DNA of 64,000 nucleotides from Acidimicrobiia bacterium (GCA_965215185.1 OZ244034.1:1311569-1375568), one strand, 5' to 3'; numbered from the stretch's first letter, positions 1-64,000 are shown. Notes: generated by a model not told the origin, from the sequence alone. Program-made: numbers and translations.

Positions 1-837
1 GCGCCAAGACAGCGTTTTCCTAGGTCAGAGGGTTGCCCGAAAGCGGGTTTGAAAGGAAAATTTCCAGTTGTGGCAGGAAATTCACACCGTGGGTAGTGCC
101 CCCGTTCGGGGTTGATACGACACCCGAAGATAAATCTGTGGTTTATGCCTCCCCTGGACTCCCGAACGAACTCACCACCTTAATAAGCGGCTTCTACACA
201 CAGTGCCAAGCCGTGACGTGTGGCGGGCTTTATGTTAGATGTCATGGAACAGGACAGACGGGCTACTTTTTCTTGGCGACCTCCAATCGGCTGAAGGGGT
301 GCTGCATGTCGTGTGGGAGCGTTGCGGCGATCACGGTATCCTTCCCTGACTTACAAAGAAATGAGACATTCCGAAACGGTCACCACACCCAAAAACAGAG
401 GGATCATTGAGGTACGCCTATGACCCCAATTGGCAGTCGGTGGCGGCGGTTTTCGAACCGGACCTCACCTCGGGATCTGGCTTACAAACAGTGGTGGCTT
501 GCACTGCTGAAGCACCAGGGGTTGTAATGAGCTTGGTCAGCGGCTAATACGGGTATGTAGCCAGAGATGGAAAGGGACATTGTTTGCTGTACCGTGGTTG
601 CTCGCCCAAAGGGACAATGGTGGAACTGCTAATACCTGTCGCCCACACCCCAGGGGCACGGTGAACAACAACGGGTGGTGTTCTTGGTTTTCCAGACGGC
701 AAGGGGCTGAGGGCGCGGCGCCGTTTGGGGGCGATAGCTCTGACCGCACCGAAGGGCTTTCCTCGTTGGCAAGCCAACCCAACCGATTGGCCGACATCTT
801 ATTAGACTGCTACCTTAGAATCCTCGAAAGAGATTGG

Positions 838-1152
838 ATGCCTATGCAGGAAATACAGGTCACCACTGTTGTCTGGCAAGAAGACGGTTGGTTTGTAGCG
901 CAGGCATTGGAAGTTGATGTTGCAAGTCAAGGCGAGTCGCCTTATGCAGCCCTTGACAACCTTGGTGAGGCATTGGAGCTCCATTTCGAACCGCCCCGTC
1001 CCACCGTGTTACCAGAAGTTCATCATCTCCTAGCGAAGGTTGCGCGGCTTAAATTCGCTCCCCTACCGACAGGTTGCCCGCAAACTGCGCAGAGCGGGGT
1101 TTGCACGCAAAGTCGATGTGTTGAGCATGAACGGAGTGCGCCACCCTCCTGA
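838..1152 (+). CDS. HicB-like (UPF0150) antitoxin-domain protein; true 3' end uncertain
   Basis: Segment MQEIQVTTVVWQEDGWFVAQALEVDVASQGESPYAALDNLGEALELHFE matches the HicB N-terminal antitoxin fold pattern (xYxAxxPELPGCxxQGxTxEEAxxNxxEAIxLHLE). Local GC is lower than the window average. Confidence 0.4.
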   Translation: MPMQEIQVTTVVWQEDGWFVAQALEVDVASQGESPYAALDNLGEALELHFEPPRPTVLPEVHHLLAKVARLKFAPLPTGCPQTAQSGVCTQSRCVEHERSAPPS

Positions 1153-1225
1153 CGAATGGGGGCCAAGATCGCCGCGATCGGATACACAAAGATGCGGTGC
1201 CCCTCTGACTGCAAAGAGGGTTTGA
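1040..1225 (+). CDS. HicA-like toxin fragment or candidate; frame overlaps the HicB-like ORF
   Basis: SLPYRQVARKLRRAGFARKVD resembles the HicA/YcfA pattern LPxRxVxxxLxxxGFxxxRxxGSH. The GSH box is not intact, so the gene may be degenerate. Confidence 0.3.
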   Translation: MRGLNSLPYRQVARKLRRAGFARKVDVLSMNGVRHPPDEWGPRSPRSDTQRCGAPLTAKRV

Positions 1226-1535
1226 CGCTGAAAAATGCCGTCCCAAATCAGAGGCTCTCACCAATTGTCCTAAATCGGGGGGTAAAGAACCCGCTTGGTT
1301 TTGGGATGTGCGGCCGGGGTGGTCAGGAAGTGGCGGCGGGTGCGCTTCTAGGCGACTAGTAGGGGGATGAGGAGTTCTTGGGGGGTGATGCCGCCGTGAT
1401 GGCCGACCATGTGCCCTCCCAGGCCGTCTGGCAGGATCACAGTATCCGGTGGGGCTAGTAGTGCGGCGGTTGGGAACTGTTCGAGGGCGGGGTGCGGGTC
1501 CCCACCGCCCAGCCATTCCCGCAGGCGATCAGCGT

Positions 1536-2462
1536 CTACGTATTGGGCGCCGGTGCGTTGAGCACATGCCGTACCTGTTCGACGGGCCCGTTGAACATCA
1601 GCACCCGCCCGTCGCCCCAGCATTCCATACCCTCAATAAGATGCCTCCCCAGCCTTATGATTCCGGCAGCAGGGATGTCGCAGTGCCCATGGTCAGCGGT
1701 TCCGATCAACGTGGTGTCGGGCGGCAAAATACGCGCCAGGCGACCCCACAACCGACCGGTGTTTTCGAGTGCTCTTTTGTACCCCAATGACCGTTGACCC
1801 GACATGTGGGCGTTGCTGTCCACCGAAGACAAATACACCACCATCAGAGTCGCCCCGCCGTCATCCAGCAACTCCGATGGTCTGATCCCATAGAGGCTGG
1901 AGTATCCGTATCGTTCCGCTCCCCGGTACACCATGTTGCTGAACGGAGTCCCTTCGAAGATCACAGGGTGGGAGATGACCGCTCTCACGCCGGCGGTGTT
2001 CAAGCGTTCCCATAGGTTGGGAGCGGGCAGGAAACCGGTCGTGTCGTAGTCAACCCGCTCCCACTTGTCCGCCCATTGCAACATGTTTACCACTCGACCC
2101 AAATCGGGAATCCATTGGGTGTATCCGATCACTCCATGCTGCATGGGCGCCAGCGCGGTGGCTACCGAAGACAAACCGACAGTGGTCGTGGTAGGAAACG
2201 GCGCCTTCAACACAGCCCGACGGGACCGGCGCAAAACCTCGGCGCTGGCATGAGCGAGTTGGCAATCGCCCAGACCATCTACCACCAGCAACACATAGTT
2301 GCGTTTGTCGGGAATCAGAACAGCCAGGTCAGAACGAAGGCCCCTGGTCGGCGACCCACCAGTGAGACGCCTTTCCAGTTCCGCCATCAGGTTCACCAAA
2401 TTGTCACCCTGATAAGAAGGCAAAACACCCTGATCTAACATCGCGGCCCCTTCCATCACCAA
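1536..2462 (-). CDS. alkaline-phosphatase-superfamily phosphodiesterase / nucleotide pyrophosphatase-like protein
   Basis: Contains LVVDGLG, TTTxxxxS and TADHGH metal-ligand motifs typical of type I phosphodiesterase/NPP family enzymes. ORF is 308 aa. Confidence 0.65.
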   Translation of the reverse strand: MVMEGAAMLDQGVLPSYQGDNLVNLMAELERRLTGGSPTRGLRSDLAVLIPDKRNYVLLVVDGLGDCQLAHASAEVLRRSRRAVLKAPFPTTTTVGLSSVATALAPMQHGVIGYTQWIPDLGRVVNMLQWADKWERVDYDTTGFLPAPNLWERLNTAGVRAVISHPVIFEGTPFSNMVYRGAERYGYSSLYGIRPSELLDDGGATLMVVYLSSVDSNAHMSGQRSLGYKRALENTGRLWGRLARILPPDTTLIGTADHGHCDIPAAGIIRLGRHLIEGMECWGDGRVLMFNGPVEQVRHVLNAPAPNT

Positions 2463-2475
2463 AAACCCCTACGGC

Positions 2476-2540
2476 GGCGCTGGCGCGAAACCACAAGACC
2501 CCGAATTACAGCATCGCCAGAACAAGCCGGTGAAACCACT
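2476..2540. repeat. left copy of a ~65-bp imperfect direct repeat (two GAAACCAC boxes)
   Basis: ggcgctggCgcgaaaccacaa followed ~30 nt later by cCggtgaaaccact. A near-identical block with the same spacing occurs at 10981-11044. Confidence 0.5.
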
Positions 2541-3040
2541 CTCGCCCAATTCTGAAACTGCTTATATCCATTTCCTAAACCACTTTCCGACCAGGTGCTC
2601 GGAGTCGAGGGTTGTGTAGGTAGGGCCATGCGACTGTAGTCATCGACCATAGAGCACGCTTACTCATAGCCGACCTTCTGACGAAGATTAGCCCGAGACC
2701 GAACCAGTACACACCATCCACCTCCATCGGGCACTCTTCGGAAGTTTCCCAATACGGTCCACGTCCCAGAGGCGGGACAGTCCCTGACGACCGGGCACCC
2801 GGTACATCGTGGACCGCAGTACCCACAGGCGCCCGACCATCAGATGAGGCATTCCTTCTAGGCAACACCATCCTCCGCGATCCGTTCCTCCATCTCCAAA
2901 GAGACCGGTTGGGACTGCGACAAGGCCGCGAGGAAGGGCCCAGGAGCCCGGCTTCGCCTTCCTCCCAGCAACGTCTTCAGCCGTGGCCGGGAACAGTTCC
3001 GCTGCCGTTCACCAGTTAGACGCGTCCGTCTCGTGCAAGT

Positions 3041-4457
3041 TTGCAAGTCCCTATGTCCTACCTCGACCAGCAGGGCACCGGATCTGTTCTTTGGGCACTG
3101 GGTGTTCTGGTGGTACTTTGGAGGATGACAATGAACATGTTGCCACCTCCCCCTGATGGTTCCGGTGACTATACCGACCCGGAAACGATCCAGATGGTGG
3201 TCGGCAACACCTCCACCCCACCCGACACTCTCACTGCCCTAGCGCAAGATCCCCAACCGCAGTGCGCACCGCGGTGGGGCGCAACCCGAGCACCCCACCA
3301 CACTCTCACTGCCCTAGCGCAAGATCCCCAACCGCAGGTGCGATGATCCCCAACCGGTGGGTCACAACCCGAGCACCCCACCACACCTTCTCACTGCCCT
3401 AGCGCAAGATCCCCAACCGCAGGTGCGATGGCATGTGGGTCACAACCCGAGCACCCCACCACACCTTGGCAACCCGAGCACCCCACCACACCTTCTCACT
3501 GCCCTAGCGCAAGATCCCCAACCGCAGGTGCGCAGAGCGGTGGGGCGCAACCCGAGCACCCCACCACACCTTCTCACTGCCCTAGCGCAAGATCCCCAAC
3601 CGCAGGTGCGATGGCATGTGGGTCACAACCCGAGCACCCCACCCGACACTCTCACTGCCCTAGCGCAAGATCCCCACCCGCTAGTGCGCAGAACGGTGGG
3701 GCGCAACCCGAGCACCCCACCCGACACTCTCACTGCCCTAGCGCAAGATCCCGACAGGATAGTGCGCAGCGCGGTGGGTGGCAACCCGAGCACCCCACCA
3801 CACCTTCTCACTGCCCTAGCGCAAGATCCCCAACCGCAGTGCGATGGCATGTGTGTGGCAACCCGAGCACCCCACCCGACACTCTCACTGCCCTAGCGCG
3901 CGGTGCGCAGCGCGGTGGGTGGCAACCCGAGCACCCCACCACACCTTCTCACTGCCCTAGCGCAAAATCCCCAACCGCAGGTGCGCAGAGCGGTGGGTCT
4001 CAACCCGAGCACCCCACCACACCTTCTCACTGCCCTAGCGCAAGATCCCCAACCGCAGGTGCGCAGAGCGGTGGGTCTCAACCCGAGCACCCCACCCGAC
4101 ACTCTCACTGCCCTAGCGCAAGATCCCCAACCGCAGGTGCGCAGAGCGGTGGGTCTCAACCCGAGCACCCCACCACACCTTCTCGCTGCTCTAGCGCAAA
4201 ATCCCCACCCGACGGTGCGCAACGTGGTGGGTGGCAACCCGAGCACCCCACCGCACCTTCTCGCAGACATGATCCGGGTACGCACGGCACCCAGAGCAGC
4301 CCGATATTACGACCCTGATTGTTTGCCTCCCTGCCCGTTCTGCGAAAACCACTGCGTGGAAGACAGCCGATATTACGACCCTGACCTCCTCAACTCCCTA
4401 CTGCAAAACACCGACGACCTTATCCGCCGCATAGAGGACGGTCTCCACAGCCGGTAG
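3041..4457 (+). CDS. membrane-anchored leucine-rich-repeat-variant (LRV) repeat protein; reading frame interrupted within the repeat array, possible pseudogene
   Basis: N-terminal hydrophobic segment SVLWALGVLVVLW. It is followed by about 14 copies of a 26-aa unit NPSTPP(H/D)(L/T)LTALAQDPQPQVRRAVG(R/L), which matches the LRV consensus (NPxTPxxxLxxLAxDxDxxVRxAVAxNP). Three same-direction ORFs (3041-3346, 3357-3896, 3903-4457) carry the same repeat in shifting frames. Confidence 0.5.
3200..4265 (+). repeat. tandem array of ~78-bp repeats (about 14 units) with unit-length indels
   Basis: Directly visible iteration of caacccgagcaccccaccacaccttctcactgccctagcgcaagatccccaaccgcaggtgcgcagagcggtgggtct. 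There are two alternating variants (gcgcagagcggtgggg vs gcgatggcatgtgggtc; caccacacctt vs cacccgacact). Confidence 0.85.
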
Positions 4458-5015
4458 TGGAACTTCAACCAGGCAAACCGGGAGCGGTTCTTGATCGGGA
4501 TGATCCGCACCACTTTCCTCAAACGCCTGGAAAGCGCCGCCCGTTCGCTCACTATAGGGACTTGGCGATTTAGGCGCTGACAGACTGGGTTTCGTTGTTT
4601 TCCCCGAATTTGGTGTCGTCGCCGACCAACGCCAACCAGATGGTTGTCATCGTGAACGACTCCGGTATTGGCGCGTCGGTTGATCCCATTATCGCTCGGA
4701 TGGAGAAAGCGTATCGTGGGAATCGCCCAGCGGCAGAGAAACTGATAGGGGAAGCGCATCGGCTGTTCCGCTAATTGGAAGCAGTGGGGGTTGTGCGGTG
4801 AAAGGACATCTCTTATTGGACACGATGCTGGAGTGGTGCTGGGCTGCCCGTCCCAACAGTTCGGGTGCGCATCGCCGTCCACAGGTGTCCACGGCGCGTA
4901 ACCGGCAGTGGGCGGCGATGGCGGTGTTCTCAGGGGCGGAAGCGTTGGGATTGGTGGCAGAGATCGCCGCTTGGTCGGTGATCGCATCCCCCGGTCTTCG
5001 GATTCTGTGTCTACC

Positions 5016-5190
5016 AGGCCGCTGACGGGTGAAGAAACAAAAAGGGTTCGGGGTCTCGCCGACCGGGGACAACTGTTCTCTCGGCGGGCGGTGATCGTTG
5101 CTTTGGCATTCACTGGCGGTACTTCTGGGGAGATTGTCGGGGTCCGCAAAAGCCATGTTGACCTGAAAACGGGAACAGTGAGAGTCGGTG
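5016..5190 (+). pseudogene. tyrosine recombinase (phage-type integrase) internal fragment
   Basis: LTGEETKRVRGLADRGQLFSRRAVIVALAFTGGTSGEIVGVRKSHVDLKTGTVRV matches the core-binding to catalytic-domain junction of tyrosine integrases (LLAYTGLRxxELxxLRWxDIDLxxGTLxV). No downstream R..HxxR..Y region is present; the ORF then runs into unrelated sequence. Confidence 0.45.
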
Positions 5191-5419
5191 GGCGGCAGAA
5201 TTCGTTGTGCGAGTGGGGACATGCCGCGCCGACCCGCTTTTGGTCAGCGTTTCATTGGCAGGCACATCCACCTGGGCGTTTCCGCAAAGCCCGTTATTCT
5301 TCCTCCGGTGTCCTGCTATCAAGGATTAATGTGGTCGTTGTTCACAGTTCTCGCCGGAGGTTCGGGGCGGTGGTCAGATTTCAAGTTGAGACGTACCGGT
5401 CTTGGGTTTTTGCTGCCCG

Positions 5420-7270
5420 TCAGGGTTGGTCGGTTTCATCGGCGTTGCGTAGGTAGGTGATGGTTTCCATCATTGCCCTGCAGTCAACCTCGTTGTAGGC
5501 TCGGATCTCTTTCATCAGTTCAAGATCGATGAGCCTTTCCGCCCGTTGTTGGTTGATCTGGCTTTGGCACCACCAGGCACCAACCATGGCTCCCAGGCCG
5601 TCGGTGGGTCCCGTGCCCCATTGGCAGTTGACGAGCCCGTGCTGGTGAAGAGCGTTGGTGAAGGGTTTCAGTCCGAAACCGAAGGAACCCCGAACCACGA
5701 CTGGCTCGGCTTTTATCACCCTGGTTAGGAAGTCGAACCAGTTGGGATTCGCCCATCTGTCCTGCCTGGAGGGATGTCTATTCCGGGCGGAGTTGTAGGC
5801 GTTTTCCAAACTGGATGCCTCGGCCGCCGACCAGTGGATCACCTTCGCGTGGCTGTCCGGAGCGATCCGATCTCGGACGGTGTTCATGTGATCAAGCCAC
5901 GCCTCCACAATGCTCGCCTCGTCCGGTTCGGTCAACTGGTCTGCGATGAAGCACTCGAAACGCCATTCGCCCATTTCGATGTGCCCGCAGCCGATCATGA
6001 AAATGAGAGGCTGTCCGCTCTTGAAGGGGAACCGGGCAAAGTCGTCGTCGAGGTCCGAGACTGTCTCAAAGTCAACGTAGAACTCGAGCGGAGGCGTATT
6101 GATCCACTCTGAGCGGGCCGACTCTATTCGGCGGGGTAGCACCGTGGGTCCGTCCGGTCGGCGGTTCACCTCCAACAACGCCCCCAGAGAGGTATTCCCT
6201 CCCATGTTCAGGCTTTCGGGTGTCACCTGGGGGTCGGTCCATTTGAACAGGCCCGCTCGGTTGGCCTCCCGCCACTTTTGGACTCCCACTCCCCGCAGTT
6301 GGATGAGATCCTCGGTCTCCTCCGCTAATAGTTTGACGGCCGATTTCCACTCCCCCATGTTGCCTTTGGTATTGGGTCGGAGTTCCTCCACCGTGGCCGG
6401 AACAGCTTCCCATTCGTGCCCAAGGCGGCGCATCCTCCGGATCCATTCAACCGCCTGGTCGGCATGAACCTCCAAACATGTGTTGTCCCAACTCTCGTCC
6501 ATGCCGACCGGACCCAACCGGTCCATACAGTTGTTGATTCTTTCAGTTGGCCGTTTTTGTGTCCTGCTCCACCCCCGGCCCAACAGGAACGCCTGCGTCG
6601 GGTGGTGGCCTTGCAGGTATCCCAGTGCCCGGTTGTACAGGAACACCTGCGCTTTGTACGCCCGGGCCGATCCGCTGTTTTGCAGAGCGTTTCCTCCCGC
6701 GTTGAACTGCAGGGTGGAGTATTTGATGTCAACTATCACATAGTGACGGTCGCCGATGTCCAGATCCGTCGCCGGGACAGCCACCTGCCCGGGGTCCAAA
6801 CATCCGGGAAACAGAGAAACCAGGACATCGCTTCGGACCAACAGGTCGGGAGAGCCATATACCCGGTGGCGGGTATCCCTCAACACACCCTGATAGACAA
6901 TGGGCGTGCCCTCCGCCATCGCCTCCCAAGTAGCTACCGCCGCTGCCAAAGAAACAACCTGTGACGCAGAATCATCCGGGGAAACGATGGTCCGCACCCC
7001 ATCAGGGTGGAGATATCTCAAATGGTCAGCCACCCGGATCTCGAACTCCCGGCCCTTGCGGAAAACGAAACCAAGAAAGTCGGTCCGAGGATCGGGTCGG
7101 TCCCTCTCGTACCCATTCATATCGCCGTAGCGTTCAAGCCAATCCACCAGAGGATCACCCAGAACATGATTGCGGGTTCTAGTCGCCGACACCCACCCAT
7201 CCCATTCCACCCCGCCCGTGGGAACCACCAGGCGACCGGTGTCATCAAAAATTAGGGCTGTCTTCGGCAT
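5420..7270 (-). CDS. RecB-family nuclease, TM0106-like: N-terminal PD-(D/E)XK nuclease, central HhH, C-terminal RNase-H-like 3'-5' exonuclease domain
   Basis: PD-(D/E)XK motifs GSPDLLVRSD ... HYVIVDIKYS ... AYKAQVFLY (QxxxY). HhH motif LIQLRGVGVQKWREANRAGLF. Exonuclease motifs FYVDFETVS (DxE), HWSAAEASSL, YNEVDCRAM (YxxxD). Start is chosen at the internal ATG 7270, which has GGAGGG 5 nt upstream; the longer ORF runs to 7372. Confidence 0.7.
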   Translation of the reverse strand: MPKTALIFDDTGRLVVPTGGVEWDGWVSATRTRNHVLGDPLVDWLERYGDMNGYERDRPDPRTDFLGFVFRKGREFEIRVADHLRYLHPDGVRTIVSPDDSASQVVSLAAAVATWEAMAEGTPIVYQGVLRDTRHRVYGSPDLLVRSDVLVSLFPGCLDPGQVAVPATDLDIGDRHYVIVDIKYSTLQFNAGGNALQNSGSARAYKAQVFLYNRALGYLQGHHPTQAFLLGRGWSRTQKRPTERINNCMDRLGPVGMDESWDNTCLEVHADQAVEWIRRMRRLGHEWEAVPATVEELRPNTKGNMGEWKSAVKLLAEETEDLIQLRGVGVQKWREANRAGLFKWTDPQVTPESLNMGGNTSLGALLEVNRRPDGPTVLPRRIESARSEWINTPPLEFYVDFETVSDLDDDFARFPFKSGQPLIFMIGCGHIEMGEWRFECFIADQLTEPDEASIVEAWLDHMNTVRDRIAPDSHAKVIHWSAAEASSLENAYNSARNRHPSRQDRWANPNWFDFLTRVIKAEPVVVRGSFGFGLKPFTNALHQHGLVNCQWGTGPTDGLGAMVGAWWCQSQINQQRAERLIDLELMKEIRAYNEVDCRAMMETITYLRNADETDQP

Positions 7271-7689
7271 AACCCTCCGAACAGGCAACGGGAAACCTTG
7301 CTGAGATAATAGGCACCGAAAAAGGAATAGAGCGCGGCGATGCCTGGTGGGTTGAATCTCCCGCCCCACCACCCAGGGTCACGGGGGGATGACTCGGTAT
7401 TGCAAGACCGGCCCACAACACCTTCATAAGGTACGGCATGTGCGAGAGCCAAGGTGTGCTTCTAAGCGAAGGGAGGATTGCCGAGTAGGAGATACTTCTT
7501 AGGGGATATCAGGACTGCCGACGCTGGTTTAGGTGTGCATTTGAGTGATGTGGTGGTCCGTCTCTACGGGGAGTCAGAAAAGGGGACTAAAGAATCGCTG
7601 TTTGAACATCATTGATCAACTGGTTGAGTTCAACGCCTACGACATCCAGAAAAGGCTCGATCAAGAAAGGCAGTAACCCTTAGCCATTT

Positions 7690-8463
7690 CTAGGTCAGAA
7701 CTTCCAGATCGCCATCCTGGCTGCGTTCCACTACGGCAATGCCTTGCAACCCCCGGGGACCGGCGTGGGGCTTGGCCAGGCACACCACCTGAGCGCTGCC
7801 GATCATGCCCTTCTGGTCGTAATGCCTGTGCCCGCAAGCGTGGACACGGGGTTGGACCGTCTCGACAAGTTCACGCAGCGACGGATCTCCAATCGGGTTG
7901 CCTCTCCGGTCGGCGAGGACCCCTGATGGCCAGTCATGGGTCAACAACACGTCCAAACGTCCGTCCAGACGACCGACTGTGTCGATGAGTTGGTGCAACT
8001 CGGACCGATGCCAATAGGTCCGCTGCTTGGGCCCTTGACGAGATGGTTCCGCAAGCTCCGAATACTTCGGTGAGTAGATGCCCGACAGAAACCCGACTGT
8101 CACATCGCCAATACGTGTTATACCGAAGCGGCCCAGCCACCACACCCCCGGCGTCCACTCGCCCGGGCCGGCCCGGTCCAACATTGGATACGGCTCGTGA
8201 TTGCCCGCAATGAAATACAAAGGAGCACCCAACACGATCTCCTCGGCTACCAATCCTGGGAAGTCACCCATCTTCCGATACCGGGCGGGTACCGCCACTC
8301 CTGCCTGGTCGCTACGATCCCGGTTCGCTTCCAAATCACCCACCGCCAAGACGAAATCCAACTGCCCCCACCGGTGGCGCACCTCACCGAGGCCTTCGGC
8401 TAGGGACTCGAACCTGCCGTGAATGTCACCAACGATCACAAACCGGGTTGTCATAGATCCCAT
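7690..8463 (-). CDS. calcineurin-like metallophosphoesterase
   Basis: MPE motifs GDIHG, GDLEANRD, GNHE, THDWP, GHRH. ORF is 257 aa. Confidence 0.8.
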   Translation of the reverse strand: MGSMTTRFVIVGDIHGRFESLAEGLGEVRHRWGQLDFVLAVGDLEANRDRSDQAGVAVPARYRKMGDFPGLVAEEIVLGAPLYFIAGNHEPYPMLDRAGPGEWTPGVWWLGRFGITRIGDVTVGFLSGIYSPKYSELAEPSRQGPKQRTYWHRSELHQLIDTVGRLDGRLDVLLTHDWPSGVLADRRGNPIGDPSLRELVETVQPRVHACGHRHYDQKGMIGSAQVVCLAKPHAGPRGLQGIAVVERSQDGDLEVLT

Positions 8464-8984
8464 TCATGGTAATCCAATTATCCCCCTTTTTGCCTTGGGA
8501 GTGGCAACTGGCACTGACCCAACGGCGGGTGCTGGCCACCATCCCTGATCTGCGCCTTTCCCAGAGGTTTTCGGGGAGAACCCCACACCTCAACGTGAGA
8601 CATGCGCATCCCCTCCCAAACACCCGGATCCTCCCACTGTCGGAACACGCCCTTCCCGGCGAAATCTCCAAAGTCCGCTGTCCCCTCCATTCCGTCGGCA
8701 AAACGAATCCACACCCGATACTTCTCAAGCGGTTTCGCTTCCACCGAACAGGCAGAACATGACAAGGTGAGAATAGAGTCTGCTAACGACGCGTTGGTTG
8801 GTTCCGTCGCACCCAGGGACTCGCTCTGGCCAACACACAGCCGTCGTTTGTTCGGGTTGATGAGAGCGGGAAGGTAACGACCCGGACCAGAAAAGGTTGT
8901 TGGACTTCGCGGAGAGGGCAGTGGCGCGGTTGTGTTCTCTGTCGTTGCCGGTTTTGTTTGGGTTTCTGAACCAGAAACACTATA

Positions 8985-9851
8985 TTGGTAGCCCCTATGA
9001 GTGAGGTTGTTGCGGTTCAGCCCGGGTTGCCGGATTGGTTTTACGGGCGGCTTGGCACTTGTCCGGTGCCGGATGCGATGGTTCCGGTGGTCACCGATTT
9101 GTTCGGCAAAAAGGCTTCCGTTGTGACTTTGGACGATTTGGAGTCGTATGGTGTGAAGGGGTGGTCCCCTTCTGAAATGGCTCAAGTGTTGCGTCGGAAG
9201 GATTGGCTGTTTCCGTTGCGGTGTCAGGGTGCCTGGCGGTTCTACAGGTCCGCTATTTCTCTTCGGACACCCGGGTTCGCGGAGTTGAGGGCCAGGTTGC
9301 GGGTTCGCCCCGACACCCCGGCTTGTATAGGGGGTCGGTCGGTGGCTCAGGCGCACAGTTGGCTGCGTCGTCCCACCGGCCGGACAATTGGAATGCCTCC
9401 TCGCGTGAAAGCACCTAGTTGTTTTCAGGATTACACCGTGTGCCGGTGGGAACCACAAATACCATTGGACGAGATCGAAGGGTTGCCGGTGTGGAAACCC
9501 GAAACGCTGTTGGTGTTTATGGGTGCCCGGCCCGGGTCGTTTCCCTGGTCGGACATAGCAGAATGGCTGTGGGAGAGCTGCGAACCGCTCGAAGAAGATT
9601 TGTTGCTGAGCGAACTGGAAGGCAGACCACGGGCAACGTGGATGAAAACCGCCTACGTTCTCGACGCCGGTGAACGACCCGACCTGTCAGATACGCTGGT
9701 CAAGTTATGCCCCTCGAACGCCAAGGGACCGCATTTACTCGCCGACCGCACCTACCGGCATGGGTCGCTCAAGAGAACACCTGTTTGGTCCGCCAAGTAC
9801 GAAGTGGTGGATTACATCTTCCCCAGATGGTGGATAGCCAAATGGCGGTAA
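8985..9851 (+). CDS. abiEi: AbiEi-family antitoxin (type IV TA / abortive infection transcriptional regulator)
   Basis: N-terminal VVTLDDLESYGVKGWSPSEMAQVLRRKDWLFPLRCQGAWRF fits the AbiEi_4 N-terminal wHTH pattern (vvtxxxLxxxGvsxxxlxrLvrxGxLxrlxrGvY). It sits immediately upstream of and overlaps a DUF1814/AbiEii gene. Confidence 0.65.
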   Translation: MVAPMSEVVAVQPGLPDWFYGRLGTCPVPDAMVPVVTDLFGKKASVVTLDDLESYGVKGWSPSEMAQVLRRKDWLFPLRCQGAWRFYRSAISLRTPGFAELRARLRVRPDTPACIGGRSVAQAHSWLRRPTGRTIGMPPRVKAPSCFQDYTVCRWEPQIPLDEIEGLPVWKPETLLVFMGARPGSFPWSDIAEWLWESCEPLEEDLLLSELEGRPRATWMKTAYVLDAGERPDLSDTLVKLCPSNAKGPHLLADRTYRHGSLKRTPVWSAKYEVVDYIFPRWWIAKWR

Positions 9852-10795
9852 CAGACCGACCGATCACACCAGGAGACATCACCCGTTTCTATCCCTTGGC
9901 GGCGCGGGATACAGAGGTGCATGTCGGGGCGGTGCTTGATATAGCGTTTGATCATATTCTCTATGGTCTTCTACAAAGCAGCGCATTTGACGCTTTGGAT
10001 ATGACTTTCAAGGGCGGCACAGCCTTGCGGAAATATTACCTGGGACACAAGAGCCGGTTCTCGTTCGATCTCGATTTCGATGTCGCATCGGGAGCGGAGG
10101 ATCTGGTAGCGGAACAGGTCAACCGGATGAGTTTCGACCAGTTCGACTTCACCGTTTACGAGCGGCGGGGTCACTACATGATAGAAATCGCGTCCGAACT
10201 GTTGGCCACTGATAGCGTGCCTGTCAAAATGGACTTTTCGACAAGAGGGCTGTGGTTACCAACCGAGTGGACACCGCCGATAGGCAACCCGATGCACGGT
10301 TTGTATGCTTTCGACCCGCCGGTGGTTCCGGTCATAAATCTAGCAGAAAACCTTTCCGAAAAACTGTCACGATGGCAACGGATATCCGTGGTTCGCGACC
10401 TGTACGACCTGGCCGCTCTCGCCGGGTATGTGTCACCGGGACTTGTCGCCGAGTTATGGGTGCTGAAATCTTATAGGAACATGATCGAACAAAGACACCG
10501 GTTGCAGCAAGGCGACACGGCTGCTTCGGTCGAAAATATCACAGCCCAGCGACAGGTTTCTGATTTCGATCTAAACGACTTGGTGCTTCCCGGGACCGCT
10601 TCTGCCAGCGACAAAGCCCAACTGGTACGTGAAGATATCCGCATAGTGGCGAGTTTTTGCCGAACGATCGCTGAATGCATGACCCCCGAATTGTCAGAAA
10701 TCGCTTCGGACCGAGGCGCCCTGGAGTGGAAAGTCGCCCAGCGGATACAAAAACTGGCAGGACAAAGTGCTAGCGGTGTTCACCGATCACGCTAA
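9842..10795 (+). CDS. abiEii: AbiEii/AbiGii-family nucleotidyltransferase toxin (DUF1814)
   Basis: TFKGGTALRKYYLGHKSRFSFDLDFD is the nucleotidyltransferase signature GG[TS]AL...R.S.DLD of AbiEii. Alternative start at 9827. Overlaps abiEi by about 10 nt. Confidence 0.75.
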   Translation: MAVTDRPITPGDITRFYPLAARDTEVHVGAVLDIAFDHILYGLLQSSAFDALDMTFKGGTALRKYYLGHKSRFSFDLDFDVASGAEDLVAEQVNRMSFDQFDFTVYERRGHYMIEIASELLATDSVPVKMDFSTRGLWLPTEWTPPIGNPMHGLYAFDPPVVPVINLAENLSEKLSRWQRISVVRDLYDLAALAGYVSPGLVAELWVLKSYRNMIEQRHRLQQGDTAASVENITAQRQVSDFDLNDLVLPGTASASDKAQLVREDIRIVASFCRTIAECMTPELSEIASDRGALEWKVAQRIQKLAGQSASGVHRSR

Positions 10796-10980
10796 AACGG
10801 GCCTGGACTACGTATTTGTGGAGCAGTGGCCCTCTGTGATGTGTCAATGAAGGGGAAGTCCTGACAGCGGTTTTCTCAGGGGGTGTGGTCGGTTCCGGAA
10901 AGAGAACCGAGACTGTCACGGGCATAATCGATCCTCCCGGCACCGCTATGGGTTGTTACCCCAAAACCGTTTGGGGTTGT

Positions 10981-11044
10981 GGCGCTGGAGCGAAACCACA
11001 AAGTCCCAGGTCACGGCCTTGAGCGAGGGGGCGGTGAAACCACT
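10981..11044. repeat. right copy of the ~65-bp imperfect direct repeat
   Basis: ggcgctggAgcgaaaccacaaag ... gCggtgaaaccact. Box spacing is the same as in copy 2476-2540. Confidence 0.5.
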
Positions 11045-12137
11045 TTTTGGGGCTCATCGATGCTCCTATATTGTCAAATCCGGTTTTGGTGAGGTGTGAG
11101 GGTGGTGAGCCATTGGTGGTATCGGGTGGCGAGTTGATCCGGCAAGGAACCGTGCCTCATCTATTGATTCTGTCACAAGACAGTTGGTTTTATTATTTGG
11201 GTACACCCTTAGCCCATCAAGGGGGGCGCGCTAAATCGCCAACCGCCCGCCCGAGCACCGCTACCATCTTCTTAGCCTGTTGCATTCTATCTAGAGATCC
11301 CATGTGGAGCCCAATCTGATTCCTGTTTGTTAGACGCTGCTTTGGGGGAACCTCCCTACATAACCAGAAGGGCTCGCCAGTACGGAGTTGCCGACTTCGA
11401 CATCCGATCAGTGCTTGAGCACCCTCTGGAAACCATGGCCTGTCGGAAGCACTTGATCTCAACCTGACGCAGTCAGTACAAACTCGGGGCGAGTGGAAGT
11501 TGGACGCGTCGGACCGGGCTAATGTGGTTGTGTATGCTGGGCACGGTGTTGATAGCCAGAAACTGGTGGTTTTCTAGTGGTTTTCGTAGACCGCTTCGAG
11601 GATCGGGTTTTTCACGCGGAGCGAGGTGAGCGCCACTTCGGATGGATGTCCCAATAAACACCAGAACCTCCGTGTATCAGGGATAGGAATTTAGTTTTTT
11701 AGCGTCAGCGCCACTCAGGTCCGGTGGAATACCAGGAGGTATTGACTCAAGGGTGACCCATCGCGGGACCGGCGGTCCCGCAGGGTTCGGTTCGTCTATG
11801 TCTACCAAGAATACATAGTCCTCTATTATGCGTTCCAGCACTTCTGCGGCATCGTCTAAAGTTAGGGGTGAGACAGTGTCGTTTCTAGCGGATGTCCATT
11901 GATAAAACCGCCATCCCGGTTGATCTCGCCCAGCAAAAAGTACCCAGCAAGGCACCCACGCATTCCCTCTGTGAGCAACCGAGGGGTCCAGGAGGCAGGG
12001 CAATTTGGGGTGTGGCTGACAAAGGAACCTGCCACTGAGGTTTTGCCATTCCCACCTGCTCGTCCCCGAGTAGGCCAACGCCCGATCCTGCGAGTATTGA
12101 CGGGCTTCCGACTGCGTGGAAAAGGTTTGAAACATAC

Positions 12138-12425
12138 CTATTCCAAACGGCGGCGGAGTTGGCGGTTGGGACGGTTCACTTCCGCCACCTCGACACCGAT
12201 GCTCATGAGGTGGCGGGTCAGGCCGGCGCCGTAGCTGCCGGTGCCCTCTATACCGACCTGGGCCACTCGACCCCAGGACCCCAGCCAGTCGCCCAGTTGT
12301 TCATAACCGGTGGCGTCGGCGCTGAAGGTTGCCGTGTCCAAAAGTCGACCGGTGGCATCCACCACCGCCGCGACATGAACATCACGGTGGGTGTCAACCC
12401 CACCGAACACAATCCGATCATCCTC
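12138..12425 (-). mobile_element. IS110-family transposase, N-terminal DEDD-domain fragment (truncated)
   Basis: IVFGGVDTHRDVHVAAVVDATGRLLD...VGIEGTGSYGAGLTRHL...VEVAEVNRPN matches the IS110 transposase N-terminal domain. A stop follows after about 110 aa, and the C-terminal domain is absent. Confidence 0.6.
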
Positions 12426-12761
12426 TGACACGAGCTGCTTCTCCTTCAATTCGAATCCGTTTCTGTTCTCCCTGACCCGAAAAAGCGGGTGGACAGACCG
12501 CTCTGTGAGTATTAGGGAGGCCTCGTAGAGATTGCCAGGAGTGGCGTCAGCGGCGGTGTCGTGACCCGGGACCACTCTGACCTTTGTGTCTTTCACCTGA
12601 TATGTCCGACACCGCCGTGGCGCCTTCTGGGCGCTTGCGTTGCTGGCCTGATCAGAAGCTTGTCCACCCCTGGGGGGTGTGACCCTTCACAATGTTGCCG
12701 TCACGGATTTGCACCCTCTTGGGGCACAACCCAATTTTGCACAAGAAAGAGAGGTTTTCTT

Positions 12762-13101
12762 ATGTTGGCCACAATGGTAGATCATGTGATCGGGATCGAT
12801 CCTGATCGTGACCGGGTCACCGCGTCGGTAGTGGACACTGCAACTACCGGAGAACAAGCGTCTGCGGTGTTCGAAACCACCAGGGCGGGGTATGACCGGC
12901 TGTTGGAATGGGCCAACCGGCATACCACCGCCTCTGATCGAGTGTGGTCTGTGGAAGGCACAGGCAGTTACGGAGCTGGTGTGACCGCCCATTTGATTGC
13001 TTGTGGGGAACTGGTGACCGAGTTCAACAATCCCATCCCTACCCGCGACGGCGCCAAAACCGACGCTTTGGACGCCCGACGCGCCGTGGGGGTGTGGCAG
13101 T
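12762..13101 (+). mobile_element. IS110-family transposase, N-terminal fragment (different copy, truncated)
   Basis: MLATMVDHVIGIDPDRDRVTASVVDT...SVEGTGSYGAGVTAHL...VTEFNNPIPTRDGAKTDALDARRA. Has a good RBS (GAGAGG) before ATG 12762. Homology is lost after about 113 aa. Confidence 0.6.
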
Positions 13102-13337
13102 GCCGGTGCCCGCATAAGGGGGGATTCACAAGGGTTCTGAATTGTGGTGTCCCCTCTCTCGCGATTGCGGGTGTCCTCCCGGGAACCCTTGTTAAGTCGC
13201 AGGTCAGAGATGGTGGCCAACACCCAAAGCTGAGGGCCCAAAACCTGTTGGATGACCCGCGGTGGCCGCAGATAGGGTGTCAGCTATGGGACGAGAGCCG
13301 CCTCAAGAGCTCGAACCGCGTCGCTATGCGCCGCCTC

Positions 13338-13592
13338 CTAGCCGTCGGCCCGCCGGTCCAACGTCCCATCCGAGGCCGGTCCAAGGGTTGTCGCCAGATA
13401 GCCCAACACAGCCCGCGGTTTCCACTCATCCATGGGGAACCATTCCAAGAAATCCGCCAGAGAAGCACCGCACTCCAGGTTCGCGAATAGGTGTCCCACA
13501 GGTACCCGGGTTCCGACAAATACCCAAGCGCCGCTGACCTTGCCCGGGATGCGCTCCACGGCCGGGCAGTCATCCCAATTGATGCCTGCCAT
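13338..13592 (-). CDS. DUF433 domain protein (antitoxin-like partner of DUF5615/PIN-like genes), apparently orphan
   Basis: MAGINWDDCPAVERIPGKVSGAWVFVGTRVPVGHLFANLECGASLADFLEWFP matches the DUF433 pattern (ILGGKPVIKGTRIPV...E.L..YP). AAGGA RBS lies upstream of ATG 13592. Confidence 0.65.
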   Translation of the reverse strand: MAGINWDDCPAVERIPGKVSGAWVFVGTRVPVGHLFANLECGASLADFLEWFPMDEWKPRAVLGYLATTLGPASDGTLDRRADG

Positions 13593-14226
13593 TAAAGGAT
13601 CCTTTCTTCTCTGCTTCATCCAGCCAACCGTCCACCACTCTCGCAGGGATGTTAAAACCAGGGTGTGACGCAAGCTGATAGGGTTTCAGGACGAGGTTTG
13701 TCCGTAGAACTGCTGTCGCCCCTGGTTCTGGTTCTTCCGGTGGGCCAGTCCCAAATGTTTGGTCCAAGCATGAAAGTTCATCTGGACAACCCTCTTTTAC
13801 CTTTCTGATCCGCCGGGACATGAGCATAGGTGTCATCCTATGGGGCCGGTGCGACAACTCCCGGTAAGTGCCTGCGTAAACTGACGACAGCAAAGCGGGC
13901 GTCAGATCGCCGGTTCTGGCGGCTGATCGCCAACGGTCGAAAAGTGCTCCGAGCCGATCATAGGACTGGTGCCGCCACACCTGTGGAATAGCCTGTCCTA
14001 GGGATAGCAACTCGCCGCCGTCGGCGACTGCAACTGCTTGATCTTCCGCGTCAAGCCATCGACAGAAAACGGACGACAACTCCTGCAGATGCCTCCGTGC
14101 CAGCCTCGCGTCGCTCTCGAAGATCTCCTCCGGGTCGTCGTTTGTGCCACGGCCGATGCCAAGGGTGGCACGAGCCACGGTAGCACCCGCAGGCGACACA
14201 TCGAGAGCGACGACGTTAAGGTTCAA
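13570..14226 (-). CDS. hypothetical protein (no recognisable family)
   Basis: 218-aa ORF with balanced composition. Overlaps the start of the DUF433 gene. No motif recognised. Confidence 0.25.
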   Translation of the reverse strand: MNLNVVALDVSPAGATVARATLGIGRGTNDDPEEIFESDARLARRHLQELSSVFCRWLDAEDQAVAVADGGELLSLGQAIPQVWRHQSYDRLGALFDRWRSAARTGDLTPALLSSVYAGTYRELSHRPHRMTPMLMSRRIRKVKEGCPDELSCLDQTFGTGPPEEPEPGATAVLRTNLVLKPYQLASHPGFNIPARVVDGWLDEAEKKGSFNGRHQLG

Positions 14227-14974
14227 GGACGCCAGGCTCTGCGCGACAACCGATATCCCCGTGAATGCGAAGCGGCGTTGCGCCGATACAAGGCAAGCCC
14301 ACCGTCCAACCGCTCATGCGTCGGCCAACCAAGTGAACTGTACTCAGGCGTCAGTAACGACCGATCCCCGTCGAGCAACACTTTGAAAGCTATTTCACAC
14401 CCATCGCCAACTGTCTCGTATTGTGGACTGGCCCTGTGACACATCCCCGACCACACCGGCCGGGTTCCTTCGCGGCGGGTGTGGTCGCCACACCTTCTGA
14501 GCTCCGGATCCAACCGGACTCAAGGGGAAGATCGTCCACCGGGTCAGTGAACAGAACAGCCGGGCTGGCTGTAGGCCGCCAGTCTACGAAAGAGCGGAGG
14601 GGGTTTGCCAGGCTTACAAGGAGCCGAAGACAGCGGTGCGGGCCGTGTAACAGAGAACCCCGAACACCGAGCATCTCTGTGTGGATGCCCGCTTGGACCG
14701 GATTGTCCTTGAGGTGAGCAAACGTTCATCGGGAGGAATCGAGGCCAGAGGGATGGCGCCCACTTGGCGGGCGCGGCTAACGGAACTGCAGCTCACCCAG
14801 AAGGTAGTGGAAGTGTATGCACCTTTGCTGGGAAACACGCGGAGAGGGAGAATCAGAGTTGCCGCCACCGACCACATTTGGCTGGAGGACCGGGTGGGAT
14901 TCGACTACTACCTACCCATAGAAGAGATGACAGCGGTGATCCGCCCCGTGCCCACTGGTTGAATCGCCGACTGC

Positions 14975-15214
14975 TTACCCGGCTGCATCCTGGGTTGTCG
15001 TAGGCTTGGGACAGACGGGGTGGGACCTTATGTAGTCGATTACTTCCGAATATATAAACCGGTAGACCCGCGAACCCGGCAACTGATAGGCGGGAAGACG
15101 GCCCTCTCGAGCATACTTACGAACCATCTGCACATTCATGCGTAGCAACTCCGCGACCTGTGCAGTGTCGATCACGGATGGGTAGGCGGTTGCTTCTCTA
15201 TGTGTTTCTATCAT
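14975..15214 (-). CDS. excisionase-family helix-turn-helix DNA-binding protein (Xis-like)
   Basis: IDTAQVAELLRMNVQMVRKYAREGRLPAYQLPGSRVYRFIYSEVIDYI fits the excisionase/MerR-type HTH (TIGR01764-like). Lies 178 nt from the tRNA-Glu 3' end. Confidence 0.6.
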   Translation of the reverse strand: MIETHREATAYPSVIDTAQVAELLRMNVQMVRKYAREGRLPAYQLPGSRVYRFIYSEVIDYIRSHPVCPKPTTTQDAAG

Positions 15215-15391
15215 GTTCTACCTCACTTGTTATTATCTTAAGATATTTTACTAATAAAAGACGTAATCACAAACCTTTTGAGTCGCCTCTTTTTCGCGAA
15301 ATGGTCGTGAATGCTGGAGTGACGGGTGTCTCGGTAAACCCTGCGACCAGAAAATGAGCCTTCGTTGTGCCGGTAAGACACGCCAAGGCAA

Positions 15392-15467
15392 TGGCAGCCC
15401 CGACCGGGTTCGAACCGGCGTTACCGGCTTGAGAGGCCGGCGTCCTAGGCCACTAGACGACGGGGCC
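15392..15467 (-). tRNA. tRNA-Glu (anticodon CTC), CCA encoded
   Basis: Reverse complement GGCCCCGTCGTCTAGTGGCCTAGGACGCCGGCCTCTCAAGCCGGTAACGCCGGTTCGAACCCGGTCGGGGCTGCCA folds as a cloverleaf. Acceptor GGCCCCG/CGGGGCT, anticodon loop CTCTCAA, T-loop TTCGAAC. Confidence 0.9.
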
Positions 15468-15492
15468 AACAAGACCGGATGATACCCGGACT

Positions 15493-15567
15493 TGGCTCGG
15501 GGGGAAGGACTCGAACCCTCAATAACAGGGCCAGAACCTGTCGTGTTACCTATTACACCACCCCCGA
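15493..15567 (-). tRNA. tRNA-Gln (anticodon CTG), CCA encoded
   Basis: Reverse complement TCGGGGGTGGTGTAATAGGTAACACGACAGGTTCTGGCCCTGTTATTGAGGGTTCGAGTCCTTCCCCCCGAGCCA. U1-A72 is typical of tRNA-Gln. Anticodon loop TTCTGGC. Confidence 0.85.
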
Positions 15568-16127
15568 GGGCGCCCTTCAGCATACCAGGTCCTCCACGAG
15601 CCCATTCTGGGAATCTGATCGACTGCACGCTACCCGATCCCTGTTCCCATCCAGTCAGACTCGCGGTCGTCCAATCAGTGGCGTCCCTGCACCTCAGGCA
15701 ACTATCGGAGGGCATCCAGTCCGGGGAATCAAACGACCCTTTGGAAGGGTTGGATGAGGCACTGACTACGGTAAGGGCTTCCTCATGATCAATGTCGTTG
15801 GCAACAAGAGCAATGACGACACGCTCAACGGCCATTTCTTTCCTTCACTGGGTACCCGGGTTTGGTGGCAGGCCACCTGGCCTCCGAGAGTTCCCGACCG
15901 TTAAGACACCCACTGCACTCCTGTTAACTCAACCGAGCGCAAGGCTTTAACGAGAGGTAACTCTCGGCAAAATATCAACATAGTACGCAATGTTTACAAT
16001 CCCCAAATATTTTGATGAACTGGAATCTGTCTCTTTATAACCTGCCAGACGCCGGGTCCAATTGGCAAATGTTTTACCACAATGTTCAATACTTTAGAGA
16101 GTTATTATTAACTGCACCAAACTATCC

Positions 16128-16595
16128 TTGGTGCTCCCTGTAGTGAAACCTATCACAGTCTCCGTTGACATTGCGGCGCCCCCTGAGACAGTTTGGGCAA
16201 AACTAGCCGACCTCTCCTCTCACTCGGAGTGGATGAGCGATGCTGTCTCCATCGCTTTCGCGACCAAACAGCGCCGGGGGATCGGGGTGAGAATGGAAGT
16301 GCCCACCCGTGTAGGACCTATTTGCGTCACGGACATCATGGAGGTGGATGCATGGACCGAGGGCAAACTGATCGGTGTTCGCCATGTGGGTAGAATCAGC
16401 GGCTGGGGGCGTTTCGACCTGTCTGCCAATGCCTCCGGGACCCGCCTCACCAGGGTGGAGCAACTCCGGTTCCCGTGGTATATGGGCGGTGTTCTTGCGG
16501 AATGGTTTTATCAACCCGCCCTCCGCTGGATCTTTAGAGCCAACCTGACCAGTTTCCAACGGTGGATTGAAGCCGGCAGCAAAGAAGTTGTCTAG
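16128..16595 (+). CDS. SRPBCC-family (polyketide cyclase/dehydrase-like) protein
   Basis: PETVWAKLADLSSHSEWMS ... START/Bet v1-like pattern. ORF is 155 aa. Confidence 0.6.
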   Translation: MVLPVVKPITVSVDIAAPPETVWAKLADLSSHSEWMSDAVSIAFATKQRRGIGVRMEVPTRVGPICVTDIMEVDAWTEGKLIGVRHVGRISGWGRFDLSANASGTRLTRVEQLRFPWYMGGVLAEWFYQPALRWIFRANLTSFQRWIEAGSKEVV

Positions 16596-17362
16596 GTTCC
16601 CCCGAAGGTTGCCCGCCGTTTCTCGATAAAGGCCTCCACCCCTTCCCGGGCGTCATCGCTCCAAAAGCAGTCCAAGAAGGCTCGACGCTCGACTTCCATG
16701 GCCTCACGCAGGTGAAGCCCCAACCCTCCGATCAGAGCCCGCTTGGCGGCCCCCAATGCTACGGTGGGACCTTTCGCCCACCGTTGGGTGTCCTCCATGG
16801 CCCGGTCCAACAGTTCATCAGATGGGAACACCTTATCCGCCAACCCCATTTCCAGTGCTTCGGGCGCCGGCACGAACCTGCCCGAGAAGACGACCTCCTT
16901 GGCTTTCTGGAACCCGATCAGACGTGCCAGCCGCTGAGTTCCTCCTGCTCCGGGAATGATCCCCAACTTGATCTCAGGCTGTCCCACCTGGGCGTCTTCC
17001 GCCAAGTAGCGGAAATCACACCCCATGGACAACTCCAGACCTCCTCCCAGTGCGTATCCGAAAATGGCGGCGATGGTTGGTTTGGGCAGCGCCTCCAATC
17101 TCCAGATGGCGTCCACCAATTCCGAGGCCAGGTCATCGGTCATCTTCCCGGAGTCATGAGCAGACTGAAACCCCTTGATATCGGCTCCGGCCGCAAAGTG
17201 GGGCTGACCAGTAACAATCACCGCCCGCACTCCTGGATCCTCCGCCCTGGCAAAGACCTCGTTCAACTCCGTCGACAACTCCAAAGAAAGCGCATTCACG
17301 GGAGGACGGTTGAGGCGCACCACTGCCACCGCACCCTCCACCGAGTATTCGACCATTGACAT
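16592..17362 (-). CDS. enoyl-CoA hydratase/isomerase (crotonase family)
   Basis: VAVVRLNRPPVNAL, AAGADIKGF, GYALGGGLELSMGCDFR crotonase signatures. Confidence 0.85.
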   Translation of the reverse strand: MSMVEYSVEGAVAVVRLNRPPVNALSLELSTELNEVFARAEDPGVRAVIVTGQPHFAAGADIKGFQSAHDSGKMTDDLASELVDAIWRLEALPKPTIAAIFGYALGGGLELSMGCDFRYLAEDAQVGQPEIKLGIIPGAGGTQRLARLIGFQKAKEVVFSGRFVPAPEALEMGLADKVFPSDELLDRAMEDTQRWAKGPTVALGAAKRALIGGLGLHLREAMEVERRAFLDCFWSDDAREGVEAFIEKRRATFGGT

Positions 17363-17795
17363 CAGAAAGCCTCCATAATCCGCTCGTCACATCGGGGACT
17401 CCCCCGAGATTACACCTCTGATTCCCCCGTCCTGGCAAAGGACCAGCAAAGCCGCGACCTTTTCCACGGCGTTGCGGTTGAAATGTGTCCCACACTGGTA
17501 ACAGCCAGACACCAACCGGTCTGACTCCGACGTCGTTCAGACCGTACATGGGATCATCTTTTGCATAAAGCTTCCTCCGGGAGCCTGGCGCAGCACGTGT
17601 TACCTATGGTTCGGTGGCGGAGGGGGTGGGCCCATCGGCCAGCAGTTAGTCGGTGTTTTTCGCGAATTAGTGTCGTAACTTGGCGAGAGACACCATTTAA
17701 TCCGACCAGCAACACCCCGCCAACTCCCACCTCCGCCCCTTCAACCGACCTCGGCATCCTCAAAGAGGCGCGCAGATGAGCCAAGTTGGGTGGGG

Positions 17796-19823
17796 CTAGC
17801 GGACCGGGTACTCCACGAAAGTCACCCGATCCCAGGTGTCCATCTGGTGAACGGCGATTCCGATCGGAGTTATCGAATAGATCCGATCATCGATGATGAT
17901 GACCCGCTGGGGAACGGCTTGTTCCACCTTTCTGGCGTCGGGGGATTTCTCTCCCACCGGCCCGTCGGAGAGCGGACGGAGCAGAGCCTCCAAGAACAGA
18001 TCGGCATAATCCACTTCGATCGCCACCACCCCTGCGTCCTGCTGATAGTCCGAATCATCCCACCAGTACGCACCGTAGGGAATCAACACCAAACCATCGA
18101 AGAAGACAAACGCCCGGTGATCGCCTTGCACGGGCGACCAGCTGTAGTCGGGTTCCTGTCCGTCCTCGTCAAAGGGACGGATCTGAGCGACGCGGATAGG
18201 ATCGGTCGGGTCGGAGACATCAAAAAGGGAAACCTGCAAACCTTCCACTCTCCCCTCCAGCGAAGCGTCCTGGCCCACTCCCAGGAGCAGGTCGTCTCCA
18301 ACCGGATGCAGATAGGAGGAAAAGCCCGGAATCTTCAGTTGTCCCAGCACCTGAGGATCGAACGGATCGGAGAGATCCAGGGCGTAGAGAGGATCGACCT
18401 GACGGAAGGTGACCACATAGGCATCGGGTCCCATGAATCTGACCGCGAAGATACGCTCCCCCTCCCCCAGGCCCCCCACCGAACCGACCTCCTCCAGTAC
18501 CCCGCCGTCGGGACGGAGTACGGTTACATGACTCTCCGACTCGTCGGACCACCACCAAGGTGGCGAGGTGGTGGCCGCCACCCGCAAATCTCCTTGGTAT
18601 TCGTCCATGGAAAACTGGTTCAACAGAAATCCGGCCACTTCCCCGCTGGCTTCATAGACCGGGCGGTTGACCCGGGAGGTATTGAATTTGTGGATCAGGG
18701 TCGTGTAGCCCGACGATTCAGACAGCATGTCGTTCTCGGGAAGAGCCCGCCAGTCAACCCACCGAGAAGTGGCCACATAGACGCTGTCAGCGGTGGCGTA
18801 AATGGTATCCCCCTGGGCTACAACGCTGGCCACTGTCCAATCGGCTATTCCTTCCGTGAGATCGAAGAGGGCGATGGAAAGGGTGTTCAACCCTGAGAAG
18901 ATTCCCGGCGCCAATACATTGGAGCAGTCAGCCAATTGGCCCCATTCGGTCTCGCCGCTCTCCGAATCATCAAGAACGTAGGCCGGCAGCCAGTTGTCCA
19001 GGGTGGAGTTTCGGACCAGTTCCCGGTTGGCCTCAATAGCCTCCTGCTCGGAGCGCAGGCCACTGCCACTGGGCCGTTCCCATTCCATCCCCACCGGATT
19101 GGAGGTGATCACCAGCCGCGCGGTCCCATCGGACAAACGGGCGCCGTTGTAGATGCCGTCCACGCTCAGATCCGCTACCACCTCGGGCGATTCCCGATCG
19201 GAGATGTCAACTTGGGCGATCCGCGTTACCGGTCCCACCCGCCACTCTCCAGCTATCAGCAACAACATGTCCTCGTGAATCAGCATCTCGCGAGGTTGGA
19301 AACCGACATCGAGCGAGGAGCGCACTGTCAGCCCACCGTCGTTCACTTCAACGATGCGCAACAGATTGCGGACATGATAGATATAGTGGCCGTCGGTCTT
19401 GACCAAGTCGGCCTCGTCCACTCCGGTCACTTGCACGTTGGTGCCGGTGAACGAAGGCGCCGACTGCGCAGAGTCGGCAGAGGCTGCCGCGGTGTCCGCC
19501 ATGGCCTCTTCCGCCATGTCGTCACCTCCAAATGTCCTAAAATCTCCCCCTCCTAATCCATAAGGACCTACCAACTCCAAGGCGTTCTCGATGTAGTAGT
19601 CCAATATGGCGTCGCAACTGCCAAAAGACCGAAGCCCTACCGTGAGAAGCACAGGATCGCCGGTGGTGGGAGTCGGGGTCCCGGTGCTCGAAGTGGGTTG
19701 ATCGGTCGGCGTGGCAGTCGTATCGGTTGTCACCACGGTGGTGGTGCTTTGATCCGAGTCATCGGAGCCGCAGGCCGAAGCCAGGAGCATCCCGGCCAAG
19801 GCCAAAGCCAGTAAACGTTTCAT
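17796..19823 (-). CDS. secreted beta-propeller-domain lipoprotein
   Basis: Signal peptide MKRLLALALAGMLLASAC followed by a Thr/Pro-rich linker, then a large beta-propeller-like domain (Beta_propel family pattern). Confidence 0.6.
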   Translation of the reverse strand: MKRLLALALAGMLLASACGSDDSDQSTTTVVTTDTTATPTDQPTSSTGTPTPTTGDPVLLTVGLRSFGSCDAILDYYIENALELVGPYGLGGGDFRTFGGDDMAEEAMADTAAASADSAQSAPSFTGTNVQVTGVDEADLVKTDGHYIYHVRNLLRIVEVNDGGLTVRSSLDVGFQPREMLIHEDMLLLIAGEWRVGPVTRIAQVDISDRESPEVVADLSVDGIYNGARLSDGTARLVITSNPVGMEWERPSGSGLRSEQEAIEANRELVRNSTLDNWLPAYVLDDSESGETEWGQLADCSNVLAPGIFSGLNTLSIALFDLTEGIADWTVASVVAQGDTIYATADSVYVATSRWVDWRALPENDMLSESSGYTTLIHKFNTSRVNRPVYEASGEVAGFLLNQFSMDEYQGDLRVAATTSPPWWWSDESESHVTVLRPDGGVLEEVGSVGGLGEGERIFAVRFMGPDAYVVTFRQVDPLYALDLSDPFDPQVLGQLKIPGFSSYLHPVGDDLLLGVGQDASLEGRVEGLQVSLFDVSDPTDPIRVAQIRPFDEDGQEPDYSWSPVQGDHRAFVFFDGLVLIPYGAYWWDDSDYQQDAGVVAIEVDYADLFLEALLRPLSDGPVGEKSPDARKVEQAVPQRVIIIDDRIYSITPIGIAVHQMDTWDRVTFVEYPVR

Positions 19824-19913
19824 AGTTGTCCCTTTTTCATCTCACGTTAGGCGTCTGCCAGCGCCTAACTACCAAGACGTGCTACCTGGCAAAAGGTTGC
19901 ACTTTCGGATGGT

Positions 19914-20765
19914 TCACCGCCGCGCCGCGGAGGCCATCTCTTCCACCGCCGAAGCCAATGATCGGCCCGCGGCATCGGCGTTGGCCGATTCCAGAACCCG
20001 GCGAACCAAAGCGGTTCCAACGATGAAGCCGTCCGCCAACCGGGCAGCTATGGCCGCCTGGTCCGGATTGGAGATCCCCACTCCCAATACCACCGGAATG
20101 TCAGTCACCCCCCGGATGCTTGCCACCAGTTCCTCCACCCGGCTGCTCCATTCGCTTCTTTCTCCGGTGACACCGAGGTTGGCTACCGCGTAAATGAAAG
20201 CCGGCTCCGCCTCCGCTACTGCCCTGATGCGGTCGTACCCGGATGTGAGCGCCACGAACAGCACCATTCCCAGACCGTAACGGCGAGCCGCCTCGCTCAA
20301 TGGTCTTGCCTCCTCGAATGGCAAATCGGCAACAATCATGCCCGCTGCCCCTGCTTCAGCCAGACGATCACAGAACCAATCCGCGCCGCGGCGGAACACC
20401 GGGTTGGCGTAGGTCATGGCCAAAGAAGGAAGAGCGGTGGTCTCGGCCACCTCACCCAGAATGGAGAGGCTTTCGTCCAAAGTGGCCCCCGCTGCTATGG
20501 CCTGTTCGCTTCCCCGACAGATGACCGGCCCGTCCATGAGCGGGTCAGAATACGGAATGCCCACTTCGAAACCGTCGGCGCCAGCCTCTGCCATCGCCTG
20601 GAACAGGCGGGGAGAGGAAGCCGGATCGGGAAGTCCGGCGGTGAGGAATGGAAGAAACACCGACCGGTCCTCCCGACGGGCGGTCACGAACATGTCGGCA
20701 ATCCGTTCGGCGCCTGATCGCATATGAGCGGCTCCCGCGGTGGTACCCGCCTGTTCGGCGCTCAT
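19914..20765 (-). CDS. trpA: tryptophan synthase alpha subunit
   Basis: FLTAGLPDP ... [18 protein letters not shown] TrpA signatures. Confidence 0.9.
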
Positions 20766-21931
20766 AGCCGGTCCACCAACATCTCCATGTCTTTGTCGCC
20801 CCTACCCGACAGGTTGATCAGCACCGTCTTGTGCCGAAGAGCCGCCGCCTCCTTGGCTACCCAGGCCACCGCATGAGCACTCTCCAAGGCGGGGATGATT
20901 CCCTCGGTGTGTGCCAAAAGCCTCACCCCGTCGAGCGCCTCCCGGTCGGTGATCGAAACATATCGAGCCAAGCCCGCCTCCTGAAAGTAGGAGTGCTCCG
21001 GTCCCACTCCCGGATAGTCGAGACCCGCCGAGATTGAATGAGCCTCCAAGACCTGCCCATCATCGTCCTGCAGCATGTAGGTCCAGGCGCCGTGCAGGAT
21101 CCCCGGGCTACCCGCTCCGATAGAAGCTCCGTGACGGCCCGTTCCGATCCCGTCGCCGCCGGCCTCGACTCCCACCAATTCCACCCCCGTTCCCGCCAAT
21201 GGCCAGAACATGCCGATGGCGTTGGACCCTCCTCCCACGCAGGCCACCGCCACGTCAGGCAATTGCTCGGACTGTTGGAGTATCTCCTCCCCGATCACTT
21301 TCTGCAACTCCCTGACGATCCAGGGAAAGGGATGGGGACCGACCACCGAGCCGATCACGTAATGGGTTTCTTCCACAGTACGCGCCCAGTCCCGCATGGC
21401 TTCGCTCACCGCGTCCTTGAGTGTCCCCGCTCCCGATGAAACTCCGATCACTTCACTGCCCAGGATCTTCATGCGGGACACATTGGGCGCTTGGCGGCGA
21501 ATGTCAACCACACCCATGTACACCTGGCACTCCAACCCCAGCACCGCCGCCGCGGTGGCGGTTGCCACTCCGTGCTGCCCCGCCCCTGTCTCGGCGATAA
21601 TGCGCGGCTTGCCCATCCGGTGAGCCAACAAACCCTGACCGAGGGCGTTGTTGATCTTGTGAGCGCCGGTGTGGGCCAGATCCTCGCGCTTCAACCACAC
21701 CTCCACCCCCAACCGCTCACTCAAACGGTGAGCCGGGTAAAGCGGTGTGGGGCGGCCCACGTACAAGTCCAACAGGCGATGATACTCCCCCACGAACAAC
21801 GGGTCGGACCAGGCGGAAGCAAACTCCTCCTCCAACTCCTCCAGCGCCGACATCAAGGTCTCGGGAGCGAACTGGCCGCCGTAATCACCAAAACGACCCC
21901 GGTCATCGGGACGGTGCAGTCGGGGTTTCAT
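20762..21931 (-). CDS. trpB: tryptophan synthase beta subunit
   Basis: [20 protein letters not shown] and [13 protein letters not shown]-site motifs. 4-nt overlap with trpA. Confidence 0.95.
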
Positions 21932-22533
21932 TACCTCTTGGCCTCTTTCACAAACGAACGTATCCGAGCAGGATCTTTCACTCCCAGAGCCGACTCTAGA
22001 TGAGAAGAAGCGTCGACACCCCAGGGTTGCAGTTTTTTCACCGCTTGGGCAACATTATGGGTGCCCAGCCCTCCGGCCAAAACCCATCTTCGACCGAAAG
22101 AAGGCACCTTGTCATGATCGAAGGTTCGGCCGGTTCCTCCGTGACGGCGGGAGTCGGCGGTGTCTAAGATGGGAATCTGCGCATCTGGCACATGACCCAA
22201 AGACACTTGCTCAACGCCCACCTTGACCGGACGGAGAACCATCAGACCGTGCCGAACCGCCGCCTCGGCGGCCTCGGCCTGGTGTTTTCCATGGGGTTGG
22301 ACTCCCCCCGCGCCGATTCGCTCGGCCAGATCTATCAGGTCCTGGGGAGTTTGGTCCACCGTCACCAAGAACCCGGGAATCGGAGCGCTTTCAGCCAGGC
22401 GCCTTGCCCGATCAGCCGTGATGTAACGCGGCGTGCCCACCGCCAAAACCAGCCCGAAGGCATCGGCGCCCGCCTCCACCGCCGCCTCCAGATCCGACCT
22501 TTCCGAGAGGCCGCACACCTTGACCCAGACCAT
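21931..22533 (-). CDS. trpF: phosphoribosylanthranilate isomerase
   Basis: [31 protein letters not shown]-terminus. Confidence 0.85.
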
Positions 22534-23300
22534 CAGGATGCACTGTCCCTCATTTGGGACACCAGATCCGCAGGACGTGGGGCTTTCACCAACGCCTCCC
22601 CCACCAAAATGGCGTCATAGCCCACTTGGGCCATCTCCGCCGCCTGGGCAGGGGTGTGGATACCGCTCTCGGCGACTCTGATCGCCGCCTCTGACAACAA
22701 GGGCGCCAATTGCCGGGCGGTTCCCAGATCGACCGTGAAATCGCGAAGGTCCCGATTGTTGACCCCCACAATCCGGGCGCCGGCCGTAAGCGCCCTTCGC
22801 GCCTCCCCGGGATTGTGTACCTCCACCAAAGCCGCCAGTCCGGCCCGGGCCGTCTCTTCCAGCAGCTGTCCCAGCTGTCGGTCGTCCAGAATCGCCACGA
22901 TCAGCAGCAGGGCGTCGGCGCCGATGCGAGCCGACTCCCACACCTGAGCGGGGTCCAGAATGAAATCCTTGCGAAGCACCGGAATCCCCACCGCTTCGGC
23001 CACCGTGCTCAGATCATGATTGGATCCTCCGAAGTGCTCCGGCTCGGTCAGTACCGACACCGCCGCCGCTCCGGCTTGCTCATAGATTCGAGCTTGGCGC
23101 ACCGGGTCAAGTCCAGCGGCCAGCACTCCCCGGGAGGGTGACCGTCTCTTGACCTCTCCGATGACTGCCAATCCCGTTGCACCCAAAGCCGTTTCGAAGT
23201 CCCGTGGAGACGTCGCAGGCTGGTCGTGGCCTTCCACATGATCTCGGAGCCCGGCAATCCGCCGACGGGTGGAGGCGAGTATCTCTTCCAGCATCACCAT
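22533..23300 (-). CDS. trpC: indole-3-glycerol-phosphate synthase
   Basis: IGEVKRRSPSRG ... VLTEPEHFGGS ... IPVLRKDFI IGPS motifs. Confidence 0.9.
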   Translation of the reverse strand: MVMLEEILASTRRRIAGLRDHVEGHDQPATSPRDFETALGATGLAVIGEVKRRSPSRGVLAAGLDPVRQARIYEQAGAAAVSVLTEPEHFGGSNHDLSTVAEAVGIPVLRKDFILDPAQVWESARIGADALLLIVAILDDRQLGQLLEETARAGLAALVEVHNPGEARRALTAGARIVGVNNRDLRDFTVDLGTARQLAPLLSEAAIRVAESGIHTPAQAAEMAQVGYDAILVGEALVKAPRPADLVSQMRDSAS

Positions 23301-23750
23301 GCGATTCTACGAAGCGCCGAAATGACAGACAACAGCCCGCCACCGAACAACGGTTAGTAGCGCGGCTAAAGTGCTTGCGGTTGGCGCCGCGCCGCTACCT
23401 CACGAGGGATGTCGGCCCGGCTGGGCATGGGAACCGTCCGGTCAGCAAAGGTCGGGTGGTAGCCAAGGATGCGCCCGAGCCCAGGGTTGACGATCTCGAC
23501 ATTGATGCGGTAGCGGGCCAGGTCGTTGTCCCACCACTCCCGGACGCTGGCACGGCCGGTGGGCTACCCGGGAAAACGACAACGAATAGGACCCTCAAGA
23601 CAGCAATAGTCGCCACTTAAATTGTCATGCCACCCTCGACATCTACCCAAGCAGCGTAAGTCGGTGGCGGCATGATGGTCGATTCGGATGGGCGGCCACA
23701 CCACACCGACATTAGCCCACCGGGCGGCAGATCTCGCAAAACAGGACACC

Positions 23751-24536
23751 TTAGAAACCGAAGACCCGCCGGCAGGCTAGGGCGGCCCGATCACTGTCAC
23801 CACCCTCGGGGACCAACTCGAAAGAGACCAGACCGTCGTATCCCTCCGCCTCCAAGACCTTGCGCAGATGCACAAAGCTAATCTCACCAGTGCCGGGCTG
23901 TCCACGACCCGGGACGTCGGCCACGTCGAACCTTCCCATCCAGGGCAACGCTTGCAATAGATTGTCGGTCAACCGCCCTCCCGACAGCTGCTGATGAAAG
24001 CAGTCGAATGCCAGCCGCACCGCGGGATGGCCCACCGCCCGGCAGATGGCCAGGGTAATCCCCACTTCGTCCCAGAAATAGCCGGGGACATACACATTGT
24101 TGATGGCCTCCACCGCCAAGGTGATCCCGGTTCCCTCCACCAGCTTCACTGCTTCTCCCAGCCCATCGACACAAGCCTGGTAGCGGGCATCCCAGGTCAA
24201 TGGCGGAGGCTTGACGATCACACCGCACGGCCCGATCCCGTCACTGAATGTGTGAAGCTGCCTGGCCCCCACCCGCTTGGCCACCTCCACGGACGCAGCC
24301 AATTCTTCTAGGAGCTGTCCGTGTTGAGCAGGGTTGGCCAGACCCCCCTGCCGATGCCCGAAAAACCCTCCCAGCGCCACGCCCTCGGCGCGGCAGGTCT
24401 CCCCCAACTCGTCTATGTCGACATCTCTCCAATCCCACAGATCAACCTGATCGAAACCGTGGGAAGCGGCCTTGCGCACCCGGTCGGGGAAGGAGAGTTC
24501 AGTCCACATGAACTGCAGACTGACCGAATACCTCAT
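23751..24536 (-). CDS. sugar-phosphate isomerase/epimerase (xylose-isomerase-like TIM barrel; Hyi/IolE-like)
   Basis: Homology starts at MRYSVSLQFMWTE, typical of the hydroxypyruvate-isomerase family N-terminus. The upstream 146-aa extension of the ORF is low-complexity and was rejected. TGATG stop/start overlap with the SDR gene. Confidence 0.7.
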   Translation of the reverse strand: MRYSVSLQFMWTELSFPDRVRKAASHGFDQVDLWDWRDVDIDELGETCRAEGVALGGFFGHRQGGLANPAQHGQLLEELAASVEVAKRVGARQLHTFSDGIGPCGVIVKPPPLTWDARYQACVDGLGEAVKLVEGTGITLAVEAINNVYVPGYFWDEVGITLAICRAVGHPAVRLAFDCFHQQLSGGRLTDNLLQALPWMGRFDVADVPGRGQPGTGEISFVHLRKVLEAEGYDGLVSFELVPEGGDSDRAALACRRVFGF

Positions 24537-25318
24537 CACACTCCCCCGACGGTGGCGCCCCCATTCACAAACAGCGTCTGACCGGTGATCATCCGCGCCT
24601 GCCGTGACGCCAAAAACAACACCGCTTCGGCGATGTCGAGGGGATAGATGGGTTGGGGGAGCATCTGACCTTCCGCCACCAACCGCAGATACTTCTCGCT
24701 GATCTCGGCGGTGGTGATCTCGGTGGTGACCAAACCCGGCCCTACCGCGTTGACGGCGATCCCGAAGGGGCCCATCTCCCGGGCGAGGCTTCGGGTCATC
24801 ACCGAAACGGCGCCCTTGGAAGCCACATAGTGCATCAGATGGGACATGCCGAAAGTGATCACGTTGGAGGAGAGGTTGACCACCCGCCCCCCGCCCGAGG
24901 CCTTCATGGGCTCCAGCACCTCCCGGCAGAGCAGGAAGATGGAATCCACGTTCACTTCCATCACCCGCCTCCACTCTGCCAGATCGATCTCCCAGAAGGG
25001 CCGACGGGGTATGCCGGCAAACAGGCCGGCATTGTTGATCAGAACATCCAGCCGCCCGTTGCGTTCCATCACTTGTGAGACTCCGGCTTTCACTCCGGCT
25101 TCATCCGTGATGTCCAGCATCTGGTATTCCACCCGGCCTCCACCGGCCCGGATGGCGTCCACCGTTTCCTCAGCCGCAGCGACATCGAAAATCTCCACTA
25201 CCGCGCCCCGGGATGCCAAGGTTTCAGATATCTGCCGCCCTATTGCCCGGGCACCCCCGGTAACGATCGCCACCTGCCCGGAAAAACATCCGTTGTCGTT
25301 TCCTGTTTGCATCAGCAT
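24536..25318 (-). CDS. SDR-family oxidoreductase (short-chain dehydrogenase)
   Basis: GQVAIVTGGARAIGRQI Rossmann motif, NNAG, YVASKGAV catalytic motif. Confidence 0.85.
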   Translation of the reverse strand: MLMQTGNDNGCFSGQVAIVTGGARAIGRQISETLASRGAVVEIFDVAAAEETVDAIRAGGGRVEYQMLDITDEAGVKAGVSQVMERNGRLDVLINNAGLFAGIPRRPFWEIDLAEWRRVMEVNVDSIFLLCREVLEPMKASGGGRVVNLSSNVITFGMSHLMHYVASKGAVSVMTRSLAREMGPFGIAVNAVGPGLVTTEITTAEISEKYLRLVAEGQMLPQPIYPLDIAEAVLFLASRQARMITGQTLFVNGGATVGGV

Positions 25319-25331
25319 CTTCCTTTCCCAT

Positions 25332-25568
25332 CTACTCCACGATGGCCAAAACGGCGCCCACCGCCACGGTTTCACCCTCCGCCACCAGCAACCGGGTCAC
25401 AGTTCCCGACACCGGGGACTCCAAATCCACTTCCACTTTCTCGGTCTCCACCACTGCGATCACATCCCCCGCTTCTATCTCGTCGCCCACCTCCATCTCC
25501 CAGGAGATCAGGGTGCCTTCTTCCATGGTCAGGCCCCATTTGGGCATCAGGATATTTCTTACCATGTG
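25332..25568 (-). CDS. stand-alone lipoyl-domain protein (lipoyl carrier, no E2 catalytic domain)
   Basis: MVRNILMPKWGLTMEEGTLISWEMEVGDEIEAGDVIAVVETEKVEVDLESPVSGTV is the lipoyl attachment domain, with the lysine in ETEKV. ORF ends after about 78 aa. Confidence 0.75.
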   Translation of the reverse strand, partial: HMVRNILMPKWGLTMEEGTLISWEMEVGDEIEAGDVIAVVETEKVEVDLESPVSGTVTRLLVAEGETVAVGAVLAIVE

Positions 25569-25602
25569 GGTACTCTCCTTCCCAAGTTGAGGGCCCTTGC
25601 CA

Positions 25603-26604
25603 TCAGACCCGCGGGTGATCGACCTTCCGCCCCTCCACAGTATTCCTAATGCCCTCTGCAATCCGCTCCGAGTTCGGTATCACGAAACCCTCCAATTCCG
25701 GCGCGTAGGGCATGGGCGTATTGGTTCCGCACACCCGGGTCACCGGCGCCCGGAGCAGATGCCACATCTCCCCGGCGGCGATGGCGGCGATCTCAGCGCC
25801 CACTCCTCCGCGTCCCGGGGCTTCATGGGCCACCACCAACCTCCCCGTCTTGCTTAGCGATGCGGCCAAGAGGTCCCGATCAAAAGGCACCAGCGAGCGA
25901 GGATCCAGCACTTCCACAGAGATCCCCTCTTCTTCCAAACTCTCCGCCGCCTCCAAAGCGGCATAAAGGGTATGAAGATAGGAAACCACCGTTATATCAC
26001 TGCCTTCCCTGGCCACCCTTCCCACTCCCAACGGCAGCGGATCGACCTGATCGGGTACCGGGTCCGACCGACCATAGAGCAGCTTATGCTCGAATACCAG
26101 CACCGGATCGGGATCCCGGATGGCGGCCTTCATCAAGGCCTTGGCGTCGGAAGCAGTGGAGGGCGCCACCACCTTCAACCCGGGGGTGTGAACGAACCAG
26201 GCCTCCAGACTTTGGGAGTGCTGCCCGGCAGTGGCTCCCGCCGTCCCGGTCACCATCCGCACCGTCAGCGGCACCCCGATCCTGCCCCCGGTCATGTAGG
26301 AGGTCTTGGCCGCCTGATTCACCAACATGTCCATGGCCAGGGTGACAAAGTCCCCGAACATCACCTCCACCACCGGACGCGCCCCCACCAATGCCGCACC
26401 CACTGCGGCGCCCACGATTGCTTCCTCGGAGATGGGGGTGTCGTACACCCGGTCGGCCCCGAATCGGCTCCACAAGCCTCTGGTCACTCCGAACACCCCT
26501 CCGGCTTCGCCTATGTCCTCGCCGATGAGAAAAACATTGGGGTCTCTTTCCATCTCCTCGGCCAAGGCTTCCCCGATGGCGGCGCCGTATCGGATTCTTC
26601 TCAT
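25603..26604 (-). CDS. 2-oxoacid (pyruvate/acetoin-type) dehydrogenase E1 component beta subunit
   Basis: Transketolase-like pyrimidine-binding and C-terminal domains: FLIGEDIGEAGGVFGVTRGL ... VVEVMFGDF. Confidence 0.85.
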   Translation of the reverse strand: MRRIRYGAAIGEALAEEMERDPNVFLIGEDIGEAGGVFGVTRGLWSRFGADRVYDTPISEEAIVGAAVGAALVGARPVVEVMFGDFVTLAMDMLVNQAAKTSYMTGGRIGVPLTVRMVTGTAGATAGQHSQSLEAWFVHTPGLKVVAPSTASDAKALMKAAIRDPDPVLVFEHKLLYGRSDPVPDQVDPLPLGVGRVAREGSDITVVSYLHTLYAALEAAESLEEEGISVEVLDPRSLVPFDRDLLAASLSKTGRLVVAHEAPGRGGVGAEIAAIAAGEMWHLLRAPVTRVCGTNTPMPYAPELEGFVIPNSERIAEGIRNTVEGRKVDHPRV

Positions 26605-27641
26605 CGCAGCGCCCTTCCTTCATGGGTCTGCACATACACATCCTCCAGCGCCTCGGTGGGCCGAGGATGGGGACTGTTCCCGGCAAAGCGGGCCGCTTCA
26701 TCCAGTTGTGCCTCGACTCCCTCCCGCACTTGTTCCAGTTGCGCGTCGTCCACCCCCTCGCCTCGCAGATGTTCTTCGAAAACCCGCAGGGGATCGCGAG
26801 CCATCCACTCCTCCAGTTCTCCGGGTGGCCGGTAACGGGCCATGTCTCCCTCGTAGTGGCCTCGATGGCGGTAAGTTCTTGCTTCGATCAAAGTCGGACC
26901 CTTGCCGGCCCGAGCGCGTTCCACTGCCGCCCGCGCCGCCGCCCGCATCTCCAGCACGTAGTTTCCCTCCACCACCACCCCCTCCATGGCGTAGGAATCG
27001 GCCCGCCGGGCGATTTCGGTGATGGGTTGATGCTTGTGCTGAGGAGTGAACTCTCCGTAGAAGTTGTTCTCACACACGTACACCACCGGCAGGGACCATA
27101 AGGATGCGAGGTTCAAAGATTCGTGAAAGCTTCCCTCGTTGGTGGCGCCATCCCCAAAAAAGGAAACGGCCACCCGCCCTTGGCCTTCCCGCTTTTTCTG
27201 AAGGGCCGCACCGGTGGCGAGGGGAATGCCCCCGCCCACGATTCCGTTGGCCCCCAAGAATCCCAAAGCGACATCGATCATGTGCAACGAGCCGCCCTTG
27301 GCCCGGTTGTATCCGTCCTGGCGCCCGTAGAGCTCGGCGTACATCCGGGCCGGATCGGCGCCTCGGGCAAGCATGTGACCGTGACCGCGGTGGGTGCTGG
27401 TGATCACATCGCCATCCTCAAGGGCGGCGCATACTCCCACCGCCACTGCTTCCTGCCCGATATAAGGATGCAGAAACCCGGGAATGAATCCTTGCTGACG
27501 GAGGTGAGCCGCCCTTTCCTCGAACCGGCGGATCAGAAACATGGATCGATAGAGTCCGACCAACCCATCCTGGTTCATGCTGGGGCCGGTCATCGCCTTC
27601 ATGCTAGGCGGGCTTTTGACTAGCCTCGACGGCGATGTCAT
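26601..27641 (-). CDS. 2-oxoacid dehydrogenase E1 component alpha subunit (TPP-binding)
   Basis: YRSMFLIRRFEERAAHLRQQGFIPGFLHPYIGQEA and GDGATNEG TPP motif. 4-nt overlap with the beta subunit. Confidence 0.85.
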   Translation of the reverse strand: MTSPSRLVKSPPSMKAMTGPSMNQDGLVGLYRSMFLIRRFEERAAHLRQQGFIPGFLHPYIGQEAVAVGVCAALEDGDVITSTHRGHGHMLARGADPARMYAELYGRQDGYNRAKGGSLHMIDVALGFLGANGIVGGGIPLATGAALQKKREGQGRVAVSFFGDGATNEGSFHESLNLASLWSLPVVYVCENNFYGEFTPQHKHQPITEIARRADSYAMEGVVVEGNYVLEMRAAARAAVERARAGKGPTLIEARTYRHRGHYEGDMARYRPPGELEEWMARDPLRVFEEHLRGEGVDDAQLEQVREGVEAQLDEAARFAGNSPHPRPTEALEDVYVQTHEGRALR

Positions 27642-29358
27642 GGAAACGGTGGGCAGCGCTGCTAGTGGTCATGGTGTTGTGGGTGTCGGCATGCGCCGAC
27701 CCGGATCCGGACCCCGCCGAGATGGCCACAGCCGCTGAGCAGGCCGACACCAGTCCGCCCACCTCCACCCATACCGGCGGCGACTTGGTGCTCGCAGTAG
27801 AGCAATGGCCCATTGCATCAATCCGATCACTTCGTGCGCCAACTCCTCCTGGCTGAGCTGGTCGGTGCTGGCCCACGTGCTGCCCAAGCTCATGGAACTC
27901 AATATCGACAACACCTACCGGGCCTCGCCCACCCTCGTCGAGGCCCCGACGATCGAAAACGGCGGTATTGTGGTCGCCAACGACGGCGTCTTCACATTGA
28001 CATACCGACTGAATCCCGACGCCCGGTGGAGCGACGGGACGCCCATCACCAGCCGCGACGTCTGGTTCACATGGCGCGCGATGCTCGACACCGTAGGCGC
28101 TCTGCAAACCGCCGGTTACGACCTTATTCAGAACGTGAACACCGATGACCCCCAGACCGCAGTCGTCACCTTCAGCGAACCCTACGGCGCTTGGCGGGAA
28201 CTCTTCGGAGTGCTGCTGCCGGGCCATGTCCTGGGCCCCGACACCAACATCGCCGAGCAGTGGAACGACGCTATCACCCTCTCCGGCGGCCCTTGGCTGT
28301 CACAGTCCTGGAGCGCCGACCGGCACATTCTGATACCCAATCCCAACTACTGGGTCCCCGAACGCCGCCCGCTCGTCGACCGGGTGGTGATGGTGCCCAT
28401 GGAAAGCACCGAAGCCCAAGTAACCGCCCTCCAAAGCGGCCAGGTAATGGCCGCCCTGCCACAGCCTTTCCCCGACCTTCAGAACCGATTCACCGCCGAC
28501 CTCACCTTCGTGCTGGGCGAGGGGACCTTCGTAGAGGGCTTTTGGATCAACCAGCAGTCCCCCAACCGGCGCTTTGAGATCACCCGCAAACTGCGACAGG
28601 CCGTTGCCTACTCCCTCGACCGCCAGCGGATCGCCGATGCGGCGCTCGGCCCCTTCCTCGACCAGCCCCTGGTGCTCCAATGCGCGGGCTGGAACCCGAG
28701 CTTCGGCGATTGGTGCGGCGACGCTTTCTCCCACTACATCCAGGACATCGACAAGGTGACAGAATTGCTCGGCGCCGAGGGATGGACCCGACCAGACCCC
28801 AACGGGCTGTGGGTCAACTCCGACGGAGAGGGACTGATCCTGCAGTTCAACACGGTGGCCGGCAACCAACGCCGAGAGGATGTGCAGGTTCTGGTCGGGG
28901 AAATGACCGCGCCGTTCGGGATTGGTTGGGAGATCGTTAACTACGACCCTGCCGAACTGTTCCAGGAACGCCTACCGGCCATGGATTTCGGCCCGGTGGC
29001 TCTCTACGCCTACGACACGTCACCGGATCCGTCGGTGGTGAAGCTTTACGCCATCGACGGTATCCCCAAGGAGTCCAACGGTTTCAGCGGCCAAAACTTC
29101 CTGGCCTATACCAACCCGGAAGCGAGCGATCTCGCTTTCGCCATCGATGGGGAGGTGGACAACAACCCCCGCCTGGCGCTGGTCCGTCGGCTCGCTGCCA
29201 TCCTTGCCGAGGACGTACCCTGGATTCCACTCTACGTGCTGCCCAACCTGCTGGTCTGGAACTCCACGATGGTGGAGGGCGCGGGCACCTGGGTATCAAG
29301 CCCTTATAGCGGCTTCTACGACATCTACGATTGGAAAGTGATCAGCGCAGGACAGTGA
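27635..29358 (+). CDS. ABC transporter substrate-binding lipoprotein, family 5 (peptide/nickel type); probable frameshift near 27810
   Basis: Lipoprotein signal MSWKRWAALLVVMVLWVSAC is in frame 2 (27635-27856). The SBP_bac_5 body (DGTPITSRDVWFTWRAM...) is in frame 1 from 27805. GGDLVLAVEQWP (frame 2) and INPITS...SWLSWSVL (frame 1) are consecutive conserved segments. Confidence 0.6.
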
Positions 29359-29433
29359 CAGCACCCGCGTTTGTTTGTCTTTGGCCATGCTCATCAACCA
29401 CCTGACGCGGTATCCCTCCCCGACCAGGATCTC

Positions 29434-30438
29434 TTAACCGGTGACATCCGGATCGGAGAGGTGGCTCAGGGCCCCCACCATGGGCAAGGCTCTCACGCGG
29501 GCAGGCGCCTCTCCACCCTCCCAGTGGATCCGCACTTCGTCTCCCGGGTCGGTTCCCCGCTTGATCAGTGACAACCCCACCGGGGCGCCCACCTCCAAAG
29601 ATTCGGCCACCGAGGTGATCCTGCCCACCACCTTGTTGTCTTTTCGCACCTCCGCTCCTTCGGGAGGCAGAAGGTTGGTCCTAATCTCCAAACCCCGTAA
29701 GGTGCGGTTCACCCTGCCTCGGCTGTCGATTCGCGCCGCCAATTCCTGACCCAAGAAGCACCCTTTGGTGAAAGAGACCGCGGCTTTGGCAAGTTCTCCG
29801 GTTTCCTGCGGGATGGTCCGATGATCCAGATCCATGTCCATCACCGGCTCTCCGCTCTCCACCCGCACTGCTCGCCAGGCCAGTTCTCCAACGGGTTGAG
29901 CATCCCCGACAGCCTCGCCTGTGAAAAAGACCCGGGGAAGGCCCGCCAGGGCCGACGACGCTCGGATGTCCTCACCGTCTCGCTCCCATCGGTGCTCTCC
30001 CAAGGCATCGCTCCATGGATCGGTGGGTCCCACCAGCGCGGAGACCGGGCGGGGGTCGAGACTGATCTTGGCCTTGATGCGAATCCGGTAGTAGTCGAGG
30101 GTCTCGGCCAACTCCAAGCCCTCTCCCCGGCCGCAGATAAGTCCCAGTCCCCCCGAGCCTTTCACTACCCACAAGAGGAAACGCACCATCCCTCGGGGTG
30201 TGAGAACAAAGGAACGGCCCACCCCCCATTCGGTAAGAGACTCCACATCGGCGCTGAGCAGTCCCTGCAGGAACGACACCGAGCCGGGACCCTGCACCCA
30301 CACCACTTCCCAGCGGTCCGCAACCAGGCCGCATTCCTTCCGAAGCGCCAGATACTCTCCGGTCACGTTGCCGAAGCTGTCGGGTGGGGCGCTCGACCCA
30401 ACCGCGGGAACCAGACCCCGCCCGCTTGGATCATCCAC
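29434..30438 (-). CDS. GcvT/YgfZ-family folate-binding protein (aminomethyltransferase-like)
   Basis: GEYLALRKECGLVADRWEVVWVQGPGSVSFLQGLLSADVESL fits the GcvT N-domain pattern. 8-nt overlap with trpE. Confidence 0.7.
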   Translation of the reverse strand: MDDPSGRGLVPAVGSSAPPDSFGNVTGEYLALRKECGLVADRWEVVWVQGPGSVSFLQGLLSADVESLTEWGVGRSFVLTPRGMVRFLLWVVKGSGGLGLICGRGEGLELAETLDYYRIRIKAKISLDPRPVSALVGPTDPWSDALGEHRWERDGEDIRASSALAGLPRVFFTGEAVGDAQPVGELAWRAVRVESGEPVMDMDLDHRTIPQETGELAKAAVSFTKGCFLGQELAARIDSRGRVNRTLRGLEIRTNLLPPEGAEVRKDNKVVGRITSVAESLEVGAPVGLSLIKRGTDPGDEVRIHWEGGEAPARVRALPMVGALSHLSDPDVTG

Positions 30439-31909
30439 GAGCGGCCATTGCGATGGCGACCAGGGGAGCCGCGGCCTTGTTCATAGTCTCCTCGTACTCG
30501 AGACCAGGCAGGCTGTCGGCCACCACCCCCCCGCCGGCCTGCACCCAGGCCGAACCGTCCGCCACAATCACGGTACGCAGGCAAATGGCGGTATCCATCG
30601 TTCCAGAGAAGTCGATATAGCCCACCGCTCCCGCATAGGGGCCCCGCGCCACCGGCTCCAGTTCGTCAATGATTTCCATGGCGCGCACCTTGGGAGCGCC
30701 CGACACCGTCCCATGGGGAAAGGTTGCCCGCAGCACATCCACCGGACCCACTTCGGGCCTCAGTGTCCCCGAAACCGCCGAGACGATGTGCATGACATGG
30801 GAGTAACGCTCCACCACCATCAGGTCGTCCACGTTCACGGTCCCGAATTCGCATACCCGGCCCACGTCGTTTCGGGCTAGGTCGACAAGCATGACGTGCT
30901 CGGCCCGCTCTTTGGGGTCGGCAAGCATCTCCTCGGCCAGGGCCGCGTCCTCGGCCGGGTCGGCGCCGCGGGGACGGGTACCGGCAATCGGACGGGAATA
31001 GACCTTGCCGTCTCGAACCCGGGTCATCAACTCCGGAGACGAGCCGATCACCGAGACGCCCGGGGAGCGTAGGAAGAACAGATAAGGTGAGGGGTTGATG
31101 AGCCGAAGCGCCCGATAGATGTCAAAGCTGTCCCCGTCAAAAGGAACGGTGAGCCGTTGGCTGGTAACCACCTGGAAAACGTCTCCGGCCCAGACATATT
31201 CCCGGGCTTTCAGCACCGCCGCCTCGTACTCGGCGCGGGTAAAGGTGGACGTGTAAGGAAGACGGGGCGGCGGCTCGGGAGCGACCGCCTGGAGCTTATA
31301 GCGAAAGGGCGCCGCCAGACGGGCCGCGTCTGCGGTCAACCGGGCGACCCCTTCCCGGTAATCGGCCTCGGGGTCCTCTCCCACGTAGACGTTTCTCATC
31401 AAGGTGATGGTCTGGGTAAAACGGTCGATGGCGGCCAGCCCGCCCACGAACTGCCACAGCATCTCGGGTAGCTGCCGATCATTGGGAGGCTGGGAGGGCA
31501 GAGCTTCCACATAACGGACGCAGTCATAACCCAGATACCCCACCATCCCCGCATAGAGGGGAGGCAGACCGGGCATGTGGGGAATAGAGAACTGCCGGTG
31601 TAACTCCTCTAGTACCTCCAGGGGGTTGCCGGACGGAAGCTTCAGGTCGGTTCCCGTTACCTGGCATTTGCCCTCCTGGGAGGTGAGAATAAAAGCTGGA
31701 TCCCATCCCACAAACGACCACCTTGCCCAGCGCTCCCCTCCCTCGACCGACTCCAAAAGGAACCCGGGATCATCACCGGCCAGCTTCTGGAAGACCGTGA
31801 GCGGAGTCTCCCGGTCCCCGATCAGGTTCACCGCCAGGGGCACCACCCGACACTTGCCGGCCATCTCCAGGTACTCGCCGAGGGAAGGATTGACTGTGAG
31901 GTTGTTCAT
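30431..31909 (-). CDS. trpE: anthranilate synthase component I
   Basis: FLLESVEGGERWARWSF feedback-site motif and chorismate-binding C-terminal domain (GAVGYIDFSGTMDTAI). Confidence 0.85.
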   Translation of the reverse strand: MNNLTVNPSLGEYLEMAGKCRVVPLAVNLIGDRETPLTVFQKLAGDDPGFLLESVEGGERWARWSFVGWDPAFILTSQEGKCQVTGTDLKLPSGNPLEVLEELHRQFSIPHMPGLPPLYAGMVGYLGYDCVRYVEALPSQPPNDRQLPEMLWQFVGGLAAIDRFTQTITLMRNVYVGEDPEADYREGVARLTADAARLAAPFRYKLQAVAPEPPPRLPYTSTFTRAEYEAAVLKAREYVWAGDVFQVVTSQRLTVPFDGDSFDIYRALRLINPSPYLFFLRSPGVSVIGSSPELMTRVRDGKVYSRPIAGTRPRGADPAEDAALAEEMLADPKERAEHVMLVDLARNDVGRVCEFGTVNVDDLMVVERYSHVMHIVSAVSGTLRPEVGPVDVLRATFPHGTVSGAPKVRAMEIIDELEPVARGPYAGAVGYIDFSGTMDTAICLRTVIVADGSAWVQAGGGVVADSLPGLEYEETMNKAAAPLVAIAMAARG

Positions 31910-31958
31910 CGGGAGAGAAAGGTTGGGAGGAGTTTCCCCGTGGGAGCGATTGGAGTGA

Positions 31959-32732
31959 TCAGATTTCTGTCAGGTTACTGAGCAGAGGCAGCGCCGCGAA
32001 GAGGTTGGAGACGACTCTTGACAGCCAACTGAGCCCGTTGAACATCATCAACACGCCAAAGCCAACCATCAGCACCCCCGCCGCGACGATCAGTGGTCGA
32101 CTGATCTTTCTGACCACCGCCAGGGCGCTGAATGCTTTGGAGAGCCCGATGCCCGACAGTACGAAGGGAACACCGATGCCCAGCGAGAAGACGAACAGGA
32201 GGAACATCCCCGCCAAAACGGTGTCCTGGGAGGCGGCGATGGCGAGCACTCCTCCCAGAATGGTGCCGATGCAGGGCGACCAGCCGAACCCGAATGCGGC
32301 CCCCAACACTACCGGGCTCAGAAATCCAAAACGGGTCGACACCACATGGAACCGGCGCTCCCGGGCGAAGAAGGCGAAGATCCCACGGGTAGAAAAGGAC
32401 ATCCCCACCATCACCACTCCGAACACGGCAATCACTGCTCCGGCGATGCGGGTGACCACCACCTGGTTCTGCAGCAGGAACCCCGAGATAGAAGTTGCCC
32501 CTGCTCCCTGCGCCACGAAGATGATGGTGAAACCGACCACGAACAACAGGGTGGCTTGGAGCATCTTGGCGGTAGAGGCCTCCCCCTTTTGCAAGTCGGC
32601 CACCGAGTACCCCGACACCATCGCCAGATATCCGGGCAGAAGCGGGAGGACGCAAGGGGAAATGAAAGCCAACAGGCCCCCTCCAAACGCCACCGCCAAC
32701 TGCAACGCCAATGCCATGTCCAAAAAGTTCAT
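31959..32732 (-). CDS. ccdA: cytochrome c-type biogenesis protein CcdA (DsbD-like thiol:disulfide transporter)
   Basis: LAFISPCVLPLLPGYLA and SPCIGTILGGVLA paired-Cys transmembrane motifs. Confidence 0.85.
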   Translation of the reverse strand: MNFLDMALALQLAVAFGGGLLAFISPCVLPLLPGYLAMVSGYSVADLQKGEASTAKMLQATLLFVVGFTIIFVAQGAGATSISGFLLQNQVVVTRIAGAVIAVFGVVMVGMSFSTRGIFAFFARERRFHVVSTRFGFLSPVVLGAAFGFGWSPCIGTILGGVLAIAASQDTVLAGMFLLFVFSLGIGVPFVLSGIGLSKAFSALAVVRKISRPLIVAAGVLMVGFGVLMMFNGLSWLSRVVSNLFAALPLLSNLTEI

Positions 32733-32788
32733 CCAAGTGCCTTCCGCGGGCCTATCAATGCGGGCAAATCCTTGCTCCGAACCCGATT

Positions 32789-34111
32789 TTACCTATTCGC
32801 GCCAATCCATGGAGTCAATCCCCGCCGAGCCCCCCACGCCAACACCAGGAACCGGACGACGATCATCGCGATGATTGCCCACCACACTCCCGACAGCCCC
32901 CCTCCCACCACATCCGAGAGCCACAACACCGCGGCGGCCACCACCAGGCCCGCCGCGGTGGAAACGGCCAGCAGACGGACCGCCAGCACCGCCATGAACA
33001 CCCCGTCGGCGACAAACACCAAAGCAGCCACCGGCTGCATCAACGCCGCGTGCGGTACCACCCCGGTCACCGCCCCCGCCACCGCCGGATCGTCGGTGAA
33101 CCAGCCGCCCAGCCTGGGACCCACCATCAACAGCAGGGCAGCGATCAGCACTCCCATCAAAAGTCCCCACCACACCAGGCGCTTGGTCACCTGGTGCGCT
33201 CCATCCGAATCCCGGCGCCCGGTACAGGATGCCACCAGCGACTGGCCGGCGATGGCCAACGAATCGAGCGTGAAAGCACACAGCGCCCACACCTGGATCG
33301 CGATCTGGTGGGCCGCCACCTCCACCGTCCCCACCCGGGCGGAGGCGGCGACGGTCAGGGTGAGGGTTCCCACCAAGAACACCGACCGCAACGCCAATAC
33401 GCCTCCCGTCCTCCAAAACCCGAGAATCCCGCTCCAGCCCACCACCCGAGACGACCATTGGTCCCGGCGGGCTCGCCGAGAAAGGAGCAGAAGAAAGCCC
33501 CCGGTTCCCAGCCACTGAGCGCAGACCGTGGCCCACGCTGCTCCGGCCAGACCCCATCCCAGCCCGAAGATGAGCAGCGGATCCAACAGAGCATTGAAGA
33601 TGTTGATCCCCACCGACACCCACATCGGGGTGCGGGTGTCCTCGTAACCCCGGTAAATCCCGTGGGAAACCAGATTCAAGAGGGCGGCGGGAAAAGCCAA
33701 GGCACGGATGCGCAGGTATTCCACAGCCGGCGCCGCCACCTCCGGGGTTGCCTGCATGAGATCGACCAAAGGGCCCGAAGCAGTCCAAAACAGGATGATT
33801 CCCAGCATTCCCAGACCCCCAGCGGTAACCAATGCCTGGTTCACCACCCGTACTGCCCCAACCCGGTCCCCTCGGCCGAGGCTTTGGGCGACCATGGGAG
33901 TCGTGACGAAGGCCAAAGAATTGCAGACCGCGAAAGCCATCCCGAACAAGGCGGCATCCACCCCCAAGGCTGCCAATTCCACCCTCCCCAGGCGGCCCAC
34001 GAAGGCCGTGTCCACTAAAGAGAGCAGAGGATCGGCGACCAGGGCGGCCAAGGCGGGAGCTGCCAGTGCCAGAATCCGGCGGTCCCATCTTCGACCAGGG
34101 TGTCGCATCAC
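32789..34111 (-). CDS. MATE-family efflux transporter
   Basis: 12-TM profile. ALAAPALAALVADPLLSLVDTAFVGRLG is the MatE N-terminal signature. Confidence 0.8.
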   Translation of the reverse strand: MMRHPGRRWDRRILALAAPALAALVADPLLSLVDTAFVGRLGRVELAALGVDAALFGMAFAVCNSLAFVTTPMVAQSLGRGDRVGAVRVVNQALVTAGGLGMLGIILFWTASGPLVDLMQATPEVAAPAVEYLRIRALAFPAALLNLVSHGIYRGYEDTRTPMWVSVGINIFNALLDPLLIFGLGWGLAGAAWATVCAQWLGTGGFLLLLSRRARRDQWSSRVVGWSGILGFWRTGGVLALRSVFLVGTLTLTVAASARVGTVEVAAHQIAIQVWALCAFTLDSLAIAGQSLVASCTGRRDSDGAHQVTKRLVWWGLLMGVLIAALLLMVGPRLGGWFTDDPAVAGAVTGVVPHAALMQPVAALVFVADGVFMAVLAVRLLAVSTAAGLVVAAAVLWLSDVVGGGLSGVWWAIIAMIVVRFLVLAWGARRGLTPWIGANR

Positions 34112-34151
34112 GGGCGGCGCCCCGCTCTCACCCGGTGGGAACGATCGGATC

Positions 34152-34904
34152 TCAGGAGCGGGCCGGCCAGTCGCACAGGCCGTCGAACATCATCTCGCAC
34201 TCGCCGCAACGAGGGGAACGGGCATCGCAAACATCCCGTCCGAATTGGATGAACCTCATCGAGATACCGGTCCATGCCTTGGTCGGATAAAGCGCCTTGA
34301 GGTCCATTTCAATCTTGGCGGGATCGGTCTGGACCGTCAGCCCGATTCTTCCCGTGACCCGCCGGACATGGGTGTCAACCGCAATGGCGGGGATGCCAAA
34401 GGCCTCGGCCAGCACCACGCTGGCCGTCTTTCTTCCCACCCCCCGCAGGGTGACGAGTTCCTTCAGATCGGTGGGCACCACCCCCGCGAATCTCTCGGTC
34501 AAATCACGGGAGAGTTCCACGATGGCCCGCGCCTTCTGCCGGTAGAAACCCGTGGAGAAAACCGCACTCTCCACTTCCTCCAGATCGGCCTCGCCCAGAT
34601 CCTGGGCAGTGGGCCACCGGTCAAACAACCCCGGGGTAACCCGGTTGACGTTTTCGTCGGTGGTTTGGGCCGACAAGACGGTGGAGACCAAAAGCTCCCA
34701 CGGATTGCGGTAATCCAACGCCGTCCCCGAGGATGGATAACGGCGGACGAGACGGTTGAGCACCGCCCGCGCCTTTCCTCGTTGGGCGGGGGTGGGCGCG
34801 CTACCGTCCGATAGGAACTTGGATGCCACTCGAACAGTGATGCTAGTTGCGCCATCTTCTCCCGGCGGGCGTAAAGTGACCAAGGAACCAACCAAACCCG
34901 TCAC
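34152..34904 (-). CDS. nth: endonuclease III
   Basis: HhH-GPD (LVTLRGVGRKTASVV) and C-terminal 4Fe-4S cluster loop CDARSPRCGECEM..C. Confidence 0.9.
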   Translation of the reverse strand: MTGLVGSLVTLRPPGEDGATSITVRVASKFLSDGSAPTPAQRGKARAVLNRLVRRYPSSGTALDYRNPWELLVSTVLSAQTTDENVNRVTPGLFDRWPTAQDLGEADLEEVESAVFSTGFYRQKARAIVELSRDLTERFAGVVPTDLKELVTLRGVGRKTASVVLAEAFGIPAIAVDTHVRRVTGRIGLTVQTDPAKIEMDLKALYPTKAWTGISMRFIQFGRDVCDARSPRCGECEMMFDGLCDWPARS

Positions 34905-34922
34905 AATCGAACTCCCCGGTTA

Positions 34923-35402
34923 ATGGAAGAACCCACCAACCTCGCCACCCAGCAACTGATCTCCGAGGTACGCCGCTACTACGGAGAGGGGTGCTTCGCC
35001 TGCGGCCAGAACAATCCTCACGGGCTTCGCATGGAAGGCTTCCGAATCCGGGACGGCCATGCGGTCGCCGAATTCAATCCCCGCGCCGAACTGCGGGGAA
35101 CCGAAGGCACCCTGCACGGGGGTGTCATCACCACCACCCTCGATGAGATCTCGGTGTGGGCGGCGATCCTCACTTTGCATACCATGGCCGTCACCGGGCG
35201 TCTCGAGATCAAGTTCCACCGGCCCACATTGGTGGACGATCCCCATCTGTGGGCACGCGGCCGAGTGGAGGAACACCGCGGGCGCCGCCTGATAATCAAT
35301 GCTCAACTGCTGTCGGGGGCCACCGTGTGCGCCTCTTCGAAGGGACTCTTTCTAGCCACCCAAAGCCTCGAGGAAATGGGTATCCGGATACCAATAGAGT
35401 GA
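34923..35402 (+). CDS. PaaI-family hotdog-fold thioesterase
   Basis: HGGVITTTLDEISVWAA catalytic segment of the PaaI/4HBT-like family. Confidence 0.7.
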   Translation: MEEPTNLATQQLISEVRRYYGEGCFACGQNNPHGLRMEGFRIRDGHAVAEFNPRAELRGTEGTLHGGVITTTLDEISVWAAILTLHTMAVTGRLEIKFHRPTLVDDPHLWARGRVEEHRGRRLIINAQLLSGATVCASSKGLFLATQSLEEMGIRIPIE

Positions 35403-35789
35403 ATCTGCCCGCTTGAGTGTTCTCCCCAGCAGGCAAGCGACGCGCTTAGTTCGAAAGTGACCCTCGTTCTTCCTGCTCCGACCAACGAAGACCCCGCCGG
35501 GCGAGACGGATGGCCACCGCCACCGCACCCATACCAACTCCCACCAAGCCGGTCAGTCGCACCACCGCCAGATAAGGAGCCGAACACAGCCAAACTCCCT
35601 CCGGGCATATTCCGAAACCGCTCCCGCCCCGAGCCAGGTCCAAGGCGGCCAGCACGGGGATCACCGCCAAGACAATGGCCATCACCACCAGTCCACCAAT
35701 CAGCACACGGAAAAACCCAGGGGTCATATCCCATAAAGGTACCCGCCATTTACAGCACAGCCGTGCCCATTCATATCATTACTGGCTCA

Positions 35790-37409
35790 ATGGACTACTA
35801 CCACGAGTCCTTCTCCGAGCAGGAGCGGGCGCTGCTGAGCCGCTTCTTCACCAACCTGGACGGCCCGGTGTTCGCCCTGGTCAACCTTCCCGAGGTGGTA
35901 AAGGGCGCCCTCTTCGCCCGCTACAGCCGCACCCACAAGTCGCTGCGGCGGCTTTTTTTGGACGAGTTCGTCACCGATCCCGCGGTTGGAATCGAGGCCA
36001 TCGCCACCGAAATGAGCCAAGACGATCCCCTCATCAAACTAAAGCGGGCCGAAGAACTGTATAAGCGGGTCTTCTACGAGTACGGGGACGACTCGGTGGC
36101 ACAGTTGGGAGGAGTGCATCTAGCCTGCGAGCAAGCGTCCAATCTGTTGACCAAAGTGTTGGAATGGGGCCGTCTGGCCGCCTATCTGGAACAATCCACC
36201 CGCTACATCGCCTACGACCAGCCCCTGGGAGGCAAGTACCGGTTTTTCCTTCCTTCCGAGATCGAGGCGTCCCATTTGCGGAAGGATTATCTGTCCATGA
36301 TGAACGGGCTGTTCGACACCTACCGAGAGATGGTCCGGGTGATGATTGAGCATTTCTCGCAACGCCATCCTCGCCGTCCAGAGGACCCGGCCTGGGTGCA
36401 TCGGGCTGCCATCCGCGCCAAAGCCTTCGACTCGGTGAGGGGACTGCTGCCTGCCTCCACCATCTCCAATGTGGGTATCTACGGCACCGGGCAGGCTTAC
36501 GAAATGGCACTGATCCGCATGCAGGCTCACCCTCTGGCTGAAGTACGTGACTACGGATCGATGATGCTCTCAGAACTGCGCAAGGTGATCCCCTCCTTTC
36601 TAACCCGGGTGGATCTCCCCGACCGGGGGGTGGCGTGGAGCCGCTATCTCTCCGACACCACTTCCCGCCTGGAGGAGATGGCCGACCGTTTGGGTTTACA
36701 GCCTGTCGAGGGGGCGGAGGTGACCCTCACCGACTGGGACCCCGACGCAGAGCGGAAACTGGCCGCCGCGGCCTTGTACGGGGTGTCGGAGCTTTCCGAC
36801 ACCCAGTTGCAGGAGGCCGTGGATCGGATGTCGCCCTCCCAAATCACCCATTTGATCGCCGCCCTGGTGGGAGACCGCGGTAATCGACGGCACAAACCGG
36901 GCCGGGCTTTGGAACGCAGCTATTACCGCTTCGATGTCACCTGCGACTTCGGCGCCTTTCGCGATCTGCAACGCCACCGGATGATGACTATCGAATGGCA
37001 GCCGCTCACCGCCCGGCTGGGCTACCAGCGGCCCGCGGAGCTCTCAGACGCCGGCCTCGAGAAGGTCTGGGCCGACGCGTTGGACCGGGCCGGGGAGTTC
37101 TATGAGCAGTTACGGGAAACCCTGGGTCGGCAGGTCGCCCAGTATGCGGTGCCCTTCGCCTACCGGATCAGGTTCATGATGGAGATGAATGCCCGCCAGG
37201 CCCTGCATCTCATCGAACTTCGCACCCAACCGGCCGGCCACCCCAGCTACCGGCAGGTGTGCATAGAGATGCACCGCCAGATCGCGGAGAAGGCCGGACA
37301 TACCAGGATCGCCGAAGCCTTCACCTTCCTGAATACCCAGGGCGTAGACCTGGAAAGATTGGAGTCAGAACGCCGTTCCGCGCGACGCGCCGCGAAGCGA
37401 CAACAGTAG
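35790..37409 (+). CDS. tandem Thy1/ThyX-fold protein (flavin-dependent thymidylate-synthase-like), divergent motifs
   Basis: N-terminus VFALVNLPEVVKGALFARYSRT parallels the ThyX N-terminus. First domain has WGRLAAYLEQSTRY in place of RHRxxxxxxxSxRY. Second domain retains QRHRMMTIEW. Start is set at ATG 35790; the upstream 111 aa of the ORF is Pro-rich junk. Confidence 0.4.
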   Translation: MDYYHESFSEQERALLSRFFTNLDGPVFALVNLPEVVKGALFARYSRTHKSLRRLFLDEFVTDPAVGIEAIATEMSQDDPLIKLKRAEELYKRVFYEYGDDSVAQLGGVHLACEQASNLLTKVLEWGRLAAYLEQSTRYIAYDQPLGGKYRFFLPSEIEASHLRKDYLSMMNGLFDTYREMVRVMIEHFSQRHPRRPEDPAWVHRAAIRAKAFDSVRGLLPASTISNVGIYGTGQAYEMALIRMQAHPLAEVRDYGSMMLSELRKVIPSFLTRVDLPDRGVAWSRYLSDTTSRLEEMADRLGLQPVEGAEVTLTDWDPDAERKLAAAALYGVSELSDTQLQEAVDRMSPSQITHLIAALVGDRGNRRHKPGRALERSYYRFDVTCDFGAFRDLQRHRMMTIEWQPLTARLGYQRPAELSDAGLEKVWADALDRAGEFYEQLRETLGRQVAQYAVPFAYRIRFMMEMNARQALHLIELRTQPAGHPSYRQVCIEMHRQIAEKAGHTRIAEAFTFLNTQGVDLERLESERRSARRAAKRQQ

Positions 37410-37416
37410 GAGTGGG

Positions 37417-37638
37417 CTAGCCCCCGCCTCCCAACGGAGTCCGCAGCACCAGGTGGCCGTCCTCCACCGACCACTTGGCGGCCCCCACCAGGGAGTAGTC
37501 CAAGAAGTCTTCCTCAGCCTGTTTTAGGAACCGGCGGCGTTCCTCACCGGCCACCGGTGGAAGGGAACGATTCCTCACCGCTTCCGCCCGCGTCCGAAAC
37601 CGCGCGATCAACGCATCAACATCAAGTTGCTCAGCCAT
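37417..37638 (-). CDS. small hypothetical protein
   Basis: 73-aa ORF MAEQLDVDALIARFRTRAEAVRNRS... Start is chosen at the internal ATG of a 120-aa ORF. Confidence 0.3.
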   Translation of the reverse strand: MAEQLDVDALIARFRTRAEAVRNRSLPPVAGEERRRFLKQAEEDFLDYSLVGAAKWSVEDGHLVLRTPLGGGG

Positions 37639-37813
37639 ATCACAAAGAAGAATACCCCTGACACGCTCCAACCTATTCAGGTTAAGCAACATCTGAGAGA
37701 AACGACGATACCCAAGCGTTTTGCTTGCAGATGTGCATGCAAAGCTCTGCTGCGCATTTCCCGGTTGCCCCTGAGCCATTGGGGTCTTCTAAGTTCGCAC
37801 CCCTTTTCGTCTC

Positions 37814-40800
37814 TTAAGCAACTACCGAGTCGGCGCCCAGCAACTGTTGGAGTTCGGCGACCATCTGTGGGTCTCCGCTCACTTTCGGTTTGGAGGTGTA
37901 GAAGTGAGCGCCGCTTTCCTTGATGTGGAACACCACGCGTTTTGCTCCCGGATATCGACGTAACACCTCTCGCAGCTTGTGGGCGTTGTCCCGTTCGCTC
38001 ACAAAGCTCATGCTCAAACTGATATCCAGCGAGGGAGGGGCCGGTTGCAGCAGTTGCACCTTGGCGCAGATCAACTGCACTCCGTCTTCTCGTCGGTCCA
38101 CCCGGCCGGAAATCACCACCATCTGGTCCACTGCCAGTATGTCCCCACTGCGTTTTACCACCTGAGGAAAGACCACCACCTCCGTCTCGCCCTCCAGGTC
38201 CTCCATGGTCAACACCATCATCCGGTCGCCCTTGCGGGTCCACTTGGTCACTGCCTTAACGATCAGTCCCGCGACCTTCACCTTGGACTGGTCGGGATAA
38301 TCCTCCAAGGCGGTGGTGACCGCATCGGCGGCCGCTCGCAAGTCACGGGCCTTTTCCGCCAAGGGATGATCGGAGAGATACAATCCCAGCATCTCTTTTT
38401 CGAAACCGAGGCGCACCTGCTTGTCCCACTGCCGGTCAGAGATGTCGGGCAAGGTGAGATCGGGCAGTCCCCCGCCGCCGAACAAGGAGAACTGGCCGGA
38501 TTCTTCGCTGCGACGGCGGTCCACCACCGAATCAACTATCAAGGCAAGCACCTCGGTCAGGCCCCGACGGGTGTGACCCAGGCCGTCGAATCCCCCCGCC
38601 TTGACCAGCGAATCCAGGGTGTTACGCCGCAGAGCTTCCACCGCCACCTTTTCGCAGAAGTCCACAAAGCTGCGGAAATGACCCTTCTCTTCGCGCGCCT
38701 CGATGATCTTTTCGGCCACCGATTCGCCCAAGTTGCGGATGGCGGATAGCCCGACCCGTATGCTCCCCGACCGCACCACATAGTCCATTCCCGACTCATT
38801 GACATCGGGCACTTTGACGGATAGCCCCATCCGCCGACACTCCCTGAGGTACATGGCGGTGCGATCCCGGTTGCTCTTGGAGGAGGTGAGCAGAGCCGCC
38901 ATGTACTCAGCCGGATGGTTCGCCTTCAGGTAGGCGGTCTGATACGCTATCAGTCCGTAGCAGGCCGAATGCGACTTGTTGAATCCGTAACCAGCGAAGT
39001 GGCTGATCAGCCCGAATAGCTCTCGGCCGGTGGACCGGTCGTACCCCTGGGATACACAACCCTCCACGAATTTCTCCTCCTCGGCGTCCATCACCGCCTG
39101 GATCTTCTTGCCCATCGCCTTGCGGAGATTGTCGGCCTCCTCCATGGTGTATCCGGCCATGGTTCGGGAGACTTCCATCACCTGCTCCTGGTAAACGAGG
39201 ATCTGGTAGGTGGAGTCCAACAAATCCGTCAAGGTGGGGTGAAGGGGCTCTACCGAAGCGCGGCCGGTCTTTCGATCGGCATAGAGGTTGTGCATATTGG
39301 CGCCCATGGGACCGGGCCGATAGAGGGCCACCAACGCCACCACGTCGTCGAAGCGATCGGGACGCAGACGTTGAATCAGAGTTCTCATCTGCTCACCCTC
39401 GAGTTGAAATACTCCAATGGTCTGGGCCGCCTGTAGCAGCTTGAAAGTGGCGGGGTCATTCAGGGGGATGTGATCGACGTCGGGCCGGTGTCCGGTCGCC
39501 TCCTCCACCAGATCAAGAGTCCGCTCGATGGTGGAAAGATTGCGAAGTCCCAGAAAGTCCATCTTCAGAAGCCCGAGTTCTTCTACCGCCCCCATCTCGT
39601 ACTGGGTAACCACCTCCGCGTTCTTGCCCTTCTGCTGGACAGGAACCAACTCGGTCATCGGAACCGGCGAGATCACCACCCCGGCGGCGTGGATGGAATC
39701 CTGGCGCCGCAGGCCCTCCAGCCCCCGGGCGGCGTCGATCACCTTGCGGGCATCCGGGTCGGTGTTGTAGAACTCACGCAGACCAGCCGCGTTGGCGTAC
39801 CAATCTTTTACTATCCCGTCACTGTTGGGAGGGGGTGCATTGAGACACTGGTTAAGGGAAGGTTCCTTGCCCAGAATGGCCGAGGGCATCTGTTTGGCCA
39901 ACTGGTCTCCTACCCGGTACTCGTAGCCGTAGACCCGGGCGGCGTCGCGGATCGCCTGCTTGCCTTTGATGGTGGCGAAGGTGACTATCTGCGCCACATG
40001 GTCCGAGCCGTACCGCTCCCGCACATATTCGATGATCTCGCCGCGATAGCGCTCGTCGAAATCGATGTCGATGTCCGGCATCGCCGCCCGCCCGGGATTG
40101 AGGAATCGTTCGAAAATCAACCCGTACTCCAGAGGGTCGATTTGGGTGATCTCCAGGCAATAGGAGACCATGGAACCCGCCGCCGAACCTCGCCCAGGGC
40201 CGGTTCTGATGCCTCGATGCCGCGCCTCGCGGATCAGGTCCCAGATGATCAGAAAATAGGTTTCGAAGCCCATCTCCGCGATAACTCCCAACTCGTAGTG
40301 GATCCGCTCTGAGACCGCGGTGGACACCTGACCGGCATACCGCTTCCGGGCGCCCTCCCACACCAGGTCCTGCAGGTAGGAAGAGTGGGTTCGGCCGGCA
40401 GGGGTGGGAAAGTCGGGCAGAAGCAGTTTCCCCATCTCCATTCGGACATCAACTCGCTCGGCCACCCGCAGCGTGTTGTCACAGGCGCCTGGGTATAGGT
40501 CTGCCGGAAACAGTTCCCGCATGCTGCTGGCCGGCTTGATATAGAACTCCTGGGTACCAAAACGCAGCCTGTTTTCGTCGGAGAGATTGGAGCCGGTGTT
40601 GATGCAGAGCAGCACATCGTGGGTCTCTGCCTCATCAGGTCGGGTGTAGTGCGAATCGTTGGTCGCCAAAAGCGGGGCGCCCACCCGTTTGGCGAGTTTC
40701 ACCAATTCGGGAAGCAGGCCACGTTGCTGCGGCAGGTTGTGATCCATGATCTCTATGAAGTAATTCTCCCGCCCGAAGATGTCTTGATACTCTGCCGCGG

Positions 40801-41317
40801 TCCGTGCCGCGGTATTCGGGTCGAAGACCTCCCGGCTGCCGCCTTCCTCGGTGACCAGGCCCGGCGCCAGATGCGAGGAGACCTCTCCGCTCAAACACCC
40901 CGATGTGGCAATGATCCCTTCGGCGTGGGCCGCCAGCAGCTCTCGGTCGGCTCGAGGCTTGTACCAATAGCCATCCAAAAAGGCCTTGCTGCTGATCTCG
41001 ATCAAGTTGTGATAGCCGATGTCGTTGTGGGCTAGGAGGGTGATATGGTGGCGGACGTTTTGCCCTCCGGTCGGGCGGTCGAACCGCGACCCCGGCGTGA
41101 TATAGGCCTCCATGCCCAGAATGGGTTTGATCCCCGCCTCCAGCGCCGCCCGATAAAACTCCACTGCCCCATAGAGGACCCCATGATCGGTCATCGCTAC
41201 CGCCGGCTGGCGGTCGGCGGCTACCGCCGCCATGATCTCCCCCACCCGGGCGGCGCCATCCAACATGGAGTATTCAGTGTGCAGGTGAAGATGGGCGAAA
41301 CTTTCCGAGCCGCTCAT
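37814..41317 (-). CDS. dnaE: DNA polymerase III alpha subunit
   Basis: PHP-domain start FAHLHLHTEYSMLDGAARV at the internal ATG 41317. Full polymerase core, OB fold and C-terminus follow. The 234-aa upstream extension of the ORF is spurious. Confidence 0.95.
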   Translation of the reverse strand: MSGSESFAHLHLHTEYSMLDGAARVGEIMAAVAADRQPAVAMTDHGVLYGAVEFYRAALEAGIKPILGMEAYITPGSRFDRPTGGQNVRHHITLLAHNDIGYHNLIEISSKAFLDGYWYKPRADRELLAAHAEGIIATSGCLSGEVSSHLAPGLVTEEGGSREVFDPNTAARTAAEYQDIFGRENYFIEIMDHNLPQQRGLLPELVKLAKRVGAPLLATNDSHYTRPDEAETHDVLLCINTGSNLSDENRLRFGTQEFYIKPASSMRELFPADLYPGACDNTLRVAERVDVRMEMGKLLLPDFPTPAGRTHSSYLQDLVWEGARKRYAGQVSTAVSERIHYELGVIAEMGFETYFLIIWDLIREARHRGIRTGPGRGSAAGSMVSYCLEITQIDPLEYGLIFERFLNPGRAAMPDIDIDFDERYRGEIIEYVRERYGSDHVAQIVTFATIKGKQAIRDAARVYGYEYRVGDQLAKQMPSAILGKEPSLNQCLNAPPPNSDGIVKDWYANAAGLREFYNTDPDARKVIDAARGLEGLRRQDSIHAAGVVISPVPMTELVPVQQKGKNAEVVTQYEMGAVEELGLLKMDFLGLRNLSTIERTLDLVEEATGHRPDVDHIPLNDPATFKLLQAAQTIGVFQLEGEQMRTLIQRLRPDRFDDVVALVALYRPGPMGANMHNLYADRKTGRASVEPLHPTLTDLLDSTYQILVYQEQVMEVSRTMAGYTMEEADNLRKAMGKKIQAVMDAEEEKFVEGCVSQGYDRSTGRELFGLISHFAGYGFNKSHSACYGLIAYQTAYLKANHPAEYMAALLTSSKSNRDRTAMYLRECRRMGLSVKVPDVNESGMDYVVRSGSIRVGLSAIRNLGESVAEKIIEAREEKGHFRSFVDFCEKVAVEALRRNTLDSLVKAGGFDGLGHTRRGLTEVLALIVDSVVDRRRSEESGQFSLFGGGGLPDLTLPDISDRQWDKQVRLGFEKEMLGLYLSDHPLAEKARDLRAAADAVTTALEDYPDQSKVKVAGLIVKAVTKWTRKGDRMMVLTMEDLEGETEVVVFPQVVKRSGDILAVDQMVVISGRVDRREDGVQLICAKVQLLQPAPPSLDISLSMSFVSERDNAHKLREVLRRYPGAKRVVFHIKESGAHFYTSKPKVSGDPQMVAELQQLLGADSVVA

Positions 41318-42156
41318 ATCACCAGAATGCTCCCTCCCAGGATGATTGCCGCGACTACCGCCAGCACCCCCACCGCCAACGCCGAAACCGTCAGCGCCAG
41401 GACGCGGTGACCACGCCGACGCTGTGCAGACCACAAGAACCCGATGAGCAGTCCGCCGACCAGTCCTCCCAGGTGAGCCTCCCAGGCAATGTTGGGAAGG
41501 ATCAATGGAAGGGCAAAGTTGATGGCCAGCAGTATCCCCATTTGTGAAAGGATCCGTCTGCCGAAATAGGTGTGGCGCAGCCGGTAGGCACCGGCCAGCC
41601 ACACCCCGAACAGACCGAAAATGGCGCCAGAAGCGCCGATGGAGACGGTGAGAGGATGCGAGAACCAGTAGACGAACAAGCTTCCCGCCGCCGCCGAGGA
41701 AAGGTAGATCACCAGAAACGGCGCCGCCCCCGACTCTCGCTCGATCTGGGGGCCGAAAACATACAGCGCCCACATGTTGAACAGGATGTGCAACATCGAC
41801 CCATGGAGCAGTACCGCGGTGATCATCCTCCACCACTGTCCGACCGAGACTCCCAGGTTCCACATGGCCAACTCGTTGATCAGCTCGTTTTCGAGTCCCG
41901 GCCACAGCCAACCGATCACATAGACCGAGCCGGTTATCACCAGCAAAACGGTGGTAACCGGCGGAAGCCCCGTCCGGCTCTTCACACTGCGGATGTTGCG
42001 TTGAGCCTGCCCCATACATTCAGGGCACTTCTGCCCCACCGCGGCATCGCGTGAACAGGATGTGCAAATGGGACGATCACAACCGCTGCACGCCAGCCGG
42101 GTGGGGCGTCCGGGGTGCCGATAACAGTGAGCAGCGGCCGAATGGTCGGAAGTCAA
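41314..42156 (-). CDS. rhomboid-family intramembrane serine protease with N-terminal zinc-ribbon
   Basis: CxxC...CxxC ribbon. Rhomboid core GASGAIFGL (GxSG) and AHLGGLVGG (His). ATGA overlap with the dnaE start. Confidence 0.8.
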   Translation of the reverse strand: MTSDHSAAAHCYRHPGRPTRLACSGCDRPICTSCSRDAAVGQKCPECMGQAQRNIRSVKSRTGLPPVTTVLLVITGSVYVIGWLWPGLENELINELAMWNLGVSVGQWWRMITAVLLHGSMLHILFNMWALYVFGPQIERESGAAPFLVIYLSSAAAGSLFVYWFSHPLTVSIGASGAIFGLFGVWLAGAYRLRHTYFGRRILSQMGILLAINFALPLILPNIAWEAHLGGLVGGLLIGFLWSAQRRRGHRVLALTVSALAVGVLAVVAAIILGGSILVI

Positions 42157-42175
42157 AACAACACCGAGAGTAACT

Positions 42176-43144
42176 CTATCCCGCAGACAACCTGTCCACC
42201 ATGATGCGGAGTCCCTCGGGGAGAGGCGACTGGTTCTCCATCAACCGGGACGGATCAATTGGGTGCTGAAAAGTCAGTTCGGAAGCGTGCAGCCACATGC
42301 GGTCGGCCCCCAGCGGATCGGGCCTGCCGCTGTACAGCCGGTCCCCCACCACCGGACGGCCGATGGAGGAGAAATGCACTCGGATCTGGTGGGTGCGACC
42401 CGTCTCCAGCTCAACTTGCAAGAGGGAGAGCCGCGGGTTTTTCCAATGACCGATCACCCGATAGCGGGTGAGGGCGTATCGGCCGCCTGCCACCACTGCT
42501 CTCTTCCCTCTCCGGCGAGGATCCGGACCAAGGGGAGCCTCCACTGCTCCGTGGGTGGTCTCCATCGCCCCATGCACCAACGCCAAGTAGCGGCGTTTGA
42601 TCTCTCGGCGGCGCAGTGCGGCCACCAATTCGGTGTAGGCCCGCGGGGAGAGAGCGGCAACCAGCAACCCGGAGGTGTCCCGATCGAGGCGATGGACTAT
42701 CCCCCATCTGACCGGCTGTCCCACCCCCTCGATCTGTGGATACCGATGTAACAACCCGGCCGCCAGGGTTCCACCCTGCCCGGGCACCACGGAACCAGGA
42801 TGGGTTATCACTCCAACCGGCTTGACGACCACCGCCAGATCTTCGTCCTCATAGACCACCTCGAAGTCGACCTGCTCGGGCCGAAGTCTTCTCTCCGGGG
42901 GGTCGCCCAGCCATAACGTCATTCCCGTCTCCACCCGTTGGGAAGGCTTCAAGGCTCCGCTCAGGGCGCGAGCGCGGCCCGTATCGATCAGACTGCGAGA
43001 GATTGAACGACTCACTCCCAGGAGAGACGAAACCACCCGATCCGCCCGTTCCCCTCCCAGGGACTCAGGGACTGTCCACTCCCGAAGCTCACCCGACCCC
43101 GACGGCAGGTGCGCCGGCTGAGAGTCAGGAGCGGGAGGAGGCAA
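42176..43144 (-). CDS. RluA-family pseudouridine synthase (RluD-like)
   Basis: S4-like N-terminus and the HRLDRDTSGLLVAA catalytic Asp motif. Confidence 0.85.
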   Translation of the reverse strand: MPPPAPDSQPAHLPSGSGELREWTVPESLGGERADRVVSSLLGVSRSISRSLIDTGRARALSGALKPSQRVETGMTLWLGDPPERRLRPEQVDFEVVYEDEDLAVVVKPVGVITHPGSVVPGQGGTLAAGLLHRYPQIEGVGQPVRWGIVHRLDRDTSGLLVAALSPRAYTELVAALRRREIKRRYLALVHGAMETTHGAVEAPLGPDPRRRGKRAVVAGGRYALTRYRVIGHWKNPRLSLLQVELETGRTHQIRVHFSSIGRPVVGDRLYSGRPDPLGADRMWLHASELTFQHPIDPSRLMENQSPLPEGLRIMVDRLSAG

Positions 43145-43622
43145 GACTCTGACGGAAGGAGGACAGTACCACCAACCCCACCCCCACCGTGAGAGCGGCG
43201 TCCGCCATGTTGAAAACCGGAAAGTTCGGAACCTGTATCCAGTCCACCACTTTTCCGCTCAGCAGACCGTCCCCTCGCGAGGCTCGATCCACCAGGTTCC
43301 CCACCGCCCCACCCATCACCAATCCCAGCCCGATCACTTCGGAACCCGGACGAGGGGTTCGCAAAGCCCACCCGATCACTCCCACCGCTCCCGCCGCCGC
43401 CAAACCCAGCCACACCCCGGCGTCCTGAAACATCGAAAAGGCTGATCCGGGATTCTCCACATAGGTAAACCACAGCAGATCGGGGACCACCTCCACTCGC
43501 TCGGATTCGAAGCTGCTCTCCGCCCAACGCTTGCTGATCTGATCAACCGCTACCACCGTGGCGGCCGCCCCCACCGCTAGAGCGAAGGTGGTCATCAGTT
43601 TCGGACGGCGCACTCTATACAA
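43125..43622 (-). CDS. lspA: lipoprotein signal peptidase (signal peptidase II)
   Basis: NPGSAFS ... VVDWIQVPNFPVFNMADAALTVG LspA motifs. Confidence 0.85.
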   Translation of the reverse strand: MYRVRRPKLMTTFALAVGAAATVVAVDQISKRWAESSFESERVEVVPDLLWFTYVENPGSAFSMFQDAGVWLGLAAAGAVGVIGWALRTPRPGSEVIGLGLVMGGAVGNLVDRASRGDGLLSGKVVDWIQVPNFPVFNMADAALTVGVGLVVLSSFRQSLASSRS

Positions 43623-43972
43623 CTATCCACATAAGGGAGATAACGTAGTCGAGCCACGGGAACCGGCTTTCCGCACATGTCGCAGTCACCGTATTCGTTG
43701 CGGTCCATTTTGGCCAAGGCATATTTAATTTTTTCCAACAACAGAAAGGCGTTACGTTCCAGTGACATCTGCGTCTCGTAGTCGGTGGCGGCGGCGCCGG
43801 CTTCGGCGCTGGCAGGATCGGGACTTCGTTCCCCCGCTCCTTCAGCCATTCTGGCCTCCTCCATAGCCTGGTTGTAGCCTCCGATCAACTCCGTGATCCG
43901 TGCTCTCTCCGACTCAAGACGAGCGCGAAGTAGGGCGATGGTCTTATCATGTAACAACCGGGCCATTTGCAC
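43595..43972 (-). CDS. TraR/DksA-family C4 zinc-finger regulator
   Basis: C-terminal CDMCGKPVPVARLRYLPYVDSCIEC four-Cys finger. N-terminal coiled coil. Confidence 0.75.
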   Translation of the reverse strand: MQMARLLHDKTIALLRARLESERARITELIGGYNQAMEEARMAEGAGERSPDPASAEAGAAATDYETQMSLERNAFLLLEKIKYALAKMDRNEYGDCDMCGKPVPVARLRYLPYVDSCIECAVRN

Positions 43973-43996
43973 TCCTCTCAGTGCCCAAATACCGGA

Positions 43997-44284
43997 TTAG
44001 AGACTATCGCGTCGGCGCGTGAATTCCACTTCTTTCCGGCGGGAAGTATGTCCCGACACCACTTGTGCTCTCATCCCCAAGGCTCCGGACAGGAGTTTCT
44101 CGACCGCCCGGTTGGCCTTTCCCCGTTCCGGCGGAGCCGTGACCCGTACTTTCACCGAGTCTCCATGCAGACCATCCACCCGACTGCGCGACGAGCCGGG
44201 CCCCACCCACACCCGCAGACGATATTTTTCTCCAACCGTGCGAACCGCCGGCGCCCAGCTATCGGGAAACGTCTGCATGCCCAT
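43997..44284 (-). CDS. DUF167 (YggU-family) protein
   Basis: LRVWVGPGSSRSRVDGLHGDSVKVRVTAPPERGKANRAVEKLLSGALGMRAQVVSGHTSRRKEVEF matches the DUF167 pattern (GKANxAL...TSRxKxV). Confidence 0.7.
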   Translation of the reverse strand: MGMQTFPDSWAPAVRTVGEKYRLRVWVGPGSSRSRVDGLHGDSVKVRVTAPPERGKANRAVEKLLSGALGMRAQVVSGHTSRRKEVEFTRRRDSL

Positions 44285-44332
44285 TCTGCAAATGTACCAT
44301 TCGGCTTTTCCAAACCACTTCGAATCGAGAAT

Positions 44333-47300
44333 ATGCCGTCATCCGATTTTACCCGCATTCCCCCCCAAGTGAATCTTCCCGAACTCGACGCCGAGGTGTC
44401 ACGGATCTGGAAACAAACCGACGCCTTCGTCGAGTCGATCCGGCGCCGACCCGCCGACCGCGAGTACACGTTCTATGACGGCCCACCCTTTACCACCGGT
44501 TCGCCCCACTACGGAAACCTGCTGGCGGGCGTGATCAAGGACATTGTCCCCAGATACTGGACAATGAGAGGCTATCGCATCGAACGCCGTTTCGGATGGG
44601 ACACGCATGGGTTGCCGGTGGAGATGGAAGTGCAGAAACAGTTGGGTATCAGCGGTCCCCATGAGATAAACAAGTTGGGAATCGACCGCTTCAACGAGGC
44701 CTGTCGAAACTTGGTGGAGCGGACCACCGAGGAGTGGGAAGAAGTAACCGGGCGGATCGGACGGTGGGTGGACTTCCGAAACGACTACAAGACCATGGAC
44801 CCCGACTTCATGGAGAGCGTTTGGTGGGTGTTCAAGCAGTTGTGGAACAAGGGCTTGATCTACCGCGACTTCAAGGTGCTTCCCTACTCATGGGCATGTT
44901 CCACGCCGCTCTCCAACTTCGAAATGAACCTCGGCGGGTACAAGGAAGTAGACGACCCTTCCATAACCGTCAAGTTAAGAGTTATAGAAGGAGGGGGGCC
45001 TGTGCAGACAGGTGACTATCTCCTGATCTGGACCACCACGCCCTGGACCCTACCGGGCAATCTGGCGGTGGCGGTGGCGCCTGACCTGATGTATGCGGCC
45101 ATTCCCCACAACGGGGCGCGGTATTGGGCTGCCACCGAACTTATCTCGGCCGTGTGGGACGATCCCCCGGCGCCAGTGGCCGAGGCTCGAGGCTCCGAGT
45201 TGGTCGGCAGTCGCTATGAGCCGCCCTTCTCCTATTTTCAGCATCTTGCCTCCGATGGTGCTTTCGTGGTGGTGCCATCTGAAGATGTGACCGCCGAGGA
45301 GGGAACCGGACTGGTGCATATGGCGCCTGCGTACGGGGAGGCCGACTTCAATACTTTCGCGGCCAATGGCCTGAACCTGATGGTGGATCCCGTCGACGCC
45401 GAGGGGCGCTTCACCGACCAGGTACCGGAAGTGGCCGGGCAGAACGTGAAAGACGCCGACCGTACTCTGATGCGCCTGCTGGCCGACTCCGGCAAACTGG
45501 TGCGCCGGGAACGCATCCGCCACTCCTATCCCTTCTGCTACCGCACCGACACGCCCCTCATCTACAAGGCGATTCCCACCTGGTTCGTGAAAGTGTCGGA
45601 ATTTCGCGACAGGTTGGTGGAACACAACAAGCGCATCCATTGGGTCCCCCAATACGTGGGTGAACGCCGTTTCGGCAACTGGCTGAGCGACGCTCGAGAT
45701 TGGGCGATCAGCCGAAACCGCTACTGGGGATCGTGTATACCGGTCTGGGAATGTGCGCAATGTGGCGCCGAGGAGTGCATCGGGTCACTCGACGAACTTG
45801 AGGCGCACTCTGGACAGCGGCCGACGGACCTTCACAAACACATCGTGGATCTAATAACTTTTGCATGTTCGGCGCCTGGGTGCGAAGGGGTGATGCGTCG
45901 GGTTCCCGAGGTGTTGGACTGTTGGTTCGAGTCGGGATCCATGCCATATGGGCAGCAGCACTACCCGTTTGAGAATCGGGAGCGTTTCGAGAAAAACTTC
46001 CCCGCCCACTTCATCGCCGAAGGGCTTGATCAGACCCGCGGCTGGTTCTACACCCTCCACATCCTTGCTGCGGCGCTCTTCGACCGGCCGGCCTTCTCCA
46101 ACTGCGTCGTCAACGGGATGCTGCTCGCCGCCGACGGTCGGAAAATGTCCAAGAGCCTCAAGAACTACCCCGATCCGATGGAGATTCTGGACAAATTCGG
46201 CGCCGACGCGTTGCGCGCCTACCTGATCAACTCCCCGGTGCTCAGGGCGGAGCCGCTTCTCTTCTCCGAGAAGGGGGTCAAAGAGGTAGTGCGAACCGTG
46301 CTGCTTCCTCTTTGGAACACCTTTTCGTTTTTCACGACCTACGCCCAAGCGGACAGAATCGGGCTATCCGATATAGCCGCTGCTCCCCCACCTGCCGAAC
46401 GGCCCGCTTTGGACCGCTGGGTGCTCTCGATGCTGCAAAGCCTCATCACCGAGGTGCGCCACCAAATGGATGGCTATTACCTGTACGCAGTGATCCCTCC
46501 CATCCTCGGGTTTATCGATCATCTCACCAACTGGTACGTCCGTCGATCCCGGAGGCGCTTTTGGAGAAGTCGCGGGGAGGACGACGCCGACAAACTGGCC
46601 GCCTTCGCCACCCTGTACGAGGTGTTGGTCACTTTCTCGGAAGTGCTGGCGCCGGTGCTGCCGTTCATCACCGAGAAGATCTACCAAACCCTGGTGGCCT
46701 CCTGCGACGTTTCAGCGGCGCCCAGCATCCATCTTCGCGACTTTCCCGAACCTCAGCCCGAACGAATCGACTCCGGATTGGAGGAGGGTATGGCACTGGC
46801 CCGGACTGCGGTGAGGCTCGCCCATGCCCTCCGCAAACAGCACAACCTCCGCGTACGCCAACCGCTGGGAACGCTCACCGTGAACCTGGCCACCAGCCAC
46901 CGCGCAGAGACCCTGCAAGCCCTCTCCGATTTGGTCCAAAACGAAGTGAATGTCCGCTCTCTTCGGGTAGTTAGCGGCGAAGAGCCAACCGTACAGCTAT
47001 CCGTCAACGCCGACTTTCGCCGACTCGGGCCCCGGCTGGGCGCCCGTACCCCACAAGTGGCCCGGGCCATACAAGGCCTGAGCAAGACTGAAATCCAGAG
47101 CCTGCTGGACGGTGAAGTCATCAAAGTGGCAAAGACGGACATCAGCGTTGAGGACGTGGTGGTGCGCCGCCGGGCTCCGGAGGGAACCGCGATCGCCGTC
47201 GAAGACGACCTGACCGTCACCTTGGACATCGATTTGACCGAGGAGCTGCTGGCCGAGGGAGTGGCCAGGGAAATTACTGCCCGCCTTCAGCAGTTGCGAC

Positions 47301-47524
47301 GAGAGCGCAAGCTTCGGGTCACCGACCGCATCACCTTGATTTGGAATTCCCATCATCCGGCTGTAGTCGCCGCTATACAGGTTCACGGAGAAATGATCGC
47401 CGCGGAACTATTGGCGACCGTGTTTGAGCAAGGACCGGCCGAAACCGAACTGCAAGTGGGAAACTACCTTCTTTCGGTCACAATGGACGTTGTCTCGGAC
47501 CTCACCACCCCCCACCAGGGGTAG
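44333..47524 (+). CDS. ileS: isoleucyl-tRNA synthetase
   Basis: Class I HIGH motif (SPHYGNLLAG) and KMSKS (GRKMSKSLKN). Editing and anticodon-binding domains present. True start is the internal ATG 44333; the upstream 122 aa of the ORF overlaps the DUF167 gene on the other strand. Confidence 0.95.
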   Translation: MPSSDFTRIPPQVNLPELDAEVSRIWKQTDAFVESIRRRPADREYTFYDGPPFTTGSPHYGNLLAGVIKDIVPRYWTMRGYRIERRFGWDTHGLPVEMEVQKQLGISGPHEINKLGIDRFNEACRNLVERTTEEWEEVTGRIGRWVDFRNDYKTMDPDFMESVWWVFKQLWNKGLIYRDFKVLPYSWACSTPLSNFEMNLGGYKEVDDPSITVKLRVIEGGGPVQTGDYLLIWTTTPWTLPGNLAVAVAPDLMYAAIPHNGARYWAATELISAVWDDPPAPVAEARGSELVGSRYEPPFSYFQHLASDGAFVVVPSEDVTAEEGTGLVHMAPAYGEADFNTFAANGLNLMVDPVDAEGRFTDQVPEVAGQNVKDADRTLMRLLADSGKLVRRERIRHSYPFCYRTDTPLIYKAIPTWFVKVSEFRDRLVEHNKRIHWVPQYVGERRFGNWLSDARDWAISRNRYWGSCIPVWECAQCGAEECIGSLDELEAHSGQRPTDLHKHIVDLITFACSAPGCEGVMRRVPEVLDCWFESGSMPYGQQHYPFENRERFEKNFPAHFIAEGLDQTRGWFYTLHILAAALFDRPAFSNCVVNGMLLAADGRKMSKSLKNYPDPMEILDKFGADALRAYLINSPVLRAEPLLFSEKGVKEVVRTVLLPLWNTFSFFTTYAQADRIGLSDIAAAPPPAERPALDRWVLSMLQSLITEVRHQMDGYYLYAVIPPILGFIDHLTNWYVRRSRRRFWRSRGEDDADKLAAFATLYEVLVTFSEVLAPVLPFITEKIYQTLVASCDVSAAPSIHLRDFPEPQPERIDSGLEEGMALARTAVRLAHALRKQHNLRVRQPLGTLTVNLATSHRAETLQALSDLVQNEVNVRSLRVVSGEEPTVQLSVNADFRRLGPRLGARTPQVARAIQGLSKTEIQSLLDGEVIKVAKTDISVEDVVVRRRAPEGTAIAVEDDLTVTLDIDLTEELLAEGVAREITARLQQLRRERKLRVTDRITLIWNSHHPAVVAAIQVHGEMIAAELLATVFEQGPAETELQVGNYLLSVTMDVVSDLTTPHQG

Positions 47525-47526
47525 GC

Positions 47527-48084
47527 CTACAGTAGGGCTCGAATCTGGGAGGCGGCGTCGTCCAACTCTGTTATGTGGTCGTCCATAGCACCCGGCACAC
47601 CGCTCAAGCTGGACTTCACCACCAAAAGAACTATCCGGTATCGCTCAATCTCGGCCAGCATAAGTTGCGCGGCCCGTTCTCTTTTGCGATCTAATTCCCC
47701 CAAAGATATGGTGGAGGCCCCCGCACGGGCATCCTGAGGCGACGGCCGTGGTTGGGCCAATCCGGCGGTTTCGTTGCGAGCAGCAGCTACCAACTGGGAT
47801 GCGCTCTCTTGGGCTTCCTCAATGATCCGACGGGATTCCGTACGGGCCTGCGACAGCACCCGGGCAGCATCCTCATTGTCGGCCGCCGGGACTCCCCTCT
47901 TCACTTGGGCGATGATCCTGTCTCGTTCGGCCAAGAGTTCGTCATACTCTTTGAGCGAAAGCGCCACTTCGTCTAGGAACTCATCAACGTCTTCGAGGTG
48001 GTAACCGCGCAATGCAGTGCGGAAGAACTTTTCTTGGATGTCATCAGGGGTGAGGGGCATATTAAACCAATCTGTTGGCCACAA
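47527..48084 (-). CDS. divIVA: DivIVA-domain cell-division/polar growth protein
   Basis: MPLTPDDIQEKFFRTALRGYHLEDVDEFLDEV is the DivIVA N-terminal domain. Confidence 0.85.
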   Translation of the reverse strand: MWPTDWFNMPLTPDDIQEKFFRTALRGYHLEDVDEFLDEVALSLKEYDELLAERDRIIAQVKRGVPAADNEDAARVLSQARTESRRIIEEAQESASQLVAAARNETAGLAQPRPSPQDARAGASTISLGELDRKRERAAQLMLAEIERYRIVLLVVKSSLSGVPGAMDDHITELDDAASQIRALL

Positions 48085-48171
48085 CTCTGGGACTAATTAT
48101 AAAATCGCCTCGGGACCCAAGACAACAACCTCTCTCGGATCCTCAAGGCAGAGTCAGTGAGGGTATGGACT

Positions 48172-48426
48172 TCAGCAGAGAATACCTTGCACCAAATAGA
48201 TGATGAGGAGCAGAGCCAAGGGAGAAAGATCGACTCCCACCGCACCTATGCGAACGGGGGGCAACACGTTGCGAATGCGCCTCAACATTGGATTGATCAG
48301 CCGATCAAAGAGGTCTTTCACAGCGCGCAGAGGATGACCCTCAGAGGTGGGTATCCAGCTGAGTACCACCCAGATCAACACCACCCATCTGGCCATAATA
48401 AGCAACTGACATAAAAGCAAGGTCAT
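48172..48426 (-). CDS. YggT-family membrane protein
   Basis: 84-aa two-TM protein in the conserved sepF-yggT-divIVA position. Confidence 0.7.
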   Translation of the reverse strand: MTLLLCQLLIMARWVVLIWVVLSWIPTSEGHPLRAVKDLFDRLINPMLRRIRNVLPPVRIGAVGVDLSPLALLLIIYLVQGILC

Positions 48427-48451
48427 AGCAGTCTGCCGTTTAGTCCCTTTG

Positions 48452-48961
48452 TCAAGTATTGATAGAGGACGGCCACATCCCGATTTTGGCCAAGCGCATC
48501 TTCTCGCTGGCTGAAACTGTGACTCTCGGCGGCTTGACCATCACCAACCCGTCGCCCACCTGGTTGACCTCACCCTGGTTGTAGCTGATCAGACCGGTCG
48601 CATAGTAGACAACCCCCTGGGCCACCTCCGTGGAAAGGAACCGCAAATCCAACATCACCGGAACCCCCGCCCTGTACCAAGAGGTGAGATGTGGACAATC
48701 CTGAAAGCCGTCTACCTGCAGAATCTCGGTCTCCACATCAACAGGAGAGGGCTTGGAGCGCTCTCTCAGCGTCAAAGGCGCCTCGGTTCGCAGCATCGAG
48801 GAGGACGAGGGCGGGTCCATCGGATTGCTGGAGATCAGACGAACGTTGCCCGAGGAGGTGGGGGTCGCCGGCGAGGTCATTGCGGGAGACGGCGTCCAAG
48901 CGTCCTCGTCTTCCACCAGCCCCAAGAAGTCCCACACTTTACCCATGATGTTGTCACTCAT
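48452..48961 (-). CDS. sepF: cell division protein SepF
   Basis: MGKVWDFLGLVEDED N-terminus and the C-terminal SepF domain (GVPVMLDLRFL...VVYYATGLISYNQGEV). Confidence 0.85.
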   Translation of the reverse strand: MSDNIMGKVWDFLGLVEDEDAWTPSPAMTSPATPTSSGNVRLISSNPMDPPSSSSMLRTEAPLTLRERSKPSPVDVETEILQVDGFQDCPHLTSWYRAGVPVMLDLRFLSTEVAQGVVYYATGLISYNQGEVNQVGDGLVMVKPPRVTVSASEKMRLAKIGMWPSSINT

Positions 48962-48963
48962 GA

Positions 48964-49623
48964 TTATTCACCAAAGACAGCTCGGCCCACGCGCACCATG
49001 GTAGCCCCTTCCTCTACTGCTACCTGGTAATCCTCTGTCATCCCCATCGATAGCTCCTTCACCGCGGGATATCGGGCGCTAACCTGCTCGGACAATTGGC
49101 GAAGACGTCGGAAAAAGGGGCGGGCCTGCTCGGAATGATCCACCCTGGGCGCCATGGCCATCAGGCCCCGCACTTGCGCACCCTCTTCCTGAACCGTGTG
49201 CACTAACTGCTCAAGCTGCTCGGGTGCCACCCCGTGCTTTTGGGGCTCATTGCCGATATTTACCTGAGCCAGGGCAGGTATTTGCGAGGACCCGGTGCGG
49301 GCCCAAACCCGAGCCAGACTCGGTCTATCCATAGAGTGGAGAAGGGCAACCGTCGAACGAACCATTCTCACCTTGTTGGTTTGCAGGTGACCCACAAAAT
49401 GCCAACGAATGTCACTGGGTAACTCCCCCACCTTGGAGATCAGTTCCTGTGCCCGGTTTTCACCGAAGTCCCTTACTCCTTGATCGTAGAGTTTCCTGAT
49501 CTCAGGTACCCCTCGACCTTTGGTAATCACTATAAGGGTTACATCCTCAGGCCGCCGGCCCACCTTACTCGCCGCCTCGGCCACCTTTTCCAAGACCCGG
49601 TTGTAGCTCATTGGGCAATCCAA
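48964..49623 (-). CDS. YggS-family PLP-binding protein
   Basis: TLIVITKGR (PLP Lys) and FVGHLQTNKVRMV motifs. Confidence 0.85.
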   Translation of the reverse strand: MDCPMSYNRVLEKVAEAASKVGRRPEDVTLIVITKGRGVPEIRKLYDQGVRDFGENRAQELISKVGELPSDIRWHFVGHLQTNKVRMVRSTVALLHSMDRPSLARVWARTGSSQIPALAQVNIGNEPQKHGVAPEQLEQLVHTVQEEGAQVRGLMAMAPRVDHSEQARPFFRRLRQLSEQVSARYPAVKELSMGMTEDYQVAVEEGATMVRVGRAVFGE

Positions 49624-50234
49624 CCCAATGCCGCCATCCGGCGGGGAGTGCCGTCACGGCGGTGGGAGAAACTGCCCGGTTGGTGGAGAGTGCATCTTTG
49701 GGACCACCAGATCGGAAGGTCGCCGAGTTGCTCTGCCACCGCCCCGCCCAAATCAACAGACGGTCGTCCCTGCCGGGAAAGGGTGACCTGCGGAAGGAAT
49801 CGGCGAGCCACCTGGGGGCCAACCTCAAAACAACACGGCCCGATGAAAGGACCCACCGCCGCCCAGTCAAGGTTGAGTCCCACCGACCGCATCGCCTTCA
49901 CCATGCCACCAACCACCCCCGCCGCGATCCCCCGCCATCCGGCATGGGCCACTCCCACTCCCGCGGTTCCGCCCACCACCACCGCCACACAGTCAGCGGT
50001 CACCACCGCTACCACCAGCCCGGAAACCCTGGTGAACAGCGCATCCGCTTCCATCCCCACCGGGCCCGGACCCTCCACCTCCACCACCCGGTTTCCATGC
50101 ACCTGATGGACGGTGGCCCACTCTGCAGAAACACCCAACGCAGCGGAAACCACCCCCCGGTTCGCCTGCTCCCGTTGATCTCCATCGGACTCAATGGTAA
50201 AAGCCGCTCCTGGCCACGGAAGAGGTTGGATCAT
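49608..50234 (-). CDS. YfiH/PgeF-family (DUF152, laccase-domain) protein
   Basis: TVHQVHGNRVVEV ... EADALFT ... VVTADCVAV ... VAHAGWRG motifs. Confidence 0.8.
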   Translation of the reverse strand: MIQPLPWPGAAFTIESDGDQREQANRGVVSAALGVSAEWATVHQVHGNRVVEVEGPGPVGMEADALFTRVSGLVVAVVTADCVAVVVGGTAGVGVAHAGWRGIAAGVVGGMVKAMRSVGLNLDWAAVGPFIGPCCFEVGPQVARRFLPQVTLSRQGRPSVDLGGAVAEQLGDLPIWWSQRCTLHQPGSFSHRRDGTPRRMAALGWIAQ

Positions 50235-51307
50235 TTTCTCCCGGAGGAACTGATGGGGATGTCAAAAACGATACCCGATCCAGGGGAACTTGTACTCCTG
50301 CCCGATGATCCGGCGCCCGGGGAGACAGCCGCCCCACGACGGGCCGAGGGCCGATCGAACCCGGCCGCGATCACCGTAACCTGCATCTCCTCGCCCAAAG
50401 CGTCGTTTATGATGGCTCCAAAGATTATGTTGGCTTCGTCGGACGCCAACTGCGTTATGGTCTCGGCGGCCAGATGGGCTTCATGGAGAGTCATCTCCCG
50501 AGAGCCCGCCACCGACAACAGAATTCCCGATGCCCCGTCCATGCTGATCTCCAATAGCGGGCTGGAGATAGCCCGTTTGGCAGCCTGTAAAGCGCGGTCC
50601 TCTCCACGGGCTTTTCCTACTCCCAAAACCGCGGAGCCGCCGTCGGCCATCACGGTCTTGACATCAGCGAAGTCCACATTGATGAGACCGGTGGTGTTGA
50701 TCATATTGGTGATCCCGGCCACCCCGTCCATCAACACCTCGTCGGCCATGCGGAAGGTCTCATTGATGGGAGCCGAGGGATCCCCCACCTCCAGGAGCCG
50801 ATCGTTGGGCACCACGACCAAGGTGTCAACCTGCTCCCGCAGTTCACTGATTCCCTTTTCGGCGATGGAAGACCGGACCCTGCCCTCGAATCCAAACGGT
50901 CGGGTCACTATTCCCACGGTTAGCGCACCCAGATTCCGGGCCACTTCCGCCACCACCGGCGCCGCACCGGTGCCGGTGCCGCCTCCTTCACCGCAAGTCA
51001 CAAAAACCATGTCGGCGCCGCGCAATATGTCCTCTAATTCGTCTCGATGGGCGTCGGCCGCCTTTCGGCCCACCTCGGGATTCGCCCCCGCCCCCAGGCC
51101 CTTGGTCAACTCTCCCCCGATTTCCAACTTGACCATGGCGTCGGAAGCCATCAGAGACTGGGCATCCGTGTTCAGAACCACGAATTCAACTCCCTGCAAA
51201 CCGGATTCGATCATGCGGTTGATCGCGTTGACGCCGGCGCCCCCCACTCCGATAACTTTCAGCACCGCCACATAGGCACTGGCCGGCTCCCAAATGATAT
51301 CTTGCAT
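50231..51307 (-). CDS. ftsZ: cell division GTPase FtsZ
   Basis: LKVIGVGGAGVNAINRMIE and the tubulin signature GGGTGTGAAPVVA. Confidence 0.95.
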   Translation of the reverse strand: MQDIIWEPASAYVAVLKVIGVGGAGVNAINRMIESGLQGVEFVVLNTDAQSLMASDAMVKLEIGGELTKGLGAGANPEVGRKAADAHRDELEDILRGADMVFVTCGEGGGTGTGAAPVVAEVARNLGALTVGIVTRPFGFEGRVRSSIAEKGISELREQVDTLVVVPNDRLLEVGDPSAPINETFRMADEVLMDGVAGITNMINTTGLINVDFADVKTVMADGGSAVLGVGKARGEDRALQAAKRAISSPLLEISMDGASGILLSVAGSREMTLHEAHLAAETITQLASDEANIIFGAIINDALGEEMQVTVIAAGFDRPSARRGAAVSPGAGSSGRSTSSPGSGIVFDIPISSSGRK

Positions 51308-51392
51308 TGACTCGCCCCCTTAACAGGTTTTTTGAGGTTCAACTAGAAGGTTGATACACAAGAAACCAAATGTCAAATTGGGAATATCAACC

Positions 51393-52493
51393 TTAACTGG
51401 AAGGTGAACTTGGGGAATTCTCGGAGGCCTCCCGATACACCGCCGGCCTAAGGGCGGAGAAGAGGTTGATGACCGAACCGGGATCGGTGTGCCTGTCCAC
51501 CAGCACCCCTAACACATGGGCCTTTTCCTCCAGGTCCGTGGCTCTTCCCAACCTCACGATCCGCCCCGCCACCACGGCGGTGAGCTGATTGCCATGGACT
51601 TCAACCACCGTTCCCACCCGGAGATCAGGTCGCAAGCTCTCCAGGAAAGCCAGAGCCGCCGCAACGGGAGGATGGGGGAGATCCAATACCGCGCCGGCCA
51701 AACCGGTGATATGCGGTATAAGTTGTTCGGGGCCCACATCAAGTTCCACCCCATCCAATGACAGAGCCCGCCATCCCTTACCGGTCAGCCCCCACGCCAC
51801 CGGGTACCTTTCCTCAACTGTCACCCGAATCGTGTTAGGCCATTCCTTCTCCACCTCGACCTCAGCGACCCAAGGATCTGACAGCACGGCTTTCTGCAAT
51901 AGTTCTGTATCGATCGATATCATGGGCGCGCCTGCTGTCACTCCTGCCCCCTCAATCTGCTGGGCAGCGGAGGAGGACACTTCTCCCGTCACCACTACCT
52001 CCCGTACCGCCAGATAGGGAGAATACACCAACCACATTCCGATTCCCGCCACGCTCATCACCAACAGCATCCAAACGGCCCGTTTGAATGCCTTCCTCTC
52101 TTCCTTCTCGCGAACCTTTTGGGCTCGTTCCGTGATGCGGGGATCTACCTCCGGTTTGGCGTCCTTGCTCTTCATCCTTGTGAACAGGAGTGCGACCGGG
52201 CCTTTCTTCGGACTGGCCTTTGCCCGAAAACCAGTGCGGGTGACTAGCTTGGGGTTCGATCTCGGTTTGAGAGTCAGATGGCCCGACTGCGCGTCAGCTG
52301 CCCGGCCCATTCCACTCTCAGGACGCCGACCTGCGACCGGCCTAACCACTGTGACGGCGGAAAGATCTTCTCTTCCCCCATCGCCAGCGCTCGGAGCCGG
52401 CCCTGACTTATGGGATGAGGCCTTGAATGACGCCTTCTTCCACCGGCGCGTCCGGCGGCCCCTGGCGGTTCCAATGGGGTGCTTCCTTTTCAT
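51393..52493 (-). CDS. ftsQ: cell division protein FtsQ/DivIB (POTRA domain)
   Basis: Basic cytoplasmic N-terminus, single TM (VWMLLVMSVAGIGMWLV), POTRA domain (VREVVVTGEVSSSAAQQIE...). Start uncertain; 52493 gives a 4-nt overlap with murB. Confidence 0.7.
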   Translation of the reverse strand: MKRKHPIGTARGRRTRRWKKASFKASSHKSGPAPSAGDGGREDLSAVTVVRPVAGRRPESGMGRAADAQSGHLTLKPRSNPKLVTRTGFRAKASPKKGPVALLFTRMKSKDAKPEVDPRITERAQKVREKEERKAFKRAVWMLLVMSVAGIGMWLVYSPYLAVREVVVTGEVSSSAAQQIEGAGVTAGAPMISIDTELLQKAVLSDPWVAEVEVEKEWPNTIRVTVEERYPVAWGLTGKGWRALSLDGVELDVGPEQLIPHITGLAGAVLDLPHPPVAAALAFLESLRPDLRVGTVVEVHGNQLTAVVAGRIVRLGRATDLEEKAHVLGVLVDRHTDPGSVINLFSALRPAVYREASENSPSSPSS

Positions 52494-53407
52494 GCCCTCA
52501 CCTCGTTATCTCGAAACCCAACGAATCTCACTTCGGGCTGCAAGTCGACTCCGGTAGCGGCCCGCACCTTTCTACGCACTTTTGAAACCAGTCGGCGAAT
52601 ATCTTCAGATGTGGCTCCCTTTTCAGCAACAAAGAAGTTGGCGTGCTTTTCGGAGACCGAGACATTTCCGACCCGCGTCCCCTTCAGACCTACATCGTCT
52701 ATGAGCCTCCCGGCCGCGTCACCGGGCGGATTCTTGAACACACTCCCTGCGTTGAGCGTCCCTCCCGGCTGATGGAGCCGACGCCAACGGGTGATCTCGC
52801 GGATCCTCTCCAATCCCAGCGCCGGTTCTCCCGAAGTAAACCGAAACCACGATTTGGTGATCACCTGTGAGGGCCTCACAGCCGAGCTTCGGTATCCAAG
52901 CCGGAGCGAATCGGGAGTCACCGCCGACAGTTTCCCGGTGTCGAAATCAAAGATCTCCACTTCATCCAGCACATCCACCATCTCTTTTCCGTGGCAACCG
53001 GCGTTCTGGAACACGCCTCCTCCCACCGTTCCCGGTATTCCCACCATGAATTCGAGTCCCAGCCGACCCTCCCTCACAGCCGAGCGGGCCAACAGGGGAA
53101 GCCCGACTCCTCCCCCCGCCTGTACCCGGTCTTCGGGATGCCGAATGGAAAGAAATTCCCCTACCAGCCTGAGCACCAGTCCTCGGTAACCCTGGTCGGC
53201 GATGATCACGTTGCTGCCCTTGCCCAGCACTAAAACACCCTCCGATACCTCGCCCCTCCACGCCTCCGCCAACGTCCGCAGGTGAGAGTAATCACCTACC
53301 TCGGCGTACCACCGAGCGGCGCCGCCCAGTTTGTAGGTGGTAAACCCGTCAAGCGGCACCTCCGTGCGCACCAAGCCCCGGGCCTCCAGATTCTGCCACT
53401 CACTCAC
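52490..53407 (-). CDS. murB: UDP-N-acetylenolpyruvoylglucosamine reductase
   Basis: FAD-binding PCMH domain (TTYKLGGAARWY...LVLGKGSNV) and MurB C-terminal domain. Confidence 0.9.
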   Translation of the reverse strand: MSEWQNLEARGLVRTEVPLDGFTTYKLGGAARWYAEVGDYSHLRTLAEAWRGEVSEGVLVLGKGSNVIIADQGYRGLVLRLVGEFLSIRHPEDRVQAGGGVGLPLLARSAVREGRLGLEFMVGIPGTVGGGVFQNAGCHGKEMVDVLDEVEIFDFDTGKLSAVTPDSLRLGYRSSAVRPSQVITKSWFRFTSGEPALGLERIREITRWRRLHQPGGTLNAGSVFKNPPGDAAGRLIDDVGLKGTRVGNVSVSEKHANFFVAEKGATSEDIRRLVSKVRRKVRAATGVDLQPEVRFVGFRDNEVRA

Positions 53408-54783
53408 AGCTGCTGTTCCTTCTCAGCCAACAGTGCCAGCAACTCGGAGGGAACCATCGTTATATCCCCGGCGCCCATGGTCACCACCAGATCGCCCTCT
53501 ACTAGTTGAGGGAATATCCCCTCCGCCACTTCGGACCGATGGGGGAAATACTCAACCACCCTTCCACCGGACCGGCGGGCGGCCGCAGCCACCAACTCTC
53601 CGCTTATACCCGGGCGGGGTTCTTCGCGCGCGCCGTAAACATCGGTGACCACGATCCGGTCGGCCAGGGACAGCGCCGCGCCCAACCCCGCGAACATCTG
53701 CGCTGTGCGCGAATACAGGTGCGGCTGGAAAACAGCCCAGACCCGTCGATGGCCAGATTCCATGGCAGCTCTGATCGTGGCCGCGATTTCGGAGGGATGA
53801 TGTGCGTAGTCATCGATGATGGTCACACCCCCCACCAACCCGCGGTGCTCCCAGCGACGCCGCACTCCGCGATAACGGGCGATTCCCTCCACCGCCCGGT
53901 CCAGATCGAGGCCCATCTCCCCGCATAGGCCCAACACTCCGGCCGCGTTGCGAGCCATGTGAACGCCGGGAAAAGGAACTTTTACCTGCCACGAAGAACC
54001 AGCGCGGCTCAACCGAAAAGAGACCTGCCCGGCGCCTTCCGACAGTTCGGTCATGCTCCAATGAGCGTCGTCCGACATCCCGAATCCCAATAGGTCGGCC
54101 CGCTCTGCCACTCGGCGAGCGCCCGGATCGTCAATGCCCGCCACCACCGGGCCCTCCACCGACCGCGCCACCTTGACGAAACTCGACTCCAAGATGTCCA
54201 CCGTTTCAAAGTGGTCCAGATGCTCGGCTTCCACATTGGTTATCACCAGCCCCTTCAAGTTGACCTGCTCGAAAGTGCGAAAGGCCTCATCCACCTCCAA
54301 TACCATCCACGGATCGGAACCGAGTCCGGCATTGGTTCCCAAACCGAGGACCTGCTCGCCCACCACAAAGCTGGGGTTTTCCCCGGCCGCCCGGGCGGCC
54401 CTCACCAGCATGGCGGTGGAAGAGGTCTTGCCATGGGTGCCGGTGGGACCCACGGTGGTGATCTCGGCGCTCAGAGCCGCCAACAACTGGGGACGCCGCC
54501 ACACCTCCACCCCTGCCCGACGGGCGGCCCGCACCTCGGGGTCATTTTCGGGAACCGCCGAGGAGATGACCACCAAGTCGGTGAGGCCGCTCATCCGATC
54601 CGGATGGTGTCCCGACCACACCTGCACACCAATGTCGGATAGGGCGTCCAATCGGGAAGAGCGGCGGATGTCGGATCCGGTGACCGTCTTACCCGACTCG
54701 GCCAATAGTTTGGCCAGACCACTCATCCCCGCTCCCCCAACGCCCACAATATGGAACCTCTGGCGTCCATCCAGGTCAAACAA
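53404..54783 (-). CDS. murC: UDP-N-acetylmuramate--L-alanine ligase
   Basis: HIVGVGGAGMSGLA N-terminus and Mur ligase central domain GTHGKTSSTAM. Confidence 0.9.
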   Translation of the reverse strand: MFDLDGRQRFHIVGVGGAGMSGLAKLLAESGKTVTGSDIRRSSRLDALSDIGVQVWSGHHPDRMSGLTDLVVISSAVPENDPEVRAARRAGVEVWRRPQLLAALSAEITTVGPTGTHGKTSSTAMLVRAARAAGENPSFVVGEQVLGLGTNAGLGSDPWMVLEVDEAFRTFEQVNLKGLVITNVEAEHLDHFETVDILESSFVKVARSVEGPVVAGIDDPGARRVAERADLLGFGMSDDAHWSMTELSEGAGQVSFRLSRAGSSWQVKVPFPGVHMARNAAGVLGLCGEMGLDLDRAVEGIARYRGVRRRWEHRGLVGGVTIIDDYAHHPSEIAATIRAAMESGHRRVWAVFQPHLYSRTAQMFAGLGAALSLADRIVVTDVYGAREEPRPGISGELVAAAARRSGGRVVEYFPHRSEVAEGIFPQLVEGDLVVTMGAGDITMVPSELLALLAEKEQQL

Positions 54784-55855
54784 GAGCGCCCCTCATTTCT
54801 TCGGCTATTAGCTGGGCCGCCCGCGGTCGGGCAATCACCCGGGCCGCCGCAGCCATGGCTTCCCGGCGATCCGGATCCCACAGAAGTCGCTCCACCAGGG
54901 GTCCCAATCCGCAAAGATCGGCTTCGGGCAGAGTCACGGCGGCCCCCGCCTCCTCCAGCGCCGCCGCGTTGGCGGCCTGATGATTGGCGGAACCGAATTC
55001 TCCCGGTATCAGCACCGACGGCAATCCGACGGCGGTGAACTCGGCCACCCCACCTCCCGCCCGGGCCACGACCAAATCGCACGCCGAATAAAACAAATCC
55101 ATCCGCTCTTCGAATCCCACCACCCGCCACTGATGAACGCTGGCTGCTGCGTGGCGGGTCATCTCCTGGAAGTGAGAGTCGCCGGTCAAATGCACCACCT
55201 GCATCGGTTCATGCTGCCATTGGTCCAACATCTGGTGAACCCCGCGGTTGATAGCCGCCGACCCCAGACTTCCTCCCATCACTCCCAGCACGGGAATCCC
55301 TTCTTTCAATTCATAGCGGCGGTGGGCCTCCTGCCGCAGAGAGTCCCGGTCAACCCGGGCAATCTCCGCCCGAATGGGATTTCCCACCCACTCGGCTTTT
55401 TTCAAACCTGAGGTGTGAGGAAAGGAAGCAAAACTGCGGGTAGCCCAGCGTTCCATGACCCGGTTGGCCAGTCCCGCCACGGCATTCTGTTCGACCAGAT
55501 AGAAGGGAATTCCATTGGACCGGGCAGCCCAACCGGCCGGCGCGGTCACGTAACCTCCGGTGGCCAGCACCACTTTCACTCCTCGTTGGGTCAATTCCCG
55601 GCGAATCCGCCGGATGGCCTTCGACACTTTGGAGGGAATGGTGAGGTTGCGAAGGGTGATCCGGCGCGCCAGTCCCTGGAGCGAAACCGACAGCAGGCTG
55701 TATCCGGCCCGGGGAACGGCCACAGCCTCCAGGCGGTCTCCCCCGATGAACAGCACCTCCTCAGCGGCCACCCCTTGGGAAACCAGCGCTTCGGCCACCG
55801 CCAGACCGGGATAGACATGTCCGGCGGTTCCGGCGGCGGCGATGGCGAAGGTCAT
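54776..55855 (-). CDS. murG: undecaprenyldiphospho-muramoylpentapeptide beta-N-acetylglucosaminyltransferase
   Basis: Homology begins at MTFAIAAAGTAGHVYPGLAVAE (internal ATG 55855). The upstream 200 aa of the ORF overlaps ftsW and was rejected. Confidence 0.9.
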   Translation of the reverse strand: MTFAIAAAGTAGHVYPGLAVAEALVSQGVAAEEVLFIGGDRLEAVAVPRAGYSLLSVSLQGLARRITLRNLTIPSKVSKAIRRIRRELTQRGVKVVLATGGYVTAPAGWAARSNGIPFYLVEQNAVAGLANRVMERWATRSFASFPHTSGLKKAEWVGNPIRAEIARVDRDSLRQEAHRRYELKEGIPVLGVMGGSLGSAAINRGVHQMLDQWQHEPMQVVHLTGDSHFQEMTRHAAASVHQWRVVGFEERMDLFYSACDLVVARAGGGVAEFTAVGLPSVLIPGEFGSANHQAANAAALEEAGAAVTLPEADLCGLGPLVERLLWDPDRREAMAAAARVIARPRAAQLIAEEMRGALV

Positions 55856-57024
55856 TGCCGTGCTCGCAGGGGATTGCGTCCCTGTCGGGCCACATTGAAC
55901 ATCACTCCCAGCGCCCCCATGGTCACCACCAAAGACGACACGCCATAGGAGATGAAGGGAAGAGTGATTCCGGTGATGGGCAGCCATCCCAGCACTCCGC
56001 CCACGTTCATCAGGCCTTGAAAACCCAGCCATCCAGTGATTCCTGCCGCCAGCATCTGCCCGAAGTGGTCGGGCGCCCGACGAGCCACCGTCCAGCCCAG
56101 CACCACCAGAACAATGAACAGCGTGATGACAAACAATCCTCCCACCAACCCAATCTCCTCCCCGATGATGGCGAAAATGAAGTCGGTGTGAGCGTGGGGA
56201 AGATAAAACCACCTGGCCCGGCTGTTTCCGGGGCCAACGCCCCACAGTCCTCCGGTGCCCAGAGCAACCCAAGATTGGATGAGCTGATAGCCGGTGTCGG
56301 AGGCATCTCCCCAAGGATCGAGGAATCCTTTCAAGCGGTCCATTCGATAGGGAGCGATCACCGCCAAAAATATCCCGGCAGCCAACGCCACCACCCCGGT
56401 ACCCAGCATGTAGCGAAGCGGCGCCCCGCCCACCCACAGCACCACGCAGGCGCAAATCGCGATGAGGAACGTGGTACCGAAGTCAGGCTGTTGGAGCAGC
56501 AAAAACCCCACGCTCCCCACCACCAGCAGCAGCGCTGCCGAGTAGCTCTTCAGGTCGCTGAACACTCCCTTACCCCTGGTGACGATCGATGCCATCAACA
56601 CCACCACCGCGAATTTGGCCAACTCGGAGGGCTCGAAGCTGACCGGCCCAAACCTCAACCATCGGGAACTTCCGCCCACTTGCACCCCGACCAGCAACAC
56701 CAGAAACAAAAGCACCAGCGCCCCTCCGAACAAAACATTGGCGTAACGCTGGTACAACTGATAAGGAACGCGAGAAGTAGCCAGCAAGACCACCATTCCC
56801 AGCCCCACCCCCAGTAGCTGCCGGACGAAGAAGTGGTATTGCCCATAGTCCCAGTTGATCCCCACCGTGGAGGAGGCCGAGATGGTGGCTCCCAACCCGA
56901 TCACCACCAAAGTGAAGGCCACCGACGAGAACAGCACGATTATCTGGGTGTTGGTTCGGTGTCTGCTTTCGCTTTGGATCCTCTCGGTCCGAGCGCGATA
57001 GATAGTGGTTACGTTGCGAGGCAT
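55852..57024 (-). CDS. ftsW: FtsW/RodA/SpoVE-family peptidoglycan glycosyltransferase / lipid II flippase
   Basis: 10-TM SEDS protein in the dcw cluster. ATGA overlap with murG. Confidence 0.9.
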   Translation of the reverse strand: MPRNVTTIYRARTERIQSESRHRTNTQIIVLFSSVAFTLVVIGLGATISASSTVGINWDYGQYHFFVRQLLGVGLGMVVLLATSRVPYQLYQRYANVLFGGALVLLFLVLLVGVQVGGSSRWLRFGPVSFEPSELAKFAVVVLMASIVTRGKGVFSDLKSYSAALLLVVGSVGFLLLQQPDFGTTFLIAICACVVLWVGGAPLRYMLGTGVVALAAGIFLAVIAPYRMDRLKGFLDPWGDASDTGYQLIQSWVALGTGGLWGVGPGNSRARWFYLPHAHTDFIFAIIGEEIGLVGGLFVITLFIVLVVLGWTVARRAPDHFGQMLAAGITGWLGFQGLMNVGGVLGWLPITGITLPFISYGVSSLVVTMGALGVMFNVARQGRNPLRARQ

Positions 57025-58335
57025 TTAGGTCCTTTCCCGTCTTTTGGCCAAGGCGGAGACGACCCTGCCGAATTCCTCGCCCCGGTGCTGATAGGAGTCA
57101 AACTGATCGAAAGAAGCGCAGCCGGGGGCGAGTAGGACCACGTCGGCGGGACGGGCCAGCCCCCAGGCGATCGACACCGCCTCTTCCAGTGAGTGGGCGG
57201 GAGTGACCCGACCCGGGGGAGCGGATTCCACCAACAGCGGGGAAGCCGTTCCGATGGAGACCACCGACCTCACCGACCCGGCCGAGGTGAGCGGAGACAG
57301 GTCCAGGCCCTTGTTCAGACCCCCTGCGATCAGCACCACCGATCCGAAGGAGTTGATGGACGCCAAGGCGGCATGGGGGTTGGTGGCTTTCGAGTCGTCG
57401 ACGAACCGCACTCCATCGATCTCACCCACTGTCCGGCGGCGATGCGGCCCGGGCCGAAAGCTTCGGATGGCTTCTTCCACTGCGAAATCAGAAGCCCCCC
57501 ATGCCCGGGCCGCCGCCGCGGCGATCAGCAGGTCGCTCAAATAGGAGGTGTCCCCAACCGCCAGTTCGGCGATGGGAATGCGAAGGGCGCCGATCACCAG
57601 ATCACCGCCTTGCCCTCCCGGTCGGTCCACTGTCCCTCCCGGAACAGAGACTCCCAGCAGTTGACTGGTCGCGCCCCGCACCGCCCGTCGGGCGCCCGGA
57701 TCATCGGCGTCGAAGATCAGGGTGTCGTCTTCTCTCTGGGCCGCGTGAATACGAGCCTTGGCCGCCAGATAGCGATCCACTGTTCCATGCCAGTCGAGAT
57801 GGTCGGAAGCGACGTTGACGATCACCGCAGTGCGGGGTGAGAGAGTCTCCGTGAAGCGCAGTTGGAAACTTGACAGCTCCACCACCGCCCTTCCCACGTC
57901 TTTTCCAACCAGATCCGAAAGCGGATAGCCAATGTTGCCCACCACGGGAGTCTCCATCCCCGAAAGGGCCAACATCCTGCCCACCAGGAGGGCCACAGTG
58001 GTCTTGCCGTTGGTGCCGGTGACCGCGGTCATCTCCGTTCGCAATTCCCGACCGGCCAGTTCCACTTCGCTCCACACCGGCTTTCCCGCCCCCAACGCGT
58101 CCCTGATCGGCGCCGAACTCTCGGCAAACCCGGGACTGGTTACCACCAGATCACAGTCAGAGACCCATTCCCGACGCCAACGGCCCGTCACCGCCGACCA
58201 TTCTTCTCTTCCATTAGCCGATGAGATAGCTTCGGGACGGGCGTCGTAAACCCGCACCTTCCACCCCAATCCGACGCCAAGGCGAGCTGCGGCTCGCCCC
58301 GACACGCCGGCCCCCAAGACCAGACAGCGCCTCAC
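57025..58335 (-). CDS. murD: UDP-N-acetylmuramoylalanine--D-glutamate ligase
   Basis: LVLGAGVSGRAAARL N-terminal Rossmann and Mur ligase domains (TGTNGKTTV). Start set at GTG 58335 (GTGA overlap with the mraY stop); the ORF's upstream 114 aa would overlap mraY. Confidence 0.8.
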   Translation of the reverse strand: MRRCLVLGAGVSGRAAARLGVGLGWKVRVYDARPEAISSANGREEWSAVTGRWRREWVSDCDLVVTSPGFAESSAPIRDALGAGKPVWSEVELAGRELRTEMTAVTGTNGKTTVALLVGRMLALSGMETPVVGNIGYPLSDLVGKDVGRAVVELSSFQLRFTETLSPRTAVIVNVASDHLDWHGTVDRYLAAKARIHAAQREDDTLIFDADDPGARRAVRGATSQLLGVSVPGGTVDRPGGQGGDLVIGALRIPIAELAVGDTSYLSDLLIAAAAARAWGASDFAVEEAIRSFRPGPHRRRTVGEIDGVRFVDDSKATNPHAALASINSFGSVVLIAGGLNKGLDLSPLTSAGSVRSVVSIGTASPLLVESAPPGRVTPAHSLEEAVSIAWGLARPADVVLLAPGCASFDQFDSYQHRGEEFGRVVSALAKRRERT

Positions 58336-59381
58336 AACAAACCTTCCAGCGTCAGAAAGTCTGCATAGAAAAACCCCAAACCCAGCGAGACCGCTATGCC
58401 GGCCAGTATCCAGAACCGGATGACAACGGTGGGTTCCTCCCATCCGGCCAGCGTGAAGTGGTGATGAAAGGGCGCCATTAGAAACACCCTGCGGCCGGTC
58501 ATCTTGAAGCTGGCCACTTGGATGATCACCGAGAACGTCTCCGCCACATACAGCCCCCCGATCAAGATCAGCAGCAGTTGTGTGTTGGTGAGCACCGCCA
58601 GGGCCGCTAAAAGGCCCCCGATAGCGTGGGAACCAACATCTCCCATGATTATCTTGGCAGGGGGAGCGTTCCACCACAGGAACCCCAATAAAGCTCCGGC
58701 CATCGCCGCCGACATGGTGGCCAGCGCCAGGGGATCGACTGCCGTATAGATGTCGGCGTGCCGAACCTGCCAGAAAGCGATAACTATGTAGGCGCCGAAC
58801 ATGAGCACCGCAGACCCACCGGCCAGTCCGTCCATACCGTCGGCCAGGTTGGCGCCGTTGGCGGCGCCGGTCAGCATCACCAGCACCAAGACAGAGAACA
58901 GAGCCCCCAGTTCTATGCCAAGCGGACGGGTGAAGGAAAGCTCAGTGACCACTCCCGACCCCCGAGCGCCCCACACGAACAGAGCCGCCACTGCCACCTG
59001 TCCCCCGAATTTGGCTGCCTTGCCCAGACCCAGCGAGCGGCGGTTGCGGGCTTTGACCAGGTCATCCAAGAAACCTATGGCGGCCATCCCCAACAGGGCC
59101 ACCAGACACAGGGCGCCCCCGATGGGAACCGCGGTGAAATTCGCCGCCATCCCGTCGGAGAAGCCCACACGCACATAGGTGAGCAGATAGGCAAGCACCG
59201 CCGCGCTCACAAACAGCAACCCGCCCATGGTGGGGGTTCCCAGCTTGTGGCCGTGTGCGCCCCTGATCTCTTCTTGAATGAAATCTCCGATGTTGAGCCG
59301 GCGCAGCATTTTGATTCCGTAGTAGGTGAGAACGATGGAGAGCAGGAACCCCACCGACGATCCCACCAGCAGGTTGATCAT
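58332..59381 (-). CDS. mraY: phospho-N-acetylmuramoyl-pentapeptide transferase
   Basis: 10-TM MraY. Conserved NxxNxxDGxDGL (NGANLADGMDGLAGG) motif. Confidence 0.95.
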   Translation of the reverse strand: MINLLVGSSVGFLLSIVLTYYGIKMLRRLNIGDFIQEEIRGAHGHKLGTPTMGGLLFVSAAVLAYLLTYVRVGFSDGMAANFTAVPIGGALCLVALLGMAAIGFLDDLVKARNRRSLGLGKAAKFGGQVAVAALFVWGARGSGVVTELSFTRPLGIELGALFSVLVLVMLTGAANGANLADGMDGLAGGSAVLMFGAYIVIAFWQVRHADIYTAVDPLALATMSAAMAGALLGFLWWNAPPAKIIMGDVGSHAIGGLLAALAVLTNTQLLLILIGGLYVAETFSVIIQVASFKMTGRRVFLMAPFHHHFTLAGWEEPTVVIRFWILAGIAVSLGLGFFYADFLTLEGLL

Positions 59382-60853
59382 TCTCTTACCTCGCCGTCAG
59401 CCCCGTTCACCCCGGCCAGCGCCTCTCGGGCGCACTGGCGGTCGTCGAAGGGGACGCGTCTTCCCCCTATGTCCTGATAGCGCTCATGGCCCTTGCCCAA
59501 CAGCAAGACCACATCACCCGGCCGGGCCCACCCCACGGCGACGTGGATGGCCCGCTCCCGGTCGACCTCCGCCCGGTAATCCCTGCCCTCCAGCCCGGCG
59601 GCAAGTTCGGCCAGGATGGCCTGGGGATCTTCGGACCGAGGGTTGTCGGAGGTGAGCATCACCCGATCGGCGGAGGCGGCTGCCCTGGCCATCTCGATTC
59701 TCTTGCTGCGATCCCGATCACCTCCCGCTCCGATCACCGCAATGACCCGCCCGTCCACGGCTTGACGCGCGGCGCCGATCACAGCCCGGATCGCCCCCGG
59801 TGTGTGGGCGTAGTCGACAACCACCCCCGTCGGCTCGGCGGCCACCACCTCGAAGCGGCCTTCCACCGGTGACAGGGCGGCGATGCCCAAGGAGATCTCC
59901 AACGGCGAAAACCCCATGTGCAAGGCTCCGGCCGCCGCCAACAGCGCGTTTGTGCCGTTGTGGCGTCCCCCCATAGGTATCTCCAGGTGAACCGTGACGC
60001 CTGCCAGCCGGGCGGTCATCACTACCCCCGACAGACTCTGGCTGATCATCCCTCCTTTCACTTCGGCGTCGGGCCCAGTGCCGACCGTGGTCACGGGAAT
60101 CTGGGACTGCGCCGCCAGCCTCTGTCCCCATTCGTTGTCTATCCACACCACTGCCGCTTCGGAGAACTCCGGTGAGAAGAGACGCTCCTTGCTTTGGTAA
60201 TAGTCCTCCTGATTTCCGTGAAAGTCCAGGTGATCGTGTCCCAGGTTGGTGAAAACCGCCATTTCGAAACGAAGGTGATCCACCCGATGCATAGCCAAAC
60301 CGTGAGAAGACACCTCCATGAACGCCGTATCCACTGCCTCGGCCCGCATCTGGGCCATTTGTCGTTGCAGGTCGGAAGCCTCGGGGGTGGTTAGGAAAGT
60401 GGGAAGGCTCCGATCACCTATCCGCGCTCCCAAAGTCCCGATCACCGCGGTTCGGCGCCCGGCGCAGCGGGCCACCGCTTCCATCATGTGCATCACGGTG
60501 GTCTTCCCATTGGTGCCGGTGATCCCCACCAGGCGCAGATCATGCGAGGGATGGGCGTAGACCTCGGCGGCGGCCCGGGCCAGCGCCTTCCGCCCGTCCC
60601 GCACCAGAATCTGAGAGACAGGGTGATCAAGGGACCGCTCGCAGACAACCGCCACCGCCCCCCGGTGAATGGCTTCGGCCACATAGTCGTGACCGTCGAA
60701 ATTTGCACCGGTCATCGCCACAAACACATCGCCTTCTCTCACCCGGCGGCTGTCGTAACTCACCCCCTTCACCAACAGGTCGCCCGCTCCCCTGACAGAG
60801 GCGCCCAGACGGTCGGCCAGCATTCCGACCGACATCTCAAGAAGAGGTCTCAT
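59378..60853 (-). CDS. murE: UDP-N-acetylmuramoyl-L-alanyl-D-glutamate--2,6-diaminopimelate ligase
   Basis: Mur ligase with the C-terminal MurE-specific DNPR motif (LTSDNPRSEDP). TGTNGKTT P-loop. Confidence 0.85.
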   Translation of the reverse strand: MRPLLEMSVGMLADRLGASVRGAGDLLVKGVSYDSRRVREGDVFVAMTGANFDGHDYVAEAIHRGAVAVVCERSLDHPVSQILVRDGRKALARAAAEVYAHPSHDLRLVGITGTNGKTTVMHMMEAVARCAGRRTAVIGTLGARIGDRSLPTFLTTPEASDLQRQMAQMRAEAVDTAFMEVSSHGLAMHRVDHLRFEMAVFTNLGHDHLDFHGNQEDYYQSKERLFSPEFSEAAVVWIDNEWGQRLAAQSQIPVTTVGTGPDAEVKGGMISQSLSGVVMTARLAGVTVHLEIPMGGRHNGTNALLAAAGALHMGFSPLEISLGIAALSPVEGRFEVVAAEPTGVVVDYAHTPGAIRAVIGAARQAVDGRVIAVIGAGGDRDRSKRIEMARAAASADRVMLTSDNPRSEDPQAILAELAAGLEGRDYRAEVDRERAIHVAVGWARPGDVVLLLGKGHERYQDIGGRRVPFDDRQCAREALAGVNGADGEVRE

Positions 60854-62588
60854 TGGGGATCTCTCCCAAACGGCGCAGAGCGACTTCCATGATTTCGGAG
60901 AACACGGGTGCGGCCGCCGAACCGCCCGTCCGAGCCTCCGCCCGAGTGGGGCTGTCGATCAACACCAGCACCACCACTTTGGGATCATCGATGGGCGCCA
61001 TTCCGATGAAGGAGGCAATGTTCAGTTCCTGGTCGTATCCGTCAAAGCCCACTTTGGAAGAGGTGCCGGTCTTGCCTCCCACCTTGAACCCCCTGACCGC
61101 CGCGGCTTGACCGGTACCTTTGCTGACCGTATCCGCCATCAAAAAACGCATGATCCGAGCGGTCTCGGGTTGAATCACCCGCCGTTGCGCGATGTCGGTC
61201 ACCAACTGCATCTCGCCATCCACCCTCATCGCCTTCACAAGGTGGGGCTGTATCCACACCCCATCGTTGGCCACCGCCCCGAAGGCCGCGGCCATCTGGA
61301 GTGGAGTGACCGCCAACGAGTAGCCAATCGCCGCCGAAGCGAGACAGGTGCTGCAGCTGGGATCGAGGTTGAGCAGACCCTTCGCCTCCCCTGAGAAGTC
61401 CACTCCGGTGCGACTGCCCAGACCGAAGGCCTCTATGTAGTCGGCCAGCACTCCCTTTGCCAACCGTTCCTGCACCATGATGGTTCCCACATTGGAAGAG
61501 CGCACAAAGATGTCTGCAACTGTCAGGTCTATGGGATCATGGGAGGAAAAGTCCCTATAGCACCCGTAGATGTCGTCATCGGGCTCCTCGCAAGCGTCCG
61601 GGACAACCTCGATCGCATAGGGAACCTGGGGAATCAGGTCCGAAGCCCTCCATGCTCCCGTGTCCAACGCAGCCGAGATGGTCACAACCTTTTGGGTGGA
61701 ACCCGGCTCGTATAGACCGCGGATGGCGAAGTTGGAGAAAGCCGATCCGTCTTCGGATTCTCTGGACTCAGGATCGAAACTGGGCACCCCTCCCAACGCC
61801 AAAATCTCGCCGGTCTCCACGCTCAGCGCCACCGCCCAACACTGCTCTGCCCCGGTGCGGGCCACCCCCGACCGACAGGCTTCCATCAGGCCGTACTGCA
61901 ACAACAGATCCAACGTGGTGACGAGATCAAAACCGCGGACCGATTCGGTTATGTCCCTCAGTCCGGTTGGAATCTGGCGGCCTTTCACATCCTGTTCTAT
62001 CACCGCCCTCCCAGGCCGTCCGGCCAGTTCCTCCTGGTAGCGATACTCCAAACCCTCGATGCCCACCCCATCGACATTGACCATGCCCAACACATGGGAA
62101 GCCACAGAAGACGGATAGATACGTTTGGACTCGGGCTCACTGTAGACACCCGCAAAGCCCAAGTTCATGATCTCTTCGACCACATCCACTTCCAACTGGC
62201 GCTTGATATAGACGAAGTCCTGCCCCGACTGCAGTGCTTCGACCAGTTGATTGACATCCGCTCCCACCCGCGCTCCCACCTGCTGGGCGATCAACACCGG
62301 ATCCTCTATCTCGGAAGGTACAGCAAAGAGGCTGGCGCCCAACACCGTCAGTGCCAGCGCCTCCCCATTGCGGTCGAATATCTCTCCCCGCTCGGGTAAG
62401 ACCTCTCGAATGGAGATGCGCTGCTTCAGCCCGCGTTCAGCCAATGCATCATCGTCCACCACTTGAACGGTGTACATCTTGAACCCCATCACCACCCAGG
62501 CCATCACCAACACTCCACTGATGAGAGCCAGCCTTTTTGCTACCGAACGCGGTGCGGGGGCAGGTGTGGGTACAGGCGAATTCTCCAC
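60837..62588 (-). CDS. ftsI: peptidoglycan D,D-transpeptidase (class B PBP, FtsI-type)
   Basis: N-terminal TM, PBP dimerisation domain, transpeptidase motifs STQK, SSN, KTGT. Confidence 0.9.
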   Translation of the reverse strand: MENSPVPTPAPAPRSVAKRLALISGVLVMAWVVMGFKMYTVQVVDDDALAERGLKQRISIREVLPERGEIFDRNGEALALTVLGASLFAVPSEIEDPVLIAQQVGARVGADVNQLVEALQSGQDFVYIKRQLEVDVVEEIMNLGFAGVYSEPESKRIYPSSVASHVLGMVNVDGVGIEGLEYRYQEELAGRPGRAVIEQDVKGRQIPTGLRDITESVRGFDLVTTLDLLLQYGLMEACRSGVARTGAEQCWAVALSVETGEILALGGVPSFDPESRESEDGSAFSNFAIRGLYEPGSTQKVVTISAALDTGAWRASDLIPQVPYAIEVVPDACEEPDDDIYGCYRDFSSHDPIDLTVADIFVRSSNVGTIMVQERLAKGVLADYIEAFGLGSRTGVDFSGEAKGLLNLDPSCSTCLASAAIGYSLAVTPLQMAAAFGAVANDGVWIQPHLVKAMRVDGEMQLVTDIAQRRVIQPETARIMRFLMADTVSKGTGQAAAVRGFKVGGKTGTSSKVGFDGYDQELNIASFIGMAPIDDPKVVVLVLIDSPTRAEARTGGSAAAPVFSEIMEVALRRLGEIPNETSS

Positions 62589-62591
62589 GGA

Positions 62592-62981
62592 TCATCCAGG
62601 AAGATCGAAGCCCGGGATTGCAGGGGATACCCCCGGTACTTGGATGTGCACCACCTCATCGGGGTAGAACAGTCCCAACGGCTCTGCCAGCGAAGCCACC
62701 CGGTCGGGGTTCTCCAAGCGAGCCACATCCAGGCGAAGCAAGCGGTTTTGAACGGTTTCCTGTTCGATTCGCGTCTGGAGTTCGGCCAACTGGAAGGCAC
62801 CCTCGTCCAACAGAGTGCGACTCCAAACCAACCCCAAGAAGGTGGAGACCACCAGGAGCACAAATGCCATGAGCATCATCAACGCCGTAGAACGCCGGCG
62901 GATCGAACCGGACCCGGCCGAGATCAGTCGCAGCGAAAATCGGTTGCCCGCCGGGACGGTAGGTGCATGCCGGGTTGTCAT
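62592..62981 (-). CDS. ftsL: FtsL-like septum-formation initiator (single-TM coiled-coil protein)
   Basis: TM segment ALMMLMAFVLLVVSTFLGLV followed by a coiled coil. Conserved position between rsmH and ftsI. Confidence 0.7.
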   Translation of the reverse strand: MTTRHAPTVPAGNRFSLRLISAGSGSIRRRSTALMMLMAFVLLVVSTFLGLVWSRTLLDEGAFQLAELQTRIEQETVQNRLLRLDVARLENPDRVASLAEPLGLFYPDEVVHIQVPGVSPAIPGFDLPG

Positions 62982-63895
62982 GAGGCGAGCTTCTCGACCG
63001 CCCGCAGCCGAGCCGAGCGCGCCCGGTTGTTCTGCCTGATCTCATCAGAAGTGGGGCGGTCGGCTCCCCTCGACAACACCCTCAACTTCGCCGTGCGGCC
63101 ACAACCGCACAGCGGCAGGCCGGGTGGGCAGACGCAACCTGATGCGCCTTGGGCGAATCGCTGCTTGACAAGACGATCTTCCAGAGAGTGATACGAGATG
63201 GCAACGCATCGCCCTCCCTCATCCAGTCGCCCCAACGCGGCGTCCAGCCCGGTCTCCACCGCCTCCAACTCCTCATTGACCACCATCCGGATGGCCTGGA
63301 AGGTTCGCCGGGCGGGATGCTTTTTCCGACGGAGAGCGGCGGGAACTGCCCCGGCGATCACCTGAGCAAGTGCGGAGGTGTCGCGCAGCGGACGGTTGGC
63401 GACAATCGCCCGGGCAATCCGACCCGCGGAAGGATCCTCCCCGTAGTCCTTGATGGCGCGGGCCAAACGCGGCTGATCCCAGGTGTTGACCACCTCAGCC
63501 GCCATCACCGCTGAACGCGGATCCATTCTCATGTCCAGAGGTCCGCTCCGGTGATAGGAAAACCCTCGCATCGGATCATCCAGTTGATCCGATGACAAAC
63601 CGAAATCAAACAGAACCCCGCTCACCCGATCCACACCCGCCTGGTCGAGAAGTAGGTCCAAGTCGGCAAAGTTGCCCGATATGAAGTCGAACCCGAGAGC
63701 GACGGCTCGCTGGCCAACCACCGGGTCCCGGTCAATCCCCATGATTTTTACTTGAGATCCGATCACCTTCCGCAATCGCAAACTGTGACCGCCTCCGCCA
63801 AAAGTGGCATCCACCAACGTTCCTTCTCCAATGGGCTTGAAAAGTTCGCACACACGGTCGGCCATGACCGGCTCGTGTCTGACACTATGGCTCAT
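62978..63895 (-). CDS. rsmH: 16S rRNA (cytosine1402-N4)-methyltransferase RsmH (MraW)
   Basis: HEPVMADRV...DATFGGGGHS SAM-binding N-terminus. Conserved first enzymatic gene of the dcw cluster. Confidence 0.9.
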   Translation of the reverse strand: MSHSVRHEPVMADRVCELFKPIGEGTLVDATFGGGGHSLRLRKVIGSQVKIMGIDRDPVVGQRAVALGFDFISGNFADLDLLLDQAGVDRVSGVLFDFGLSSDQLDDPMRGFSYHRSGPLDMRMDPRSAVMAAEVVNTWDQPRLARAIKDYGEDPSAGRIARAIVANRPLRDTSALAQVIAGAVPAALRRKKHPARRTFQAIRMVVNEELEAVETGLDAALGRLDEGGRCVAISYHSLEDRLVKQRFAQGASGCVCPPGLPLCGCGRTAKLRVLSRGADRPTSDEIRQNNRARSARLRAVEKLAS

Positions 63896-64000
63896 AGCCG
63901 GCCCCCCGAAGATCGGCGCCTAATGGAAGCGGGCGGATTGGGGCCTTCTTTAGCTCCAGGGAGCCGGCTATGAGCCATAGTTGTTCGGTCCGTCATTCAT

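Follow-up and report, generated by a model that had tools for sequence, protein, structure and literature searches.

A strain-variable accessory block that probably replaced a tad pilus operon near tRNA-Glu in a marine Acidimicrobiia bacterium

Islands anchored at tRNA genes carry a tyrosine integrase together with an excisionase (Xis), and are bounded by attL and attR sites derived from a duplicated tRNA 3′ end. Defence-island hotspots are organised otherwise: conserved flanks hold varying cargo, in which toxin–antitoxin and abortive-infection (TA/Abi), nuclease and restriction–modification (RM) genes are mixed with insertion sequence (IS) elements. The locus described here, part of a 64,000-nt stretch of an Acidimicrobiia genome (the window), resembles the tRNA-anchored kind in lying 3′ of tRNA-Glu, in having an excisionase-fold gene nearby and in being absent from relatives, and an earlier note had accordingly described it as a decayed integrative element anchored at tRNA-Glu. 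Unlike such islands, however, it lacks both an integrase beside the tRNA and a tRNA-derived repeat, and its Xis-like gene and the gene next to it are core genes that persist where the island is missing. With the hotspots it shares conserved flanks, HTH_17/X192 on one side and p370/bacA on the other, that hold varying cargo, as well as the mixture of TA/Abi, nuclease and RM genes with IS elements; it differs from them in that the cargo appears to have displaced a functional tad operon instead of filling an intergenic gap, and in that no dedicated integration machinery is evident. The block is an unremarkable patch of defence, toxin–antitoxin and dead transposon genes that varies among strains of a marine Acidimicrobiia bacterium, an instance of an already known kind: an accessory patch near, and not integrated at, tRNA-Glu. 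Its tRNA-proximal surroundings are:

15493-15567 (−): tRNA-Gln(ctg), ARAGORN
15392-15467 (−): tRNA-Glu(ctc), ARAGORN
14975-15214 (−): HTH_17 (excisionase-fold) DNA-binding gene, 79 aa; Pfam HTH_17 7e-11, TIGR01764 1e-6
14657-14950 (+): X192 remnant (X192′), aa 92-189; tblastn with X192 of relative L009, 54% identity, 1e-31

The tRNA-Glu/tRNA-Gln pair is a conserved core pair and no island junction. The ECH gene is followed by the same pair in L001–L014 and L016, and the pair is missing after the ECH gene in the more distant relatives L017–L030. The HTH_17 gene, whose protein also matches phrog_66 and phrog_7735 (‘excisionase’), lies 177 nt from the 3′ end of tRNA-Glu in the window. Its orthologues (70–86% amino acid identity) sit 165–181 nt past tRNA-Glu in 14 related species, the protein is identical across four conspecific contigs, and the gene is also kept beside tRNA-Glu in the island-free conspecific strain L001. 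Since this spacing is fixed in relatives with or without the island, HTH_17 is a core gene: a conserved resident whose product is a DNA-binding protein of excisionase fold, and no island excisionase. The gene reported in the earlier note is real, while the excisionase role assigned to it falls with its conservation in 14 species. HTH_17 proteins of the BldC type, for example, are common non-mobile regulators in Actinobacteria. An annotator should be cautioned that an excisionase-fold gene beside a tRNA does not prove an integrated element.

The core arrangement extends well beyond this gene. X192 follows HTH_17 and tRNA-Glu in 13 related species, and 12 of the 14 continue with cpaB, tadZ, tadA, tadB, tadC, p370 and bacA, so that the tad operon (cpaB, tadZ, tadA, tadB, tadC) is complete in those 12; the HTH_17–tad arrangement is steady across species with 83–89% ECH protein identity. 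The empty site that a tRNA-anchored island should leave did not appear in the relatives, which have HTH_17 (14 species) and X192 (13 species) there. In the window, the X192 remnant separates HTH_17 from the accessory DNA, and the relatives' nucleotide homology ends at 14663. The tRNA-proximal edge of the accessory DNA thus lies at ~14656, not at tRNA-Glu, because the block replaces mid-X192 through p370.

Positions 1–14656 are accessory DNA, absent from 14 related species and one conspecific strain. They have no counterpart in L002–L016, and L001 (97.6% nucleotide identity) is collinear with 27335–14873, jumps to 12449–11939 and then reaches bacA; it retains just 11939–12449 of the block and is without the island. 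The far edge can be placed from the conspecific strains L073 and L075, which are 96–99.9% identical to the island at the nucleotide level and run on past window position 1 via Fic, HTH_3 and PP2C to bacA. Window 1–757 shares 99.9% identity with L073, whose island extends 3.4 kb further, and beside bacA in both L001 and L073 p370 is reduced to aa 334–370. Judging from the near-identical strain L073, the far edge would adjoin bacA, ~3.4 kb outside the left edge of the window. Absence from relatives and visible decay bear out the earlier description of the region as accessory and decaying, with TA/Abi and nuclease genes. The drop in GC noted at the same time is present but slight (0.583 in 1–14656 vs. 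0.613 in 15600–64000); GC3 is 0.58–0.70 in island genes against 0.71 ± 0.06 in core ORFs, with most of the cargo inside the core range and only AbiEii low (0.585). Because composition barely differs from the core, it is presence and absence alone that argue for a horizontal origin.

Positions 431–461 had been proposed as an att-type partial duplication of the tRNA and as the far boundary of the element. The resemblance comes down to one exact 10-mer (452–461 = 15409–15418; blastn-short E = 12), and 32 of 3072 40-nt windows in 1–15391 align to the tRNA 3′ half equally well or better, that is, the similarity is no better than chance, an outcome that the earlier note had itself named as refuting its reading. 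Nor can these positions mark a boundary, lying as they do inside an island that in L073 extends ~3.4 kb past the left edge. A blastn-short search of 15340–15600 against the whole window found no tRNA-derived direct repeat, with nothing above 13 nt, a search that could not read the distal boundary of the window's own strain since that boundary lies outside the window. Phage_integrase had no match in ORFs or six-frame translations of the regions tested, and no integrase gene was found at the tRNA-proximal end. The proximity of the block to tRNA-Glu is incidental.

The sole recombinase-fold trace is a dead relic 10 kb off, and it vindicates the integrase fragment suspected earlier:

4667-5219 (+): frameshifted recombinase-fold relic, aa 8-191 of about 305; tblastn with family member P0121, three frames, 1e-38

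The relic is 59% identical to the intact gene in L081 (BLASTP) and is not detected by Pfam. An AF2 model of P0121 (pLDDT 88.5) matches XerA in Foldseek (3e-9), as well as Tn1549 Int, lambda Int and XerH (probability 1.00 each; TM 0.65 for lambda Int), and by this modelling the family is predicted to adopt a two-domain tyrosine-recombinase fold. As a tyrosine recombinase it would be non-canonical: the box-I Arg is absent, the family consensus reading A-G-G-T-x-x-E there, and Pfam Phage_integrase gives 11.7 bits on the family against a cutoff of 27.1. The relic derives from a distinct two-gene module that occurs in other places, away from tRNAs, and in which a recombinase-fold protein without the box-I arginine accompanies a 550–594-aa partner with no known domain. 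Because such a relic lies inside the block, site-specific recombination may at one time have mobilised part of the cargo.

The tRNA-proximal part of the block includes a strain-variable segment:

11244-14402: strain-variable, IS-ridden segment holding DUF433 and both IS110 N-terminal stubs
13338-13673 (−): DUF433, 5e-8
12762-13085 (+): IS110 N-terminal stub; Pfam, tblastn
12144-12431 (−): IS110 N-terminal stub; Pfam, tblastn
11077-11136 (−): IS110 C-terminal stub, last 20 codons; tblastn 100% to aa 389-408 of the 408-aa transposase of L075

Copies of the 9-bp direct repeat GTTGGCGAT flank the segment at 14403–14411 and 11243–11251; L076 is without 11244–14402 and has one copy of the 9-mer, L074 and L075 have 4–5 full transposase genes within the segment, and L001 is without everything between two TACT tetramers. 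The window's DEDD_Tnp_IS110 N-terminal domains place its copies in the IS110 family, of which sister strains have full DEDD plus Transposase_20 genes, whereas the window has stubs only (the first 95–108 aa or the last 20 aa). The stub at 11077–11136 is common to all island-bearing strains. L075 piles up five IS110 genes at one spot, L074 carries an IS256-type gene and L073 an IS30-type insertion at 755–757; the five conspecific assemblies differ only in IS content and deletions. In another species (L082/L083), the same locus holds different defence cargo with a different breakpoint, inside tadA; among this cargo are a gene homologous to the nuclease gene described below (77% nucleotide identity), a DUF4062-TPR protein and an MmeI-like RM gene. 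The same flanks thus enclose differing cargo among five conspecific variants and L082/L083, as in a hotspot.

In our judgement, an accessory block of ~18 kb, most of it window 1–14656, probably took the place of the tad (Flp) pilus operon. Ancestrally, the order would have been tRNA-Gln, tRNA-Glu, HTH_17, X192, cpaB, tadZ, tadA, tadB, tadC, p370 and bacA, from which the stretch between mid-X192 and near the end of p370 would have been lost. In its place would have come AbiEi/AbiEii, the metallophosphoesterase, the RecB-like/DEDDy nuclease, the LRV gene, the phosphodiesterase and the HicB-like ORF listed below, with further cargo outside the window, as in L073 (Fic/HTH_3, PP2C). IS110-, IS30- and IS256-type insertions would have followed, as would trimming by deletions between short direct repeats. 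Synteny, junctions and strain variation are observed directly; the order of events, the cargo's role in defence and the left end, visible only in a near-identical strain, we infer. Neither a recombinase nor repeats at the flanks could be linked with the original replacement.

8997-9851 (+): AbiEi; AbiEi_1 8.9e-4, 19.9 bits, below the cutoff of 22.2
9842-10795 (+): AbiEii; PF08843 2e-21, 77.5 bits vs. cutoff 22.5; PADLOC AbiEii 2e-43
7690-8463 (−): calcineurin-like metallophosphoesterase, 257 aa; PF00149 1e-12, PADLOC PDC-S10 3e-10, phrog_1649 1e-12
5420-7270 (−): predicted two-domain nuclease, 616 aa; motifs, AF2 model, Foldseek
3041-4457 (+): LRV/HEAT-repeat gene, three ORFs; Pfam LRV 3e-34 and 3e-24
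1351-2441 (−): Type I phosphodiesterase pseudogene (alkaline-phosphatase superfamily); PF01663 1e-17
835-1152 (+): HicB-like (DUF7387) ORF; PF24113 8.6e-9

Could the block instead descend from a tyrosine-integrase island in the 3′ end of tRNA-Glu, with HTH_17 as its excisionase and the integrase and distal att site since lost? Such an origin would accommodate the fit of HTH_17 to excisionase models, its position 3′ of the tRNA, the recombinase-fold relic and the block's absence from related species. We nevertheless regard it as very improbable, given that HTH_17 is equally spaced in 14 island-less species and in island-free L001, that the core remnant X192′ stands between HTH_17 and the cargo, that no tRNA repeat exists in the window beyond the chance-level 431–461, and that the relic belongs to a module found away from tRNAs. 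Nor do we give much credence to a metagenome misassembly or binning error having joined the block to the tRNA-Glu region. All the sequences are metagenome-assembled and repeated IS110 copies could misjoin, but the X192′ junction is shared by the window and by L073/L075, L074 and L076, which are independent and from different samples, and the order from AbiE to the phosphodiesterase is the same in those three assemblies and the window; an artefact is scarcely credible.

A nested history is conceivable, in which HTH_17–X192–tad is itself an ancient tRNA-Glu-anchored island, with HTH_17 as the fossil of its excisionase and today's cargo as a replacement that came later, inside it. Tad loci are known as a horizontally spread ‘widespread colonization island’ whose mobility is established. 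An excisionase-fold gene directly 3′ of the tRNA, an ECH gene not followed by the tRNA pair in L017–L030, and repeated remodelling of the locus (in the window's species, L002 and L082) would all suit this history. Against it, the 12 tad-bearing loci that were examined showed neither an integrase nor an att repeat, the arrangement holds steady over the ECH identity range given above, and HTH_17 proteins are commonly non-mobile regulators; we consider it quite unlikely. Replacement of the tad operon by the block, the reading we prefer, makes this a locus where the operon was repeatedly lost, in three independent events, with defence or TA cargo in its place.

The gene inventory of the earlier note proved mostly real, from tRNA-Glu, HTH_17, DUF433 and the IS110 stubs to AbiEi/AbiEii, the phosphoesterase, nuclease, LRV gene, phosphodiesterase and HicB-like ORF. 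The first cargo pair, with gene limits taken from the L073 gene calls, is a predicted type IV toxin–antitoxin/abortive-infection system. As in AbiE, an AbiEii nucleotidyltransferase toxin domain follows an overlapping AbiEi-like gene (10 nt), an order and overlap that fit; unlike in AbiE proper, the AbiEi-like match is below the Pfam cutoff and the function is predicted. The 616-aa predicted nuclease combines an N-terminal RecB-like PD-(D/E)xK domain with a C-terminal DEDDy/DnaQ-like exonuclease. It has >930 homologues. D142, D181-x-K183, Q208xxxY212, D400-x-E402, D513 and Y592xxxD596 are invariant or near-invariant, and Foldseek matches the AF2 model (pLDDT 88.6) best to a DnaQ domain and to exonuclease domains of PolB. 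TM0106/COG2251-type RecB nucleases (TIGR03491) likewise place PD-(D/E)xK RecB motifs before an RNase-H-like/DnaQ-like exonuclease domain, but the 616-aa protein scores a weak 19 bits against the TIGR03491 cutoff of 97. Because this is far below the cutoff and no Pfam family matches, the protein belongs to a separate, unnamed family of >930 members. The metallophosphoesterase/LRV/nuclease trio recurs in the distant genome L078, and the nuclease alone at the same hotspot in another species. That the metallophosphoesterase, LRV-repeat protein and RecB-like/DEDDy nuclease form a new anti-phage or anti-plasmid system and, together with this, that the recombinase-fold module is a new mobile element, we consider unlikely; two unnamed protein families deserve a closer look. 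The lineage appears, from isolate names, to be sponge- or coral-associated, and this association together with the putative defence cargo agrees with what is known of sponge symbionts, which are enriched in defence genes (PMC5649159).

Of the HicB/HicA-like pair reported earlier, the HicB-like DUF7387 ORF holds, while the supposed HicA partner at 1040–1225 is without any family match, leaving no recognisable HicAB pair. The phosphodiesterase has a frameshift near 1565, the intact 364-aa gene of L073 mapping in two frames (aa 1–293 and 293–364). The LRV gene has its reading frame interrupted both by a frameshift and by an in-frame stop; its 78-bp tandem array (3214–4262, TRF) varies in copy number by strain, and the gene product is 165 aa long in L073 but 269 aa in L076.

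A strain-variable accessory and defence block probably displaced the tad (Flp) pilus operon between two core genes, and was afterwards reshaped by insertion sequences and deletions. The comparison was anchored on the enoyl-CoA hydratase (ECH) gene at 16592–17362, which retrieved a conspecific contig (L001, 97.6% nucleotide identity) together with representatives of 15 related species of Acidimicrobiia. Every locus extending far enough presents the order ECH, tRNA-Gln, tRNA-Glu and an HTH_17 orthologue, the orthologues of the relatives being 70–86% identical in amino acid sequence and lying 165–181 nt after the tRNA. Downstream, in 12 related species, follow X192 (without known family), cpaB, tadZ, tadA, tadB, tadC, p370 (with a weak TadE-like match) and bacA, and beyond bacA come plsY, moeA, moaC and tRNA-Ala. 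Given this conserved synteny, HTH_17 belongs to the resident core genome. The earlier note had read it as an excisionase-type gene in the classical position of an integrated element, a role at odds with orthologues that stand at a fixed distance from the tRNA in the relatives. Within the species, the protein is identical in four contigs. The features of the block and its right flank are as follows.

Features of the block and its right flank
835–1152: HicB-like DUF7387 ORF (family scan)
1351–2441: type I phosphodiesterase gene, frameshifted
3041–4457: LRV-repeat gene, disrupted by a frameshift and by a stop codon; holds a tandem array of 78-bp units
4667–5219, plus strand: recombinase relic
5420–7270: 616-aa protein, predicted nuclease
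7690–8463: metallophosphoesterase (Metallophos; family scan)
8997–10795: AbiEi/AbiEii (family scans)
11077–13085: IS110, as stubs only, namely two N-terminal stubs and one 20-codon C-terminal stub (family scans)
13338–13673: DUF433 (family scan)
14975–15214, minus strand: HTH_17 ORF, 79 aa (HTH_17, 7e-11; excisionase model TIGR01764, 1e-6), its start 177 nt from the tRNA-Glu 3′ end
15392–15467, minus strand: tRNA-Glu(ctc) (ARAGORN)
15493–15567, minus strand: tRNA-Gln(ctg) (ARAGORN)

Nucleotide homology between the window and related species is limited to 14663–15241 and the tRNAs, and a tblastx comparison of the island with the relatives yielded only short matches that could not be interpreted. 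Residues 92–189 of X192 are kept at 14657–14950, and the last 37 residues of p370 remain beside bacA in L001 and in L073, another conspecific contig. The tad operon would have been replaced by accessory DNA that begins about 0.75 kb from the tRNA. GC content is 0.583 for 1–14656 versus 0.613 elsewhere in the window; the GC3 values of the cargo (0.58–0.70) and of the core (0.71 ± 0.06) overlap for the most part, so that composition is neutral as to recent transfer. A six-frame Pfam scan of 13480–14700 returned no match. Straddling both tRNA genes, a 194-aa ORF (15251–15835, minus strand) is called in all public assemblies of the locus and is almost certainly spurious.

The alternative set out in the earlier note was a decayed integrative island at 431–15467, anchored at tRNA-Glu and perhaps bounded at 431–461 by a degenerate att-type partial duplication of the tRNA. 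Much of that description holds: the region consists of accessory DNA, shows decay and carries many defence genes, and DUF433, the two IS110 fragments, AbiEi/AbiEii, the phosphoesterase, the LRV gene and the phosphodiesterase were all matched in family scans, while of a proposed HicB/HicA-like pair the HicB-like ORF was recovered and HicA is unsupported. It is the anchoring that fails, both on the core synteny of HTH_17 and on the att-like end, whose similarity to the tRNA is at chance level, an outcome that the note itself had named as refuting. When the window was searched with the tRNA region by blastn-short, 431–461 shared with the tRNA 3′ end one exact 10-mer (452–461 = 15409–15418, E = 12), and many other window sites match the tRNA region at equal or greater length. 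By local-alignment scan, 32 of the 3072 40-nt windows in 1–15391 score at least as well against the tRNA 3′ half. Neither search gave anything beyond chance, and the window has no longer tRNA-derived repeat. Nor would 431–461 be the far boundary, since L073 continues beyond the left edge of the window. A prophage or ICE remnant was also considered and rejected: the PHROGs matches were to generic phosphoesterase and HTH/excisionase only, and PHROGs found no structural or conjugation genes.

The displacement reading is accompanied by extensive variation among strains and species. In the conspecific contig L001/L077 the island is absent and an IS110 stub is fused to the bacA side. This contig lacks 12450–14872, a stretch that takes in some of the ancestral X192 remnant, and is therefore a deletion derivative, not an empty site; it carries one TACT, where the window and L073 each carry TACT at both ends of the missing DNA. 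The L076 locus lacks 11244–14402, bounded in the window by the 9-bp direct repeat GTTGGCGAT; it keeps the IS110 C-terminal stub and is therefore a deletion derivative too. Five IS110 transposase genes stand in tandem in L075 (11977–18720; contig L073/L075), and L074 bears an extra IS256-type gene nested among IS110-family genes (11977–16595). This pile-up at one spot suggests that the same site was targeted repeatedly. IS110-type and other IS elements, together with deletions between short repeats, would account for the later reshaping of the block. In L082/L083, from a different species, tadC, tadB and a 5′-truncated tadA are kept, followed by other cargo at the same locus: a homologue of the nuclease gene (77% nucleotide identity), a DUF4062-TPR protein, a TaqI_C protein, a DDE transposase and an MmeI-like restriction–modification gene. 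In the related locus L002, cpaB–tadC is simply deleted. These varied states, conspecific and otherwise, thus mark the locus as a site of recurrent remodelling. On three separate occasions this lineage lost or truncated the tad operon here, in the window's species (14657–14950), L002 (13033–15076) and L082/L083 (L082 3322–9050). The Polyketide_cyc2 gene adjoining tRNA-Gln (16128–16595) encodes 154–155 aa in three strains as well as in the window, but is called at just 85 aa in the island-free strain (L077 8621–8878).

The block is a new example of a familiar type of region; the IS110 pile-up, a recombinase-fold module and an unnamed nuclease family may deserve attention of their own. What had been called an integrase fragment is a real relic with a recombinase fold, but it belongs to a separate small module, dead here and 10 kb from the tRNA. 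Pfam gave no match in any of the six frames of 4360–5470, and XerD, the top PDB sequence match to the box-I-like stretch, is non-significant (E = 0.36). The relic was recognised only by way of an intact 305-aa homologue in L081 (59% identity over 93 aa) and structure prediction; by tblastn, aa 8–191 of that protein map to 4667–5219 in three frames. The family has 63 members without a Pfam domain, and its confident model matches XerA (3e-9), Tn1549 Int, lambda Int (TM 0.65) and XerH; the canonical box-I arginine is substituted across the whole family. In L081 (5846–8405) and L084 (8001–10812) the recombinase-like gene overlaps by 8 nt a gene of 549–594 aa, whose family is unassigned, and the two make up a conserved module. 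Neither protein has a Pfam family, and the partner's motif R..D.E..N..LK may recall DDE transposases. The idea that the recombinase-like gene goes together with the nuclease was discarded: the two are adjacent only in the window's species, lie 1.6 kb apart in L081, and are unlinked in L082 and L084. Public assemblies call minus-strand genes at 4373–5255 (188 aa in L073, 246 aa in L076); antisense to the relic and with no homologues of known domain, these probably represent a pseudogene miscalled as genes.

More than 930 proteins, about 613 aa long and lacking any Pfam domain, make up the family of the 616-aa protein. Its alignment carries RecB-type motifs (D142, D181-x-K183, Q208xxxY212) and DEDDy exonuclease motifs (D400-x-E402, D513, Y592xxxD596). 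The AlphaFold model is confident (pLDDT 88.6), its best structural matches being a DnaQ domain, PolB exonuclease domains and RNase H/RuvC folds, all weak (best E = 1e-2), and TIGR03491 (TM0106 RecB-like) matches weakly. Taken together, motifs, model and matches make a nuclease a reasonable prediction. In L078, a distant genome (1–7842; nuclease 59% identical), a metallophosphoesterase and a 631-aa LRV-repeat protein lie within 6 kb of the nuclease, the same trio as at 3041–8463 in the window; it was not seen in four other contexts. The 631-aa gene, which follows Metallophos, was tried as a nuclease paralogue, and BLASTP identified it as the LRV-repeat protein. The 78-bp (26-aa) LRV array (3214–4262) varies in copy number among conspecific strains: in L073 the gene measures 165 aa and in L076 269 aa, and in the window it covers about 470 codons over three broken ORFs.

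The L073/L075 contig was reached via a homologue with 98% identity to the 616-aa protein. L073 6133–13228 corresponds to window 11138–4088 and 13054–15688 to 3392–755 (both 96–98% identity), with LRV copy number unequal between L073 and the window, and 16764–17520 to 757–1 (99.9%); an IS30-type insertion interrupts L073 at window 755–757. Past the left edge L073 carries Fic, HTH_3 and PP2C genes and then rejoins the bacA-side sequence of L001 (L073 20938 = L001 12992), which in the window's own strain would put the far boundary about 3.4 kb beyond that edge. About 6 kb beyond bacA, 240 nt after tRNA-Ala(cgc), L001 holds an intact tyrosine integrase (18065–19511; Arm-DNA-bind_3, Phage_int_M, Phage_integrase), and integrase pieces occur at the same tRNA-Ala in L002 (19841–20653); a genuine tRNA-anchored element may lie there, to the left of the window.
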